Virus record (IMG/VR): IMGVR_UViG_3300013936_000015
Location: 1-64,000 of that record
Reading direction: 5' to 3' (one strand)
Source of the DNA: a virus
Lineage: Duplodnaviria; Caudoviricetes
DNA length: 64,000 bases
The notes below the pieces were generated by a model. That model searched no databases. It was not told the origin of the DNA and saw only the letters and a program-made list of their open reading frames with translations. Each line of letters opens with the position of its first letter. The stretch's first letter is position 1. Position numbers and translations under genes: made by a program. This document shows, piece by piece, positions 1 to 64,000 of this stretch.

Positions 1-440
1 TAGAGAAGGGTAGTGAAAGAGCTTTTAAATCACAAGCACTTAATACTATATCTGCTTTTAAAGCCCAGAAACTCAATTTGTCAGTAGATAAAGTAAACAC
101 TCCTATTGGAAATATTGAGAAAGTAAATCCCAATCTTTGTGACCTCTATCCAAATCTTTGGAGGGTAGATATAAAGGCCAATGGGGACTATCTGGGGTCA
201 GTATGTAATAACAATCAAAAACTATATGACAGAGGATATAAGTTCGCTCTATTCGCCCCATGGACACCTCCAGCACATGAGCTTCATGGTCAAGTAAAGA
301 CAGGAAATATTTTCAAAATTGACTTGAGAAAAGAGGCGATGAAAATTAATCGGGAGATTTTCGATAAACACGTTCTTACCGATTTACTTGAAAGTAAAGA
401 GTATCTTTATTTTATTGATTATAGTACTAATGAATATTAA
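1..440 (+). CDS. hypothetical protein, 5' partial
   Basis: The frame of ORF 78..440 stays open back to the window edge; ends TAA. Confidence 0.6.
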   Translation, partial: EKGSERAFKSQALNTISAFKAQKLNLSVDKVNTPIGNIEKVNPNLCDLYPNLWRVDIKANGDYLGSVCNNNQKLYDRGYKFALFAPWTPPAHELHGQVKTGNIFKIDLRKEAMKINREIFDKHVLTDLLESKEYLYFIDYSTNEY

Positions 441-822
441 TATGGAATATAAATATGTTTATAGTGAGCCTATTATTGTAAATGGTAAGCCTATTATATG
501 GAAGGATGATATTATTGAAACTCTAAATAATACGGATATTTATAATCATACCACATATAATACATATACAGTTTCTCCTGAAATAAAAAAGAAAATAATG
601 AAAGGAAGTGTTTCTTTAGAATCATTTAATAATGTGGGGAAAAATGTACCTGAGAAAAAAGATATCAAAGACATTCTTTCTATACTATTTGGAAAGAAAA
701 GTGTTCAAGATTTCTTTCTGATAGCTGCTTTTAATGAGTTTTATAAATATATGAATACTAATGATATTGAATATCTAAAAGAAGCATCTGAATCTATTTC
801 TAAATATAAGAAGTACAGCTAA
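430..822 (+). CDS. hypothetical protein
   Basis: Within ORF 388..822; the ATG overlapping the previous gene end is a plausible start. Confidence 0.55.
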   Translation: MNINMEYKYVYSEPIIVNGKPIIWKDDIIETLNNTDIYNHTTYNTYTVSPEIKKKIMKGSVSLESFNNVGKNVPEKKDIKDILSILFGKKSVQDFFLIAAFNEFYKYMNTNDIEYLKEASESISKYKKYS

Positions 823-1211
823 TGAAAAAGATAATATTAAGTCTACTAATGATATTTAGCAGTATAGGAGTATTCTCACAATCTTATTATAGGTCTACTT
901 TATATTCTTGGTCATATGTTATAAATAACCAATATAGTTGGTCTAACTGAGAAAAATCAGATATTCCTATTATTGTTGATATTCCTAATTATGTAGAAAT
1001 TAAGAGTAAGGCTAAACAATTTTATACTATTACCAGTGAGAGTTCTGAAATACAGAATGATAATAATGGAGGGCAGTCTATATCTTTTAATTTTATAGAT
1101 CAAGATAGTGTTAAAGGGGTTATAACATTTAGAGTGGATCCCGATAATAATAATCAAATCTATATTTATTATAGTGATATTGCTTGGATTTATTGTGTAG
1201 TAAAAGAATGA
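822..1211 (+). pseudogene. signal-peptide protein interrupted by one in-frame TGA (948-950)
   Basis: ATG 822 gives MKKIILSLLMIFSSIGVFSQ...YSWSN*EKSDIPII...AWIYCVVKE, TGA 1209-1211. Both ends overlap neighbouring genes (TAATG, ATGA). Confidence 0.65.
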
Positions 1212-1447
1212 CAGGAGAAATTATTTCAGCAACATTACATTTCTTTGATAAAGGAATCTATATTGAATGTAAAGAATTGGATATAGGTGAATTTATTAAT
1301 AAAGGGGACGGTAACGCCTTTATGAAAGTTCTTAATGACATTGAGGAGCTTTCTAATTCACATTATGTAATAACAGAAAAAGGAGAAGAACTTCTTAAAT
1401 CTCTTAAAAATCAAATTAATGGCGAAGAAGATAATATGGCACTGTAA
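1208..1447 (+). CDS. hypothetical protein
   Basis: ATGA overlap with the upstream gene; part of ORF 1184..1447. Confidence 0.6.
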   Translation: MTGEIISATLHFFDKGIYIECKELDIGEFINKGDGNAFMKVLNDIEELSNSHYVITEKGEELLKSLKNQINGEEDNMAL

Positions 1448-1646
1448 ATATATTCAAGGTTATCTTAGGAATGGTCACATTGAACTTATTCTTAATGATG
1501 AGGAATATAAAGAATTTAAGTCCCTTTCATTAGAAGAACAGACTAAGTGGATTAGGGAAGGAAATTTTATCATTGACAGCTATAGGATAGAAGATTTTCT
1601 TCTTAATGATGATTATATTGTAGAAAATTATGAAGTACAAGAATAA
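1419..1646 (+). CDS. hypothetical protein
   Basis: ORF track; packed in operon. Confidence 0.6.
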   Translation: MAKKIIWHCKYIQGYLRNGHIELILNDEEYKEFKSLSLEEQTKWIREGNFIIDSYRIEDFLLNDDYIVENYEVQE

Positions 1647-1740
1647 AATTAATAAATTGAAGGGTCGTATTGATTTTTACGACAAAATGGATCAACAGAG
1701 TAAGAATGCGGGTACAAAGCCCGGTAGTCAAAAGAAATAA
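1630..1740 (+). CDS. small basic protein (36 aa)
   Basis: MKYKNKINKLKGRIDFYDKMDQQSKNAGTKPGSQKK*; fills the gap before the ATG at 1743. Confidence 0.5.
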   Translation: MKYKNKINKLKGRIDFYDKMDQQSKNAGTKPGSQKK

Positions 1741-1742
1741 TT

Positions 1743-2012
1743 ATGACAATTAAAGGAGATGATTTTAAATTAGTAACATCGTTAGATACTTATGCTGATG
1801 CTTGGGATGTTATAATGAAAGTTCCTACCAAAAATGGTAAGAGGGAAAAAACAATTTGTTATGGTGTTAATTTAAACCATGCTATCCAAGTAATTATCAA
1901 TACCAGAATAAGATTACATAATGATGTTATTACAATGGAAGATTATTTACAACAATATAAAGATAATTTAAAATCTTTGGATATTATGGTAAATGATAAT
2001 AAAGGGAAGTGA
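1743..2012 (+). CDS. hypothetical protein (paralog of next gene)
   Basis: MTIKGDDFKLV...YGVNLNHAIQVI, similar to 1993..2265. Confidence 0.7.
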   Translation: MTIKGDDFKLVTSLDTYADAWDVIMKVPTKNGKREKTICYGVNLNHAIQVIINTRIRLHNDVITMEDYLQQYKDNLKSLDIMVNDNKGK

Positions 2013-2265
2013 CTATAAATTAGTTTCTATTAGTGATTATTTTTGGGATTTATATCTGGCTAAAAATGAAAATAGCTATTTATCTCCTCAATATGGATTA
2101 CCTCTAGATGAGGCAATAGATAGAATTGCACGATATAGAACTGCTAAGAAAAAAGAAGAGTGTTCTATTAAGAAGTATCTAGAAACTTATAGAAAATTCT
2201 TAAAAGAGATTGATAAATATGTTCACAAAGAAGCCAAAACTAATAAGATACAAAACCCAAAATAA
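1993..2265 (+). CDS. hypothetical protein (paralog of previous gene)
   Basis: MIIKGSDYKLV...YGLPLDEAIDRI. Confidence 0.7.
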   Translation: MIIKGSDYKLVSISDYFWDLYLAKNENSYLSPQYGLPLDEAIDRIARYRTAKKKEECSIKKYLETYRKFLKEIDKYVHKEAKTNKIQNPK

Positions 2266-2491
2266 TGAAATAATTACTATAGGAGCTAAATTTGTCTATG
2301 AAATATGTAAATATTTTATTTATAAAAATAGATATGAATATATTTCAGGTAAATTTATATCAAGTGATTCTTATATGAAATCAAAAACTCAAATTAAAGA
2401 GCATGATGATTATATAGAATTATTGGAACTTACTATGATAAAAGCCCCTATACAATTTATTAAGAATTATGGATTGCAAGAAATAGAATAG
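2219..2491 (+). CDS. hypothetical protein
   Basis: ORF 2210..2491; ends in TAG, so the true end is uncertain under recoding. Confidence 0.5.
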   Translation: MFTKKPKLIRYKTQNNEIITIGAKFVYEICKYFIYKNRYEYISGKFISSDSYMKSKTQIKEHDDYIELLELTMIKAPIQFIKNYGLQEIE

Positions 2492-2813
2492 TCTAAGAGT
2501 AATCTTAATTATAATATTATTATGTGTAGTCTGTTTGATTTTTATAGGTTTGTTTAGAACTAATATAAGAGTTAAACAGACACATTCTATTGATACTATT
2601 ATATAGTCAGAAAAAATCTATAGAGATAGTTTGAAGATAAAGAATACATAGATAGATAATAAAATCTATAATGTAAATAAGAATTATGAGAAAACGGTTA
2701 CTAGGATTATTAATCAGCCTTATGATTCCGATATTCTGTTTATCAAAAACTATCTATCAAGATACACTATTGACTCAACAGGATTACAAGAAGATAGCTC
2801 TTATCTTAAATGA
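2469..2813 (+). CDS. putative inner-membrane spanin-like protein (3 in-frame TAG read as Gln)
   Basis: MDCKK(Q)NSLRVILIIILLCVVCLIFIGLF: TM helix then coiled-coil-like region; ends TGA 2811-2813. Confidence 0.6.
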
Positions 2814-3051
2814 ACATAATAAATTAAAAATAGAGAATAAATTGTTATATTAGAAAATTGGTAATTATGACAAATTACTTAAATCTTATGATAAAACAGA
2901 TTCTCTTTATAGATGGCAATTAAATGTTTATAAAAATGACTTAGATAGTAAAGAAGAGGAGATTACCCTTTTAAATAAAAAGGCATCTATCTATAAAACA
3001 GCTAGTTTTGTATTAGTATTAGGGTGGATAATGTACTTAATCCTAAAATAA
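2686..3051 (+). CDS. putative spanin partner (signal-like N-terminus, coiled coil, C-terminal TM; 1 in-frame TAG)
   Basis: MRKRLLGLLISLMIPIFCLS...KLLY(Q)KIG...ASFVLVLGWIMYLILK*; overlaps the previous gene in another frame, as spanin pairs do. Confidence 0.55.
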
Positions 3052-3347
3052 ATAGTATTACTATAAAAGCTCAATGTGTTCTAATACAAGATGAGATAAA
3101 TGGATATACTAATATTGTATTTAAGAATCTAGAATCTACTACTTGGTTCAATAAATATATTATGTGTGTCCGTTATCCTAATTGGCAAGGAGCTTTTCCA
3201 CAGCTAAATGATATAGGATATTTACAATATTCTTATGTATTGGCTGGAACTCAATACTTTGATAAAAAGTCGCAAGACTTTAGATGTTATGGATATAATC
3301 ATATTAGATTTGATAAATTTTTGAAAGATAATGAAGAAGAAGATTAA
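3024..3347 (+). CDS. conserved hypothetical phage protein
   Basis: ORF track; beta-rich, YIMCVRYPNW motif. Confidence 0.65.
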   Translation: MDNVLNPKINSITIKAQCVLIQDEINGYTNIVFKNLESTTWFNKYIMCVRYPNWQGAFPQLNDIGYLQYSYVLAGTQYFDKKSQDFRCYGYNHIRFDKFLKDNEEED

Positions 3348-3361
3348 TTAGAATTAAATTT

Positions 3362-4315
3362 ATGGGAATTAGTATTATTGGAGAGAAGTTAAAGGAAGCA
3401 CAGCGTAAAAAGAATGAAGAGCGTGAATTAGCAAAGAATGATATGAACAACTGGTTTTGGAAGGGTCCAAAGAAAGTTGTTGCAGGTATAAGAATGCAAT
3501 CCAAAGAGAAATTGCTTGATGCTTCTTTAGAGCAACTAAAGACATGGTATAATCATTGTTATGAAATGCTATGGAATAAGAATGCTACTAATCCGGGAAG
3601 ATATGTCTTAAAGGATATAGTTGATGATCAGATTCTTAATTGTGGTACAGAATTATTAATTAGACTACAAGAGAATCGTTATAAGTCTAGCGATAGAGAA
3701 GCACTTCCAAGGACCTTATTCTATAAGGATCTCACTACATTACTTAGTTCCCCAGATACTAAAGATTCTATTGATACTAATAATTGGGATAAAATTCCAA
3801 TTAGAGCTTGTATTGCTAATTGTCCTGAAGAATTTAGAGATATTAATGCAAGAAAGGTATTAGATGGATGTTTAGGAAATCTTGGGAAATTTTCTAGAAA
3901 GCATATCACTCTTACATTTATTTTGAATATGGGGATAAATCTTACAGAAGAAGAGCTTTCTCTATTTAAAACAGAAGCTCCAAATATAATGGAAGCTGTT
4001 AAAAATAAGCTAGGTATTCCTGATAACTTCAAAATAAAAAGAAAATCTAATGGATTAACTTATAAGGAATTACAATCTATTATTCATATTAAAGAGATTG
4101 ATTATACTTCTATGTCTAATGAGGTTCTTTTGCTTTTAAGAGATAAGATGCTTCCAAGATTATTAGATGAAATTTATAAACAAATCTATATGTGGGAAGA
4201 TCTTCTTGATAAGCTAAATAAAGTAGCTATTAAGAATTTTGATACCACTCTTGATGATGGCACTACAAGCGGACAGAACAGAAAGACAGAAGAAGTGTCT
4301 AAAGAATTGGATTAA
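3362..4315 (+). CDS. hypothetical protein (317 aa)
   Basis: Long ORF with ATG start. Confidence 0.8.
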   Translation: MGISIIGEKLKEAQRKKNEERELAKNDMNNWFWKGPKKVVAGIRMQSKEKLLDASLEQLKTWYNHCYEMLWNKNATNPGRYVLKDIVDDQILNCGTELLIRLQENRYKSSDREALPRTLFYKDLTTLLSSPDTKDSIDTNNWDKIPIRACIANCPEEFRDINARKVLDGCLGNLGKFSRKHITLTFILNMGINLTEEELSLFKTEAPNIMEAVKNKLGIPDNFKIKRKSNGLTYKELQSIIHIKEIDYTSMSNEVLLLLRDKMLPRLLDEIYKQIYMWEDLLDKLNKVAIKNFDTTLDDGTTSGQNRKTEEVSKELD

Positions 4316-5861
4316 ATATAAATGTCAAGCTTGTATTGAGGCAGCTACTGGATTTGGTGCCCGTTATAAAATTTACATACAATTTATTAGATAGAAAATT
4401 TAAATTGTATGAATTTTTTAAAAATGGAAGCCGTTCTGTTCAGGAATGGACAGAATTATTATTGAGCAAAGTCGGTGAAAATTCTATATAGAATAATACC
4501 GAGGTAACAAAAGAACTTAAAAAGCCTTTTGCACTGTACAGCATAGAGAATGAACCTATAGAATAATTCAATTAATACATCAAATTATTCTATAGAATAT
4601 AATTTCTCCACGAGTGTTCAATACCCTAATGGGTAAAAATATATGCGGAACTTACTAGTAATAGTAAGAAAACAGGATAAAAAGCCTGTTGGTAACACAT
4701 TTGAAGACCTACATGGCCTCAATGGCAATATCATTACTTCAGAGGAAATATCCAGATCTAAAAAGTATTGTAATAGTACCAACAGAAATACTTCTTAATC
4801 AATGGAAAGACCAATTAAATAAATGGAAGTTATCAAATGTTGATGTAATTATTATAAATACTGCTATAAAACACACTTATACGTGTGATTTATTAATATT
4901 GGATGAGTGCCACCGTTATGCGGCTGATACTTTTAAAAGAGTTTTCGATGTTATTCACTATTCCTATGTACTTGGTTTAACTGCTACATTGGCTAGAACT
5001 GACGGGAAGGAAGAATATATAAAACGATTCTGCCCGATTTGTGATACAGTGTCTGTTAAAGAGTGCCTAGCTAATCATTGGGTATCTAATTATGACGAGT
5101 ATCTAGTTCTAATAGATGTGGATGATATTGATACTTATAAAGGCTACAATAAACAGTTTATTAAAGCATTTAGTTATTTTGATTTTGATTGGAATTTAGT
5201 TAATAAGTGTTCTGGTCCTAATGGATATAAGATGAAGAATCTTCTTGCCAGTCAAAGAGCCTCTTCTTCAGAAGGAAGGAAGACAGTATTAAAAGAGATT
5301 ACTTTAAATGCAGCACAAGTATTTAGATGGTTGCAAAAGAGAAAGTCTTTTATCTATAATCATCCTAAGAAGATAGAGATAGCCAAGAAAATTATGGATA
5401 ATTATCCAAATAAGAAACTTATTACTTTTAGTAGTAATATTAAAATGGCTAGAGCTCTTGAAGATGGTAAGTACTTGTATACCAGTAAGACTACCAAGAA
5501 AGAGGGAAAAATACTTATAGAAAACTTTAATAAACAAGAAAGTGGTCATTTACATACAGTAAAAAAAGCAGATGAAGGTCTGTCTGTTGATAATATTGAA
5601 ATAGCTATTATAGTAGGACTTACTTCTTCATCTACACAAGCAACACAGCGGTTAGGTAGAGTAATAAGATATCAGCCCGATAAAAAAGCACTTATATTTA
5701 ATCTTATTTTAAATAACACTGTTGAAGTAGAATGGTTTTTACGTGGACATGAGAAAAATGACTATATAACCATTAAAGAATCAGAGTTAGATAATGTATT
5801 AAATGAAAAGGAATATTCAGAATATGAACTTCCTTTACTTAGATCAATAAATAAAGAATGA
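4254..5861 (+). CDS. SF2 DExH helicase (ResIII/XPB-like), spliced: exon1 4254-4358, exon2 4704-5861
   Basis: Joining the exons restores Walker A AATGFG|KT; DECH, LTAT and QRLGR motifs are in exon 2. Confidence 0.88.
4359..4703 (+). mobile_element. group I intron (ORF-less) in helicase Walker A
   Basis: Exon ends in U, intron ends in G; GGU pairs with GCC (U.G wobble) at the base of a long P1 hairpin; group I core-like segments (gtcggtgaaa...aataccgag, aatatatgcggaac). Confidence 0.85.
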
Positions 5862-5929
5862 CTATGTGAAAATTAATCATTTCTTGTATTAGATGCAAGA
5901 AAACATTTCACTTTTGATAAAAGTGATTA

Positions 5930-6541
5930 GTGGGAGAATTAAACATTGATAATGAGAGTATTATACTCTTAAACTATAATCTAAGCCCAAATGAGTTGTA
6001 TGCAATAAAATGTATCCTATATTATATAGATGGACATAAGGAATATTTTAAGCGGTATATGAAGCTCCCGGAAAGTCTGAGGGGCAATTTAATAGACCTA
6101 TTAGAGGGACTAAAGAAGAAACATATTGTATGTGTTAATTCTAAAATTAAATTTAATAAAGAGGATTATGATTCTCTTGGTACTGTAAAATTTAATTCTA
6201 GTTTTACTAATGGATATTATAGAGCTTCCAGAGAGTTAGGAGAAGAATTATATCGTATATATCCTAGTTCTACTTGGATTAATGGAATAGAAACTCCATT
6301 AAGAACTGTAGCAGCTAAATTTAATTCCTTAGAAGAAGCATTCGACAGATATGCCAAAGATATCCATAATAATAATGAAACTCATAAGGAAGTATTAAAG
6401 ATTGTCAATTGGGCAAAAACAAATGACAGACTTAATATGAGTTTAGGGTCATTTATTGTAAATAACAGCTGGTTAGATCTAAAAGAAATAAAAGATGGAA
6501 AAGTAGGAAATTATAATCCCGATTGTATTAGATTAATATGA
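5930..6541 (+). CDS. putative replication initiator/helicase-loader-like protein
   Basis: GTG start; directly upstream of and overlapping DnaB. Function inferred from position only. Confidence 0.5.
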   Translation: MGELNIDNESIILLNYNLSPNELYAIKCILYYIDGHKEYFKRYMKLPESLRGNLIDLLEGLKKKHIVCVNSKIKFNKEDYDSLGTVKFNSSFTNGYYRASRELGEELYRIYPSSTWINGIETPLRTVAAKFNSLEEAFDRYAKDIHNNNETHKEVLKIVNWAKTNDRLNMSLGSFIVNNSWLDLKEIKDGKVGNYNPDCIRLI

Positions 6542-7617
6542 TAGTAGACTCTTTATTATCTAAAATCGAAGAAGGAAGAGAAGGAAAGAATCAAGGATTT
6601 TCTATGGGGATTCCTAAATTAGAAGGAGTAGTTGATGGAATTACTAAACAAACATATTCTGTTATTTTTTCTGGTTCAGGAAGTGGAAAGACCTCATTAG
6701 TTCTCTATTCTTATGTTTATTCTCCTTTAAAAGAACACTTAGATGATGATAATTTTAGAATTGTATATTTCTCAGCAGAAATGAGTGCTGATTTAGTAAT
6801 GGCTAAATTATTAGTAACTCATATCTTTGAAACATATCATATTCAATTATCAGTAAAAGAGATATTATCAAGAAAGAAGGGACACGTATTAAGTAATGAT
6901 AACTATAACATTATTAAGGAGTGTATTCCTTGGTTAAAAAAGGTAGAATCTAAAATATTAATACATGATAGATCTATTAATGCTAATTTTATCTATGCAT
7001 TTCTAAAACAAGATTTAGAAAGGTATGGTAAATTTAACGTACAGACCAATCATACAGTATATACTCCTAATAATCCAGATATGGTGTATGAAGTAATCAT
7101 AGATCATATCAGTCTCCTAAGACCCCATGACGGACGTACTCTTAAACAAGAGATAGATCTAACTTCTAAGTATTTACTTACTCTTAGGAATATTGCCGGG
7201 ATTAGTCCTGTCGTTATTCAACAAGCTAATAGAGAGCAGGGAAATGCAGAAAGAAGAAGACAAGGAGGATTTGGTTTTACATTGCTCGATACTAAAGATA
7301 GTGGTGGCCCTGTTCAAGATGCAGAAATTGTTATAGCTATTGATAATCCTTTTAGAGATAGAAGGAATGACTGTGATGGCTATAATGTTTCCATATTACA
7401 AGATAAATTCAGATTAATTGCTGTATTAAAATCTAGATATGGAGATTCTGACGTGAAAATGGGTGTAAATTATTTTGGAAATATCAATGTATGGAAAGAG
7501 CTTCCATTACCAAATGATATTTACGATTATAATAAATATACCACACCAGATTATATATATAGTGATACAAAAGATATTATAAAAGACTTAGATAGTAATG
7601 TAAACTTTAAATTATAA
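6538..7617 (+). CDS. dnaB: DnaB-like replicative helicase
   Basis: GSGSGKT Walker A, FSAEM, IIDHI, QQANR, KSRYG motifs. Confidence 0.88.
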   Translation: MIVDSLLSKIEEGREGKNQGFSMGIPKLEGVVDGITKQTYSVIFSGSGSGKTSLVLYSYVYSPLKEHLDDDNFRIVYFSAEMSADLVMAKLLVTHIFETYHIQLSVKEILSRKKGHVLSNDNYNIIKECIPWLKKVESKILIHDRSINANFIYAFLKQDLERYGKFNVQTNHTVYTPNNPDMVYEVIIDHISLLRPHDGRTLKQEIDLTSKYLLTLRNIAGISPVVIQQANREQGNAERRRQGGFGFTLLDTKDSGGPVQDAEIVIAIDNPFRDRRNDCDGYNVSILQDKFRLIAVLKSRYGDSDVKMGVNYFGNINVWKELPLPNDIYDYNKYTTPDYIYSDTKDIIKDLDSNVNFKL

Positions 7618-7623
7618 TGTATA

Positions 7624-8313
7624 ATGGCTGAAATGTTAGCTGTAGTAGGCGAGAGTGGTAGCGGTAAGACTACAAGTATTAGGAATCTTAATCCAGAAGA
7701 GACTTTTATCATTAGTACTACTGGTAAACGCCCCGGAATCCCTGGAGCAAAGAAGAAATATCCTAATTTTAAATTAGTAGATAAAAAGCCTACTGGAAAT
7801 TTTTATGTTGCATCTGATGTAGATAGTATTAGTAAGATGCTAAAGGTTATTAATACTATCATGAAGCACATTAAAGTAGTCATTATTGACGATTATCAAT
7901 ATATCATGGGTTTCGAGGCTATGGATAAAGCTGAAGTGAAGTCTTTTGATAAGTATACTCAGATTGCACAGCATGCATATCAAGTATTAAAGGATGCTAT
8001 GAATATGCGTGATGATTTGTTTGTATGTGTTTTAACTCATAGTGATAATCAGGGGGATAAAATTAATCCTTATTATGTAATCAAGACTCAGGGTAAAATG
8101 TTGACAAATGTTATTACTCTTGAGGGTTTGTTTACATATGTACTATTTACTGATGTTAAGACTAATGAGGATGGTAAGCCAATGTATAGATTTAAAACAA
8201 ATAGTGATGGTACTTGTACTGCCAAGACTCCTATGGGGTTATTTGATGATTTATATATTGACAATGATTTGAATTTTGTAATTAATAAGATTAGAGAATA
8301 TAATGGTGACTAA
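7624..8313 (+). CDS. AAA-family ATPase (Sak4/AAA_24-like)
   Basis: GESGSGKTT, VIIDD, LTH, TAKTPMG. Confidence 0.8.
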   Translation: MAEMLAVVGESGSGKTTSIRNLNPEETFIISTTGKRPGIPGAKKKYPNFKLVDKKPTGNFYVASDVDSISKMLKVINTIMKHIKVVIIDDYQYIMGFEAMDKAEVKSFDKYTQIAQHAYQVLKDAMNMRDDLFVCVLTHSDNQGDKINPYYVIKTQGKMLTNVITLEGLFTYVLFTDVKTNEDGKPMYRFKTNSDGTCTAKTPMGLFDDLYIDNDLNFVINKIREYNGD

Positions 8314-8947
8314 AGCAATTATTTCGATTGAGTTCACTGATGAGAAGACTGGGGAAATCTCCGTCCAGAGCTTTGATATTACAGAGCTTGCTGCTAAAAG
8401 TATTAAAACGACAAAAGTAAAGGCTCCAAAGAGTACTCTGTTTGAGGATTCGACACCTAAATTAGTGTTGGAGAGTACTAAGTATACTCTCTCTACTGGA
8501 GCAATGAAAATGCTTAATGTAAAACAAGGGGATAAGCTGTCCATTAATTATCAGAAAATCGGTAAGACAGAATTTCCGGTTATTGGTCTTTCTACCGCAT
8601 TTGGAGAAGGAACAGGAAGTACATTATCGAAAAATGGTACTGTAAGATTTTCTGGCAATAAACAGGAAATGCTTGAAACATTTGGGAATGAATTTATTCT
8701 CGTAAATCATCCCAATTCTGGAAACATCTTCATTCTTACAAAAGATGGCTCTCTTCCAGAAATAGATTATACAGTTAGTAGTCTTAATGAGTCTACAAAA
8801 CAACAGGCTTCTGTGAAGCTTGAAAAGAAAGAGGAGACAGTAGAGCTTCCTCAACCAGAACCAGAAAATGATAGTAAGGATGATCTTGATTTGGATGATC
8901 TCCTGAATGGTTCTGATGATGCAAAGGTAAATGATTTTAGTTTATAA
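8303..8947 (+). CDS. hypothetical protein with acidic C-terminus
   Basis: ORF track. Confidence 0.75.
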   Translation: MVTKAIISIEFTDEKTGEISVQSFDITELAAKSIKTTKVKAPKSTLFEDSTPKLVLESTKYTLSTGAMKMLNVKQGDKLSINYQKIGKTEFPVIGLSTAFGEGTGSTLSKNGTVRFSGNKQEMLETFGNEFILVNHPNSGNIFILTKDGSLPEIDYTVSSLNESTKQQASVKLEKKEETVELPQPEPENDSKDDLDLDDLLNGSDDAKVNDFSL

Positions 8948-8970
8948 TAATAATTTAATTAATAAGAATT

Positions 8971-9672
8971 ATGGAATTTAATTTTAGTAGTAGTGCAAAA
9001 GAAGTAAAGAGTGAGTCATTTTTGAAGCCTTGGGCTGTTTATGATAATGTTTCCTTTGGTGGGATTCAAGGACCTACCACTGGAGATAAGAAACAAGGAG
9101 GTACTTGGCGTAAATGGGATTTAGTCTTTACTTGCCCAGATGGTGTTTATAAAGAGTCTATCTTTGAACCTTCTGAAGGTGGTGATAAGCGGAAAGAAAT
9201 TGATGGACAGAATGGCGGTAAGATTAAAATGCCTTCTGATATTGATAACATCAATCTTAAATTGCAGCAAGTCATTAGTGTCTTTATGAACGATGAGAAT
9301 AAAGCAAAATTCCAGAAACTTAGTAATGATGGTAAGTTTAAGGGAATTGAGTTCTCTAAGTTTATTGAAGTAGTCAAGAAACTTCTTGTAAACCCAAAGA
9401 AACCAAGTGCTGATTATCCTATCAGTATTAAATTGCAAGGAAATCAAAATGGTTATGCTCGTCTCCCTTATGCACGAATTAGTGAGCGTGATGGAGTAGA
9501 AGAGGCTTGGATGGAGCGTTGGATTGGTCCTAATCTTACAATGAGTGCTTATGAAAAGGGAAAGGCTTCTGAATATCAGAAAGCCAAACCTACTGATATG
9601 TCTGCTATTGATAAGCCTACTATTAAAGATTCAGATCTAGAAGATCTGGATAGCTTGGTTGGAGAAATTTAA
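8971..9672 (+). CDS. putative single-stranded DNA-binding protein
   Basis: Acidic tail (DSDLEDLDSL); lies between the ATPase and primase. Confidence 0.5.
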   Translation: MEFNFSSSAKEVKSESFLKPWAVYDNVSFGGIQGPTTGDKKQGGTWRKWDLVFTCPDGVYKESIFEPSEGGDKRKEIDGQNGGKIKMPSDIDNINLKLQQVISVFMNDENKAKFQKLSNDGKFKGIEFSKFIEVVKKLLVNPKKPSADYPISIKLQGNQNGYARLPYARISERDGVEEAWMERWIGPNLTMSAYEKGKASEYQKAKPTDMSAIDKPTIKDSDLEDLDSLVGEI

Positions 9673-9692
9673 AAAATAAATATTGATATGGG

Positions 9693-10688
9693 ATGAAATG
9701 TACTTTTACATTCAACACTCCCATAACAAAACAATATTTATTATCTAAATATTCTGATGAAGACTATATGTCTTTTTATTTACAAAGGCATATAGATAAA
9801 AAATTATTTAGAAGTCCGTTAAGAAAAGATAAGAACCCCACTTGTTCTTTTTATAGGAACAAAAGTGGGGAACTTATCTTTCATGATTTTGCAACTGGAC
9901 AACATTTAAACTTTATAGGAGTTGTTCAAGAGATGTATCATCTCAATTATGGAGCATCACTAAAACTCATTGCCAGGGATTTTAATCTTGGTAATTTTGA
10001 TATTTGCGCTCATAAATTTTTAGGCAATCATCCTACAGTTAAAACAGAAGGACCTGCTAATATTAGAGTGGAAATTCAAGATTTTACAAAGAAAGATTTG
10101 GATTGGTGGGAGAGTTTTGGTATTTCAGAAGAAATTCTTAAAAAGTATAAAGTGTTCAGTTGTAAAAATGTATTTCTAAATAATAATATTGTAACTTTTA
10201 ATGGCAACCTAACATTTGGATATTATGGAGGTAAGATTAACAATATAGAATTATGGAGAATTTACTATCCTAATAGAAAATCATATAGATTCCTAACTAA
10301 CTGGCCTAGTAAAAAAATACAAGGTTTTGACCAACTGCCTAAATATGGGAAGTTACTTGTTATTACTAAATCTATGAAAGATGTAATGTCTATGAGTAGT
10401 TTTAATATAACAGCCTGTTCTCCCAATTCTGAGACACAATTTTTATCTGATTCTGTATTAGAACAATTAAAATCCAGATTTAAACATATCATAGTTATGT
10501 ATGATAATGATAAACCGGGTAAGTATAATATGTTTAAGATAAGAAAACGCCATCCAGAATTAAATTATTTCTGTATTCCTAAAGGTTATGCCAAAGATTT
10601 TACAGATACATATAAATTATTAGGTAGAAAGAAAATGATAAGTTGTATTAAGCAAGTACTAGAATATTTTAAAAAGAAATGGACTTAA
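9693..10688 (+). CDS. dnaG: DnaG-like primase
   Basis: N-terminal SPLRKDKNPTCSF/FHDFATG; TOPRIM segment ITKSMKD...YDNDKPG...KDFTD. Confidence 0.85.
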   Translation: MKCTFTFNTPITKQYLLSKYSDEDYMSFYLQRHIDKKLFRSPLRKDKNPTCSFYRNKSGELIFHDFATGQHLNFIGVVQEMYHLNYGASLKLIARDFNLGNFDICAHKFLGNHPTVKTEGPANIRVEIQDFTKKDLDWWESFGISEEILKKYKVFSCKNVFLNNNIVTFNGNLTFGYYGGKINNIELWRIYYPNRKSYRFLTNWPSKKIQGFDQLPKYGKLLVITKSMKDVMSMSSFNITACSPNSETQFLSDSVLEQLKSRFKHIIVMYDNDKPGKYNMFKIRKRHPELNYFCIPKGYAKDFTDTYKLLGRKKMISCIKQVLEYFKKKWT

Positions 10689-11311
10689 ATACTTCAGTAA
10701 GAATAACTTATCCCGGTAAAGGATCTATAAGATTTGAAGATATTCAAACTGCATCTGATTATACTTTTCAATTACATCAACAAGACCCAAATATTAAATA
10801 TCTTACAGTAAATGCTATAAAATTAAGAGCAAATAAATATGCTACTGTGGACAGATTAGTACCAAAGGATAATATTATTTGTGAATGGCTAGATGATCAT
10901 ACTATAAGACATTTTAGGGCTAAGAACTCTAAAAATAGAGGAAGTAATTGGGAATATAAAGTTAGGGACAAATTAAAAGAGATTGGATTTGTAGATGTTG
11001 TTACTGCAAAGGGAGAATCTAGAAGAAAAGATAATGATAATATAGATTTAATAGATTTGGCAAACAAATTACCTGTTAATATTCAAGCTAAGTCTTATAA
11101 ATCTTGTCCAGATTATAATATGATACGGCAAGGTTGTCCAGATATTGATAAGCCCTATGTAATAGCATGGCAAAATTCTAATTCAGAAAATTATTTCAAG
11201 GTGAGGATGAGAAATAATGATATTCCTATTGAGAAAGAGTTGTTTCTGGTTCCTGCTGAATTTTTCTACACATTATTAGAAAGCTATTCAAAATATAATA
11301 AAATATTATGA
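10679..11311 (+). CDS. PD-(D/E)xK nuclease, Holliday junction resolvase-like
   Basis: KNRGSNWE...GF...DLID...NIQAK pattern. Confidence 0.7.
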   Translation: MDLNTSVRITYPGKGSIRFEDIQTASDYTFQLHQQDPNIKYLTVNAIKLRANKYATVDRLVPKDNIICEWLDDHTIRHFRAKNSKNRGSNWEYKVRDKLKEIGFVDVVTAKGESRRKDNDNIDLIDLANKLPVNIQAKSYKSCPDYNMIRQGCPDIDKPYVIAWQNSNSENYFKVRMRNNDIPIEKELFLVPAEFFYTLLESYSKYNKIL

Positions 11312-11532
11312 AATACGTTTTTGCAATTAAAACAAAGAATCCAAAGATTATGATTCATTCTATTGATGCTGACAGTTTAGAAGAAGCACAGGATGAAGCA
11401 AGAAGTATTATTTTTAATTCCATTAATTTAGATGAGACAGATTATGAATATATTCTTACTCATGATTGGAACCTTATTGTAAAAAGAATGTGTGATTTAA
11501 AGAAACCAATTAGTAATGTCGAACTTCTATAA
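11308..11532 (+). CDS. hypothetical protein
   Basis: ORF track; resembles the next ORF. Confidence 0.65.
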   Translation: MKYVFAIKTKNPKIMIHSIDADSLEEAQDEARSIIFNSINLDETDYEYILTHDWNLIVKRMCDLKKPISNVELL

Positions 11533-11773
11533 AGTCTCTGTTTTTACAAATAAAGACCATATTCTAAAATTCCAAGCCCCTTCTCTTATTGATGCCTATG
11601 ATGTAGCAGCAGACCGAATTATTGATATGTTCGGAGATAATTTAGGAGATGTTAATTGTGGAAAACTTTCAAATAGTGATTTGAAAACGTGGAATGATGT
11701 ATGTGATGATATATATAATGATTGTGATGTTGATATAAGTGATATTGAAGAATATGAAACAAATTGTGAATAG
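11516..11773 (+). CDS. hypothetical protein
   Basis: ORF track. Confidence 0.65.
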   Translation: MSNFYKVSVFTNKDHILKFQAPSLIDAYDVAADRIIDMFGDNLGDVNCGKLSNSDLKTWNDVCDDIYNDCDVDISDIEEYETNCE

Positions 11774-12014
11774 GAAATTTACCAAAACTACTAAAATAAT
11801 TAGTTGGGATTATATTACTCATAAATCTAAAGGAATTGTTTTAGTATTCAATAAGAAATTTAAACCTAAAGGTTATATAGTATATGGTAATTATGGTTTT
11901 GAATATAGAACTAGAATGAATTGTACTAAACCTAAATTTAGCAGTTTTATCTCTGCAAAGAGAGTGGCAGAAATGTTGCCTAAAAGTTATGTATTTTGTT
12001 ATATTACCTATTAA
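11754..12014 (+). CDS. hypothetical protein
   Basis: ORF 11739..12014; internal ATG is a plausible start. Confidence 0.55.
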   Translation: MKQIVNRKFTKTTKIISWDYITHKSKGIVLVFNKKFKPKGYIVYGNYGFEYRTRMNCTKPKFSSFISAKRVAEMLPKSYVFCYITY

Positions 12015-12024
12015 TATTTAAATT

Positions 12025-12426
12025 ATGTATATTAAATTGTATAAAGTAAATGAGTTCCAAGGTCATATTTGTTCTAAATCCACTTATCAGGTAGTATTAT
12101 GGGAAATTCCTATTATTACATCTGATGATTTTGTAAGGAATGTGATCAAACCTTATAAAGGCATTCTAATTAAAGATTCTCGGGGAAGAAACATTATTAA
12201 ATTTCAAGTATCTGGAAAAACTAAATGTAATCCTAAAGATACTTTTAATGCAGAGAAAGGAAGAGATCAGGCAGAGAATAAAGCCATTAAGAAAGGATAC
12301 CATCATGCCAGTGTTATCCTTAAAGCTATTATGAGAAAATCTCTGAAGGATATTAATAGAATTAATGATTTTAATACAGAGATTGTTCATAAAGGGTATA
12401 ATAGACTACAATACGATCTTGAATGA
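12025..12426 (+). CDS. phage protein with C-x-P-x-D-x-F-x4-G motif
   Basis: TKCNPKDTFNAEKGRDQAENKA. Confidence 0.6.
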   Translation: MYIKLYKVNEFQGHICSKSTYQVVLWEIPIITSDDFVRNVIKPYKGILIKDSRGRNIIKFQVSGKTKCNPKDTFNAEKGRDQAENKAIKKGYHHASVILKAIMRKSLKDINRINDFNTEIVHKGYNRLQYDLE

Positions 12427-13463
12427 AATTATCTGATATTAAAATAACTCCACTTATAAATAGTCTACGATTTACTAAAATTGATGATAGTGTATATTTC
12501 TCAGAAAAGTATTCTAATTATATCAGTAATAGTAGGCTAACTTTATTAAAGAAGAGTCCGAAAAATCCAGATAAGTTTTTTAAAGGATTGGCAGTTAATT
12601 ATACATTTTCTGATAGTTTAAATAGAGGAAGTGCAGTACACGAATGTGTATTACAACCAGAATCTTTTTATATTATTGATGATATTAATAAGCCTACTGG
12701 TAAGACTGGAGCTATGGCTGATGAGTTATATCAGAAAACTGGTAGAATACCTACTTTATCAGAAATGAAAGAAGCCTCACAGAAGATTCATTATTACGAG
12801 AGGACATTTAATGAAGCAAGAGCCGAGGAGTTAAAAAGATGCTGTGCTGACTACTGGAAAAATAGAGCATCTTATGAATGCTCTCAAAAGTATTATAGCA
12901 TTAATAAAACTCCCATATATCTTGATGTGAAATCAAGAAATCTTGTAAATAGATGTATTAATTCTCTTAAAAATAATAATTCTGTTCAGAAACTTCTTAA
13001 TATGGATGGTGAAACAGGGAATGAACAAGCAATCCTATTAAATCTAAAAGTAGAATGTCCTGATATGGAACCTTTTATGATTAGATTAAAAGCTAAACTG
13101 GATAATTATTGTATAGATCAATTTACAGATACTATTACAATTAATGATATTAAGACTACTGGAAATAGGATAGAATTTTTCAATGATGCTATTACTAAAT
13201 TCTCTTATAATAGAGAGATTGCTATGTATTCATATCTTTTAGGAATGGTTGCCAAACATAAATATGGATTAGAGAATCCAGAAATTAAGGGTAATTTTCT
13301 TGTAGTAGAAATGGGATATGATTTTAATAGTAAGGTAGTAAAGCTTTCCAATAAACTTCTTGTAGAAGGATTTAAGGAGTTTCAGCATTTATTGAAATTG
13401 GCTATCTTCTACAGCACTCTACCACAATATGAAGGATTTCGAGAGGACCTCATTGACATATAA
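12423..13463 (+). CDS. PD-(D/E)xK exonuclease (RecE/ExoVIII-like)
   Basis: ISNS, RGSAVHE, LKAKLD, NDIKTT, Y-x-REIAMY motifs. Confidence 0.8.
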   Translation: MKLSDIKITPLINSLRFTKIDDSVYFSEKYSNYISNSRLTLLKKSPKNPDKFFKGLAVNYTFSDSLNRGSAVHECVLQPESFYIIDDINKPTGKTGAMADELYQKTGRIPTLSEMKEASQKIHYYERTFNEARAEELKRCCADYWKNRASYECSQKYYSINKTPIYLDVKSRNLVNRCINSLKNNNSVQKLLNMDGETGNEQAILLNLKVECPDMEPFMIRLKAKLDNYCIDQFTDTITINDIKTTGNRIEFFNDAITKFSYNREIAMYSYLLGMVAKHKYGLENPEIKGNFLVVEMGYDFNSKVVKLSNKLLVEGFKEFQHLLKLAIFYSTLPQYEGFREDLIDI

Positions 13464-13776
13464 AGAAAAAGAGGAACTTTTTAATAATTTATTTACTACA
13501 GGTTATTTACCAAATATTCGGGATAAGTTTGCTCTCATAGACCTATTAGGATGGCTTGTTTTTGAATTAAAAAAGAAAAAGCCGGGAGTAACTTATTATC
13601 AAATAACATATAAACTTGCTGAAGGGACAGGATTAAATGATGAGGAGATTGAAAAATGGGCAATTCTTGCAGAAGACTTCTCTAATAATGTCACTGAATT
13701 TGAACAATTTAATCTGAAGATTAAAGACGTTCCAAAGACTATTAGAGAACTATTCAAAAGAATCCTTCCCTTTTAA
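13429..13776 (+). CDS. hypothetical protein
   Basis: ORF track. Confidence 0.7.
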   Translation: MKDFERTSLTYKEKEELFNNLFTTGYLPNIRDKFALIDLLGWLVFELKKKKPGVTYYQITYKLAEGTGLNDEEIEKWAILAEDFSNNVTEFEQFNLKIKDVPKTIRELFKRILPF

Positions 13777-13912
13777 CAAAATTTAACTCACTTATATGAA
13801 GTAATTAGATGAGTAGATTGTATGTTAGGTTCATTATGATATTATAGTAGATAATATGAAGGACTTCTAGATAATCTGATAAGTATTTAATTTTTAAAAT
13901 TATTTTTGAATT

Positions 13913-14566
13913 ATGGAAATGAATAGTGTTTTTAAGAGTTTTGAGGTCGAGAGTGTATCAAAGGAAAAGGGTCTTGAGAAGACTCCTTTTAAGAGTATTT
14001 TTGTTGATGCAACTTCCAGTTATGTTAGTTTCTTGGAGAAGAAATTGGGTTATTCCAAGGATTATCGTAAATCATGGTTGGCAGCACATCCAAAAGCATC
14101 TCTTAGTGACTATCGTGTTAATCTTATTGCAGATGCAAATCTTACAAGTGCTGAGTTTAGAGAGTGGCAGATCAATTACAACCAAGAGGCTACTAAGGGT
14201 ATTCCTAATATTGCCTGTGTAATTTGTATTACTTCTGGAAAGGATAACACTTGTAAGCGTCCTTATAAGGTATTAAATATTAAGGCTGTTGACAAGCGTA
14301 AGGTTACTAAGAACACAAGTATTGTTGGCAAGGATTCTGGTAAGGTATATTGGGCTAGTGATGGTCGTGTATCTAAGGCAGAAGCTGTTAAGCGTGCTAA
14401 GAAGTTGTTTACTGATGGTGTTATTGAGAGTGAGGATGTTCAGATTCGTCTGACTCCTGAAATTTCTAATCCAGTTATTTGTGAATTGGAGTTCTCTCCC
14501 TCTAAGGCTTATCGTGAGGGTAAATACATCTATTTTGGTAATGTAGATGTAAATGATCTTGTATAA
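13913..14566 (+). CDS. hypothetical protein, probably highly expressed
   Basis: Biased codons (CGT, GGT, AAG, GAG); has its own leader and terminator. Confidence 0.8.
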   Translation: MEMNSVFKSFEVESVSKEKGLEKTPFKSIFVDATSSYVSFLEKKLGYSKDYRKSWLAAHPKASLSDYRVNLIADANLTSAEFREWQINYNQEATKGIPNIACVICITSGKDNTCKRPYKVLNIKAVDKRKVTKNTSIVGKDSGKVYWASDGRVSKAEAVKRAKKLFTDGVIESEDVQIRLTPEISNPVICELEFSPSKAYREGKYIYFGNVDVNDLV

Positions 14567-14580
14567 TAAATAATTTTAAA

Positions 14581-14615
14581 AATCCCTTGGTACTTGTTAT
14601 CAAGGGATTTTTTTT
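14581..14615 (+). terminator. rho-independent terminator
   Basis: aatcccttgg...tcaagggatt stem followed by a T run. Confidence 0.8.
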
Positions 14616-14655
14616 GTTTTATACCTAGTTAATAATAAATAAATAATAAAATAAA

Positions 14656-15429
14656 ATGGATATTAAATTAGCAGATTTACTTGAAGGAAAAGGAACTATT
14701 ATTAAGGACAAGCAGTATCTTCCCACTCGGGCTTATGTAGAGCCGTTTATCAACCGGTTGAGTAGTATTCCGGGTATTGATTTTAAATGTCGTGCAGAGC
14801 TTCCTAAGCAGGTTACATTGAATACTGATAGTCAGGATCTGACATATAATAGAGTGTGGATTGAGGGTATTCTTCCTGATGAATATACTGTTGACAATCA
14901 TGAAAGAGTTATTGGAATGGTATATGGATTAGATACAAGAGTTCCTATTTGTAAATTCTATCTTTCTTCTATTAATTCTGCTTGTACTAATATGATGGTA
15001 TTTAATCCTTCTCTTTTAAAAGTGCAAGTAATTGAAGGTAATATTGATTATGCCCTACTTGATGCTGTTATTAGTGCAGAGGATCATGTACATCAGTATA
15101 TAGAATGTTTGAATAACACATCCTTTGTAAATAACATTGAAGCACAGGAGAAGGTTCTTGGAAAATGGTGTAGGAATACTATTATATATAACTACACTAA
15201 TGGAATTAATAAAGCAAGTATTTCTTCTAGTACCGCTGTTAAAGCGTATAAGAGTATCTTTATTAATGATAAATCTGATTATTATAATGGAAAATCTTCA
15301 GAAATAAGTATGTTTGATATTTATAATGCTTGGACATATATTATTTCTAATGAAGATTCCGATATTATGAATAAGTTTGAGAAAACTTATCTTATTAGTA
15401 AAATTATGGAATTGAATATTAATGAGTAA
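14656..15429 (+). CDS. DUF932-like protein
   Basis: NSACTNMMVF motif and SMFDIYNAWT C-terminal motif. Confidence 0.6.
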   Translation: MDIKLADLLEGKGTIIKDKQYLPTRAYVEPFINRLSSIPGIDFKCRAELPKQVTLNTDSQDLTYNRVWIEGILPDEYTVDNHERVIGMVYGLDTRVPICKFYLSSINSACTNMMVFNPSLLKVQVIEGNIDYALLDAVISAEDHVHQYIECLNNTSFVNNIEAQEKVLGKWCRNTIIYNYTNGINKASISSSTAVKAYKSIFINDKSDYYNGKSSEISMFDIYNAWTYIISNEDSDIMNKFEKTYLISKIMELNINE

Positions 15430-15442
15430 TAAATAGTTAAGT

Positions 15443-15844
15443 ATGGCCTATGCTATAGGGGGTAAACTTACTCACCAAGATAGTTATGGAGAGAAAATAA
15501 TTAAATCTGTATTAGATTTCTATGATATTAAATATAGACAAGAAGAAATACGTAATATTCATAAATATAATGAAGATTTCTATTATATAAGATTTGATTT
15601 TTACCTACCTAAGCATAGAACAGTTATTGAATATAATGGGGAGCAGCACTATCACTACTCCCCAACATATCATAAGAATAAAGAAGCTTTTCAAAGACAA
15701 AAGAATAGAGATAAAGCAGTAAAAGATTATTGTAAAGATAAAAAAATACAATTAATAACTGTAAGATACAGTGGCATCAAAAGAGGATTCGGATAGGAAT
15801 TACTCAAAGCTATTAAACAAAAACGTAATAGAAATTTAAAATAA
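15443..15844 (+). CDS. DUF559/Vsr-like endonuclease (TAG at 15794 probably read through to TAA 15842-15844)
   Basis: SYGE...RFDFYL...IEYNGEQHY...RDKAVK motifs. Confidence 0.72.
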
Positions 15845-15881
15845 TTTTAAATATATTATGTATATTGTTTAATTGTTAATT

Positions 15882-18800
15882 ATGATACAAGTTATTAAAA
15901 GAAACGGAAGTAAACAAAAATTTGACAGAGCCAAAATTATTAATGCTATCAAAAAGGCATTTAATGAATGTGAGCTATCTGTAGATGAACAAGAGTATGG
16001 AAAGATCGCTAAGAGTATCAAGATTTATGACAATATTAATGTCGAAACTATTCAAGATGAGGTAGAAGATGCCTTGATGAATAGAAAGTTATTCGATGTT
16101 GCAAGAGCATATATAAGATATAGATATGCTCATAACGTCATTAGAAAGTCTAATACTACTGATAAGACAATATTGGAATTATTAGATGGAACTAGTGATT
16201 ATTGGAATACAGAGAACGCTAATAAAAGAAGTTATCTTGTTACTACTCAACACGATTATCTTGCTGGAATTGTATCAAAAGATATTACAGAAAGATTTAT
16301 CTTAGATAAAGATGCATCTGAAGCCCATGAAAGTGGTATTATACACTGTCACGATTTAGATTATAGGATTTTGCCAATGTTGAATTGCAATTTGATTAAT
16401 CTAAAAGATATGTTAGATAATGGTACAGTAGTAAATGGGTATAGAATTAACTCGCCACATAGGTTTTTAACTGCTTGTACTATAGCTACTCAAATTATAC
16501 TAAGTGTATCATCTAGTCAATATGGTGGATGTACTGTATCTACTTCTCATTTGGCCCCTTATCTACGAAAATCTAAATTATATTATCAAAAGAATTATCC
16601 AGAGTGTTGGAAAAAACTTTATCGTAAAGAATTAACTGATGGAGTGCAGACTTTTAACTATCAGGTTAACTCTATGGCTAATAGTAATGGACAAAGCCCT
16701 TTCCTATCGGTAGCAATGTATATAAATGAAGATTTAAACTATGTTACTGAAAATATAGAAATAATTGAAGAATTTCTACGACAACGTATTCAAGGATTAC
16801 AGAATGAACAAGGAATATGGGTTACTCCAGCATTCCCGAAATTACTCTATTTCCTTGATGAAAATAATACTAAAGGTGGAGAATACTATTGGCTAACAAA
16901 GCTTGCAGCTAAATGTACTGCCAAACGACTTGTTCCTGATTACATCTCTGTGAAGAAGATGAAAGAGCTTAAAGAAGGGCAAGTTTTCCCGTGCATGGGA
17001 TGCCGGAGTTTCTTAGCTCCATGGAAGAATGATAAAGGTGAATATCAATTCTATGGTAGGACAAATTTAGGTGTAATTACATTAAATCTAGTAGATATTG
17101 CTCTTTCATCTAAAGGAGATTGGAATGTATTCTATAAACTCTTTAAAGAGAGAATGGATTTAATCCATAGAACTCATAAAAAGTTTATTGATATACTTGC
17201 CAATAAACCTTCTGATGTAGCTCCTATCTTATGGCAATATGGTGCATTAGCTAGATTAAAATCTGGGGAAAAGATAGGAAAACTATTCTATGACGGAAGA
17301 ACTTCTTGTTCATTTGGATATGCTGGATTATATGAGTGTGTAAAGTATATGACCGGTGAATCTCATTCTACAGGTATTGGATTTAAAAAGGGTATTGAAA
17401 TAATGAAATATTTTAATAAACTTATTGACCAATATAAAGAAGAAGATAATATAGGATATAGCCCTTATGGCAGTCCTATAGAATCTACCACTTATAAATT
17501 TGCCAAGTGTCTTAAAAAGAGATTTGGTATTATAGAAGGAATTACCGACCATGATTATGTAACTAATAGTTATCATATTAATGTAAGAGAGCATATTGAT
17601 CCCTTTGAAAAATTAAGAATAGAATCAGAATACCAAAAGTATTCTCTAGGAGGTTGGTAATACAGCTTCCTGAAACTGCGTGAACTTCTAATCAAAGGTG
17701 TTATTTTATATAAATAGCTAACGGTGAAAATCTAATGACAATACCGTGCCAAGCTTAATTGAAGGTGTAACGACTAGGGGTGATGAGTGTAGCCCCGTAG
17801 AATGAGAGTTGATTACTCATTCCAAGTGCGCAGCTTAAAAGGTGGATTCCACTACTAAGAAGATATAGTCTAATTAAACTTTTTAATTTATGAAAAAAGG
17901 TACATGTAGTATATGTAAAAGAAAAAACACACGTTTATATAGTATAAATGGATTCAAAAATGTATGTTCAAAACATATGCACCAAATTCTTAAATATGGT
18001 TATCCTTTAGATAATAATCCAAGGACTAATAATGATCTTAATGATTATGTAGTTAAAAATAATATTGCTATTTTTAATGTATATAATCAGAGAAATGAAA
18101 AAGTTGGAGAATTTATTATTGACAAGTCTGATTTGGATTTAGTTAAATATAGAAAATGGAGACTAAACTCTTTAGGGTACATTGTTACAGGTAATTGTAC
18201 AAAAACAAATCCCTCAACAATGCTTCATAGAATATTATTGAAACCTAAAAGTAATGAAGTAGTAGACCATATTGATGGAAATCCTTTGAATAATCGTAAA
18301 TCTAATTTACGTATTTGTAGTCAGGGTGAAAATACATATAATAAATCTCCTAGGTCTAATTATATTGGGATATCCTTTGATAAATCAAGAAATCAATGGG
18401 CAGCAGAAATTAGATGTAAAGAACGAAGGGTGCATTTATGTAGATGGCATACAATAGAAGAAGCTATATGTGCTAGATATATTGCTGAGAAATTGTTATT
18501 TAAAGAATTTCAAAACATTTCTGAACAAAAAAAGAAAGAAGAAATTATTAAGAATAAACTAACAGATTCTCAGATTTTGTATATAAAAAAATATGTCATT
18601 ACTAAATTGAAAAGTAAAAATTGTGTATAAGCTATATAGAGTCTTCTGATATGCAACATAATACTGAAGCATTATTGGAAGTAATTGATTATATCTACAA
18701 TACTATTATGTATGCAGAAATCAATTCTAAATCAGATTACTGTGCTAACTGTGGATATACAGGAGAACAATTAATTGATGATGATATGAATTGGTACTGC

Positions 18801-18944
18801 CCTAATTGTGGATGTAAAGATTCAAAGAAATTACATCACGCAAGAAGAGTATGTGGATATATTGGTACGTCTGATTATAATAAAGGGCGAACAGAAGAAA
18901 TAAAAGAACGATTTGTCCATCTTGACAATCATGATGAGGTATAA
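15882..18944 (+). CDS. nrdD: anaerobic ribonucleotide reductase with ATP cone, spliced: exon1 15882-17654, exon2 18624-18944
   Basis: VIKRNG ATP cone, LNC, MGCR, NLG, YSLGG|CISYIE, two CxxC, and the RRVCGY glycyl-radical loop. Confidence 0.93.
17655..18623 (+). mobile_element. group I intron with HNH homing endonuclease
   Basis: P1 ggaggt|tg pairs with cagcttcc with a U.G at the splice site; core-like aacgact and aagatatagtct; terminal G 18623. Confidence 0.9.
17890..18630 (+). CDS. intron-encoded HNH-AP2 homing endonuclease with N-terminal Zn finger
   Basis: CSIC...CSKH; MLHR...VDHIDGNPLNNRKSNL; YIGIS...WAAEI...TIEEA (AP2-like). Confidence 0.85.
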   Translation: MKKGTCSICKRKNTRLYSINGFKNVCSKHMHQILKYGYPLDNNPRTNNDLNDYVVKNNIAIFNVYNQRNEKVGEFIIDKSDLDLVKYRKWRLNSLGYIVTGNCTKTNPSTMLHRILLKPKSNEVVDHIDGNPLNNRKSNLRICSQGENTYNKSPRSNYIGISFDKSRNQWAAEIRCKERRVHLCRWHTIEEAICARYIAEKLLFKEFQNISEQKKKEEIIKNKLTDSQILYIKKYVITKLKSKNCV

Positions 18945-19392
18945 CAAAATTAGAACAATGGATGTAAGCAACGGCCCTGGGATAAGAGTGTCCCTCTTTA
19001 CTCAGGGCTGTGCTATTAAATGTAAGGGGTGTTTTAATTCAGAACTATGGGATTATTCTGGAGGTAAAATATTCACAGATGAAACTATTAATCATATCTT
19101 AGATCTTTGTGATAATCCACATATAGAAGGATTGTCATTATTAGGAGGCGAGCCTCTTTCATTAGTAAATCTAGTAGAATTAAAGAAATTAATCATTAGA
19201 TTTAATGAAAGATTTCCAGACAAGAATATATGGCTATGGACTGGATATTATTATGACCAGCTTACAGAACAACAGAAAGAGATCGTAAATCTCTGTGATG
19301 TCTTGGTAGAAGGTCCTTTTGATATTGATAAAAAAGATCCAAATCTTTTATATAGAGGCAGTTCTAATCAAATAATTACAAAAATAAAATGA
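18931..19392 (+). CDS. nrdG: anaerobic RNR activating radical SAM protein
   Basis: NGPGIR, CAIKCKGC, GGEP, WTGY, RGSSNQ. Confidence 0.92.
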   Translation: MMRYNKIRTMDVSNGPGIRVSLFTQGCAIKCKGCFNSELWDYSGGKIFTDETINHILDLCDNPHIEGLSLLGGEPLSLVNLVELKKLIIRFNERFPDKNIWLWTGYYYDQLTEQQKEIVNLCDVLVEGPFDIDKKDPNLLYRGSSNQIITKIK

Positions 19393-19694
19393 AAGAAATA
19401 GCAGATCACATATATGATAAACTATGTGAATTAGGAATGTTGGATGATTCTGGAACACGGTCTTTTAATGTAGGGGCAAGTGATTATGCAGACCATTTTA
19501 TCCAACCATGGAGTTGTTGGATAGATTGGAAATTAAACCCTTGGGATGCTGATATCGTCAAAAGAATAGCAAGAAAAAAGATTGGAGAAGATGAAACGGA
19601 AAGATATCAGAAAATTATTCATATTTGTGAAGAACGAATAAGACAATTAAATTATGATTTATCTAAAACTGAAAAGAATAGCAAAGAAAGCTAA
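19389..19694 (+). CDS. DUF3310-like phage protein
   Basis: NVGASDY...IQPW...DIVKRIARKK...KIIH. Confidence 0.55.
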   Translation: MKEIADHIYDKLCELGMLDDSGTRSFNVGASDYADHFIQPWSCWIDWKLNPWDADIVKRIARKKIGEDETERYQKIIHICEERIRQLNYDLSKTEKNSKES

Positions 19695-20106
19695 ATATAC
19701 AATAGGGAAATTGTATATTAATGACCAATATTTTTGTGATACTATAGAAGATAAAGATAGAGGACTTAAACATGAAATGTCTTTAGATCAGATATCGAAG
19801 ATAAAAGTTAAAAATGAAACAGCTATTCCTTCTGGTACATATAAAGTTACTACAAAGGTCGTAAGCCCTAAATTTAAAAATAGAGTATGGGCAAAACCGT
19901 GGAAAGGTATTGTTCCGAGAATATTAAATGTCCCGGGATTTGATGGAGTCCTTATACATCCGGGAACAGATCAGAATAGTACTAGCGGATGTATAATAGT
20001 AGGACAAAATAAAATAGTAGGAAAAGTAATTAATTCACAAGCCACTTATGCCTCTTTAATGTGCAAATTAATAAATCAAGATAAAATATATATTGAAATA
20101 GTATGA
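19654..20106 (+). CDS. DUF5675 family protein (putative peptidoglycan-active enzyme/endolysin)
   Basis: YTIGKLY...CDTIED...TAIPSGTY...LIHPG...TSGCIIVG. Confidence 0.7.
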   Translation: MIYLKLKRIAKKAKYTIGKLYINDQYFCDTIEDKDRGLKHEMSLDQISKIKVKNETAIPSGTYKVTTKVVSPKFKNRVWAKPWKGIVPRILNVPGFDGVLIHPGTDQNSTSGCIIVGQNKIVGKVINSQATYASLMCKLINQDKIYIEIV

Positions 20107-20879
20107 GAAAATGTTAGATATGTGGTAAGGCTGATGGTAAACTAATAAACAGTAAGAAATTTGGAATGGTATTATGTCCACGTCATTATCACGCTATGTA
20201 TGACGATACATTAATCCCTAAATATGATATTACAGAGAATACAATCACTCTAAAATATGGACATAAAGATGTTACATTTATCTTTGATAAAGAATACAAA
20301 GACATTATAGAAAGATATAAATGGAAAGTATATAGACGTAAAGATGGTAAATTATATCTTAGAGAGCGTCTTCACTATTTTATTAGTTATGTAACAGGAT
20401 AGCCAATAGATAAATTATATGTGAATGATCAATTTGATAATAGAAAGGATAAAATTGTAGTCTGTAATAGAAAGTTAGTAAAAGTTCCCTATTATAAAAA
20501 TGAATTTCCACATATCATAAAAGGTGATTAGGGATATAAAGTCTTTTTTACAAAAGATGGAAAGAGATATAGTACGAAATACTTTAAAATAAAAGCAGAA
20601 GTAGTATATATCTGGTTTCTTACAGAAAATGTCTTATTATATGCTGATGAAGAGATAGATAGAACTATAATGGAATACTTTAGATAGCTTTCCCCAATAG
20701 ATATGGAAAAACTTAACGAATACTTTGTTAAAAGATTCGCCCCTTCCGTATATAATAGAAGATTGGGGTTAATAAATTATACTCATTAGATAGATCGTAG
20801 AAGATATTAGAAATATATGAAGTATTTGAATATTATTAAAGAAGCTATTTAGAATGATAAAAATACAGCTGGTGTATGA
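20103..20879 (+). CDS. degenerate Zn finger-HNH-AP2-like protein with 7 in-frame TAG
   Basis: MRKC(Q)IC...LCPRH...FIFDKE...YKW...LHYF; frame stays open across TAGs to TGA 20877-20879 (or ends at TAG 20852). Confidence 0.68.
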
Positions 20880-21150
20880 TAGTCCCAAACAATTACAAAC
20901 ATTTAAAGATTTAAATATTAATTGTTTAGTAGAATATGAAACCTTTGATATGAATGAATATAGTCAAAGAAAGAAAGGGCTATCTTTAAAAAGATATTGG
21001 GGGGCACATATGGATCCTTTTGTGCTAATAAGTATAGATAATAAGCCTACAAAGGCTTTTTATTCAGAAGCATCAACAGAATATAATGCAGCAGAACAGT
21101 TAGTACAGTATCTTTCAGATATTTTTAAACCAGTAAATGATAATGAATGA
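20854..21150 (+). CDS. thioredoxin-fold-like protein lacking CxxC
   Basis: WGAHMDPFVLI resembles the cis-Pro region of the fold. Confidence 0.45.
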   Translation: MIKIQLVYDSPKQLQTFKDLNINCLVEYETFDMNEYSQRKKGLSLKRYWGAHMDPFVLISIDNKPTKAFYSEASTEYNAAEQLVQYLSDIFKPVNDNE

Positions 21151-22004
21151 AACCTATTACAACTGCAAGGAAATATACTAAAATTGATTCAAGAGGTTTG
21201 GCGTTTTATTTAAACACTATTGATGATTATAAAATTCTCACTCCAGAAGAAGAAATAGAGTTAGGAAAAGAAATACAAGAAGGAAATGAATATGCCAGAG
21301 AAAAATTAATTAACCATAATCTGAGATTTGTAGTAACCTGTGCTAAACACTATCAAAACAAAGGAGTACCCCTTGAAGATTTAATAGAAGAAGGAAATAT
21401 AGGATTAATGATAGCAGCAGATAAATGGGATTATAAAAGAAAAACACGATTTATTACTTGTGCATTATGGTGGATAAGACAACGAATAATTAATGCATTA
21501 AATAAAACATCTAGAACTATAAAACTACCACAAAATATCACAAATGTTGTTTATAGAATGAACAGGTATGGTACTATAGCAGAACAGAAAGCTGAACGAG
21601 AGTTAAGTAACCGTGAGATGGCTACTGTCTGCAAATGTCATGCCCGAGCAATACAAACAGCAAAAAATGCTTTAACTGTTAAAAATTCTCTAGATGCTCC
21701 TATTCCAAACTGTGATAACGAATCTCTGACATTATCAGATGTATTACCCAGTTTTGATAATATAGAAGTAGAAAGTAGAGAAGAAACAATAAATCAAATA
21801 TTACATTCTAACATCTTATCTGATATAGAACGTATAGTTCTAATGAACTATTTTGATTTTAATGGTGCACATTATACATTACAGTCTATTGGATTGAAAT
21901 ATTGTATGTCCGCCACAAGAACTAAAAAAATAAAAGATAAAGCATTAGTAAAACTAAAAAAGTATTTTCCAACAATTTTAAAAGAACTTTATTATGAGCA
22001 ATGA
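21147..22004 (+). CDS. sigma-70 family RNA polymerase sigma factor
   Basis: YL...LTPEEE; NLRFVVTCAKHY; DLIEEGNIGL; FITCALWWIRQ; SLDAP; region 4 HTH. Confidence 0.9.
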   Translation: MKPITTARKYTKIDSRGLAFYLNTIDDYKILTPEEEIELGKEIQEGNEYAREKLINHNLRFVVTCAKHYQNKGVPLEDLIEEGNIGLMIAADKWDYKRKTRFITCALWWIRQRIINALNKTSRTIKLPQNITNVVYRMNRYGTIAEQKAERELSNREMATVCKCHARAIQTAKNALTVKNSLDAPIPNCDNESLTLSDVLPSFDNIEVESREETINQILHSNILSDIERIVLMNYFDFNGAHYTLQSIGLKYCMSATRTKKIKDKALVKLKKYFPTILKELYYEQ

Positions 22005-22515
22005 CAAAAATGTAAAGGTAATTAACGTTAGTAATAATGAATTACCTAAATATGAAACTCCATTGTCCGCAGGTATGGATGTGCGAGTAGATTTTAGTAG
22101 AGTGCATGAGCACCCTATTAAGGTTTATGGTGATGGAAATTATGTTCCGGCTACAGAAGTTCAAAAGACAAATTGTTTGTATCTAGAACCATTCAGTAGG
22201 GCACTTATCCCTACTGGATTATTTATGGCTATTCCAGAAGGATATGAGATTCAGGTAAGACCAAGAAGCGGGCTTGCATTAAAAGAGGGAATTACAATGG
22301 CAAATTGCATTGGAACTATTGATGCAGACTACCGTAATGAAGTTGGTATTATTGTTATTAATCTTTCTAATAAAGTAGTATGTATTGAAGATGGGGAAAG
22401 AATAGGACAACTTGTATTGAATAAAGTAGATAAAATTAATTGGAAAGAAGTCTCACATATTAGTGAGCTTGGAGATACAGAACGTAAAGGTGGATTTGGA
22501 AGTACAGGAAAATGA
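21994..22515 (+). CDS. dut: dUTPase
   Basis: SAGMD, RPRSGLA, GTIDADYR, GERIGQ, RKGGFGSTG. Confidence 0.95.
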   Translation: MSNDKNVKVINVSNNELPKYETPLSAGMDVRVDFSRVHEHPIKVYGDGNYVPATEVQKTNCLYLEPFSRALIPTGLFMAIPEGYEIQVRPRSGLALKEGITMANCIGTIDADYRNEVGIIVINLSNKVVCIEDGERIGQLVLNKVDKINWKEVSHISELGDTERKGGFGSTGK

Positions 22516-23087
22516 GTAAATTTGAAAAATATATTTTAGAAAACTATAATGAAGTGATTGATAATTTGTCTGTTAATCTTAAATCAGATAGATTACATTA
22601 TATCTATAATATCTTATTCCCAGATTCTAAAGAGGAGGATATTGATAACCTATATGATTTTAATGACCCTCTTGAGATTTATAATAAGTTATATATAGAA
22701 GAGCTTCCTGAATTTGGTACTAAAGAGGATATTTTGAGGGAAATTATAGAAGCTAATTTTAAAGTCAGTAAATATGATTTTATGTCTGACTATATGGAGG
22801 ATATGATATGTCATATGATAGGATATAATGATCCTGCTAAATTCTTTAAAGATTTAAGTTATGGCGGATGCGAGTCTGGATTGGTAGGAATGCTTATCTA
22901 TAATAGTGATTGCAAAACTTTTTATATAGACCATATTGATGATTTGGAATCTTATATGGATGATATGAATAATGAATTGGATGAGGTTAAATTTGAAAAT
23001 AAAGATAACTTACCTCATTATACATTTGTTTGTTGGACGTGCTATGAGATAATGGGATCAATAATTGGAGCATATATATTTGATTAA
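22512..23087 (+). CDS. hypothetical acidic phage protein
   Basis: ORF track; GCESGLVGMLIY motif. Confidence 0.7.
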   Translation: MSKFEKYILENYNEVIDNLSVNLKSDRLHYIYNILFPDSKEEDIDNLYDFNDPLEIYNKLYIEELPEFGTKEDILREIIEANFKVSKYDFMSDYMEDMICHMIGYNDPAKFFKDLSYGGCESGLVGMLIYNSDCKTFYIDHIDDLESYMDDMNNELDEVKFENKDNLPHYTFVCWTCYEIMGSIIGAYIFD

Positions 23088-23093
23088 AATAAT

Positions 23094-23121
23094 GGCCAGT
23101 AGTAAATCTACTGGCCTTTTT
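23094..23121 (+). terminator. rho-independent terminator
   Basis: ggccagtag/ctactggcc stem plus T5. Confidence 0.75.
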
Positions 23122-23125
23122 GTTT

Positions 23126-24373
23126 ATGGGAGAACTTGAATTATTTAATACACCTATAGAAGAAACAAGATACTTCGCTTCTATTGATAGTAGAGGAAAT
23201 ATTAGATGTGTTAATCTAAAGTATAAAAAGATACCACCAGATAATTATCAAATATTAAGAACTACATTTCAATATAAATGTAGGAGGATAGAACAACCTC
23301 CTATTATCATTAATGGTGCTAAAAAAGGAAATTATAAAGCAACTGAACTAAAATTTAAATCTTTAGCAAAAGAATATCTTGATAAAGGATATAAAGAATT
23401 AGATAAATGCGGAGATGATTATGACTTAGCCACTCTTAAAGGTATAGTAGGTGATTATAAAACAGATAAGACGGGACTATTAAAGCCTATGCTATGTAAA
23501 ATGGCAAAGAGTGTTACTAATAAGAAAATATTTGATAAAGAATACTATGCCAGCAGGAAATTAGATGGGGTGAGATCTTGTATCTATTATGATAGTAAAA
23601 GAAAATGTCTTCGGGCAAGAAGTAGAACAGCCATTGATTTGGATTTTCCATTAAAGCATATATTAGAAATCCCTAAATTTATTAAATTGTTTGAAAAGAA
23701 TCCCGATTTAGTATTAGATGGGGAAGTCTATAAACATGGAATGCCTTTAAATAGAATTAGTGGATTGTGTAGAAGTCAACAAACTGCATATGATTCTGAT
23801 GTATTAGAATTTTATATGTATGATATAGTTGATGTCAATCTTACTTTTCAAGAAAGGTTGGAAAAGATGTATAAAATTAGGGATGAGCTGAATCTTTCTT
23901 TTGACCCTTATAGACAGTGGGACAGCTATGATTTGAAAGTTCAATTTGTTCCACAAGTTAAAATAAGTGGTTGGGATAATATTGTTAAACTACATAATAA
24001 ATATGTAGAAGAGGGATTTGAGGGTCTTGTGATAAGACTTGCTTCTGCTAAATATGGTCCGGGTAAAAGAAATAACAATATGATAAAAGTAAAAATGTAT
24101 AATGAAAATACTTTTAAATGTATTGGTATAGAGCAAGGATTAAGAATGTATGATGATATGGTCTTTATTATGGAAACTAGAGAAGGGAAAACCTTCAAAG
24201 CAAAACCCCTTGGAGACCATGAACAAAAAGTAGAGTATACTAATAATTTCCAATTTTATAAAAATAAACTGGGTGATTGTAAATATTTCAATATCTCAGA
24301 ATATGGAATACCTACACAACCGTCTTTTATTGCATTTAGATTCGATCTGACAGAAGCTGACTTACATGACTGA
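23126..24373 (+). CDS. lig: ATP-dependent DNA ligase
   Basis: PML, RKLDGVR, LDGEVY, MYD, EGLVIR, KVK motifs. Confidence 0.9.
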   Translation: MGELELFNTPIEETRYFASIDSRGNIRCVNLKYKKIPPDNYQILRTTFQYKCRRIEQPPIIINGAKKGNYKATELKFKSLAKEYLDKGYKELDKCGDDYDLATLKGIVGDYKTDKTGLLKPMLCKMAKSVTNKKIFDKEYYASRKLDGVRSCIYYDSKRKCLRARSRTAIDLDFPLKHILEIPKFIKLFEKNPDLVLDGEVYKHGMPLNRISGLCRSQQTAYDSDVLEFYMYDIVDVNLTFQERLEKMYKIRDELNLSFDPYRQWDSYDLKVQFVPQVKISGWDNIVKLHNKYVEEGFEGLVIRLASAKYGPGKRNNNMIKVKMYNENTFKCIGIEQGLRMYDDMVFIMETREGKTFKAKPLGDHEQKVEYTNNFQFYKNKLGDCKYFNISEYGIPTQPSFIAFRFDLTEADLHD

Positions 24374-24413
24374 CAAATTGTCATATATATTTTCTGGCAC
24401 AGAAATTGTGTTA

Positions 24414-24443
24414 TATATTGTAGAACAATTTTAAAAGAAAGGA
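24414..24443 (+). promoter_or_regulatory. putative promoter/RBS cassette, copy 1
   Basis: TATATT then ACAATTTTAAAAGAAAGGA, identical to 28166-28184. Confidence 0.5.
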
Positions 24444-24450
24444 TACAATT

Positions 24451-24738
24451 ATGAAAGAGAAAGTATTTAATGGTAATGTGAATGGCAAGACTTTTAAGAG
24501 TGAGAAAGAGTTTCATGAGGCAGCTCTTAAAGCTATGAAAGAAGGAGGCAATCTTTCTATTTCATCTTCTTATACTGAAGTAGATACTCCTAAGAAAGTC
24601 AGTAATATTCTTACTGATAAATCAAATCTTCCTGCTGATACAAAAGAAGTAGAGAGATTTAATAACAATATTAAAATGTTTAATGAGACCTTAGAGAGGC
24701 ATCTTGATTTTATGAAGCGTTTCTGGTGGTTTATGTAA
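24451..24738 (+). CDS. hypothetical protein
   Basis: ORF with an SD-like site upstream and a terminator downstream. Confidence 0.75.
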   Translation: MKEKVFNGNVNGKTFKSEKEFHEAALKAMKEGGNLSISSSYTEVDTPKKVSNILTDKSNLPADTKEVERFNNNIKMFNETLERHLDFMKRFWWFM

Positions 24739-24743
24739 GTTAT

Positions 24744-24769
24744 AAGGCTGGAGAAATCCAGCCTTTTTT
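24744..24769 (+). terminator. rho-independent terminator
   Basis: aaggctgga-GAAA-tccagcctt plus a T run. Confidence 0.85.
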
Positions 24770-24777
24770 GTTTTTAT

Positions 24778-25086
24778 ATGATAACACTTGATAAAAATGA
24801 TGTGACAATATCACATACAGACACTTTTACTGACAGTGGAAAAATTTATCATCACAAGATTATATTAAATCTTACTCCACTGCAGCTTAGTAAGTATAAT
24901 AGATATGTAAAATCTAAATCAGAGAATTTAGAATATCCTATATATAGAAAATTATTCTTTCAACCATTACATATAGGAGATAATTATATTAATCAAAATA
25001 CATATAGAGAAATAGTAACATTTTTTAATATTAAAACGCCAGAATTAAAAAATGAAAATACCATCATTCAAATTAAAATCAAATAA
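24778..25086 (+). CDS. hypothetical protein (tandem paralog 1)
   Basis: Similar to 25105..25416. Confidence 0.7.
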   Translation: MITLDKNDVTISHTDTFTDSGKIYHHKIILNLTPLQLSKYNRYVKSKSENLEYPIYRKLFFQPLHIGDNYINQNTYREIVTFFNIKTPELKNENTIIQIKIK

Positions 25087-25104
25087 GTTCACTATTAAAC
25101 TATA

Positions 25105-25416
25105 ATGGAAAGAGTTCTAAATAAAAATGTAAAAATATCCTATCAAGCTAAAGAGCATGAAGGGTATATTTATAGACAGATGATAGCATTAACCATTTCA
25201 TCCTCACAATTAAAAGAATTTAATTGTCACGTAACAAATACAGTATCTTATACAAATAACACTTATACTAAAATATTTCTTAAACCCTTAAAAGAAGGGG
25301 ATAATTATACTAATTGTACCACTTTTCTTACTGCAATAAATACTTTTAATCTTGTAAATAATAAGAGATTAAAATTTAACCGGAATACTGTTGTCAGAAT
25401 TAAAATAAAGAAATAA
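25105..25416 (+). CDS. hypothetical protein (tandem paralog 2)
   Basis: Shares Y-x-K-x-F-x-x-PL-x-x-GDNY with the previous gene. Confidence 0.7.
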   Translation: MERVLNKNVKISYQAKEHEGYIYRQMIALTISSSQLKEFNCHVTNTVSYTNNTYTKIFLKPLKEGDNYTNCTTFLTAINTFNLVNNKRLKFNRNTVVRIKIKK

Positions 25417-25575
25417 AATGGAAATACTTTTATACAGATATAAGCTGTTTTTTGACAGCATTAGTTAGAGTAATTATAAATAGAGATTCTATATCAATTC
25501 TAGATGAATCTAAATATATTGAATCTCAGAAATATATTGCCATAAATACAAATCTTAAAAATATAAAATTCTATA

Positions 25576-25953
25576 ATGAGAAGAATATTATTCAGAGCAA
25601 GTAGGTTGGATAACAAACATATAATAATAGGTTCTCTTATTCAACATTCAGAAGATGGGGATGTATATATAGAAACTTATGATTCTGAAAGAGTCCCAGT
25701 AGATAAAAATACTGTATCACAATTTACTGGATATTATGCAAAGAATCATAAACCTATATTTGAAGGTGATACAGTAGAATATACAAATGTTTATGGAGTA
25801 CATGTAAAGGTTACTGGCAAAGTAATATGGGACGATGATAGATATATGATACGCATCAAAGACTGTGAACATTTAAGAGATAACCAAATAGAACTTCCTA
25901 GAAAAGATCTATCTGAAAACTATTTAACATTAATAGAATATGATGCCAATTGA
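25576..25953 (+). CDS. YopX family protein
   Basis: MRRILFRA...TVSQFTG...IFEGD. Confidence 0.8.
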   Translation: MRRILFRASRLDNKHIIIGSLIQHSEDGDVYIETYDSERVPVDKNTVSQFTGYYAKNHKPIFEGDTVEYTNVYGVHVKVTGKVIWDDDRYMIRIKDCEHLRDNQIELPRKDLSENYLTLIEYDAN

Positions 25954-26344
25954 ATCTTTAGAAAAACTATATAAAAATTATAACGGAGTAACTATCCGTG
26001 ATGATGGAATGTGGGTATCTAAAAAATTTAGAAAATTTCAAAGATACATCAATAATATGGCAGAAGATATTGCACATTATCTGAATGCAAATCTTGTACA
26101 AGTAAATAGAGGATATTATGAAGGATCATTTTTCTTTGAAAGAGATGGAAAATATGCATATGTACATTATGGAAATAGTTTGAATCGTACACATATTAAT
26201 TTTGATGCAAAAGGCGGAGTAGAAGGATTCTTCTTTTGCAGATCTGCACAAGATAAAAATGACTATGTGGGAGGAGGAAATGTCTTTGTAACATTAAAAG
26301 AATTACCAGAACGATTAAATGATCTATTAGAATACGGACATTAA
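25940..26344 (+). CDS. hypothetical protein
   Basis: ORF track. Confidence 0.7.
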   Translation: MMPIESLEKLYKNYNGVTIRDDGMWVSKKFRKFQRYINNMAEDIAHYLNANLVQVNRGYYEGSFFFERDGKYAYVHYGNSLNRTHINFDAKGGVEGFFFCRSAQDKNDYVGGGNVFVTLKELPERLNDLLEYGH

Positions 26345-26452
26345 AAACACAATAGTTAAATAGTTCTTGATTTATCTGGTATGGATGATCCAACTTTTAT
26401 TTATGATATTATAAATAAACAAGATTTTACATTTTAAATATATCTTTACATT

Positions 26453-26680
26453 ATGTACTCATTTCAATTAAGTAAGGCTATTAAAATAGCTAAAGAAACC
26501 AGTAAGACTGTATATATTGCAACTTCTAATCAATCCTTTTGTATCGATTTCAATTATTGTAAATATACAGTAGATTCAATGTATGATTTTCTTATTATTG
26601 AGGACTCTTTTTTGGATGATACTATCATCATTGATATTAAAAATATAATATTTGTAGAAACAAAGTTAAAACACCTATGA
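26453..26680 (+). CDS. hypothetical protein
   Basis: ORF track; ATGA coupling. Confidence 0.6.
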   Translation: MYSFQLSKAIKIAKETSKTVYIATSNQSFCIDFNYCKYTVDSMYDFLIIEDSFLDDTIIIDIKNIIFVETKLKHL

Positions 26681-26868
26681 AACTTTATCAAATTTGGAAA
26701 GAAGTAACAACGTTTACAAGAAAAGGACCTGCACATATTATACGGCCAGCATCTATGCATCCTTCTGTTTTTACTAACAAGAAAAGAGCAGAAGAATCTC
26801 TACCACATAGTATTCATCATCCTAATGGATATACTAAATTCTTTGTAAAAGAAATAGATGTAGAATGA
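26677..26868 (+). CDS. hypothetical protein
   Basis: ORF track; ATGA coupling. Confidence 0.55.
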   Translation: MKLYQIWKEVTTFTRKGPAHIIRPASMHPSVFTNKKRAEESLPHSIHHPNGYTKFFVKEIDVE

Positions 26869-27062
26869 GATTTAAATATAAAAATCTATATTACATTTAT
26901 CTGATTGCTACCATAGTTTTAATATTGCTAAAATTAACCGGACACGCCTATGTAAATTGGATAGTCCTTCTAACTCCAATATGGCTTCCTTTAATTTTTG
27001 CAATTTTATACTTGCTTGTATTTTTTATTTTGGTCATTGTGGCAATTATTAGAAATTGTTGA
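26865..27062 (+). CDS. small membrane protein
   Basis: LILLKLTG...NWIVLLTPIWLP; hydrophobic helices. Confidence 0.7.
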   Translation: MRFKYKNLYYIYLIATIVLILLKLTGHAYVNWIVLLTPIWLPLIFAILYLLVFFILVIVAIIRNC

Positions 27063-27168
27063 AAATACCTCTACGAGCTTCATACAGACCCGTGGGGATA
27101 TGTTCCATATAAAGGTGAATAACTATAAGACTATGATAAAAATTTGTCAGTCAGAGGGCTAATTTAAT

Positions 27169-27387
27169 ATGAAAAAGAAAAGTAAAATAAAACCATTTAG
27201 TTTTACGTATACGTGTGAAAATAATGATGAAATTACTGTTTCTGAAGGGGAGAATTTCGGAGAATATGATGTATTACTAAAAAGTAGGGGATTATGTAGA
27301 AGATTTAATATAACACTGGAAGAATTAGATGCTGTAAATTTTGTTATAAAGTCTTTTTTATTAGACCCTATAATTTTAACAAATTAA
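27169..27387 (+). CDS. hypothetical protein
   Basis: ORF track. Confidence 0.6.
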   Translation: MKKKSKIKPFSFTYTCENNDEITVSEGENFGEYDVLLKSRGLCRRFNITLEELDAVNFVIKSFLLDPIILTN

Positions 27388-27420
27388 ACAGATTTTATCA
27401 GAAATATCGATTATATTAGA

Positions 27421-27770
27421 AGTGAGAGAAATCTCCTATCTTAGTGGTGTTTAGCAGTTTCGTTTGACCACATAATAAAAACCTCAAACAGTGGGAGTAT
27501 TCCCTGTCTCGTATAAGGATGGTGTAAATCCCGCAACGTCCGACCGCCTGACGACGGGTGCCGATGAGTTTTATAACTTCAACACCAGATTCGATACATG
27601 GCAATCCTTGGCCTTATATGAGTCGACCTCTTAAATTTTATAGATATAGCCAAACTATAGAATTGAAAATAGTAATGTAGTAGCATGAAGAGGTTTATCC
27701 GATGTATAATCGGTTCTTTTTTCAAGAATCTATTACATCGGCATAGAGGCGGTGTATCTATATGTGAAGT
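27421..27770 (+). ncRNA. candidate large structured non-coding RNA of unknown family
   Basis: GC-enriched gap with no convincing ORF; many stems, a GAAA tetraloop, and long-range accgcct/aggcggt pairing. Confidence 0.5.
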
Positions 27771-27773
27771 GTT

Positions 27774-28073
27774 ATGATAGGATATGAACAATTTAGGAAA
27801 TTAATAAACAATTACTCTAATCAGTGGAAAGAAATAGATCATTTATCAGATATGGGAATTGATATTTTAAATTCTAAATTCTATATGAACTACAATGATT
27901 TATTTATTCTGACATTAGAGAATCTTATTAAAAGAAAAGATGATATTGAATTAGTGTTTGATTATTTTAGAAATATAGATAGTTCAGTTACTTATGATAA
28001 TATAGAATATAACTGTTCTACAATAAGAGGTTTGTATTATTATCTTGTAGACAGTAAAGGATTTTATTTATAA
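27774..28073 (+). CDS. hypothetical protein
   Basis: ORF track. Confidence 0.7.
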   Translation: MIGYEQFRKLINNYSNQWKEIDHLSDMGIDILNSKFYMNYNDLFILTLENLIKRKDDIELVFDYFRNIDSSVTYDNIEYNCSTIRGLYYYLVDSKGFYL

Positions 28074-28086
28074 CCTTTCACAACTC

Positions 28087-28124
28087 TCCCCTATGAGCCT
28101 GTAATGGGCTTATAGGGGATTTTT
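28087..28124 (+). terminator. rho-independent terminator
   Basis: tcccctatgagcc/ggcttatagggga stem plus a T run. Confidence 0.8.
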
Positions 28125-28153
28125 ATTTTCTGCCCAATCTTTAAAAATTAAGC

Positions 28154-28184
28154 TATATTAATAGCACAATTTTAAAAGAAAGGA
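28154..28184 (+). promoter_or_regulatory. putative promoter/RBS cassette, copy 2 (upstream of polA)
   Basis: TATATT followed by the same 19-mer as 24425-24443. Confidence 0.5.
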
Positions 28185-28196
28185 AGATATGATGAA

Positions 28197-30428
28197 ATGA
28201 TTTATTTGGTAAGTAAACAAACGGAATTATTTAAATCAGATGCTTATGAGAAAATAGATCCTAACAAAGCTATTGAATTATTATCTAAAGAAAGCATATT
28301 AGGTGCAGATACTGAGACTACTGGATTAAATCCTGTAACTAGTCATATCCTTACTATTCAACTAGGTAATGAAGATTTTCAAATAGTATGGGATTGTACT
28401 AGTTATCCTATTACATTATTAAAAAGGGTATTAGAAAATCCAGATATTAAGTATATATGGCACAATTATTGCTTTGACGGGATGTTTCTATTAAAAGAAG
28501 GTATTGTACAAACTAATTACTTCGATACCTTAATAGGAGAAAGAGTTCTTAATAATGGTAAGCCTAGAGATATGTATTCTGTGTCATTAAAAGCATGTGC
28601 ATTAAAGTACTGTGATTATGATATGGATAAAACAGCAAGAGGGGAGATAATATCTAAAGGATTGACTGAAAGGACTATTGTTTATTCTGCTACAGATGTA
28701 AAGTATTCTATTCCTATCTATGAAGCACAACAAAAGGAACTTGAAAAATATGAAGTTAAAAAAGCTGCGGAATTTGAATCTAAATTTACTATTGTAGTAG
28801 CATATACTAAGTTATGTGGAGTAAAACTAGATGTTCCAAGATGGAAGAAAAAGATGGCTATAGATGAAGAGAAAAGAGAAAAATGGTTGTCTAAATTAAA
28901 TTCTTGGATAATAGATTTTTATTCTAAACATAATGGAAAAGGGAATTATATAGAATATAAAGCCCTTGTCGATACTCAATTCATTCATCCATTTTCTGAA
29001 CATATTCCGGATGATTTACATTTTGTGAATATTACTTCTAAAAATCAGAAATTAGTAAAAGAATCTGATGAAAAATATGGATATAAAGTATATTCTATTA
29101 GTAAGGTTCCATTTGGATATACTGCTAATAATACATTTCATCCATATATAGAACATATAGATGTAATACAACAAGATCTATTTGCACCTACAACAGAAAC
29201 ATTTGGAGATAAATGTGTTATTAATTGGTCCAGTAGTAATCAGGTAATTCCTCTATTTGAATTATTAGGATTTAATGTAGAAACTCTTGATAAAAAGACA
29301 AAACAAACAAGAAAATCTGCAGATAAAACACTTATAGCAGCACAAAAGAATGTATCTTCTATTGCAGAATTATATGTTAAATATAAAGAAGCTGCAAAAG
29401 TCTGTGAAGCTTTTGGAAAGAATTTCTTAGACAATATAACACCAGAAGACGGGAGAATCCATGCTGATTTTAATCCAATAGGAGCTGACACATTTAGAAT
29501 GTCTTGTGGGGGTAGTAAGGGAGGAGTTAACTTACAACAATTACCATCTGATGCAGAAACAAGAGCGTGTTTTATTAGTGAAAAGGGTAATAAATGGATT
29601 AGTGTAGATTATGAGGGTCAAGAATCTAGACTAATTGCTTCCGTTACAGGCGATAAAGCATTAATTAATATATTTACAGAGGGTTGTGGAGATGTCCATT
29701 CTCTTGTAGCATATATGACATATCCTCATCTTATTCCAAGAGATACAAAGATAGAGGATATAAAGAAAAAATATCATAACCTTAGACAAGATGCTAAAAA
29801 AGTGGAGTTCGCGATTAATTATGCAGGTAATGAATACACCATTGCCAATAATGGTGGGATTCCTATTGATGAAGCTAAGGTTATTTATAATAATTATATG
29901 AAGGGTTTTCCGGGAATGGAAGCATATCAGAAATATTGTAAGAAAGATGTTATGGAAAGAGGGTATATTCAAATGAATAATGTTACTGGTGCAAAAGCAT
30001 TTGCCTATGATTGGGATAGACTCTCTCAAGTACAAGAAGAAATGAAAGACCCTAATTTCTGGTCTACTTATAAGAAAGACCCTATATTAAAAGAAGAATA
30101 TAATTATTATAAGAAGAGAAAAGCAGAACTTGGAAAACAATCTGTAAACTATAGGATACAAAACCGAGGTGCAGGATGTTTTAAGCTGGCTTCTATGTTG
30201 ATGTTTAAATGGGTAGTAGATAATAACCTACTTGGAAAGGTTAAATTCTGTATACCCGTCCACGATGAATGGAACATAGAAGCACCAGATGATATAGCAC
30301 AAGATGTAGCTAAAGTATTATTAAAATGTATGGAAAAAGGAGCAAAACCTTTCTGTGATAAATTACCTCTTCCCGGTGATTTGTCCACACTAAAAGATGG
30401 AACACTCCCTAATTATTGGATTCATTAA
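28197..30428 (+). CDS. polA: DNA polymerase family A with 3'-5' exonuclease
   Basis: DTETTGL, HNYCFD, YSATD; motif A DYEGQESR, motif B RQDAKKVEFAINY, motif C VHDE. Confidence 0.93.
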   Translation: MIYLVSKQTELFKSDAYEKIDPNKAIELLSKESILGADTETTGLNPVTSHILTIQLGNEDFQIVWDCTSYPITLLKRVLENPDIKYIWHNYCFDGMFLLKEGIVQTNYFDTLIGERVLNNGKPRDMYSVSLKACALKYCDYDMDKTARGEIISKGLTERTIVYSATDVKYSIPIYEAQQKELEKYEVKKAAEFESKFTIVVAYTKLCGVKLDVPRWKKKMAIDEEKREKWLSKLNSWIIDFYSKHNGKGNYIEYKALVDTQFIHPFSEHIPDDLHFVNITSKNQKLVKESDEKYGYKVYSISKVPFGYTANNTFHPYIEHIDVIQQDLFAPTTETFGDKCVINWSSSNQVIPLFELLGFNVETLDKKTKQTRKSADKTLIAAQKNVSSIAELYVKYKEAAKVCEAFGKNFLDNITPEDGRIHADFNPIGADTFRMSCGGSKGGVNLQQLPSDAETRACFISEKGNKWISVDYEGQESRLIASVTGDKALINIFTEGCGDVHSLVAYMTYPHLIPRDTKIEDIKKKYHNLRQDAKKVEFAINYAGNEYTIANNGGIPIDEAKVIYNNYMKGFPGMEAYQKYCKKDVMERGYIQMNNVTGAKAFAYDWDRLSQVQEEMKDPNFWSTYKKDPILKEEYNYYKKRKAELGKQSVNYRIQNRGAGCFKLASMLMFKWVVDNNLLGKVKFCIPVHDEWNIEAPDDIAQDVAKVLLKCMEKGAKPFCDKLPLPGDLSTLKDGTLPNYWIH

Positions 30429-30429
30429 T

Positions 30430-30846
30430 ATGAAAAATGTATTTATAGAATGTGGGAAAGGGTGGAATAAATTAATAGACCCTATTATTTCTTATATTGA
30501 CGAATATAATAAAGCTAATAATAATCATATAGAAATTCTGCAGATAAAAGAGAAATTTGGTCAATTAAGAATTTATGTTAATTTCACCTCTTCTAAACTA
30601 AAGAAAATGATAGAAGAGGCGGAAGATCAGAGTTTTCATACTTGTGAATATTGTGGCTCTACTGAAAATGTAGGACATACATTAGGATGGATAAAAACTA
30701 TCTGCCATAAATGTATAAAAGAACAAGTAATAAAACAAAATTATTCCAGAAAATGGGAGAAAAATAAAGAATGTTATATCATACGCCCAAATGGAGAAGA
30801 TGAGAAAATTACAGAAAATAAATCAATAAAAGGTGATTATGACTAA
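30430..30846 (+). CDS. conserved phage Zn-ribbon protein
   Basis: GW...QIKEKFGQLR...CEYCG...CHKC. Confidence 0.7.
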   Translation: MKNVFIECGKGWNKLIDPIISYIDEYNKANNNHIEILQIKEKFGQLRIYVNFTSSKLKKMIEEAEDQSFHTCEYCGSTENVGHTLGWIKTICHKCIKEQVIKQNYSRKWEKNKECYIIRPNGEDEKITENKSIKGDYD

Positions 30847-30912
30847 TTGGAATAAAAGTTATACATTAACTAAAGAAGAAATAAAAAAATATTATAAATA
30901 TAGTAATAGGTC

Positions 30913-31902
30913 ATGAAGTATAGTTATAATGATATTAGTATTGTTCCTGCTATAACATCAAAAATTTCTAGTAGGAGTGAATGTGATCCTTTCGATAAGG
31001 GAAATCTTCCTATATTTACTGCTCCGATGAGCAGTATTGTTAATAAAGACAATTTTCATATATATGAAGATAATCATATTATTCCTATTCTTCCTAGAAA
31101 TTATAGTATAGAAGATAGAATACAATCTCTAAATAATGGAAAATGGGCCGCTTTTTCTTTGTCAGAATGTGACAAAATCCCCAATTCTATTTATCCAGTA
31201 CATATATGTATTGATGTTGCTAATGGACATATGACTAAGTTATATGATACTGTAAAACAACTTAAAGAAAGGATTCCTAATAGTATTATAATGACTGGAA
31301 ATATTGCTAACCCAGAAACAATTACAACAGCAATAGATGCAAACGTTGATTATATTCGATTAGGAATAGGTTCTGGATTTGGATGTATCACTACATCTAA
31401 TGTGGGAGTACATTACCCTATAGCTAGCCTTATTAGAGATAGTGTAAAAATTCGTAGAAAAAGAAGTATATATCCAAAAATTATTGCAGATGGAGGCATT
31501 AGAGGATATGCTGATATTAATAAAGCTCTTGCCCTTGGTGCTGATTATGTAATGATAGGTTCCTTATTTGCCAAATGTATAGAAGCAAGTGATGATATAT
31601 ATGATTGGGAAGGAAAGATTACTACCCAACAAGATTATAATACTAATCCACTATTTCATAAGTTTTATGGAATGGCTTCTAAAGAAGGACAGAACGACTT
31701 ATATGGTAAGAAAAAACATACTGCTGAAGGAATATGTAGAAAGATTGGGATTAATACTACTATCAAACAGTGGTCAAAGAATGCAGAAGATTACATAAGG
31801 TCTGCTATGAGCTATTGTAATGCAAAAACACTTTCTGAATTTAAATTAAAAACAAAAACTATTATTATTAGTATTAACACTTTTAGTTCAATTAACGAAT
31901 GA
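30913..31902 (+). CDS. guaC: IMPDH/GMP reductase family enzyme, GMP reductase-like
   Basis: APM, DVANGH, GNIA, GIGSGFGCITT (catalytic Cys), ADGG, FYGMAS, AEG, RSAMSY; no CBS domain. Confidence 0.75.
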   Translation: MKYSYNDISIVPAITSKISSRSECDPFDKGNLPIFTAPMSSIVNKDNFHIYEDNHIIPILPRNYSIEDRIQSLNNGKWAAFSLSECDKIPNSIYPVHICIDVANGHMTKLYDTVKQLKERIPNSIIMTGNIANPETITTAIDANVDYIRLGIGSGFGCITTSNVGVHYPIASLIRDSVKIRRKRSIYPKIIADGGIRGYADINKALALGADYVMIGSLFAKCIEASDDIYDWEGKITTQQDYNTNPLFHKFYGMASKEGQNDLYGKKKHTAEGICRKIGINTTIKQWSKNAEDYIRSAMSYCNAKTLSEFKLKTKTIIISINTFSSINE

Positions 31903-32744
31903 GTAGAAATAATATTTTAAAAGGTATTGAGATTATACAAAAAATTAAAAATAGTAATCTTAGTAAGGAAGAGGCTCTAATTTTAGTACAAGAAGATTCA
32001 GAGCTTACAGAAATACTTAATAAGTATTATTTACAAAATGAACCCTGTACAACAGAAATTAATATAAATAGTATTACTTCCCAAATGGTGTACGTACAGG
32101 GTGGCACATTCATGATGGGTGCCACTTCCGAGCAAGGCTGCGCTGCCTATTCTGATGAGAAGCCTGCCCACAGGGTGACGCTCAGCGGATTCTATATCGG
32201 GAAGTATGAGGTCACGCAGTCGCTTTGGCGTGCCGTGATGTGCTACAACCCCTCAAGATTCAAGGGTGACAACCTTCCCGTAGAGATGGTAAGTTGGGAC
32301 GATTGCCAGCAATTCATCAAGAAACTGAACGCCCTTACGGGGAAGAGCTTCCGCCTGCCTACCGAAGCAGAGTGGGAGTATGCTGCACGAGGCGGCAACC
32401 AAAGCCGGCACTTTCAGTACAGCGGCAGCGACAATTTGGACGATGTGGCATGGTATTATGACAACAGTAACAAGAAAACACACCCCGTAGGGACGAAGCA
32501 ACCAAACGAGTTGGGACTGTATGACATGAGCGGCAACGTATGGGAATGGTGTCAGGACTGGTATGGCAGCTACAGCAGCGATGCCAAAACCGATCCCAAG
32601 GGACCTTCTAATGGGTCTCTCCGCGTGCGTCGGGGCGGCGGCTGGTACAACAATGCCAGGGGCTGCCGGTCGTCGAGTCGTAGCAACACTACTCCCGGCA
32701 GCAGCAGCGACGGCCTCGGGCTACGCTTGGCCCTCTCCGAATAA
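31899..32744 (+). CDS. FGE-sulfatase/SUMF1 (C-type lectin fold) domain protein with DGR-like variable C-terminus
   Basis: GGTFMMG, YEVTQ, RLPTEAEWEYAARG, PNELGLYDMSGNVWEWCQD, RVRRGGGW...CRS...GLRL. Confidence 0.88.
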   Translation: MSRNNILKGIEIIQKIKNSNLSKEEALILVQEDSELTEILNKYYLQNEPCTTEININSITSQMVYVQGGTFMMGATSEQGCAAYSDEKPAHRVTLSGFYIGKYEVTQSLWRAVMCYNPSRFKGDNLPVEMVSWDDCQQFIKKLNALTGKSFRLPTEAEWEYAARGGNQSRHFQYSGSDNLDDVAWYYDNSNKKTHPVGTKQPNELGLYDMSGNVWEWCQDWYGSYSSDAKTDPKGPSNGSLRVRRGGGWYNNARGCRSSSRSNTTPGSSSDGLGLRLALSE

Positions 32745-32791
32745 TAAATTAAAATAATAAATTAAAGTTAATCTTTTAAATATAAAAATAT

Positions 32792-33019
32792 ATGGAAAAG
32801 TTTCAAGAGAATATGTGTAATGAATATCATGAGTTGAAATATCGAATGGGTAAACTGGCTGAAGCTCTTTCTTCTAAAGAGTTTAAAGCGAAAGTTGGTA
32901 ATAAACAATATGAATTATTAGAAAAACAAGCTGAAGCTATGGGAAAGTATTTTCATTATCTATCACTGCGTTTAGAAGATATGGGATTGCTTACAGACCC
33001 AGAAGATTATGGAGTATAA
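32792..33019 (+). CDS. small coiled-coil phage protein (crAss001_48-like)
   Basis: EYHELKYRMGKL...LLEKQAEAMGKYFHYLSLR. Confidence 0.6.
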   Translation: MEKFQENMCNEYHELKYRMGKLAEALSSKEFKAKVGNKQYELLEKQAEAMGKYFHYLSLRLEDMGLLTDPEDYGV

Positions 33020-33176
33020 TAAAATGTGATAATCTTTATAAATGTAATTATCACTACCGTAAAGATATTAATATAGAAATTACTGAATGAAGTGACAGAG
33101 AAGGGTTTGATAATATTAAATCCTTCTCTTTTACTTATGAGAAGTTAGATATAATTAATTATAAAAAAAATAAAGA

Positions 33177-33506
33177 ATGAAGAAGTTAGTTATTGGCCTT
33201 GATAAGGTATTACATTTTATATCCTGTTTAATTATTACAGCTGTTGTTTTTGCTGGATTATATTTTACAGGACTATCTAATATTCTTTGTGTACTTGGTG
33301 GATTTATAGCAGCAATGATTGCAGGATTTGCAAAAGAGTTTTATGATAAGAAAAGAGGAGAAATATTTGATTGGAAAGATATTATTGCAGATTTTACTGG
33401 TGCAGCAATATCATCAATTATTCTAATTGATATACCTCTATTAACCGCAATAGTGGTATGTGTATTCTCTCTGTTTATATTAACATGTGTGGAAATAGAA
33501 TCATAA
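33177..33506 (+). CDS. VanZ-like membrane protein
   Basis: DKVLHF...KEFYD...FDWKDIIADFTG with TM helices. Confidence 0.65.
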   Translation: MKKLVIGLDKVLHFISCLIITAVVFAGLYFTGLSNILCVLGGFIAAMIAGFAKEFYDKKRGEIFDWKDIIADFTGAAISSIILIDIPLLTAIVVCVFSLFILTCVEIES

Positions 33507-33691
33507 AAGGAATAAAAAATGTTGCATTATATCTACTAGCATTTATACTGTCTGTCATATCAGTTATTTCTGTTATAATAATAACACCTATAATATTAAT
33601 AATATTGTTTATAACAGATTTATTATATTCTGATTATGTATTAATTGTTATATTTTTAATAATGTTAATTGTCTACTGTTTAAGTTTATGA
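33458..33691 (+). CDS. small hydrophobic membrane protein
   Basis: Two long hydrophobic stretches. Confidence 0.5.
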   Translation: MCILSVYINMCGNRIIKGIKNVALYLLAFILSVISVISVIIITPIILIILFITDLLYSDYVLIVIFLIMLIVYCLSL

Positions 33692-34374
33692 AAATATGTG
33701 CATTAAGTGATTTACATGGAAATTTACCTCCTGTAGAATATACTAATTTAGATTGTCTGTTCATATGTGGAGATATTGTTCCGTTAGAAATTCAATTTAA
33801 ATATACTGAAGTATTTAATTGGGTTATAAAATATTTTATTCCTTGGTGTAAAAATATTGATGTAGATAAAATATTCTTAATTGGAGGAAATCACGATTGT
33901 CCATTTGAAAATAATAGTAAAAAACTAAAGAATATTTTTAGTAATACTAATATTATTTATTTGAATAATGAAAGTGTAGAATATACTAAGGATGATAAGA
34001 CTTGGGTAATATTTGGTTCCCCTGACTGCCACATATTCGGAAATTGGGCGTTTATGTACGATGAGGTAAAAGAATATAATGATTTTAATAAAATGCCAGA
34101 AAATTGTGATATCCTATTAACTCATGATGCAGCTTATAATAGGAGTGATATGATTTTACAGGATGTCCCTTGGAATAAACACGAACATATTGGAAACATA
34201 GAATTAGAGAAAGTATTATTGGAAAGAAAGAGGCCTCCTAAATATCATTTCTTTGGCCATTTACATACGTGTGAACATAATTTAGTAGAATATAATGGGA
34301 CACAGACAGCGTGTGTTAGTTTATTAGATGAGAATTATGACATGGTTTATAGACCATTAGTATTAAATATTTAA
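33688..34374 (+). CDS. calcineurin-like metallophosphoesterase
   Basis: SDLHG, CGD, GNHD, LTHD, GHLH. Confidence 0.9.
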   Translation: MKICALSDLHGNLPPVEYTNLDCLFICGDIVPLEIQFKYTEVFNWVIKYFIPWCKNIDVDKIFLIGGNHDCPFENNSKKLKNIFSNTNIIYLNNESVEYTKDDKTWVIFGSPDCHIFGNWAFMYDEVKEYNDFNKMPENCDILLTHDAAYNRSDMILQDVPWNKHEHIGNIELEKVLLERKRPPKYHFFGHLHTCEHNLVEYNGTQTACVSLLDENYDMVYRPLVLNI

Positions 34375-34377
34375 AAT

Positions 34378-34421
34378 TAAGGGGATGGATCTAGTATTTA
34401 GGTTCATCCCCTTATTTTTTT
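34378..34421 (+). terminator. terminator closing the + arm
   Basis: taaggggatgga/ttcatcccctta stem plus a T run. Confidence 0.8.
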
Positions 34422-34429
34422 ATACAAAC

Positions 34430-34466
34430 AAGCCCCTTAGTGACCTTTTTGGTTGCTAAGGGGCTT
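34430..34466. terminator. second hairpin at the convergence point (likely terminator for the - arm)
   Basis: aagccccttagtgacc/ggttgctaaggggctt stem. Confidence 0.7.
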
Positions 34467-34472
34467 ATTTTT

Positions 34473-37400
34473 TTATTCTTCTTCTTGTGGAATTATATAC
34501 CCACCATCGGGGGCTAAATATGTAAATATTGGTTTCATCTCTTTTGCAGCCGTAAATGAATTTACAGCTGCATTATAAAAGGATTTATCACCAAAAGCTA
34601 CACTTCCTACAGAAGAGGCTAAATTAGTTACAGTAGTTATAGCAAATGGGTTCCAATCAGTAACAACAGAACCTATAGAATTAGCAGCATTAAAATCAGA
34701 TGCTGCATATGTCCACGACTTGGTAAGATTATTAGTAAGTGCTGCCAATGCTGCATCAGAAAACTCTCCACTATCTTTTGCTCTCTTAATCATATCTTTA
34801 TTAAGAGAAGTAAAAAGACCACCTAAAAGTGAACCAAGTAACAAGGTGGCGAGAAGATCTATCCAAAGCTGTTTTATATTCTATTTATATCGAAGTCTCA
34901 TATTTGGATCAAGATTACTCATAAATTTATTATATCCAGTAACCCAAGTATATGGATTATTCCATTCTACTTCATCATCATTATATAGAGCTCTAAATGT
35001 CTTACCAATAGTAAGGACAATACCTTCTTCCCACAAACCTTTCCACTATGTAAAAGGAATCTTCATCTATTTATTTTTAAGTTGATCTTCTGTTACAGGA
35101 GGAACACTTCTATCCAAGTTACCATCTTCATCTGTTTGATAAAATAGTGGATTACCATTTGCATCAGTCATTTGTTCCCATTTTCCTTGAATTTTCACAC
35201 CACCTTTCTGGAAATATTGATTCTTCTTGGAAGTCCAATATGTTCTCATCTGCATGAACAGACTTCCTAAGAAAGAAGCATGAATCAAGGATTTGTTCTC
35301 ATGAGTATAATAACCATAAATTGTATCAGTAAGATTCTTCATGGATTCTATATCTTGACTAGTATATGCCATCGGTAGGGGCTGTCCAAATTGAAATTTA
35401 GAGCCATCTGGATTAGTAGCACCTTCCCTAATAAACTGTTCAGCTATGGCAATGTATAAGGCTTCCTGCTTATGATATTCTTCAAGATTAGATTTATCTC
35501 CTTTACTGTATAAACTGAATCTTGCATCTTTTTTAAAATCATAGACTAATTTCTTATCTTTTACAGTAAAAGCATCATAAGTACCTTCGTGTTTCATTTT
35601 AGCTACTATAATTGTCCATCGGTTATAGAAGTCAGGACGGGATACAAATTTCATTGCTATCTCATTAAGATTATTAAATCCGTGCTTATCAGTTCTTAAT
35701 TTCTAAGCATATAGATTCATATCCATATCATTAACACCCATCCACTCATTCATTAACTATAGTTTAGTAGGATCATCAGAGAAATGCATCATCTCTTTTT
35801 CTACTTCAACAAAAGCATCTTTCATATTCTTAAAAGTAAATGCCTATGTGCCGTCTGGTTTTCTTATAATTAAAGATATATCATTCCACAATCCTTGTAA
35901 TTTTTGCCCTATCCATTGTACTGGCCGGAAAGCAAGTGCCATAAAGCTGGCAGCCTATCTTATTCTAGAAGAAGTTTCTCTTACTCCTTTAGCCGTGTCA
36001 GAATTACCTAACATAGGATCATTTTCAAGAGGCTGATTTTTAATTCTAGATCTTAGATAATCTTCGTAGTATTCTACATCATTAACAAATTTAGTATTCT
36101 ATGTAGCACCCATATTAATCAAATATGCCATACCTGCTTTTACAGTAGGCATAATCTAATCAATATGTTTTTTTGTAGAATAAGCAACCATATGTTTGAA
36201 CAATAAATCTTCTAGATTCTATTCAAAATAAGCAGTGCCATATTGTTTTATAATATCCAGACGATGCTATAAGTTTGTACCATCAGAATCTGGTTCTGTA
36301 CTATCAAATATTGTATTTAATTGATACAATTGCTCTGCTGCCTCATAATTATTAGAAGAATCAAATGCACCTTCAAACTTAGCACGCAATTCCTTTAAGG
36401 CATTCTTAGGACTAAGTGCTTTAAATGTTTCTTTCACAGAGTTCCATAAAGAAATCTAATAGTCTTCAAATTGCCCTTCTTCGTTAATTTTCTTTTTTAC
36501 ACCAGCATTTCTTTGATTTGTCCTACTTGCCATACATAAAGGAACACGATAATATCTTATATCGTTATTCTATTTCATTCTTTCTAATTCAGAATCAGTA
36601 TAATTCCATCTGTCCTTATTGATAACATCCAGAGCAAATTCAAGAAACTTTTTCTCTTCACCATGTAAATCATTAATATATTTGAATCTAAAATCACCAT
36701 CTGGAGTTAGCTCAAACATATTATTATACAACTAAGTATCATTCTAAACTGTAGAAGTAAGATAGCCGTAATTTTTTTCTTTCTTTAGTCTTTCAAGATG
36801 CATTCTTGTTTTACTAACAATGTCTCTAGCATCATCTCTTACTCCCTAAAGAGCAATCTTATGAACTTTTGTAATACTATTGAGAATATTAGAAATAAGG
36901 TTTCCGGGGTTATCTGTCTATGTACCATGTATACCGGTATTTAGGAAAGAATTGATACTTAATCCACCTTCTAACCATTTAGCAGATTCTTTTAGTTGCT
37001 GTTTATATTGAAACCCTTGTAACTCTCCAATTTCAATAAGACAATTATAATAAAATCTATAAATTTCTGAATCAAGAGTGCCAGCATTTATCTAAGTTTC
37101 AGTAAGCTGCTTAATATTATAGTCTTTTTCTAATTGTTTTATAATAGTAGTAAGAAGATTAATTTTAGACTACACATTAACATTGTCTTCTGCCATCTCC
37201 TAAATCTAATTGGAACATTTATTATAAACATCCTATTGGTTAAGTTTATATGGAGATTGGTTAGATATTAATTCTGCCAATTGGTTTTTAAGAAGCTGCC
37301 ATCTTGTACCAAATTTTATAACCCCAGATTGAATATTATCATCCCCTTCAAGAGGTGCATATTCTTTCAATCTATTTAGAGAATATAAAATTTGTTCATT

Positions 37401-39542
37401 AGAAGCATCAACACCTTGGCCAGTATAGGGGTTAATAACAATCATATTACCTACTACTGCAGTATTATAAGAACCTGAAAACATCCCCGGCATCTAATTT
37501 AAGAATAATGCTGCTTCTATAAGTTCTCTGTTACCATTAGCATCTTCCAACATTTTAGAATCCTAAATAGTTTGTTCTACAGAGTCACTTTTGAAATTTC
37601 TGGTAAGTAATACATTTCCATCCTTTGTACTTTTGATATATTTAGGATTAGAAGTCGTTAATTTAATTACATCTACTTGATTAGTAATTTTATTTCTAAT
37701 CATTACAATACCAAACAGTTTTGCTGTTTCAGAATTAATTACTTCCCAATCTCTATTACAATATCTACTCAGATAGTTTTTAAACCATTCTTGAATACCA
37801 TTTTTATCAGCAAGATGTCGTGTATTAATACTGTCAATGAATGCTTGAATATTAGTAGTATTATTTTTCTATCCATAAGTAAGAGCTTTTATCACATGAG
37901 AAGCAAGATTTGGTTTTGATTTAGCTCTCTTCTCTCTTATTTCCAATACTTTCTATACAAGCCCTTCTGGGTCTGTATCTACAATATCTTTGCCATAAGA
38001 ACCCTTATAGTGATATAGATTATCAGATTTCTTTTCAAAACATCCCTATTCTTCTAAAGTCTTTCTTACCTCTTCCTCATCAGTACTCCTAGAATCAGTA
38101 AATGAAGGAAAGAATTTAGACATTGCGTTCGTAACGTATTCCAATGCTTTATCTGAATCGGCATCTGTAATCTTTTCTTTTGGAAGAAATTCATCAATAT
38201 TATTAATCACCTTACTTGTTCCAGATGCGTCTACTCTATCAATTTCTTTACGAATATCAATAGAATATTCAGAGTTATAATCAATACCATCAAAAGCAAA
38301 TTTTACTTTATCTGGATTAGTAAGAACCATATCCTTATTTTCACATCTAAAATTACTAAATGTGATAGGAACAATTCGTATTACAGAATCATCTGTATTT
38401 AATCCGTGCTTACTAAGGATTCTTGCATATGTAGCTTGTTGATAAAAGAAAGTTCTCTTTTTAGCAGAAGTATATTCTCCGTATTCTTTATCAGAACATT
38501 TATAGTCAAAGATATGTACCCTACCTTTATCATCCACTACTGCAAGGTCAATAATACCCATTAATTTCTTTCCTGAATCTCCTGTTGTATTAATATCAGA
38601 AGTTAATTTTAATTCAGGATAGAAATCAAGATTATCCCCCTCTCCAATAATATTTCTTATATGGTCTTTAAAATTACCTGCAAAATTAATTAATTGACTA
38701 AGCATCTAATCAGTGATCAATCCACTGTGATACTTGTCTCTACCCATCTGAGTTTTAAGCTCTGTTTCTATTTTGTTTCTGATAAAATCAGTAATAGAAG
38801 GGAATTGAATACCATTAATAACTTTAGGAGCTGCCTCCAAATCAAAGACATAATAATAATTACCTTCCCCATCAGTAAGTTCCTCTCCATTAGGGTTAGT
38901 AAGTTTTGAAAAGAATTGCTGCATTACAAAGTGTACAGCAGTTCCTTCTGGATTTATATCCCCCCATTTCTTCAGTATAGACGATTGTAAATTCTTTGCC
39001 TCTGTCTATGTAAGCATTTTAGGTTGCCCATTTCCGGAAAGATTCTTTCTCTGTTCCTCGAAGTTCTTATACATCTCATCGATATTATTGCCATCAGCAA
39101 GGAGTTTTATCTCCTATTCACTAAATCTATCTCTGATACTTTCATTTGGCTTTAAGGGGCTTGTCCATAAAGATAATCTGTTATTCCAGTAAACTTCATC
39201 TCTAAATTCTGGGAATAACAACTCATTATTTCTATTTTTTCTACCTTCTAGATATCTAGTAACACCAATATAAGGAGGTTTTGGATTTAATCTGATTTCT
39301 GAATCTACATTTTCTGCATTCTATATAGCTAGTGTAAATTCTTTCTACAGTCTATTAGCAGCATCTCTTTGTTCTTGGATAATTTTCTCTGCTTTCAAAC
39401 ATTGATTGGATTTTGCATAAACAATATCATTTTTAAATCCCTCAAATAATTTCTTTTTTATTAGGTATTCATCCAGCTATATTTCATTATCAAATTGAAA
39501 TGTATTACCGTCTAAAGTAAGTGTGAATCTACATGTATTCAT
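34473..39542 (-). CDS. large putative virion cargo protein with RecB-like PD-(D/E)xK nuclease domain (~1689 aa, TAG=Gln)
   Basis: Five ORF-track fragments share one frame from ATG 39542 to TAA 34473; GTAVH...GIIDL...IFDYK...YQQATY. Confidence 0.8.
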
Positions 39543-40693
39543 GAGCAATCCTATGTTAATTGATTATTTTCATCTTTTGACTCCATCATCTTCTATTTAT
39601 AGTTTGAAGCAATTCTATTTATCTATGCATCTGTTATACTTCCTTTAAATGAATTATTTAGAATGCTGGAATTAACCATAGCAGCAACCTATTTAAGAGA
39701 AAAATTAAATAACTGTCTATCACTGATAGAACGCACTGAGTAGCTACCATCAAATATAGAATCTAAAACTCTATACATATTGTATTTTAACTAATAGGCG
39801 GTCTCTTTATCATTCTCACAAATAGTCTTAAACACATTATCAGAAGAATCTGTCTATGTAAGATATTCTGTCATACTCTATACCATAAACTCCTCTAATA
39901 AATCTGTTTGTGTTCTATTAGTATAAGATACTCCATTTCCACTTTCTGCCCAAGTCTAAAAAGCAGAAGATAATCTATCATTAGATGCAATAGTACCAAG
40001 AAGATTTTCATATAAACTTCTATTAGTAGATTTAACGGAACCTAAAATAAGATGCATAAACTCGTGCAATGCTATTTTATCTGGATTGTCTACAGTAGTA
40101 CCATCAGATCCTTTAGTCTTTACATAGATATTTCCATTGTATATAAATCCCATTGCATTGAAATCAATATCAGATGTATTGGGAAGCATTTTTCTTAAAT
40201 CGTCTTCAGTAGCATAATAAACATTAATACCATATAAATCTTGTAGTTTACCTACCATCTCTCTTAGTAACTCTTGTGTATCTATTTGAGAGTCCTATAT
40301 TTCTATATTTGGATTAATAGAAGATACAATGGAAGGTCTTTTTTTAATATTAAGAGAATATCTGTCCCCATATTCTCTTCCTTCTATTTCAAGATCTCTA
40401 TACTAATCATTTAATGTAATTATTGCATCTTGAAAACTATTCTAACTAGAATCTAATTGTAAAAAATTAAATAAATCTGATTTCTATCCAGTTTTTCCTT
40501 TCGCCAATTTTAATTGCTTTCTTAGATAGGGTTCAGAGTTTGCACCATCTAATTCATCTAATTGAGGAAGTTTGCCATCATGTATTGTAAAATAATGACG
40601 GAGCTGGCTTTTTAATTCAAAATCGGGAAGCCCAGACTTAGCTTGTAAGTCTTGGACTTGCCCGTCTAATTGTGGGTCTATACACCTTAACAT
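39539..40693 (-). CDS. zincin-like metalloprotease domain protein (~384 aa, TAG=Gln)
   Basis: GFIYNGNIYV...ALHEFMH; fragments in one frame; ATGA overlap with the next gene. Confidence 0.78.
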
Positions 40694-43600
40694 ATATCTG
40701 AAAGTAATGTTATTAGTTTGTCAATAAACTTCTTATAATTATATTTATACATAGGTTCACCACTACTTCTATTTATTGTTACTTCTGGTTTTATATGAGT
40801 AAAATATGAAGCATAACTATTATATCTCTTATCTTTTAAGAAGTCAATAGGCTTCCCATTCACTTCTACACGTAGCACAGTACCCTATTTAGTTATAAAT
40901 TTGATAGAGTTAATTGGTTTTTCTACAATTTTACCATTCTCCTCTGTTTGATAAGATTTAGCATATTCTGGCAATCCTTCTTGTTTCTAATCTTCATCAG
41001 GATTGGCATAATATGTCTTTTCAAAATTTCCATAATCTACAGAAGTATAATAATTAGAATATTCTTCTGAATTAGGAATTAAAGGATTCTAAGGAGTACG
41101 ATTTCTTACTACAGTTCTACCTTCAGGAGTATTTCTAATGAAAATATCATTATTAGGGTTAGATACAGCTATCTAAGACATCATATCATCTATCTTAAAT
41201 GTAGAATCAGTTTTCACAAAATAATCCTAATCTAATTGGTTGATATAATTATAGTAATCCTCAATCAATGGATGATTCATACTATTTTTAAAGATATTTG
41301 TCAATGCTGTTTCTCCTGTTTTATTCTAATAACAAATAGCGTTATATAAGAAGAATAAGCTTGTTAAATCTGTGCCATCATATTCATAATTTTGTAATTT
41401 ATCAAATTCAGAAATATAATAATCAAGTAAATCAGATTCTGCATCAGAACGTGGGGATAGATTAACACCTTTAAGACTATAAGTCGTTAATAGATTACCT
41501 TCTGGTGCTCTATCATATAAAACAGGAATTAATCTCTAAATAAATCCATTATTTTTTAAATCAGAATCTGTAATCTTCTATATCCTACCATTATCGTTCT
41601 GTACAGTATATTTTCCTTTTTTAAGGTCTGGAATAATAACATCTTCCATATACCTCTTAAAAGAAGCTCTACCGCTGGCAGTGCCTAAATGAATAGATAA
41701 CATATCATCTGCATGTAGTGTTGTACCAGTATACGGATCTTCTATTTCTGTATTCTTTCCTATTTTTACATAATTCTTATTATAATCATATACATATTTA
41801 TTTTTAGGAATAAAAATACGTATACCCCTATCATCAAAATAACCAGATTCTAGTAACCATTTCTAAATAAAGAAGTTATCAGTAAATCTGGCAATATTCT
41901 TATATATTTTGGTAGTATCTGCCTTTGTTAATCTACCTGTTGGTCCACTTATCTATCTTAATGCTATTGGACCAAGATAGGCAAGAGTTCTATATTTAGC
42001 AGATACTCCCATATACATATTATGCTACATATCTAATATCTTTAAGTAATTAAAGAAATGGGGTACTCTGGAAAGAATTAAAGGAATATTAAAGTATTGT
42101 TTAAGACTATTTTGCGACTAAATACATTTATCCCTAAAATCTTGATCAGTTAAGAAATAGTGTAATTTGCTGACTCCCGGCTGTACTATATTTTGTGATA
42201 CAGATACATCCTGTGTTATATTCTCTTCTACTTTAGATAATAGAGCTAATGTGTCTGTATCACTAGTATATAACCCCTAATTAATATGAAGAATTTGCCC
42301 TAATATCTTTAATTGTTCTGCTCCTCTACTTAATGTAGTAAGATCCTCCATTAGAGTAGGATTAGGTTTAGAATAAATTCCATTATTCTATGATAAAGAC
42401 ATTTTTATTCTAAATAAAGAAATTAATCTATCAACAGTACGTATATCATTCTACTGTTGTAATCCATTTCTTAAACTGCTTAATTTCGATATAGCATCCT
42501 ATGTACTCTCCATATCAAAAGAATCAATGTTATTTTTTTCGCTTAAAGAAATTTTCGATAATATAGCACGTTGATATGTATTAAATTTTTTAGTAGCCTT
42601 ATTATATGAGGAAATAATACTACTTACAGACCCTCCATTATATCCAGAGAATGAGTCATTAGAAGCTAATTCTGAAATTAAGAATGCAGTTGGAGACATC
42701 ATTATATTCTTCATAGACTCTAATGGGACTCCTAATGACATTCCAAATAACCACATACCCATTGTATTAGTATCACAATTTAATTTAGCTAGAGCAAGCT
42801 CTTTTGCATTATCAGTAGCTAAAGAAAGAATACTTGATAACATTAATACGTAGTCTCGTTGATTTTGAGACTTTACTGTAGATCCATTATAGTCATAAAG
42901 ATTACCAATAGTTTGATATTTCTAATTACCTATTTCAATATTCTTCTAAATCTTTTGTATTAAATTGGTATCCCCAGTTCTTAGAATATCATTATAAGCC
43001 TGTGTAATAGCAAAGAAGGTCTTTAATCCTACAGCAGCAATACCCACTCCCTTCTTTCCAATTTGATTGTTTCTAATAGCATATATATTAGAAATAAAAG
43101 AACCTTGTGTATTTTTAAGTGCTGCAGTTGCCTTTAATGATTCGTTTGCTAATTTTTTAAAAGGTCTAGTAGCTTCATCTACCGAATACTACGCTTCATA
43201 TTGATTTTTAGGATTGTTGATAATACTAAATATATTAGCAACACAGAAATTCTTTACTGCAGCATCATGTATATTTGGATTTTTAATATTATCAAGATAT
43301 GTGTTATATTTATTTGCAAGATTGATGATAAATCTGACCACCTGTCTAGTTGAGGGACTATCCTGATTATAAAAGTTCAATCCTTTTCTCTATATCCAGT
43401 CCATTAACTCATTAAAATTACGAATCTAATTGACATTTTCCAATGATAAATCTATTTTTCCATCGTCTCTTACAAACAAACAAGTCTTATCTCTATTGTT
43501 AGAATCTAAATAATCATATAAATTCAAAAAGCCATTATCAAATCGGGCTTGATATTCATATCTTAGTATTCCATCCGGCTATGGGGATTTCATAGATGCC

Positions 43601-46600
43601 TCTAATAGCTCTGGAGCTTTTAAATTAAAATATGGATGCCATCCAATAAACTTACCAGTTTTATCAAAGTCATACATAGCTAGTGTAACACTGTCAATGT
43701 CATAATCCATTTTACTTTTATCTAACCGTTTCCGTTAGATTACTTATTTTTTCAAATAAGATGAGACTATATCTTCACTTTTAAGTGCTTTGCGCTTCAA
43801 ACCCACTTGGGTTTTATACCTATATTAGGATTTACTAGTCGTTGCTCCTTCTATCAAAAATTGACAGCTTGGGTACGGATTGTCCAATCTTTAATATTTT
43901 TACTATACCAAGGTAATTACTCTTGCCATTTTTATTAGTATAAAAACTTAGTAATTAAAGCTCTAAGGAGTTTCCCGTAATTCACAAAGTTTTTAAGGGT
44001 TCCAATTTTTAAATTTGTATTCCATTGAAGGAATTATATAAGGTTTAACTAAATTATAGAATTTAGATTTTGAAATATTTAAATGTATGCCTATCTATTT
44101 ATTAGTTAAACCCTCTGTATTTAATTTAATAATATTATCTATAATTTCTGTTGTTATTAAAGTCTTCTTTGATGTAGGGGTAATCTGCATCTTTTTTAAA
44201 TATTTTCTAATGATATATTCAGACACAATCTCTCCTACAGTTTTACCTGCTTCTGTAAGTTCTTTAATCTTTAAAGTGTTTACTTCTTGTGACATAAATT
44301 ATATTAATTAATTTGAAATTAATATATATATATGTCTGTAATATAATATTTTTTTATTTTTTAGAACCCTATAAATAAGTCTAAAGAGTACTTACATATG
44401 CAGTATTAACATCACTATCAATAAAACCTACTATTCTCATAGACATAAATGATTGCATAGACTGTGCCGGTATACGGGAGGCTACCATATCAAGAGATTT
44501 CATAAAAGAAGTATATATCTCCTATCCAATATCAAGAAGGTGATTAATAGATTCATCTTTTTTATTAAAGAAGTTATATTCATTTAATTTTCTCTTTTCT
44601 GGATCTGATTCATTTAAAGCATTAGAATAGTCTTTCTTTAATCTTTCAAACCAACTATTATAGTTATTAAAGAACTTTGAAATATCCTATCCTTTTGCAA
44701 ATCTTTTATATATCCTATTAGCTTCCTTATTATTACTCGAATTTAATGCATTAAAAAGAGTAGCTTGAGAGTTTTTAGAAACATTTCCAGAAAGATTTAA
44801 TGTGAAACTACTTGTGTTATCTAACCAATATTTATAATCAGTAGTAACTATCACATCGTGAGACACTCCATTATCATCAACATATTCCCAAATCTCATCC
44901 TATGGATTCTCATCACTAACCTCATTGTTATTTTTAGACAATGTGTATAACACGTTAAATTCATTGTCTATAACGTCCACAGTACCATTTTCATTAGTTC
45001 TTGTAGCAACATCTTCTTTACGATGAAAATGGCTGTCAGAAGAGACTCTATTACGGTCTATCACATAGATTGGATTATTGTCAAGACTATTAAAAACAAT
45101 GTCATAATAATTATCGGGAATAATGTTTTGTAGAACACTATTTAATAATTTCTTTTGGAAATATGTTTTATCATTAACAATATCACTTAATTTGGTATCA
45201 AATCCTAAACCATATTTAGAAGCAAAGACTTTAGGGAGAACAATCTCGTAAGGCCTTATTTTAATAGAATCGGGAACAATTTCATAGGTTTCTCCCTCAA
45301 TAGTAACATCGCCAGGATTATTAGGATCTAGGTTACTGAGAACTGCCTAAAGCTAATGCATTGTAGCAGCTTTGCCACCACTTCTAAATTGATTCTTAAT
45401 AGTATCAATATCATATAATGAATATGGTTTTTCATTACCATCACTATCTCTAACCTTAAATGTTACATTATAAGGTCTTAAATTTCTTCCCTCTTTGACA
45501 TTTTCTACTATTTTGCTAATAGCTCCACGTCTTATAAGCTCATAGAGTTTTTCTCTACATTCTACAGAATTTACAGTTACCTAAATAGTATTAGCACTTC
45601 CTGTAATTGTATCTCCTGCATTTAAATTCTCTAATTCTTGTTCTAAATCATCAGGATTTTGTCCCTCTTCAACAGTAAGATTATATGTGGTTTCAAAATC
45701 AATCATCGGATGTTCAGTATCCCCTCTCTTCCACAAAGGATTATTATTATATTCCTATTGCAGTCTATCCAAATCTCCTTCTTGATATTCATCCAAGAAC
45801 TTACCACCATATAATTTTATTCTATCATAACTGGGACACAAAACAGCAAGTAACCCAGACATCTTTACTTTAATACCTGCTTTAGTAAGAGCAACCCCAA
45901 CTGTAGAAATCAGCTTATTATAAATCTAACTATCACTAAATGGGATAGAGTCTTTATATTTAAAGAACTCTCCATTTTTATTTAATTCCAAAAGTTTATT
46001 TACAATACTCTATACTGTTTCAGAATTATTCTTCTATGTAATAAGAGCATTTCCAATTAATTCGGCTACTGTATTCTAGAATCTAGCTTTTCCTGTTTCA
46101 GGATATTCTAGATACTAATCAAAAGCTTCTTGATATTTTCTAATAGAAGACTTAGCAAGATTAGCAAGACCTTTATATAACTGGTCAGCCTCATAAAAAG
46201 ACATTCCCCTAGAAGCACAAGCACTAATTACCTAAGTAAACATAGATACATCCTCGCTGTCAGCATTATGTTCCTTATCTAACTAAATACCTGCTTGAAG
46301 TAATTGGATCTTTAGAAAATTAGGTCTGAAATCACCAATTTCTTCTCCTTTTAAATACTTATTGATATTTTCAATATTAGCAGCACCTTGCTTTACAGCA
46401 CCTACAGTAGGCATATAATGGATATTACACTATTTCATTACCTGATAAAGGTCGTGTTGTGTATGAACAGTATCATTTAATTTAATACCATTAACATTTG
46501 CCATATCAGATATAGCTTTAATGCTATACTCAGAATGAGTAAGTTTATTGTCTCCCTATTTTATCTCATAGCATTCATACCCACCTAAAGCATTCCATAA

Positions 46601-49600
46601 ATCATAATTAGAATTAATAGATAATAATCCATAGGAGTTACCATTTTTGTCTTTAATATCACTTCTATGTATAAGCTGTCCTATGTCTTCCCCATTTTCA
46701 CTTACCTCTGTAAGAAGTTGGTCATATGTGTTATTCCCTTTATATTCCATTCCATCAAAACGATAATACTTTCCATCTAGTTTGATATAAAACTATCCAG
46801 TAGTGTCTTTATCATTATTAAATTGAAATGTTTCACCATTATAAGTTTCTAACACATTATAATTAGATAAGATATTACCATTCTAATCCTTATATTTCAC
46901 GTCTGTAGATAATTTCATCATTTGACGGTCTGCTATAGACATTCTCATAATTTCATTAGTAATAGCAAATCCTGCACATTTTATAATACCTCCAGTACCA
47001 GTAGAAGGGTCATAAAAATGGAAGAATTGTTTCTTATTAATACCTACCTTTTCTGCAGCAAGAGAACCGTTTTCCCAATAAGCAGTAAATGGATTAATAT
47101 ACATAGCACCATCAGAGGTAAGAGCGTTTTCCTTAAATCCTGTAATAGTATTAATTCTATCTGCTAAATCAGCAATACAGGTTATCGCTACACTTGAGGG
47201 TAATCCTTGTAATCCGTTTAATTCATAAGCATGCATTGCAGCAGTAAATGATACATTACGTTTTGTCTGGGCAATATATCTACTTGATTCATCACGTTCA
47301 AGAGCATCCTCTAATCTATCACAATAATCATTTGCTTCTGGATAATTAGTACGTAATTTATCAATATCATAACCATTTTCTCTAAGAAGTGCAGCATACT
47401 TCATATCTTCCCATTGCTGGGTAGGAAGATTATCCTAAGCAGAAATAGGGCTAAGCATTGTCATTGCTGTTTTATCCTTAATGGGGTGATTAAATGCCCC
47501 TCCGACAGTAGAAAGTACCCATTCCTGTGTAAATAAATAATTTAGACGATTGTATAAATCAATATCTGGATTAATTTCTACAGAATAGCCATTAGAGATT
47601 AAATCCTTTATTACATCTGTCATAGGACTATTCATAGAAACTTGATCACTTACTAATTTGTTCCAATTAGAATATAGATCGTATTTATTATGAATATCAA
47701 TAGAATTTCCTTTCTAATCTGTTATTGTACAGATTGAGAAGTTTTCAGTATTCTCACCGTCTTTATAAAAGCCGTTGAAATTATCTTCCAGTAAATCAGC
47801 AACGATTTTAGTGTTCTACTATTCAAAATATTTATTTATATTTCCAAGATTATTAGAAGTAAATAAATTCTTTTGTTTTATTAATAAAGGATTTACATTA
47901 AGAAGATGATTTTTGTCTTCTATATACATAGAAGTGTCAATAATAGAAACTGGCTCATTAGGATGGTCCTAATTATATCTTCTAGCTGCATTGTTAATAG
48001 CTTCTAATGGAGTTATTGACCTGTCACTATTTATATAGGCCTCATTCATCTACTGAAAATCATACATCCCATTATATTCAAGAGAAATGTTTTGATATAC
48101 TCCTTCAAAATAAGGTTGTATTTTATGATACCTATCAATAATAGAATTAATTACATTCTTGTAATAATCACCTAACTCCTAACTTATAATCTAAGATATT
48201 GCATTTTGTTTCTCGTCTAAGAAAGTATTAGATGTAAGTAGATCATATAAAGAACCATTAGAAGCGGTAATATTATTTAAATCTACAATAATTCTAGGAA
48301 TATTTGGTTTATCAGAATTATCAGTAGAAAGAAAAGCGACTTTTCCGTTTCCAACAGGAGATTTAGTATTTTTGTTATTATCAAGTCCTTTCAAATAATC
48401 ATAGATAAGACAAGAGGTTTCCATTTCTGCAGGAGAAAAATCAGTAAGAGCAGTAGTAGTAGTATAGCTTGCCTCATCTTTAAATTCTTTAGCTTGAAAA
48501 ACTCCCTTAAATACACCGTTTCTTAAAAGACTAAAATTCTTATAAGCAGAATCACGTCCTTGAAGTTCCCATTGTTGTCTATAACTACCATTTAATCTAG
48601 ATAATGCAGTAGCAGGAAGAGCATTTCCCTCACCATCCTTTAATACAGCAGATGTCAATTTACCATCAATAATTGCTTGTGCTCTTGCTAAGGTGTCTAT
48701 AATAGACATCTCATTCTAACTGGTAACATAAGACTCTCCAAACTTTCCATTCCAATCTGGAACAAGTTGGGAATTAGTATAAAAAGTCGAGAAGAACTTT
48801 TTACTATCTTCTTTAGTAACTTTTTTCTTTCCTCTTTCAGTAAGATTGATACTGTTTTCTTCAGCAAGTCTTTCCCTTACTTTCATTAAGGCTTCTGGAA
48901 ATTTCTTATCAGAAGTTCTACCTCTTCCATCTTTATGAGTAATTTCAGCATTACCAGTATTATATAATACATTTAAAGAATCTGGATTCTGTTTAAAAGA
49001 AAGATATATTAATGATTCCATTATTTTAGGGGATACATTATCCCATACGCCTGTATCTGAAATAGTAACACTCTTTCTCCCCCACTATTTTGCATAACTT
49101 CCAGACAAGTTGTCTTGTAGGTACTTTCTTAATAACTTCTGTTTTTGCTGTTTATTAAGTGTATTGTCATACTTTAATTTCTAAGCATGAAAAGCAGCTT
49201 CTACAGAATTAAAGCTTCCTAATATAGGAAGAGGCTAAAGACCTTTCGATTTTAATTCGGCATTTATTTTGTCATTAATTTCAACAGGTCTTTTAGTAGA
49301 GAAGTTACTTAAATTAGCATTTTGGTCAGTACCACTATAAACATTAATAGAAGCAACTCTCCCTTGTTCTGGAAGTATATGAACTGCAATATACCTGTTT
49401 AAAAGAATATGACTAGTAAGTTTAGTAAAATCATCTAATACTTGATCAATTTCATTATTCCTTAACCCAACATATGCATTATATAATCTAGAATCACTAG
49501 AATCAAATAATGTTGAGTCTATTGTATTATTAATAAGCTAATGAAGTTTATCAGTTTCTTTTTTATTGAGTTCAGATATATTTACAGTATTTCCATTTTT

Positions 49601-51235
49601 AATAAACTAATATTTTCCGGTATTATATACTTCTAAATAAAGATTATTATCCGGATCTCTATTAGTCTATAAATCATATTTTATACCGATTAGCTTATCA
49701 TCTTCTTTGATTTCAGAAATATTACTAATATCAGGATTAGCTCTACGGCTGTTCTATATAAGTAACTCGTCTTGAATAGCTCTAATATTAGTATCCACTG
49801 TCTAATCATATAAATTTCTTAAATAAGTAATATTTTTAGAGGTTCTAAAATATTGAAGATATTTATTCTCATAGATAGTATCACAAACTTCTGTTATATA
49901 ACTAAAATAGTTGAGATTATTATATCCTACTCTATCATTAGCTGCTTTTAAAGTAAGTGGATTGTCTGGATCAAATAAAGAGCTATTTAATGCTTGTATT
50001 AGAACTGTATCAAAGTCATTAAAATATTTATTTAAATATTGCTTTCTAAAATCATAATCATTTAATTTTTTAAAGATTTCTGGAAGATACCTTTGAGGAT
50101 TTTCTTTCATACTAGCAATAAACTGAGGTAGGGTTTTCCATCCAAAGGAGTCAAAATTAATTATTTCATCATAATTTTCATCCGCAATCCTTTTAATCTT
50201 AGCAATGATATACCCAAACTCATTAAATGTCATTGGCCTTCCCTAAACTTTAGCAGTAGATACTAATAACTTAACAATATTACTGACTTCAGAAGCAACA
50301 TCTATAATATCACTGGACCTCCATGTACTATTCATATTAGATGTTTGAGCATTAGAAAGAGAATATTTATCTTCTCCAGAAAATCTAGGAGATAGATTAT
50401 CAATATAGATACTTTTTCCAAATGTAGAACGTAATACTGCATCAAAATTATTAAGAATTACCCAACTGTTATAGCCATCAATAATTGTTTGATTATTCTT
50501 TCTGTCTAAAAACAAATTATTTAACTCATCTGTATTAAATCTCTCATTGCTTAATTCTTTCCCATATTGTGCCTAAATTCGTTCTACAATACCAGTATAT
50601 TTGCCATCAACATACATCTAGGCATCATTTAACATTGGATCCTTTAATCCTATAGCTCTTAAATAATTACATACATTTTCTAAATATCCCTACTGGATAT
50701 CTCTTAATTCCTCATTCATCTATACATCATTCTAAACAAGAATACCTTGATTGTTAGATGTATAGAATAAACAATTCACTCCTAATTTGGTAGATTCTTG
50801 TTTACAATATCTTTTAGCGGCATAACTATTGCTAAAACTTTCTAATAAATAAGAATTAGTAAATGTCTTTTGTAACTCTTCTTTATCGTTAAGCTTTTCT
50901 AGTCTGTCTGTAGTAGTCTATTCAATATTAGGTTTAGGAGATGTTTGTGCATATGAAATTAATCCATTTCTGATAGCATCCTTGTTTAAAACAAAATCAG
51001 AAAGATTATCATTTTCCATCTTTACAAAATCTTCAAAATAATCAGAACAAATATTAACAGCTTGCTCTAAATTTTCACTATCTTTTAGGCTGTATTCTTC
51101 TCCTAAAGTTTTTAATATCTACGTAGCTTTTTCAACTACATTTGAGGCATTTACCTCATCTGCATTACTTAATGGGGTGGCGAAAGAATTTTCCACCGCC
51201 CCATTAAATTCACTTTCACTGAATGCACATTTCAT
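40687..51235 (-). CDS. virion RNA polymerase, double-psi beta-barrel (~3297 aa, TAG=Gln), spliced: exon1 51235-44363, exon2 43707-40687
   Basis: All fragments keep frame on each side of the intron; splicing restores RIPAQ...QGS|DYDID catalytic motif. Confidence 0.85.
43708..44362 (-). mobile_element. group I intron immediately before the RNAP DYDID motif
   Basis: Exon ends GGTTCT (U), intron ends G; agggttct|aa pairs with ttggaaccct (U.G at the splice site); aacgact and aagatatagtct core motifs. Confidence 0.88.
43993..44295 (-). pseudogene. internally deleted homing endonuclease remnant (HTH repeats plus LAGLIDADG-type C-terminus) in intron P1 loop
   Basis: 100 aa with one TAG: ...GLTNK(Q)IGIHLNISKSKFYNLVKPYIIPSMEYKF. 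Confidence 0.6.
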
Positions 51236-51240
51236 AATTA

Positions 51241-54200
51241 TTAATTTTTAATAGAACTATTTCCATACTGTTTTTTAGTTTTTCTAACTGGTGGAACTCG
51301 TACAGCAGTAGCACAAGAAGAATTATTATCCACTTTGTTGTTAGAATTAGGCTTAGAATCATCTTTACTTGCAATATAATTAAGAATAGCTTCTGCCACA
51401 TTCTAGTCCAGCGAATTTGGTATATTTCTTCTAATAGCAGCTCTTCCTGAAGGTTTATTAACAAGACTAGCTAACTTCTTTAATGTGTCTGTGTCTTTCA
51501 ATAAGTCTTCAAATGAATTGAAAGATACATTTTCTTTCTTAAACCACTTACCAAACATAGTTAAATATTGAGAATTTTGATCGACAATAGTATTGTCATC
51601 TATCTCAATATTAGTTGTATTTTTTGGAGTATTATCCACTTTAGACATAGTAACCCGTATTTTGTTATTAGAAGTATCAATTTCTATTTTATAGTCAATA
51701 GAACCATCAGATTTAGTAATAACATCATGAGGAGTATTACTATTTAATTGTAGACTATCAAATGTAGTATTTAATATAGTTAAATACTCATTACTTAAAC
51801 TACCTACATCTGCTAAATAATACGTTCCATTCTTTTTAACTAGGAATTGCTTATGTGATAGAGCTGTACGATATATTGTCTTTTCTTGTTCTAATGTAAA
51901 TTCTTGATTAGGTGAACTAGGCTTTAATCCTGTACCATCAAACCAAGACTAATTAGTAATAATATTAGCTTTATCAGTAAAGCTTGGCTGTGGCTATGGA
52001 GTAGAAGACTTGTCATAATTATATCTTGAATTTTCATGAGAAGTCCAAAATCCATTAGAATTTATATACATATTATCAGATACCTTATTCATTAAATTAT
52101 TAAAAACAGTATCAGTAATAAACATATTAGGGCCTATTCTACCACTGGATGTACACTCCTTATTACTAATTCTCTTATCTTGAATTTTGTAATCATTAGT
52201 AATATTTGCAGTAGCAACACCTTCAATATCATCACTTGATTGATTTAATTTTGCTTGATAATAAATCAATTCATTTCCCATTAATGACTGAATAGTGTTA
52301 CATTTTGTACTATCAACTACTAAGCTTTCAGTGGTAGACATAACTGTTTTTGTTGCAATTTTATGAATTAAATATGCAAACTATTGTGACCATGTTCTAT
52401 CAGGATTTGCATCAAATAAGCCACCTAAATTATTATTCTAATCTCTACCTGCTTTACTTGTTAATACATTTGCTTTACCATCACATTTTATTAAAATATT
52501 TTTCAGAGCATTAAATTTAGATACATCAGTCTGATTAGAATTGTCTAAGCCTAATAAGTTATATATATCAGTTTCTTTACCATTATTAAAAATCGCATTT
52601 AATATTCTATATGGAGTAGATATATTCCCTAAAAACTTTTCTTTAGATGTTTTAGTATATACATCATGTACACTTTGAACATACTCTTGTACTGATATAG
52701 TAGGAGTAGATATATATTTAATCTATACCTTCTATTCACTATTTTTATTATCCTACCTATCAAACAACTGTTTCTTATACTGTTGCATTAATTTATCATC
52801 AGTATCAAACTCTGGATCGGAAGAATATAAAATAAAGAGATGTCCCTTTTTAGGTCTAAATTCTTGTTGAATAGAAGTCCCTTTATAATTAAATACATTG
52901 CTTACTAAACAAAAAACATGAGAAGACATTTGAACATCTGCCCTTCTTAATTTAGAAATAGGATAAAAAACAGAGTCTTGTACAATCTCTCTATTAGCAC
53001 TGGTAAATGCTCCTCTATCTATATTAATCTATGGGCCTAAATTCCTCATTTTCCCGGGAACCCAATCAGTATTATCAACATAGGTAATTCCTCTAACATT
53101 AGTAGTATAAGCATAGACATTACAGAGCTGTGCTAAATCAACAAATCCTGCCTATTTAAGACTACTTGCTATGTTAAACAAGGCAGTTCTATTTTTCTCA
53201 ACACTCTGATTAGATGTAAATAACTGTTGTAAGTCAATTTGTGCTTTTAGCAATGCTGGTGGGTTATCATTTGATTGTGGATCTATTAAAGAATCAATTT
53301 TAGAAAGGGGATTATTAAGCTGGAATAAGGGGATTTCTAATGAATCCTTACCATTAATACTAATAATAGCAACAAACTCCCTACGTGATCTATAACCCGG
53401 ATTCTCAGAAAATTCTGAAATTTCATCCGTCTACCTATCAAAGCGTGTATAGTCACCAGCCTTATCTACTTTTTCTTGTTCATTTGGCTTAAATACTTCT
53501 CCTGATTTTAATGCAAATGATACATCTACATTACCCTGCTTTCCAATACCTGATTGTTTAATAGCAGTTATTATACTATTTTTATCGGTGTAATTAAGAA
53601 GTATTCCTCTAAGCTTTCCCATTAATTTAAAAGCATGAAGTAACTGTTGAGGAGTATATGTAGGTTGGTCATAAATAACATTGAGTCGTAGAAAACCATT
53701 AAACCCATCAATTCTATGACTTGAATTTAAAGGCTTATGATATCCAGTAATATTTCCACTAGTATCCCTTTCGGGAACAAATCCAGTCATAAAACATCTA
53801 GAAGAATCAACTAATTGAGAAGTATGAGATTCCCCATTATTCTAAACTCCTTTTAATTCCTCTTGAGCCTATTTTCTTTGAATATCTTCTAATTGCTTCT
53901 GCTGTTTTTTATTTTCATCCTAAATGACTTGTGGACTATTCTATATCTCTTGTAAATTTATTTGCTATTCTGCTATTACATCATTTATCCAACTGTCTAA
54001 TACATTACATACAGGCTTTGTTTTATAAATAATCCGTTTATCCCCACTTTCTATTACTACCTATTTAGGTGTTTTTGTAATAGAATAAGTATTCTTTCCA
54101 GCAGTAATCTTTATTCCTACTTTTTTGGCAGCATTAAAGAAAGGATCTAGAAAACTACCATCTCTGAATGTAATTGTATTTTTATTATCATCCGATTCTA

Positions 54201-57200
54201 TCTCATAGCTACAGTTCTAAAAGTCTAAGCTGTTATTAAGTAAACTTTCCGCATGAGAATCTCTAATGCTTTTAATATCATCCCTATATTGTGTAATAAT
54301 ATCTTTTGCACCATTAAAATTAGGTAAATTATTACTCTTGTTACTTAATTCAGCATTAAGTGTTTTTAATACAGAATCACTTTCATCAAAACCAGATAAC
54401 GCCTTTGTTTTCAGTCTATCTAATGTGTCTCGTAATTGTTGTTCCTAATTCTAAAGAGAGAAACTATTTAGAGTACTCTGAAGATAGTTTCTAAGATTAG
54501 CATCCCTTATTTTCTATATTGTTGTATTAACAGTTTCTCCAGTAGAAAGTCCTATTGTCACATTTCCCTAGTTATCTATACGGACATAATTCTGCATATT
54601 ACCAGACTGATTTGTAACATAATCCAACTGTCCTAAATCATCAGCAGTAAGGGAAGTAATACCAACACATTCTATATCATTATTAGTTTGTTTCCAATTC
54701 CAATCACTCGTATCTATATTCAAGTCTATATTCTGACTATATTTAGCAGATATTACTTTAATAATTTCAGTACTTGCATTTGATAATATCAATTTTTCTG
54801 TATTATCCAATGCAGAACTTTCACGATCCTTATATTCCTATTCTTTATCATATAACTGATTAAATGTAAGAGTATTTGCATTCTACAAGAATGTGTTAAT
54901 TTCATTCTGTAAATCTGCTATAGACTGTGTTGTTGAAGTAGGCGGAACTACTGTAGAATTACTATTGTTTGAAGTATTTCCAGACGTATTATTCTGATTA
55001 TTATTAGAAGTACTTCCAGAAATAGGAGACCCAGTAGGAATACTCTGTCTAGATTGATATTTAATAACACCGGGTGTAAATTTCTATAATGAATTTACCA
55101 GAATATTCATATAATTCTAAGCATATCTCTATTTGGAATCAGTAGAGATATTAAACTCGCTGGTTTCTTGATCTTTAACTTGAGAAAGAGGGAGAACGCT
55201 GGTCTTTTTGGCATTATTAAGCAGAATACTTCCTTTCTACGCCCTAGTAACAGCAGTATATACGTCCTATAGATATGGAACAGATCCTACATTAGGATTA
55301 GCATCAATGATCCAATAATTTCCTTCTTCACCTTGAGCAGAGTTTCCTTCATAGAAATTTATATGGTCTTTATATTTAGGAGTTCCAGATAACTTCTAAT
55401 AAAGTGCCGAATTGGTATCATAATAGATATAACCAATTTTTTCTCCTTTTTCTAGATTGGCAAGAAATTTATCTATCCCCTCTAGAATTTGGTCTATATC
55501 TTGATCTTCTATAATTTTTGTTCCAAGAATCCTATTATCGTCTTCATAATAATGAAGAACAAGAGAATCATTAATATGAGATGTAGAATGTAATCTAGCA
55601 ATTATAGCATTTTGATTGGTAGTCTATTGTACATTTAATGAACGTAAAGATGTTCCAATCTTTGCAGTATGCATCATCTGGTTAGGCTCTAATACAGATG
55701 TAAAAGTATAATTTTTTAAATCATCTATAGTATACCCATTGTCTGCTGCATTCTATTTTATTTCATCTAATTGAGATGGTTCTAAAAGATTTTCCAGAGG
55801 AAGAGTTGCTCTAGATTGTGTCTAGTCTAAATCACCAAGTGTTACTACTGCTATTCCATTCTTCTATGCATACCTATCAATAAGCTATAATTCATCAAGA
55901 GTAAATCTACTTACCTCATCAATAAGAATAACTTGTGGAATTTCATCTGTTTCTTTTAATTCAAAAGAATTAATAATACCTTTATCCTTATCATAGATAT
56001 ATCTATCCTTTCCTTGTGAAGTTTTTACATCAGCAATAGTACCTTCATCGTTAAGTGTAAAGTCTTCCCAATCACTAATTTTTTGTAATAAACTTGTTCT
56101 GGAGAAATTACCCTTTCCTTTATTTTCTAATCCCAGAGTTTTTCTATCTCTTTCTGCATTCTACTCGCTAGTATTTATAATCCATACATTACTAACTTCA
56201 TTAAATTTCTATAAATACTATGCCAGAATGTATTTTACAGCAGCACTCTTACCACATCCAGCATTTCCAAATACTGCAGTAGTATTAATAAAGGTGTTAA
56301 AGTTTATACTATATAATAATGAAAGATTGGTCGCAATAGTATTAGCAATGGTTTCATTATTAACTAATGAATTAATATAGTCTACTCTATCTTTATAGGG
56401 TAGTGATTTTAAATAATCAAATGTTGCTTTCTATGCTGCAATATTAAATTTACTAAGTGTTTCTCCATTTATTACATTAGCAACACACAGCTAAAGTGCC
56501 TGCATCTATGAATCAATAGGAACAATCCCTGCCTAATTATATATAGGAAGTATATCCTTCATAAATTCAGATGTCTTAATAGCTGCAGATGCTGTTAACC
56601 ATCCAAAGAAAGCATTATTATCATAAGAATCAGATGTTTCTGTAAGTATTGTCTAATCCTAGCTTAATAAACTTAACTTCTAAGGATTAAAAAATGCAGA
56701 TAAATCTTTAGTACTATTTTTTTGGAAAAAATCATATACCGCATCAGATAATGAAATAAACTCTTGTTTTATTTTAGTAGTTATATCATTAGAAAACCCA
56801 CTATTATCAGTAATACTATCAATAGTAGGACAATTATCAAGAGCTTTCTTTAAGTCATCTGTATCCCAATCATCGGGAACTACATCAATAATAGATTTTA
56901 ATTTCTTATAAAGTAACTAAGTAGTATTTATACCAACATTAGTTTGTCTATTTAATACCTAACCTACATTAATACCATAGAGAGTTTTATAATATTCTAT
57001 CTGTTCTTTTAAAGATCGAATATCCAACAAAAGATTATCAGCAACTTCACCACTAATAGTAGGAAGTTCTTCCCAAGATTCATCTTTAGAAGAATGTGCA
57101 ACATCATTTAATGTCTTATTAATACCAAAAATGTTATCTCTAGGAGTTCCAGATTTATCATCAAAAACCTTTAAATCTGCATTATCAGAACGAGCACCCT

Positions 57201-60200
57201 CAGCAATAGCTTCTAATTGATTTAATAAAATACTAGCCTATATTAGTCTTTTCTTTGTAGAATCATTAATAGAAAACTTAGAAGGATCACCGTCAGTAGA
57301 AACCTCACTTTTCTATAAATCTTTTAATAATTGAGAAAAATATACTGGTTCAGAAGATACTGATAAATCAAAGGCATCCAATAAACTAGTAATAGGGGTA
57401 TTAGGAAGAGAATTATCAGATAAAGCCTATTCATATTGAACAAATGGAGTTTTAAGCCCTTCTCTACGTGCATTATCTGCCAAATCTTCAACATCAACAT
57501 TAAATCCATCATCAAAATTATTTATAGTTCTTCCTACATTCTACCACCATTTCTTTCTCTATGCTTGAGCAGTCTTAAAGAACATTTGATATGTTCCTCT
57601 TAATTGAGAGGGAATAAACCCTCTGTTTTGTGCTTTTTTACCCTCTTCAATAACTTTATTATCAAAATCATCTAATACTTCTCTAGCCAATTTTTCATAA
57701 AGTTCTGGAGATATTGATACATTTTCAGTTTCTCTATTACCTACTCTCATTATTCTCTTTCCATAAGAAACTGGCATATTAGTTTCTGGATCTATTAAAG
57801 CAGATAATTGTGCATCTTCAGGTAATACAGTAGCATCCGCATCTTGATTTTCTACAGCATCCTGTAAAATTTGAAGTTTAAGAGCAGTATAATCAAATAA
57901 TAAATTAGAAGCCTCCTATGCTCCTTCTGCATCTGTTAAAAACTAATTCTAATCAACCTATGCTTCTTCATTTAAAGTTCTATTAACCTAAAGACTATTA
58001 TTTAATATTTTTTTGATATCATCATCTTGAGCTAATTGAGCATAAGTGTTTTGAATTTCATTTAGCTTATTCGCAAAAGCCTTTGTATATGCAAGATAAT
58101 TCTTAGTAGCCTAATCAATATCATTCTTCTTATCAGATTTTAGATATTCAATATAAGACCCTTTAAGAGTTTCTAACTTCTCTTTTGGAATATCCTCAAA
58201 TTTAGTATTCTCTTTTGCTTCGGCATATCCTCTAAAAGTAGCTGATTTTAAGAATGGCTGTAAGATAAGAGGTGTTGACTCTAATAATGCCGGAGCCATA
58301 AATAATGCAGCTCTTTTACCAGTATTAATATCATCAATCTTCTATTTAACCTCATCAAGCTACTTCTATTTCTTATCAATTAAATCTAAAGTAGTTTTTA
58401 CTTTAGGATCATCTTGTTTATATTTTTGATCAGGAACATTCATACTATCTTTTAATTGATAAATTTCATTATGTAACTATAATGCTTGTGTAGCAAGTGT
58501 ATTATAGTCCTAAATCATTTTACCAGCAGTAGTAGTATGGTAAAGATATTGCCATCTTAAATCTTTAAGAGTATTTGCATCAAATAAACTCTAATCATCA
58601 AGAGTAGCACCGTCCGCTTCTAAAGTAGTTTGAAGTAAATCAACCTATTTATTAATAAGGTCTTTTATATATTTATCTTGATTATCATCCTTTGTTCCCT
58701 GTTCATAACCAATGATATTGCCATTCTCATCAGTAACTGTTTTGGTGGCAGATAAATATTTATTTCCAAGAGTATCATTATTTATCATCTTTCTAAATGA
58801 TTGTAACTCTTTTGGGTTACGAAGCATATAAACCAATTCTTGAGATGCTTTCTGAAATGTCATATCTCCAGTAGATTTTGCAGTATTAAAATTTAAGGTG
58901 ACATTTCCAATACCACCACCAATAGCACCTCCCATAAATGACATTAGATAACGTGTTTGCCATCCGTCATGGCTCATTCTTGAAGAAGACCCGTTAGCTT
59001 CCTAATAAAGATTATAAGTTGCTCTTACAAAGTCTGAAAGAACCTCCTCGCTGGTTTCCTCAAAACCTTCTCCAAGAGCACTTGCTGCAGTAGATTTTAA
59101 GGTTTGTGAAAAAGTGCCCTATCTTCCTACCTTATAGTCTGCTTTGAAAATCTTCTTTCCTAGATTTATTGTTTTAGCCCATAAAGTAGATTTTGCTTGT
59201 TTTGTGGTAGCATTGGCACTTTCTATATTGAATTGTTTAATAGCATCCTTAGTAAGAGCATTTTTAATGCTTTTCATCTTCATCTTATTTGCTCTTAATT
59301 CTGGTAATACCCATTCACCAAGTCCTGTGCTTAACAATCCATATTCTGCTGCAGCATAGCCCATAGTAAGTAATGCTGCTTGTGCATCACTAGCTCCTGC
59401 CTATTTTGCCTCATCATATGTGTCATTAACAGTGAGAAGAGTCATATATGCTTTAGATAAAACAGCACCAGTATTATAATATTTACTAACATAATCCTCA
59501 ACTTGTTTAGCTGCTTTCATCTGATTAACTAATTCAAGTTGCTTAATACTATTCATAGCATTAATAGGATTTTCTTTAGTAAGTTGCTGCATTGTCATAC
59601 CAGTCTTTGCTTCTATCTTTGCGATATTCTAAGCATTAAGAGCTTTCTCAGTTTCATTGGCCATTGCCTGTTGGCCCTTTTGAGAAAGTACTCTTTTATC
59701 CATTCCAAAAATTCTGGGAAGTTGTTCAAAGAGCATTCTTTGTTGTTTTAGTTGTGCAACAGTATCACCAACCATACCAAACATATTTTCCCACGTCCAT
59801 GCTTCTTGCTGACTGTGTTCTGATCTAGTAAGCATAGGATTAGTAGCTTCTGACATTCCTTGCACAAAATTACAAAGTTTATTATCAGAGCCTAATGCTA
59901 TCTTTCCTAATGTAGAACCAATATCAAGAGCTTGTTGTAAAATAGTAGCACCTGTAATGTACTACCCTACTCCCGGAATAAACATTGCACCAACTAATGC
60001 AGCATTTTTAACAAAAGAGCCTGCTGCAGATTTCTATATATCATCACTATCAAGAAAATCAACAGAGTTTAAGGGGTTGTCTTCTGCAGTAAGCACATCA
60101 CTAAGATGTAAAATCTATCTGCCGTTAATACTTCTGCCATTTAAATTTTCATAGTAATATGTACCAGTATCAGGATTGATTTTTAATTCTCCTTTATGAT

Positions 60201-60810
60201 GCTCTATTTTCTTTTCATCAAATCCAGCCTATCCTCTTTCAATTCCATTAATATCAATATCATTATCATATTGTGCAAGTGCTCTTACATCTGTAAGATT
60301 TCCAAAGAAGGATGCTTCTGGAGAATCTTTCCATGATTTAGAAGCAGGATCCCACACTTTCTGACTCTATGCAATTTCTGCTGCTGTCTTTGTTCTAGGA
60401 CCAGTCTATCCGGGGCGTATCATTCCCTCAGTAACCCGATCTGGATTAAACTAATGAGTATTAATACTAAATTCAGGAGAGTAATCCACAGCTTCATGAG
60501 GAGCAAATAAATCATATTTGCTATACTTCATCTAAAATTCATTTTCTGCTTCTTTGACCAACTAATCCTATGCTAATTGATTATAAGCAAATGCAGAAGT
60601 ATTGTATATTTTATTAAAATTAGGTTGACTAAAGTTATTATTACTATCTTTAAATAAGTCATTATCCTAAATCTAAGAAGAATTTTCATATGTATCCTTA
60701 GATTGAAAAGAAGTGTTGGTAACATTTAAACCAACACTCTAAAAGTCTTGTACGTTAAATGATGGATTAGCCATTACATTTAACAACATATCATTTTCCT
60801 TTTGCTCCAT
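51241..60810 (-). CDS. giant putative virion cargo/ejection protein with SF1 helicase domain (~3189 aa, TAG=Gln)
   Basis: Ten fragments in one frame from ATG 60810 to TAA 51241; GNAGCGKS, IDEVS, GDLD(Q), AQGEE, YTAVTRA; Gly/Ala-rich hydrophobic helices near the N-terminus. Confidence 0.82.
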
Positions 60811-62702
60811 TACATTTGTAAATTACCCGGATTATTATATTTCTATCTTATATAGTCTCTTGTTTGCTGTTGTCTGTTCATAGCCTATGCTTCATTAGCA
60901 TCCATTTTGATTCCGCTTCCAGTATAATAATCAACAAAGTTATCAGACATTGGAATAAAGACAGTACCCTAATAAAGAGTGTCTCCTCCCATTCCAAAGA
61001 ATCCATTATCTAATTTGTAATCTTTATATGATTCTTTATTAAATCTTCTAATACCCTGATTATATGCATCTCTAGAAGCACTATCTCCTACTTCAAATAA
61101 TTCAGAATCACCTAAATCATTTCCTTGTAATGCTGTCTCAGAACCTTCACCAGCAACCATCATAAATCTTCTATATGGAGCAGACAATTTACCAGAACTG
61201 TCATATTTAGCCTCTAATCCATTTTCAGCATAAATCTGATTAATTGCCTGTTTTTGAACATTAGTGAGCTTATCTTGTGGAATATTAGCAAGACCCCCTA
61301 ATTGCTCTTGATTAACCTTTTCTATCTTTTCAATTAATGCTAAATCTGGAGTAATAATACCTTGTTGAGCCTTTTCTTGATCAATAGGTAACTCAGTTTC
61401 ATAAACTCTACCATTCAACATAATCATATTAGCCATATTAGGATTAATCTTAACACCATTCATAGATGCCTGACTAATGTCTCCCATACTACCAAGTCTT
61501 CCATTACCAAGTTCTTCAAGAGTAGTAGTAGATAACGGATGTCCAGAAGCATCAAGCATTGCAATGGATGTAACGTTCATATCTAATCCTACCTGTCCAG
61601 CCCCCTTTGTTCTTAGTTTAAAGTGGTCTTTTTTACCATAACCACTAGCAAACTGAACTGCAGGATCTGTATCAACATCTTTAATAGGATTGCCGTTTTG
61701 ATCAGTCTTACTACTCTTAGCAGAGCCGTCTAAATTCATATTCTTCATATAAGAAGAAGTGAAGCTAACTTCTGAAGAAGTCTTACCCATTACAATTTCC
61801 TTAATAAGACCATATGCACCATTTTGTGTGCCATCAGAATTAAGCATAAGATAAGACCTCTGAGCAGAATTAAGATTTCTATAAATGGCATCTACAGCCA
61901 TCTATGCTTGTGCCTACTAGGTCTTACTTTTATAATGTTGTTTATAAACACCATCCATAGGACCTACACCAGCTTCTTTAATAGCTTGAATACCTTTAGC
62001 AATCTAATTACCCTATCTATAAGCATATCCATCTTGTTCAGTAGTAGAACTTCCCAAATTAGATGCAATAGCATTAATAGTATTCTTAATACTATCAAAA
62101 GACACGCCATTCTTTACGACATCTAAAACAGAATTATCAAATGCCATATTAGGGTTATGTCGTCTGTCAGAAAGTAAATCTGAATTTCTACATATAGCAG
62201 CTTTACCTGATTGTGCCAGCTAAATAGCCTATTTAGGAGTTACCATCTGATAACCATTAGCTGTTCTCATTACTACTCGTCCATCAGAACTGATAGCTGC
62301 TTCAGAAAGTGTCTTATTAGATTTTGCAATATCAAATGTCTCTTTATAATCTTCTTTCGCCTCTATTACTTTATTTACTAAATTTAATGTTCTATAATAT
62401 GCTGCAGCAGTACCCCCTGTACCAAAAGCACTGTCATAAGTAGCCTATTTTGCTAGCTAACTAGTGACCACAGCTACATCATTATCTAATCCCTTCAATC
62501 CCTTCACAAGTTCCATTGTATCTTTAGAAGTATCACTACTTTTAGCTTTTGCTGCTTCTGCTTGATCTTGCTTGCTTTGCATATTAGCAACAGTAGCTAA
62601 AAAAGCATTTGGGGATTGTTTATTTACAAGAGTAGGACTAAAAGAAGCTAGAAAGGGGGCAAAAGCACCCCCATTCTAAAACTTTTTAAATTGTATTCTC
62701 AT
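60810..62702 (-). CDS. putative virion cargo protein (~630 aa, TAG=Gln)
   Basis: ATG 62702 MRIQFKKF(Q)NGG; in frame with ORF 60969..61901; TAATG overlap with the next gene. Confidence 0.75.
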
Positions 62703-62703
62703 A

Positions 62704-64000
62704 TTAATATTTTGCTTGTCTCATTTTACCAAATTGTTTCCAAAAGGCATCTAACTTAGCTTTCCACTATTTGTAAAGTCTATCATTAGTTTTATTATCC
62801 TCCTTTACCATTGTATCATAAGAAAGATTGTTTCTTTTTACTTTAGTACCTTTCTTTGCTTTAATAGGAGGAGTACCTGCTGGAGGTGTATATGAACCAG
62901 TTGGAGTAAATACTCTCATACCATTATATCGAACCTTTGCTAAATCAGCAATTCTTTTAAGATAATCAACACTCTTTTCATATCCTAATGAAGATAGCTC
63001 ATTCTGCATTTGAGTAAGAATAGCAGTCTACTCTTCTTCTGTTTTAGCTGCATCATATTTCTTCTTATATGCTGCCTGAATAGCAGCTATCTTAGGATTA
63101 TATGAAAGTTCATTATCTAACAATGCAGACTATGCATCGACCCATTGCTGAGTCTACTCTTTATTCTACTGCTTTTCAATAGCAGGCTTTTCTACATAAG
63201 TCTACCACCAAGTTTTCCAATTATTATGGTTCATGGTGTTAGTACTCAACATAACATTAGCCCTCTCTCTTTCATTAGCAATCAGATTCTTATAATTATT
63301 ATTAGCAACCTATACTCTTCTGGCAAGATTAGCATCAGCATGCTATTTAGCAACTTCTGCAGTTTTTTCAATCTTTGCATTATCAGCAGCCTTTCCTTTA
63401 GCAGATAGATCTGCAGCTTGTGACATTCCCTGCATCTAAATAGCATTTGCCCTATCAGCATCAGAAGTATTTGCAGCATTCATAGCTGCAATATTTTGTG
63501 TGGCTGCTCCTGCCTATTGATAAGCATTCTATGTTGCATAATCACCTCTTACTGGCGCAAATGTGTCATAAGTCTTTTCTAATACTGGATTTAAATAACT
63601 TAAATATAAATCCCTTTGTTTATTATTAAATTTATTATCAGACATTGCCTGCCTTAATCCAAGTAAAGCAGGTGTAAGCTCTTTTAATTTATCAATAACT
63701 GGACGTAAAGTATCTTTAGGCCCGTTTTCTGGAGTAATACCTGCAACATTCTGTCCAGTGGTTCTTCTTAGATAATAATATCCATCATTACCAAGATACT
63801 GTTCCATTCCAATAGATTTTAATCTATTGTTCCAATCAGTAAGCTATTCGGTAGTAAAATCTCCCTGTCTTCCAAGAAGTCTTCTATCATCGGTCTAACC
63901 ACTATATGAACCGTCAGGTCTCCAATTAGAAACTGAAGAATCACCTCCATTTCTTTTTTCATGACCAATATATCTATATCTTCCTGCTTCCCAAGCAGGT
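62704..64000 (-). CDS. putative virion cargo protein, 5' partial (TAG=Gln)
   Basis: Fragments 63529..63807 and 62767..63009 are in frame to TAA 62704; contains KAKKGTK. Confidence 0.7.

Follow-up and report, generated by a model that had tools for sequence, protein, structure and literature searches.

A new and strongly constrained RNA fold with two pseudoknots was established on the + strand of a crAss-like phage genome, where it forms an accessory, exchanged cassette. The element covers positions 27438-27760 (+, 323 nt) of the window, i.e. of the whole analysed stretch of 64,000 nucleotides, which represents the first 64 kb of a virus contig of 136.5 kb (76% complete). Fold, strand and distribution of the family were determined from homologues, and the element matches no known family of Rfam 15. 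We favour, with somewhat better than even confidence, the view that it is a stand-alone, trans-acting structured ncRNA of a new class with an accessory role; the start of transcription, the action in trans and the role are the parts of this reading that we infer. A first-pass annotation of the DNA had proposed a novel, ornate structured ncRNA with a long-range pseudoknot at this place. This proposal is now backed by covariation over five lineages and by the lack of Rfam and ARAGORN matches.

The crAss-like phages are among the most abundant human gut viruses. The nucleotide conservation of the element equals or exceeds that of the surrounding replication proteins, yet it is dispensable and movable, and its exchange extends to lineages with only about half of the DNA polymerase residues in common. 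Accessory weapons and selfish elements typically behave in this way, and RNA-only cases of either are rare. Furthermore, a covariance model was gained which can be used to find more copies in gut viromes, and the element, being small and well defined, lends itself to ribozyme assays, to probing of the structure and to mapping of metatranscriptomes.

Locus and surroundings

The stretch had been noticed as a GC-enriched gap without ORFs, and both observations held. Only non-conserved ORFs of at most 70 aa occur at 27400-27780 on either strand, with translation table 11 or with TAG read as Q. The GC content is 0.41-0.47 at 27400-27624 and 0.20-0.33 on both flanks; the level with which the GC-rich element (41-47%) was compared is about 25%. 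The element is situated in the replication module, with genes for a family-A DNA polymerase (PolA), a ligase and a helicase nearby. The following features of the window are relevant:

21147-22004, phage-encoded sigma-70-type factor
21994-22515, dUTPase
23120-24373, ATP-dependent ligase, preceded by a DUF7222 gene
27169-27387, upstream ORF of 72 aa, no family match
27438-27760 (+), RNA element
27774-28073 (+), downstream ORF of 99 aa, no family match, not conserved beside the RNA in other lineages
28087-28119 (+), strong terminator between the 99-aa ORF and PolA
28197-30428, PolA, 3' of this terminator

On the + strand of the window strong intrinsic terminators were found at 22 sites, compared with 4.8 expected in shuffles (for example 23094-23116, 24744-24765, 28087-28119 and 34378-34466), and the early arm is split into units by them. 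The unit that holds the RNA extends from 24765 to 28087. A comparison of the window with the relatives L001, L218 and L205 revealed that sigma factor, ligase and small ORFs follow each other in a different order in phages that are otherwise related.

The record has a second gene arm, which is interrupted by TAG codons. Outside the window, ARAGORN detected a tRNA cluster at 121209-133738 with a CUA (amber suppressor) tRNA at 121209-121281. Two calls of the program contain long introns, a Gln-CUG tRNA with 385 nt (131849-132330) and a Ser-UGA tRNA with 310 nt (133207-133604). Both could be false calls, or else tRNA genes with group I introns.

Homologues of the element

Ten further copies were identified, so that 11 are known including the window. 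L001 and L002, two IMG/VR contigs found via PolA relatives (PolA 74%), contain a stretch with 82% identity to the element. A pattern scan of metagenomes yielded six copies (L070-L073, L075 and L076) on contigs of up to 176 kb. Two copies were detected through PolA relatives in a large protein collection, a close one in L218 (PolA 77%) and a diverged one in L205 (PolA 69%; 57% identity). With the covariance model, 87.5 bits were obtained for L205 and 300-430 bits for the nine other further copies. The copies belong to five sequence lineages, in which the element is located as follows:

Window: before the 99-aa ORF and PolA
L218: directly after the ligase
L001, L002 and L070: in L001 before an 88-aa ORF, a 96-aa ORF and the ligase
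L071-L076: in L076 with a DUF7831 gene on one side and an intron-split metallophosphatase on the other
L205: followed by a 72-aa ORF, with the dUTPase several genes further downstream

The conserved unit was set at 27438-27760, because the flanks of L001 and L002 fail to align with the window and the flanking ORFs are not homologous. Compared with these two contigs, conservation stops sharply at both ends of the unit, with the 3' limit about 7 nt past 27753. The RNA of the window is 77-83% identical to the other main-group copies at the nucleotide level; for the neighbouring proteins the range is 25-77%. Nine of the ten main-group copies agree in all of the first 57 nt (27438-27494), L218 has one change, and of the remaining core columns only about 67% are invariant. 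In L205 the first 57 nt differ and covary. Hence, their invariance does not characterise the family as a whole but the main group, or it reflects a recent exchange within this group.

No match was found with blastn against 50,697 GenBank phage records. Pattern scans of IMG/VR returned only the two contigs found via PolA, and one further scan and a probe with the exact window sequence returned nothing. A loose pattern gave 120 chance hits over genome contigs, all of which were rejected by the covariance model. With the models R1 and R2 no match was detected in 40 more distant crAss-like contigs or, except for L205, around PolA in relatives with 46-70% PolA identity. In L206 and L207, gaps resembling candidate sites turned out to be coding or AT-rich sequence. 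Two probes from the invariant 5' block were compared with 185,579 species genomes; no host copy and no significant complementarity were found, and the three hits correspond to chance expectation. Thus, an attP core or a mimic of a host RNA is disfavoured. In the collections searched, the family is confined to five lineages of large crAss-like phages. It is small, and most of the covariation stems from few branches.

About 1 kb without a called gene directly follows PolA in L214 (7667-8665) and L215 (11188-12186), which belong to a phage group with 68% PolA identity. R2 gave no match there.

Secondary structure and covariation

The structure was built by hand and tested on model-based alignments. 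For the main group, nine sequences were used; 75 pairs, arranged in 13 helices and with both 3' pseudoknot strands included, were 99.7% paired. Double changes were found for 18 of these pairs, compared with 0-3 when the partners were slid. An alignment of ten sequences, with L205 and L218 added and the 5' pseudoknot included, comprised 67 pairs with 98.9% of the cells paired. Compensatory double changes occurred in 31 of the 67, against 2-6 in slid controls, and none of 500 shuffles reached this level of covariation. The alignments are model-fitted and the structure was drawn from the same sequences in which the changes were counted, so that the percentages paired are inflated, but the excess of double changes over the slid controls is far beyond such bias. 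Folding of the single sequence exceeded shuffles only modestly (z = -1.88 for the + strand, -1.50 for the - strand). Hence, the case rests on the comparative evidence.

The fold of the element comprises two H-type pseudoknots and no fewer than 13 helices. In most sequences nine or more of the pairs are G-U, which would be C-A on the opposite strand. Because of these many conserved G-U pairs, the + strand is the RNA. The elements of the structure are:

27444-27489 (+), 5' H-type pseudoknot with S1 27444-48/27467-71 and S2 27462-66/27485-89, 100% paired
27472-84 (+), A-rich loop 3 of the 5' pseudoknot, 13 nt
27493-27504 (+), hairpin H2 (GGGA-GUAU-UCCC), two compensatory pairs
27508-27622 (+), central multi-helix domain with H3, H4, H4a, H4b and H3b
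27508-18/27612-22 (+), H3, closes the central domain, double changes in 8 of 11 pairs
27520-25/27582-87 (+), H4, double changes in 5 of 6 pairs
27530-33/27555-58 and 27537-40/27550-53 (+), H4a, two-part hairpin, covaries
27566-70/27575-79 (+), H4b, main group only
27597-601/27606-10 (+), H3b, main group only
27625-32/27688-95 (+), H5, closes the domain 27625-27695, two pairs with double changes
27638-43/27655-60 (+), H5a, double changes in 4 of 6 pairs
27675-78/27683-86 (+), H5b, hairpin inside the H5 domain
27543-49/27747-53 (+), pseudoknot PK-A, H4a loop with 3' end, three complementary versions
27699-27742 (+), variable 3' arm with competing pairings
27699-706/27734-41 (+), helix ii of the 3' arm, in all five lineages, 15 bp in L205
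27699-703/27709-13 (+), H6, local hairpin, four different complementary versions
27714-28 (+), variable hairpin of the 3' arm
27560-66 (GCCGAUG)/27736-42 (+), PK-B, alternative pairing, main group only
27424-27435 (+), GAGA-GAAA-TCTC hairpin, this genome only, outside the conserved unit

In L205 both stems of the 5' pseudoknot are exchanged, with GACCA/UGGUC in place of GUGGU/ACCAC for S1 and GUUCU/AGAAC in place of GUUUG/CAAAC for S2. At the positions of PK-A the copies contain ACCGCCU/AGGCGGU, ACCCUCU/AGAGGGU or, in L205, AGUUCU/AGAACU. The H5 domain (27625-27695) has the conserved junction UUGAAAAUAGUA.

Most pairings which had been proposed from the window sequence alone were recovered: seven of these stems are conserved, and six of the seven covary in the homologues. 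gtggt/accac corresponds to S1 (27444-48/27467-71), GGGA/TCCC to H2 (27493-96/27501-04) and cgtc/gacg to the inner part of H4a (27537-40/27550-53), while ggtg/cacc and cctctt/aagagg are parts of H4 and H5, respectively. The complementarity of accgcct and aggcggt at a distance of 200 nt, suggested as a possible pseudoknot, is the true pseudoknot PK-A, as its three different complementary versions indicate. ccgatgta/tacatcgg is helix ii, which is conserved in every lineage with mostly wobble-preserving changes. Two suggestions had to be abandoned. The alternative pairing gtggga/tcccgc clashes with covarying helices, and the GAGA-GAAA-TCTC stem, situated 5' of the conserved unit, has no counterpart in any homologue.

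The 3' arm contains competing pairings. The strand CAUCGG (27736-41) pairs with 27699-706 in helix ii or, in the main group only, with 27560-66 in PK-B; with PK-B formed, 27699-703 makes the local hairpin H6. PK-B is invariant and never covaries, is missing in L205 and competes with the universal helix ii. Hence, helix ii was taken as the family-level pairing and PK-B was demoted to an alternative. PK-B together with H6 is a possible alternative state of the 3' arm.

Comparison with catalogued RNAs and other candidates

The whole window was searched with the 4227 models of Rfam 15, which include GOLLD, ROOL, HEARO, OLE, raiA, RNase P, tmRNA, 6S, riboswitches and self-cleaving ribozymes, and no match was obtained at the gathering threshold. 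At E<=10, only chance hits of snoRNA type with at most 20 bits were found for the window, L205 and L218 variants. The element is no catalogued family, and the novelty assumed by the first-pass annotation was kept. Literature searches revealed no description of an ncRNA or structured RNA gene in crAss-like phages.

The former impression that the element is not a tRNA, tmRNA, RNase P or group I intron proved to be correct. There is no Rfam or ARAGORN match for these classes; ARAGORN found no tRNA or tmRNA gene in the window, and the tRNAs of the genome are situated at 121-134 kb. A group I intron disagrees with the context, as each flanking ORF is complete and stands by itself, and no homology exists between those of different lineages. 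It also disagrees with the topology, which was compared by hand with the textbook arrangement (P3-P7, P4-P6 within P3, P8 between P3' and P7'): the crossing pairing of the element joins the H4a loop to the 3' terminus, and H4 encloses the 5' pseudoknot strand. RF00028 (group I) gave no match even at E<=10, and neither a conserved U before the 5' end nor a conserved G at the 3' end was found. In the window no intron was detected at the gathering threshold; therefore, the Rfam models may miss introns of this clade.

The template of a diversity-generating retroelement was rejected, since 27400-27790 has no similarity to 32000-32800 or to other parts of the window. The only reverse transcriptase of the genome is 61 kb away from the element and has its own template/variable repeat pair. 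It is encoded at 88925-89440 (-) of the same record, outside the window (PF00078, 74.9 bits, one in-frame TAG), beside a pair of 130-nt repeats with 80% identity (89754-89882 and 89910-90039). Enzyme gene and repeats (88925-90039) look like a diversity-generating retroelement.

An omega/reRNA or a retron ncRNA was rejected as well, with small ORFs of no known family, PolA and ligase as neighbours and no effector gene adjacent. PF07282 (TnpB-type) and PF01797 (Y1 transposase) are absent from the genome, which is 76% complete. A hammerhead was discarded, because the CUGANGA-like CUGACGA becomes CUGACAA in most lineages. For an antisense regulator of a phage gene, no complementarity of more than 13 nt to the rest of the phage genome was found.

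Expression signals and a possible role as leader

A TATATT at 27412-17 had been described as promoter-like. It is part of the -7-like box TATATTAG (27412-27419, +), which matches the Bacteroides-type consensus TAnnTTTG with one mismatch, and equivalent boxes are present upstream of every homologue. The corresponding boxes are:

L001: TATGTTTG
L205: TATATTTG
L076 group: TTTG-19nt-TACTTTTA
L218: TATATTTA

In every lineage the box is located 7-18 nt upstream of the conserved 5' end. The promoter consensus of Bacteroides is TTTG...TAnnTTTG. The boxes fit this consensus and are putative promoters. Beyond them, the upstream sequences of the lineages are unrelated, as would be expected if conservation begins at the transcription start. 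Independent transcription of the element, which had been postulated before, is plausible from these signals.

A terminator after the element was found neither in the window nor in L001 and L076. The CCGAT hairpin with a T-run at 27699-27722 is terminator-like but not conserved. In every lineage the next ORF starts 13-60 nt downstream, and with no terminator between, the element may be only the 5' part of an mRNA. In L205 the motif GGAGG, resembling a Shine-Dalgarno site, is located 8 nt before the start of this ORF (4196-4221). Bacteroidota mostly lack Shine-Dalgarno sites, so the motif is unusual if the host belongs to this group.

It is conceivable, though we regard it as unlikely, that the element acts in cis as a promoter-proximal structured 5' UTR that controls the downstream gene and travels as a mobile regulatory cassette. 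Such a leader could sense a ligand or a protein as a switch, stabilise the mRNA as a cap structure or serve as an RNA for processive antitermination. It would agree with the short distance to the next start codon and with the orientation, which is the same as that of the neighbours in every lineage. Furthermore, the window terminator 28087-28119 sets the next ORF apart from PolA, and the two exclusive pairings of CAUCGG both look selected in the main group, as in RNA switches. However, the alternative pairing is missing in the L205 lineage, and in L001 and L076 the search for terminators downstream was negative. The genes that follow the element differ between lineages and are not related (a 99-aa ORF without known family, an 88-aa coiled-coil protein, a metallophosphatase, a 97-aa ORF), which argues against the gene-specific logic of a riboswitch. 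A gene-specific riboswitch or cis-regulator was rejected on this basis, as the downstream genes are unrelated in four lineages and only L205 and L001 share a homologous one. A length of about 320 nt with two pseudoknots also far exceeds the needs of a stabiliser.

Gain, loss and exchange of the cassette

At least five different intergenic sites are occupied across the lineages. L219 has 35 nt in place of the stretch 3796-4158 of L205, and its flanks show 75-80% identity. The ligase stop of L218 is separated from the next gene by about 420 nt, while the same two genes overlap in L001 (ATGATTAA). L076 contains the RNA and L207 does not, though the proteins on both sides are 66-93% identical; in L207 no model match was detected in 22 kb around PolA, including the stretch that corresponds to the L076 site. 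Similarities of RNA and proteins are incongruent. The L076 group is kin to phages with a PolA about 52% identical to that of the window, and one protein shared with the window is 45% identical in this group and 75% identical in L218. Its RNA, in contrast, is closer to the window (81-83%) than those of L218 or L001 (77%). In L205 the relation is reversed, with proteins 62-70% identical to those of the window and an RNA of only 57% identity. From the differing flanks and sites, the absence in close relatives and this incongruence, a horizontally exchanged accessory cassette was concluded; horizontal exchange of a dispensable cassette is the simplest reading of these comparisons. The first-pass annotation had not anticipated this mobility.

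Two genes of L076 appear to be interrupted: thyX seems to be split by an insert with a 259-aa ORF (2754-4745), and the metallophosphatase just 3' of the RNA seems to be split by an insert with a LAGLIDADG endonuclease (6082-7816). The replication arm of L207 contains a gene for a chaperonin of the Cpn60/GroEL family (6055-7620).

Filled and empty sites in close relatives, the number of insertion sites and the incongruent phylogeny would also suit a selfish mobile RNA whose fold serves its own spread, as a new ribozyme-based or guide-RNA-like element with an enzyme encoded elsewhere. Its 5' and 3' ends are precise and identical everywhere between unrelated flanks, and the genomes are full of homing endonucleases and introns. 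The motif TTAACA occurs 36-73 nt upstream of the element in four of the five lineages. The insert of L205 is flanked by TTAACA and TTAATA, and the empty site of L219 has a single TTAACA. A target duplication by such TTAA-type flanks is suggestive only, since in DNA of about 75% A+T they could arise by chance. Against a selfish RNA stand the single copy per genome, the lack of a gene for a TnpB-type or Y1 transposase in the genome (76% complete) and the distance of 61 kb to the only reverse transcriptase, which lies beside its own repeat pair. The helix order is unlike that of group I introns, and no intron or ribozyme of Rfam matches. We therefore rate this explanation as distinctly improbable.

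Proposed mode of action

For the favoured stand-alone ncRNA, a host-type (Bacteroidota-like) promoter a few bases upstream probably starts an RNA of about 320 nt. This RNA adopts a compact fold, in which the 5' H-type pseudoknot with its A-rich third loop is followed by two multi-helix domains, and the second pseudoknot anchors the H4a loop to the extreme 3' end. It is an accessory gene cassette with a fold under strong purifying selection. The cassette was gained, lost, moved between intergenic sites and exchanged among lineages in the early/replication arm. The carriers form a clade of TAG-recoded crAss-like phages with contigs of up to about 176 kb. The RNA may act in trans as a folded scaffold which binds a protein or a small molecule, or possibly as a catalyst, and the phage could gain a dispensable advantage from it, for instance in host takeover or counter-defence. 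A role in counter-defence or takeover is pure inference from the accessory, exchanged behaviour. A more far-reaching idea is a new RNA class with the double-pseudoknot fold as active part, either self-mobilising (of ribozyme or guide type, with TTAA-like sites) or an RNA-only factor for counter-defence or takeover. This idea we consider doubtful.

A DNA-level element, i.e. a replication origin or a recombination or packaging site with an incidental RNA-like fold, is very improbable. It would fit the location near the PolA, ligase and helicase genes and the first 57 nt, invariant in nine of ten main-group copies. In L205, however, this block is not invariant and covaries, and 13 helices as well as pairings over 200 nt are maintained by compensatory changes, with many G-U pairs that are possible on one strand only. 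This strand-specific covariation largely refutes the DNA-level reading. No GC-skew inflection was observed at the site, and a replication origin was rejected on both grounds. Moreover, close relatives, which also have to replicate, do not contain the element. An overlooked gene for a small protein, possibly with TAG read as an amino acid, is scarcely credible: + strand ORFs of 47-69 aa overlap the element, but homologues differ by indels of 1 and 2 nt within these only ORFs, which excludes coding, no reading frame is conserved over the element or kept in L001, L076 or L205, and substitutions pair across helices without codon periodicity.

Comparison with known systems

GOLLD and ROOL are large ornate ncRNAs of unknown function that are often carried by phages or prophages. 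The element is similar to them in being phage-borne, GC-enriched, multi-domain, pseudoknotted, non-coding, accessory and patchily distributed. In contrast, it matches neither model, has 300-340 nt instead of about 580-800 nt, is not located beside tRNA genes (at least 94 kb away) and is restricted to one crAss-like clade.

Group I introns, which are abundant in these phages, share with the element a similar size, a pseudoknotted core, a polymorphism of presence and absence and a genome rich in homing endonucleases. They differ, as the element lies between genes, has unrelated flanks and lacks the P3-P7 crossing.

PeSL elements of T4-type phages are short mobile units of promoter and hairpin. 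Like these, the element is a promoter-bearing non-coding cassette, which occupies different intergenic places of a plastic region with small early genes. Instead of a short promoter with a hairpin, however, it comprises 320 nt with 13 helices, a double pseudoknot and strong structural selection.

The omega/reRNA of IscB/TnpB (HEARO), the IS110 bridge RNA and the retron msr-msd are comparable as structured, pseudoknotted RNAs of 150-400 nt linked to mobility. Unlike them, the element has no TnpB or Y1 transposase gene adjacent or elsewhere in the genome, no adjacent reverse transcriptase and no match to HEARO.

Follow-up and report, generated by a model that had tools for sequence, protein, structure and literature searches.

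Can a phage bring an ADP-ribose-removing enzyme into its host as part of the polymerase that accompanies its genome? The question is raised by positions 48866-49348 of a 64,000-nucleotide stretch of viral DNA (IMG/VR record IMGVR_UViG_3300013936_000015; hereafter the window, meaning this whole stretch), where an initial annotation made from the letters alone had proposed a NADAR domain embedded in a virion RNA polymerase. The human gut's most abundant viruses are the crAss-like phages, whose defences and counter-defences are, to our knowledge, almost unstudied. An enzyme tethered to a genome-accompanying polymerase would solve a timing problem, because DarT-type toxins can modify incoming DNA ahead of phage gene expression. 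We know of NADAR counter-defence so far only from free-standing coliphage proteins.

A NADAR domain on the recoded minus strand

The plus-strand frame of this interval is stop-rich throughout, and a reading on that strand was rejected for its stops. On the minus strand, with TAG read as Gln, the interval gives 161 residues and zero stops. The resulting peptide holds NANLSNFS, FNSVEAAFHAQK, LSGSYAKQWGR, SFKQNPDSLNVLYNTGNAEITH and FPEALMKVRERL; every string quoted in the initial annotation, which had left the strand unstated, was thereby recovered. The segment corresponds to residues 630-790 of an ORF on the minus strand (44354-51235) with 2293 aa and 45 TAG codons, three of them within the segment (Q38, Q56 and Q88 in segment numbering). 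These three had been predicted to hide the domain from code-11 annotation, and code 11 indeed fragments the region into ORFs of 100-170 aa. When the window TAGs were aligned with the codons of a 3226-aa homologue, CAA/CAG were the commonest counterparts (10 cases), with TAG itself in 5 cases, and a tRNA with anticodon CTA lies at 121209-121281 of the genome, beyond the window. The homologue codon alignment and this tRNA lend independent support to the assignment of TAG to Gln.

The Pfam NADAR profile (PF08719) matched the 161-aa segment at 37.1 bits, above the gathering cut-off of 35.1 (E 4.8e-9); applied to the whole 2293-aa ORF, it scored 29.9 bits, under the cut-off. The segment also matched phrog_1017 (E 3e-11), and 412 relatives were found at E <= 1e-3 among 1.84 billion representatives. 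A profile of this NADAR family (A1) matched E. coli YbiA at 2e-15 and the Phytophthora enzyme PnNADAR (8bau) at 1e-10. The AF2 model of the segment showed the YbiA fold, core helices with small beta elements on their flanks, at a pLDDT of 89.7 and a pTM of 0.86, and a Foldseek search of the PDB placed the three solved NADARs at ranks 1, 2 and 5: YbiA (2b3w; TM 0.68, probability 1.00), the Phytophthora NADAR (TM 0.67, probability 1.00) and the Geobacter NADAR (8bat; TM 0.52), respectively.

The Glu-x6-Lys pair is kept, E50/K57 of the segment (ORF E679/K686) aligning with E43/K50 of PnNADAR and with E36/K43 of T4 AdfN. PnNADAR contacts ADP-ribose through R79, W89, D130 and W133 (PMC11543638), and R91 (ORF R720) and W102 (ORF W731) align with the first two of these. 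H138 (ORF H767) aligns with PnNADAR E125, with the Glu of the YbiA LVE motif and with the His of T4 gp30.3; it stands in the last strand, at +3 after the TGxAx motif, and is invariant in 37 of 37 rows of A1. By this alignment H138 is the phage-type His, as in gp30.3, at a position occupied by Glu in YbiA and by Asp in DarG1 (PMC11125620). At the level of sequence and model, then, profile, fold and catalytic residues confirm the segment as a NADAR domain with predicted hydrolase activity, as had been proposed.

The further suggestion that the domain is closest to the T4 gp30.3 type, made on the strength of the E-x6-K pair, held in part. The last-strand His is shared with gp30.3; the pair, however, is not diagnostic, because it is common to the whole NADAR superfamily (PMC11543638). 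In sequence, kinship to gp30.3 is slight: hhalign aligned 119 columns at a probability of 56.7% (E 1.1e-4), and pairwise BLAST gave E 0.021. The family profile scored better against YbiA (2e-15), and no T4-like phage was among the tblastn matches. The domain has in common with the AdfN proteins (T4 gp30.3, AdfN-Bas32 and AdfN-Bas60; PMC11825919, PMC11125620) the NADAR fold with its Glu-x6-Lys pair. Its setting differs: AdfN proteins are small and free-standing, whereas the window domain lies within the chain of a late giant virion polymerase of ~3300 aa.

The surrounding polymerase gene

Table 1. Features of the polymerase locus in window coordinates.
Feature	Position	Strand	Description and basis
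NADAR (YbiA-fold) domain	48866..49348	-	residues 630-790 of exon 1; profile, fold, residue alignment
Lineage-specific insertion, NADAR plus Lys-rich linker	48752..49357	-	~residues 627-828; MAFFT alignment
Virion RNA polymerase exon 1	44363..51235	-	2291 codons, 45 TAG=Gln, ends ...TYLQGS; ORF runs on to stop at 44354
Group I intron	43708..44362	-	directly before catalytic DYDID; Rfam and intron-free homologues
ORF inside intron	43993-44295		100 aa
Virion RNA polymerase exon 2	40687..43707	-	starts DYDIDSVTLAMYDFDKTG; Mg-binding DxDxD of second double-psi beta-barrel

The gene sits in a TAG-recoded late block beside other giant genes, and its frame is interrupted by an intron (Table 1) that matches the Rfam group I model RF00028 at 43743-44041 (59.9 bits, gathering cut-off 50, E 2e-14). 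Exon 2 opens with DYDID. Intron-free homologues of 3200-3600 aa run uninterrupted over the exon 1/exon 2 junction (...TYLQGSDYDIDSV...) and read QGSDYDID, and from these we place the putative splice junction between QGS and DYDID. The block RIPAQSMQSF...QGSD.D.D is largely invariant in 14-23 aligned homologues, and the signature RIPAQSMQSF...QGSDYDID is similar to the beta-prime barrel and to the DFDID motif of gp66, the virion RNA polymerase of phi14:2 (10.1101/2020.03.07.982082).

As the window protein is split by the intron, the polymerase fold was tested on residues 1250-2449 (1200 residues) of a homologue, P0158, that is 56% identical to it in the core. This fold matched gp66 (6vr4_A) with Z 14.4 and an rmsd of 3.6 A over 383 residues; the next matches were QDE-1 (Z 7.3) and then cellular RNAP large subunits (~7), and the Foldseek top 50 were all RNAP beta-prime chains or 6vr4. 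Taken together, the reading across the intron, the DYDID motif and the gp66-like structure identify the host ORF, from sequence and modelled fold, as the first exon of a virion RNA polymerase (vRNAP) of the two-barrel crAss type, which bears out the placement of the domain in the initial annotation.

The kinship with gp66, seen by the structure of the close homologue, is invisible to sequence and profile searches of the PDB, where neither phmmer of the ORF nor hmmsearch of a 14-sequence polymerase profile gave a meaningful match. The adjoining 3189-aa protein likewise had no match in the PDB, PHROGs held no family for six other late giant or adjoining proteins, and a search of viral contigs with a single protein returned no relative. 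A tblastn search of exons 1 and 2 against GenBank phages found only two distant relatives, both unannotated.

Like gp66 (PDB 6VR4; 10.1101/2020.03.07.982082), the window polymerase is a single-chain RNAP that has two barrels and a D[FY]DID motif, encoded by a giant late gene that adjoins other giant genes. It is longer, at ~3300 aa compared with 2180 aa, and unlike gp66 it is interrupted by a group I intron right at the catalytic motif, is TAG-recoded and carries the NADAR insert. In gp66 itself, the ~1600 residues outside the barrels, Connector, trigger loop and bridge helix are without recognisable homologues.

The insert measures ~200 residues, with ~160 for the NADAR domain and ~40 for the linker, and is absent from all 11 closest homologues aligned with MAFFT. 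Among the 120 homologues listed, PF08719 matched one, a near-identical sibling, and did not match the other 119. The insertion is in frame and lies in a variable linker of the polymerase's non-catalytic N-terminal region, and the cassette therein marks a permissive insertion site in a region otherwise without annotation.

Divergence of the window copy and its proposed function

The polymerase would be the product of a late gene, requiring TAG-to-Gln suppression and removal of the group I intron to yield ~3297 aa. gp66 of phi14:2 is a virion component that leaves the capsid together with the DNA (10.1101/2020.03.07.982082). By homology with gp66, and from its place in the late block, we infer that the window polymerase would likewise be packed in the capsid, ejected with the DNA and used to transcribe the early genes. 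If it enters with the DNA, the NADAR domain would be in the cell beside the incoming template ahead of all phage gene expression, and its likeliest job would be to remove ADP-ribose added to phage-DNA guanine by DarT1-like host ADP-ribosyltransferases. T4 AdfN, AdfN-Bas32 and AdfN-Bas60 each clear ADP-ribose from guanine and overcome DarTG1 (PMC11825919), and by analogy the expected role of the window domain is that of a counter-defence de-ADP-ribosylase. We therefore favour, with a probability of about 0.58 for the reading as a whole, a His-type NADAR, a predicted ADP-ribosyl N-glycohydrolase, carried in the virion vRNAP of a gut crAss-like phage. It would act as a pre-loaded de-ADP-ribosylase whose most likely target is DNA modified by DarT1-like enzymes. 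The domain probably reaches the cell together with the phage DNA, an antidote to ADP-ribose-based defences of the host that is ready at entry. A search of the phage genome for DarT (PF14487) gave no match, as it did in control genomes, and is hence uninformative; a Macro domain was not found in the phage genome. A domain of 160 residues and a known assay make for a simple test.

The arrangement resembles that of polyvalent proteins (Iyer et al. 2017, PMC5512222; Iyer et al. 2022, PMC9503650), in which effector domains are fused into large virion-delivered proteins, among them N4-type vRNAPs fused to an ART; the same authors predict packaging of NADAR, Macro and Nudix proteins and their use at the moment of entry. 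The two papers make no mention of crAss phages, nor the 2017 paper of NADAR. Viral NADARs were described as typically standalone outside RNA-virus polyproteins (PMC9503650), whereas the window NADAR is fused, and the N4 vRNAPs are T7-like, whereas the host polymerase here is of the two-barrel crAss type.

The window copy is divergent. In a NADAR family tree (a quick tree with SH-aLRT support) its branch length is 1.41, compared with a median of 0.32, and of the 38 positions conserved in the family it has changed 7, Q140D, D141G and W145T among them. These three changes fall in the Asp..Trp loop, which reads QD..KW in the family and DG..RT in the window copy and which corresponds, in a mapping by sequence alignment alone, to the PnNADAR ADP-ribose contacts D130 and W133 (PMC11543638). 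The loop Trp, present in 34 of 34 family sequences, is lost, and the altered loop sets the window copy apart from AdfN.

Within the lineage, dN/dS was ~0.6-2.8 for the NADAR domain and 0.12-0.23 for the remaining polymerase, and amino-acid-changing and synonymous polymorphic codons stood at 20:3 in the domain versus 50:63 elsewhere (p = 1.7e-4). The domain value is not significantly above neutrality and the synonymous fraction fits neutrality (binomial p = 0.6), leaving positive selection without demonstration. The 22 lineage-variable positions miss all 38 family-conserved positions (hypergeometric p = 0.0016). Of the 81 cluster members, which come from many samples, 14 were read; all 14 are 2292-2293 aa and none has an in-frame deletion. 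An intact reading frame does not in itself show that the domain works, since the essential polymerase is encoded downstream of it.

These data bear directly on the alternative that survives best, in which the NADAR was picked up from a different crAss phage, has become enzymatically dead and is now a passenger that is decaying or serves only as structure, in frame solely for the sake of the essential polymerase downstream. Such a passenger would account for the dN/dS (~1-2 in the domain versus ~0.15-0.2 elsewhere), the long branch, the loss of a family-invariant Trp with the adjoining Asp/Gln, and the lack of the domain in the closest homologous polymerases. We nonetheless consider it unlikely, given that Glu, Lys, Arg, Trp102 and His are all retained in a fold predicted with high confidence, that lineage polymorphisms spare every conserved position, and that the cluster members read are free of in-frame deletions.

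The domain might instead act on a soluble ADP-ribose derivative, an immune signal or toxin such as cyclic ADPR isomers or ADPr-1''P, and so blunt TIR/Thoeris-type signalling from the onset of infection. Iyer et al. 2022 argued that phage NADARs mostly target soluble ADPr derivatives, which counts against a DNA substrate, and predicted such a role, along with virion packaging, for most phage NADAR, Macro, SLOG and Nudix domains (PMC9503650). One other vRNAP polyprotein, P0020, has a cpYpsA SLOG match directly after its NADAR (E 5.9e-5, under the Pfam gathering cut-off), and the altered Asp/Trp loop could signal a changed ligand. However, every biochemically tested NADAR hydrolyses guanine-ADPr on DNA (PMC11543638, PMC11125620, PMC11825919), degradation of an immune signal has been shown for no NADAR, and no SLOG, Macro or Nudix domain accompanies the NADAR in the window protein; we judge a soluble ligand rather improbable. 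Quite remote is a role in reversing ADP-ribosylation of another macromolecule (nascent or host RNA, cytidine- or uracil-ADPr, or an ADP-ribosylated protein, possibly the polymerase itself): the tether to an RNA-synthesising enzyme would suit it, NADARs are reported to reverse cytidine ADP-ribosylation (PMC12945103) and enzymes that reverse RNA ADP-ribosylation exist (PMC11833690), but NADAR activity on proteins is not reported in the literature cited here and the sequence gives no pointer to RNA over DNA.

Recurrence of the fusion across Crassvirales

The preferred reading, a pre-loaded de-ADP-ribosylase in the virion polymerase, gains breadth from a survey across crAss vRNAPs of the kind the initial annotation had proposed. 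Beyond the single sibling among the listed homologues of the window polymerase, 54 of 152 NADAR-clade representatives carry the vRNAP signature R.P..[ST]...GSD[FY]D[IV]D in the same polypeptide, with the NADAR on the C-terminal side of the signature in 41 and on the N-terminal side in 13. An HMM of the window polymerase family misses these other NADAR-bearing vRNAPs (best E 2e-5, 14 bits), so their identity as polymerases rests on the motif signature. Judged by that signature, the fusion is genuine and widely recurrent in Crassvirales, and the wider NADAR clade appears to reside largely within other crAss vRNAP polyproteins. A NADAR cassette that recurs and moves among crAss virion polymerases suggests that immunity based on ADP-ribose weighs heavily in Bacteroidota. 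Among papers outside subscription journals, we found no relevant one linking NADAR, YbiA or DUF1768 with crAss phages.

A more sweeping proposal, which we regard as doubtful, is that vRNAP NADARs constitute a mobile, Crassvirales-wide, pre-loaded anti-ADP-ribosylation cassette that hops between positions and between unrelated polymerase families under diversifying selection. If true, ADP-ribosylation of incoming DNA, or ADPr signalling, would be a major unrecognised barrier to crAss phages in gut Bacteroidota, and the polymerase would clean its own single-stranded template during transcription.

Two named phages have a comparable arrangement. As in the window protein, a NADAR/DUF1768 domain shares a polypeptide with the vRNAP DFDID motif in cr126_1 (QOR59539.1, a 'DUF1768 domain-containing protein' in GenBank) and in cr130_1 (YP_010113266.1, 5801 aa), whose GenBank records give the domain label alone, without a functional reading. 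Their polymerases belong to different families, with no detectable similarity to the window protein beyond the NADAR block, and the NADAR site differs as well: in cr126_1 it lies right at the N-terminus, in cr130_1 ~1000 residues past DFDID on the C-terminal side.

A NADAR domain in a TAG-recoded frame

The plus strand encodes nothing across the proposed NADAR segment (see table). When TAG was translated as Gln, the minus strand gave a 161-residue stretch without a stop, which contained every peptide string listed in the initial annotation and carried in-frame TAG codons at positions 38, 56 and 88. Under code 11 the polymerase region splits into ORFs of only 100-170 aa, and the domain is hidden from standard annotation by three TAGs, as had been proposed. 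The reading of TAG as Gln is supported directly, because TAGs of the window mostly lay opposite CAA/CAG (10 cases) or TAG (5 cases) in one homologue, and because a tRNA with anticodon CTA (labelled 'Pyl' by ARAGORN) is encoded outside the window, at C1:121209-121281 of the 136.5 kb genome. The genome's only other tRNAs are Thr-TGT, Arg-TCT and Ile-TAT; the CTA-anticodon tRNA is likely the amber suppressor behind TAG=Gln in late genes. Between 34.5 kb and the end of the window, the minus-strand block was TAG-rich throughout, and in-frame TAG was almost absent from the plus-strand block, whose replication genes include DNA polymerase, helicases, primase, ligase, NrdD and a sigma-like factor. Stop-codon-recoded crAss-like phages have this layout. 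The match of a 285-aa protein from the unrecoded replication/early block to the sigma-factor family phrog_351 (phage RNA polymerase) suggests redirection of host RNAP towards later genes. Across 14 near-identical lineage members, Q, W or Y occupies residue 667 (49234-49236(-)), where the window has TAG, and Y, W or Q occupies residue 714 (49093-49095(-)); as TAG, TGG and TAY are one base apart, recoded TAG positions look like crossroads for mutation.

Profile, fold and catalytic residues all identify the segment as a NADAR domain. The segment scored 37.1 bits against Pfam NADAR (gathering score 35.1, E 4.8e-9), its AlphaFold2 model was confident (pLDDT 89.7, pTM 0.86; input alignment of 36 short relatives), and Foldseek ranks 1, 2 and 5 were solved NADARs: E. 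coli YbiA (2b3w, TM 0.68), Phytophthora NADAR with ADP-ribose (PnNADAR; 8bau, TM 0.67) and Geobacter NADAR (8bat). The family profile matched YbiA at 2e-15 and 8bau at 1e-10, and an exhaustive HMMER search returned 412 relatives, of which 181 scored below 1e-10.

Profile alignment, with a 2-residue offset of the 8bau chain, placed E50 and K57 of the segment opposite the catalytic E43 and K50 of PnNADAR, R91 and W102 opposite R79 and W89, and H138 at the position of E125. This last-strand residue separates NADAR subfamilies (Glu in YbiA, Asp in DarT1-linked NADARs, His in phage gp30.3; PMC11543638, PMC11125620), which makes the window domain a His-type NADAR. The initial annotation had called it closest to the T4 gp30.3 type, citing an E-x6-K pair. 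The last-strand His agrees with that affiliation, but the pair is not diagnostic, because it is common to the whole superfamily, and direct similarity to T4 gp30.3 (AdfN) was weak (hhalign: probability 57%, E 1e-4, His aligned; BLAST: E 0.02).

An intron-split virion polymerase

The 2293-aa ORF lacks a DxDxD motif and ends in ...TYLQGS-KK-stop; a 1007-aa ORF starting M-DYDID lies 650 nt downstream. A group I intron (Rfam RF00028) matched at 43743-44041(-), with E 2e-14 and a gathering cut-off of 50 bits. Homologues of 3200-3600 aa run uninterrupted across the junction (...AYVSTLQTYLQGSDYDIDSVSLAMY...), and together with the intron match they predict a mature polymerase of ~3297 aa. In the split homologues P0159, P0161 and P0163 the break comes two codons further on, after QGSDY. 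In a distant relative, MT835470.1 (locus L007, 12322-13381), split Rfam intron matches lie on either side of a 234-aa ORF at this junction.

The block RIPAQSMQSFM..V....QGSDYDID is similar to the beta-prime double-psi barrel and resembles 1361-DFDID-1365, the defining motif of crAss virion polymerases of the gp66 type (10.1101/2020.03.07.982082). Because PDB sequence and profile searches with the polymerase gave no match, we modelled residues 1250-2449 of P0158, an intron-free homologue whose core is 56% identical to the window polymerase, with 22 relatives. The top 50 Foldseek hits for this model (pLDDT 71, pTM 0.72) comprised only RNAP beta-prime chains and 6vr4, the structure of phi14:2 gp66 (probability 0.99). 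VIA-align gave 6vr4 a Z of 14.4 (rmsd 3.6 A, 383 residues), with QDE-1 (Z 7.3) and cellular RNAP large subunits (~7) well below. The intron junction, the DYDID block and this match, obtained via P0158, uphold the gene label 'virion RNA polymerase'; by analogy with gp66, we infer that the window polymerase would be packaged in the virion.

Features of the window, with positions and strands
Feature	Position	Strand	Remarks
NADAR segment	48866-49348	-	residues 630-790 of the 2293-aa ORF
2293-aa polymerase ORF	44354-51235	-	45 in-frame TAGs
Group I intron	43708-44362	-	exactly before catalytic DYDID of polymerase; holds 100-aa ORF; Rfam 59.9 bits
3189-aa late protein	51241-60810	-	82 TAGs; SF1-type helicase core, Pfam AAA_19/AAA_30, residues 1510-1667; polymerase neighbour
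1691-aa late protein	34473-39548	-	PD-(D/E)XK nuclease match, residues 202-394, 22.2 bits, at cut-off; polymerase neighbour
285-aa sigma-family protein	21147-22004	+	phrog_351, E 2e-50

NADAR fusions in the lineage and across Crassvirales

In an alignment of the window polymerase with its 11 closest homologues, residues ~627-828, made up of NADAR and a Lys-rich linker, stand in place of a variable 25-40-residue linker. Among the best 120 of 520 homologues, a precomputed NADAR Pfam hit was confined to the near-identical sibling cluster. The 81 members of this cluster come from many metagenomes, and the 14 sampled, on contigs up to 165 kb, were all 2292-2293 aa, which shows the insertion to be fixed in a phage lineage that is real and recurrent.

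The NADAR-vRNAP fusion is general in Crassvirales. Among 152 NADAR-clade representatives, 66 were at least 2000 aa long and 54 carried the vRNAP signature R.P..[ST]...G[SG]D[FY]D[IV]D in the NADAR chain, with chance matches roughly estimated at ~0.002 of proteins. In 41 of these 54, NADAR followed the motif by 500-1500 residues; in the other 13 it preceded the motif by 100-2000 residues, as in the window polymerase. Both orders also occur in named GenBank genomes: the 5801-aa protein of cr130_1 has DFDID and then NADAR ~1000 residues later, whereas in cr126_1 QOR59539.1 (annotated 'DUF1768 domain-containing protein') NADAR is N-terminal and DFDID lies at residue 1509. No HMM link joined the window polymerase family to other NADAR-bearing polymerases, the two being too diverged. 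The two architectures were intermingled in a quick ML tree of NADAR segments, which included one well-supported sister pair with opposite architectures, suggesting that the cassette moves. Many 'short' NADAR matches are probably gene-calling fragments, since they are near-identical to parts of giant proteins.

Other domains accompany NADAR. The vRNAP polyprotein P0020 has a PD-(D/E)XK nuclease match, adjoining NADAR and similar to the one in the window, and a cpYpsA SLOG match just under the Pfam cut-off; in P0027, from another phage, the vRNAP carries a PIF1-like helicase, DUF7831 and NADAR as C-terminal fusions. The window instead has its helicase and nuclease on neighbouring proteins.

Phage NADAR counter-defence and the idea of a virion-packaged NADAR (PMC11825919, PMC9503650) are already published, as are effector fusions to N4-type vRNAPs (PMC5512222); viral NADARs are described as typically standalone outside RNA-virus polyproteins (PMC9503650). 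These three papers do not mention crAss phages, and our full-text searches brought up no relevant paper connecting NADAR, YbiA or DUF1768 with crAss phages; GenBank holds only a 'DUF1768' label as a trace of the fusion. Its interest is mainly that it is widespread, apparently mobile and directly testable.

Function and divergence of the window domain

We favor, with a probability of about 0.58, a functional de-ADP-ribosylase that would enter the cell together with the polymerase and phage DNA and strip the guanine-ADPr that DarT1-like toxins put on the incoming genome. All three phage NADARs assayed remove guanine-ADPr, so defeating DarTG1 (PMC11825919). Tethered to the polymerase, the domain could conceivably clean a single-stranded template.

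The window NADAR is the most divergent in the tree (branch 1.41 versus a median of 0.32), with 7 of 38 family-conserved positions changed (Q54H, A124S, L129Y, L136I, Q140D, D141G and W145T). Q140D, D141G and W145T fall in one loop, the counterpart of the YbiA/PnNADAR D130, W133 loop that contacts ADP-ribose (PMC11543638). Within the lineage (98.6-99.3% identical overall), variable columns made up 13.7% of NADAR versus 2-5% elsewhere. In the DNA of six lineage genomes, pairwise dN/dS was ~0.6-2.8 in NADAR and 0.12-0.23 in the rest, and amino-acid-changing to synonymous polymorphic codons numbered 20:3 versus 50:63 (Fisher p = 1.7e-4), the domain's ratio being compatible with neutrality. That the domain is a decaying passenger nonetheless seems unlikely: the 22 variable positions miss all 38 family-conserved ones (p = 0.0016), which argues for a core still constrained while the surface changes fast. 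An arms-race interface fits better than wholesale decay, and relaxed constraint is also compatible. Hydrolysis of a soluble ADPr signal, a role argued for phage NADARs generally by Iyer et al. 2022, we consider rather improbable here beside the guanine-ADPr activity of the assayed phage enzymes, and action on another macromolecular ADPr substrate very improbable.

At residues 717-724 of the polymerase, P0286, a lineage variant from locus L013, reads TWGKTAFV versus QWGRKSVT in the window. The clustered change lies inside the NADAR helix bearing the conserved LGR Arg, which is Lys in P0286, and may have arisen through a compensated frameshift or by recombination over a small patch.
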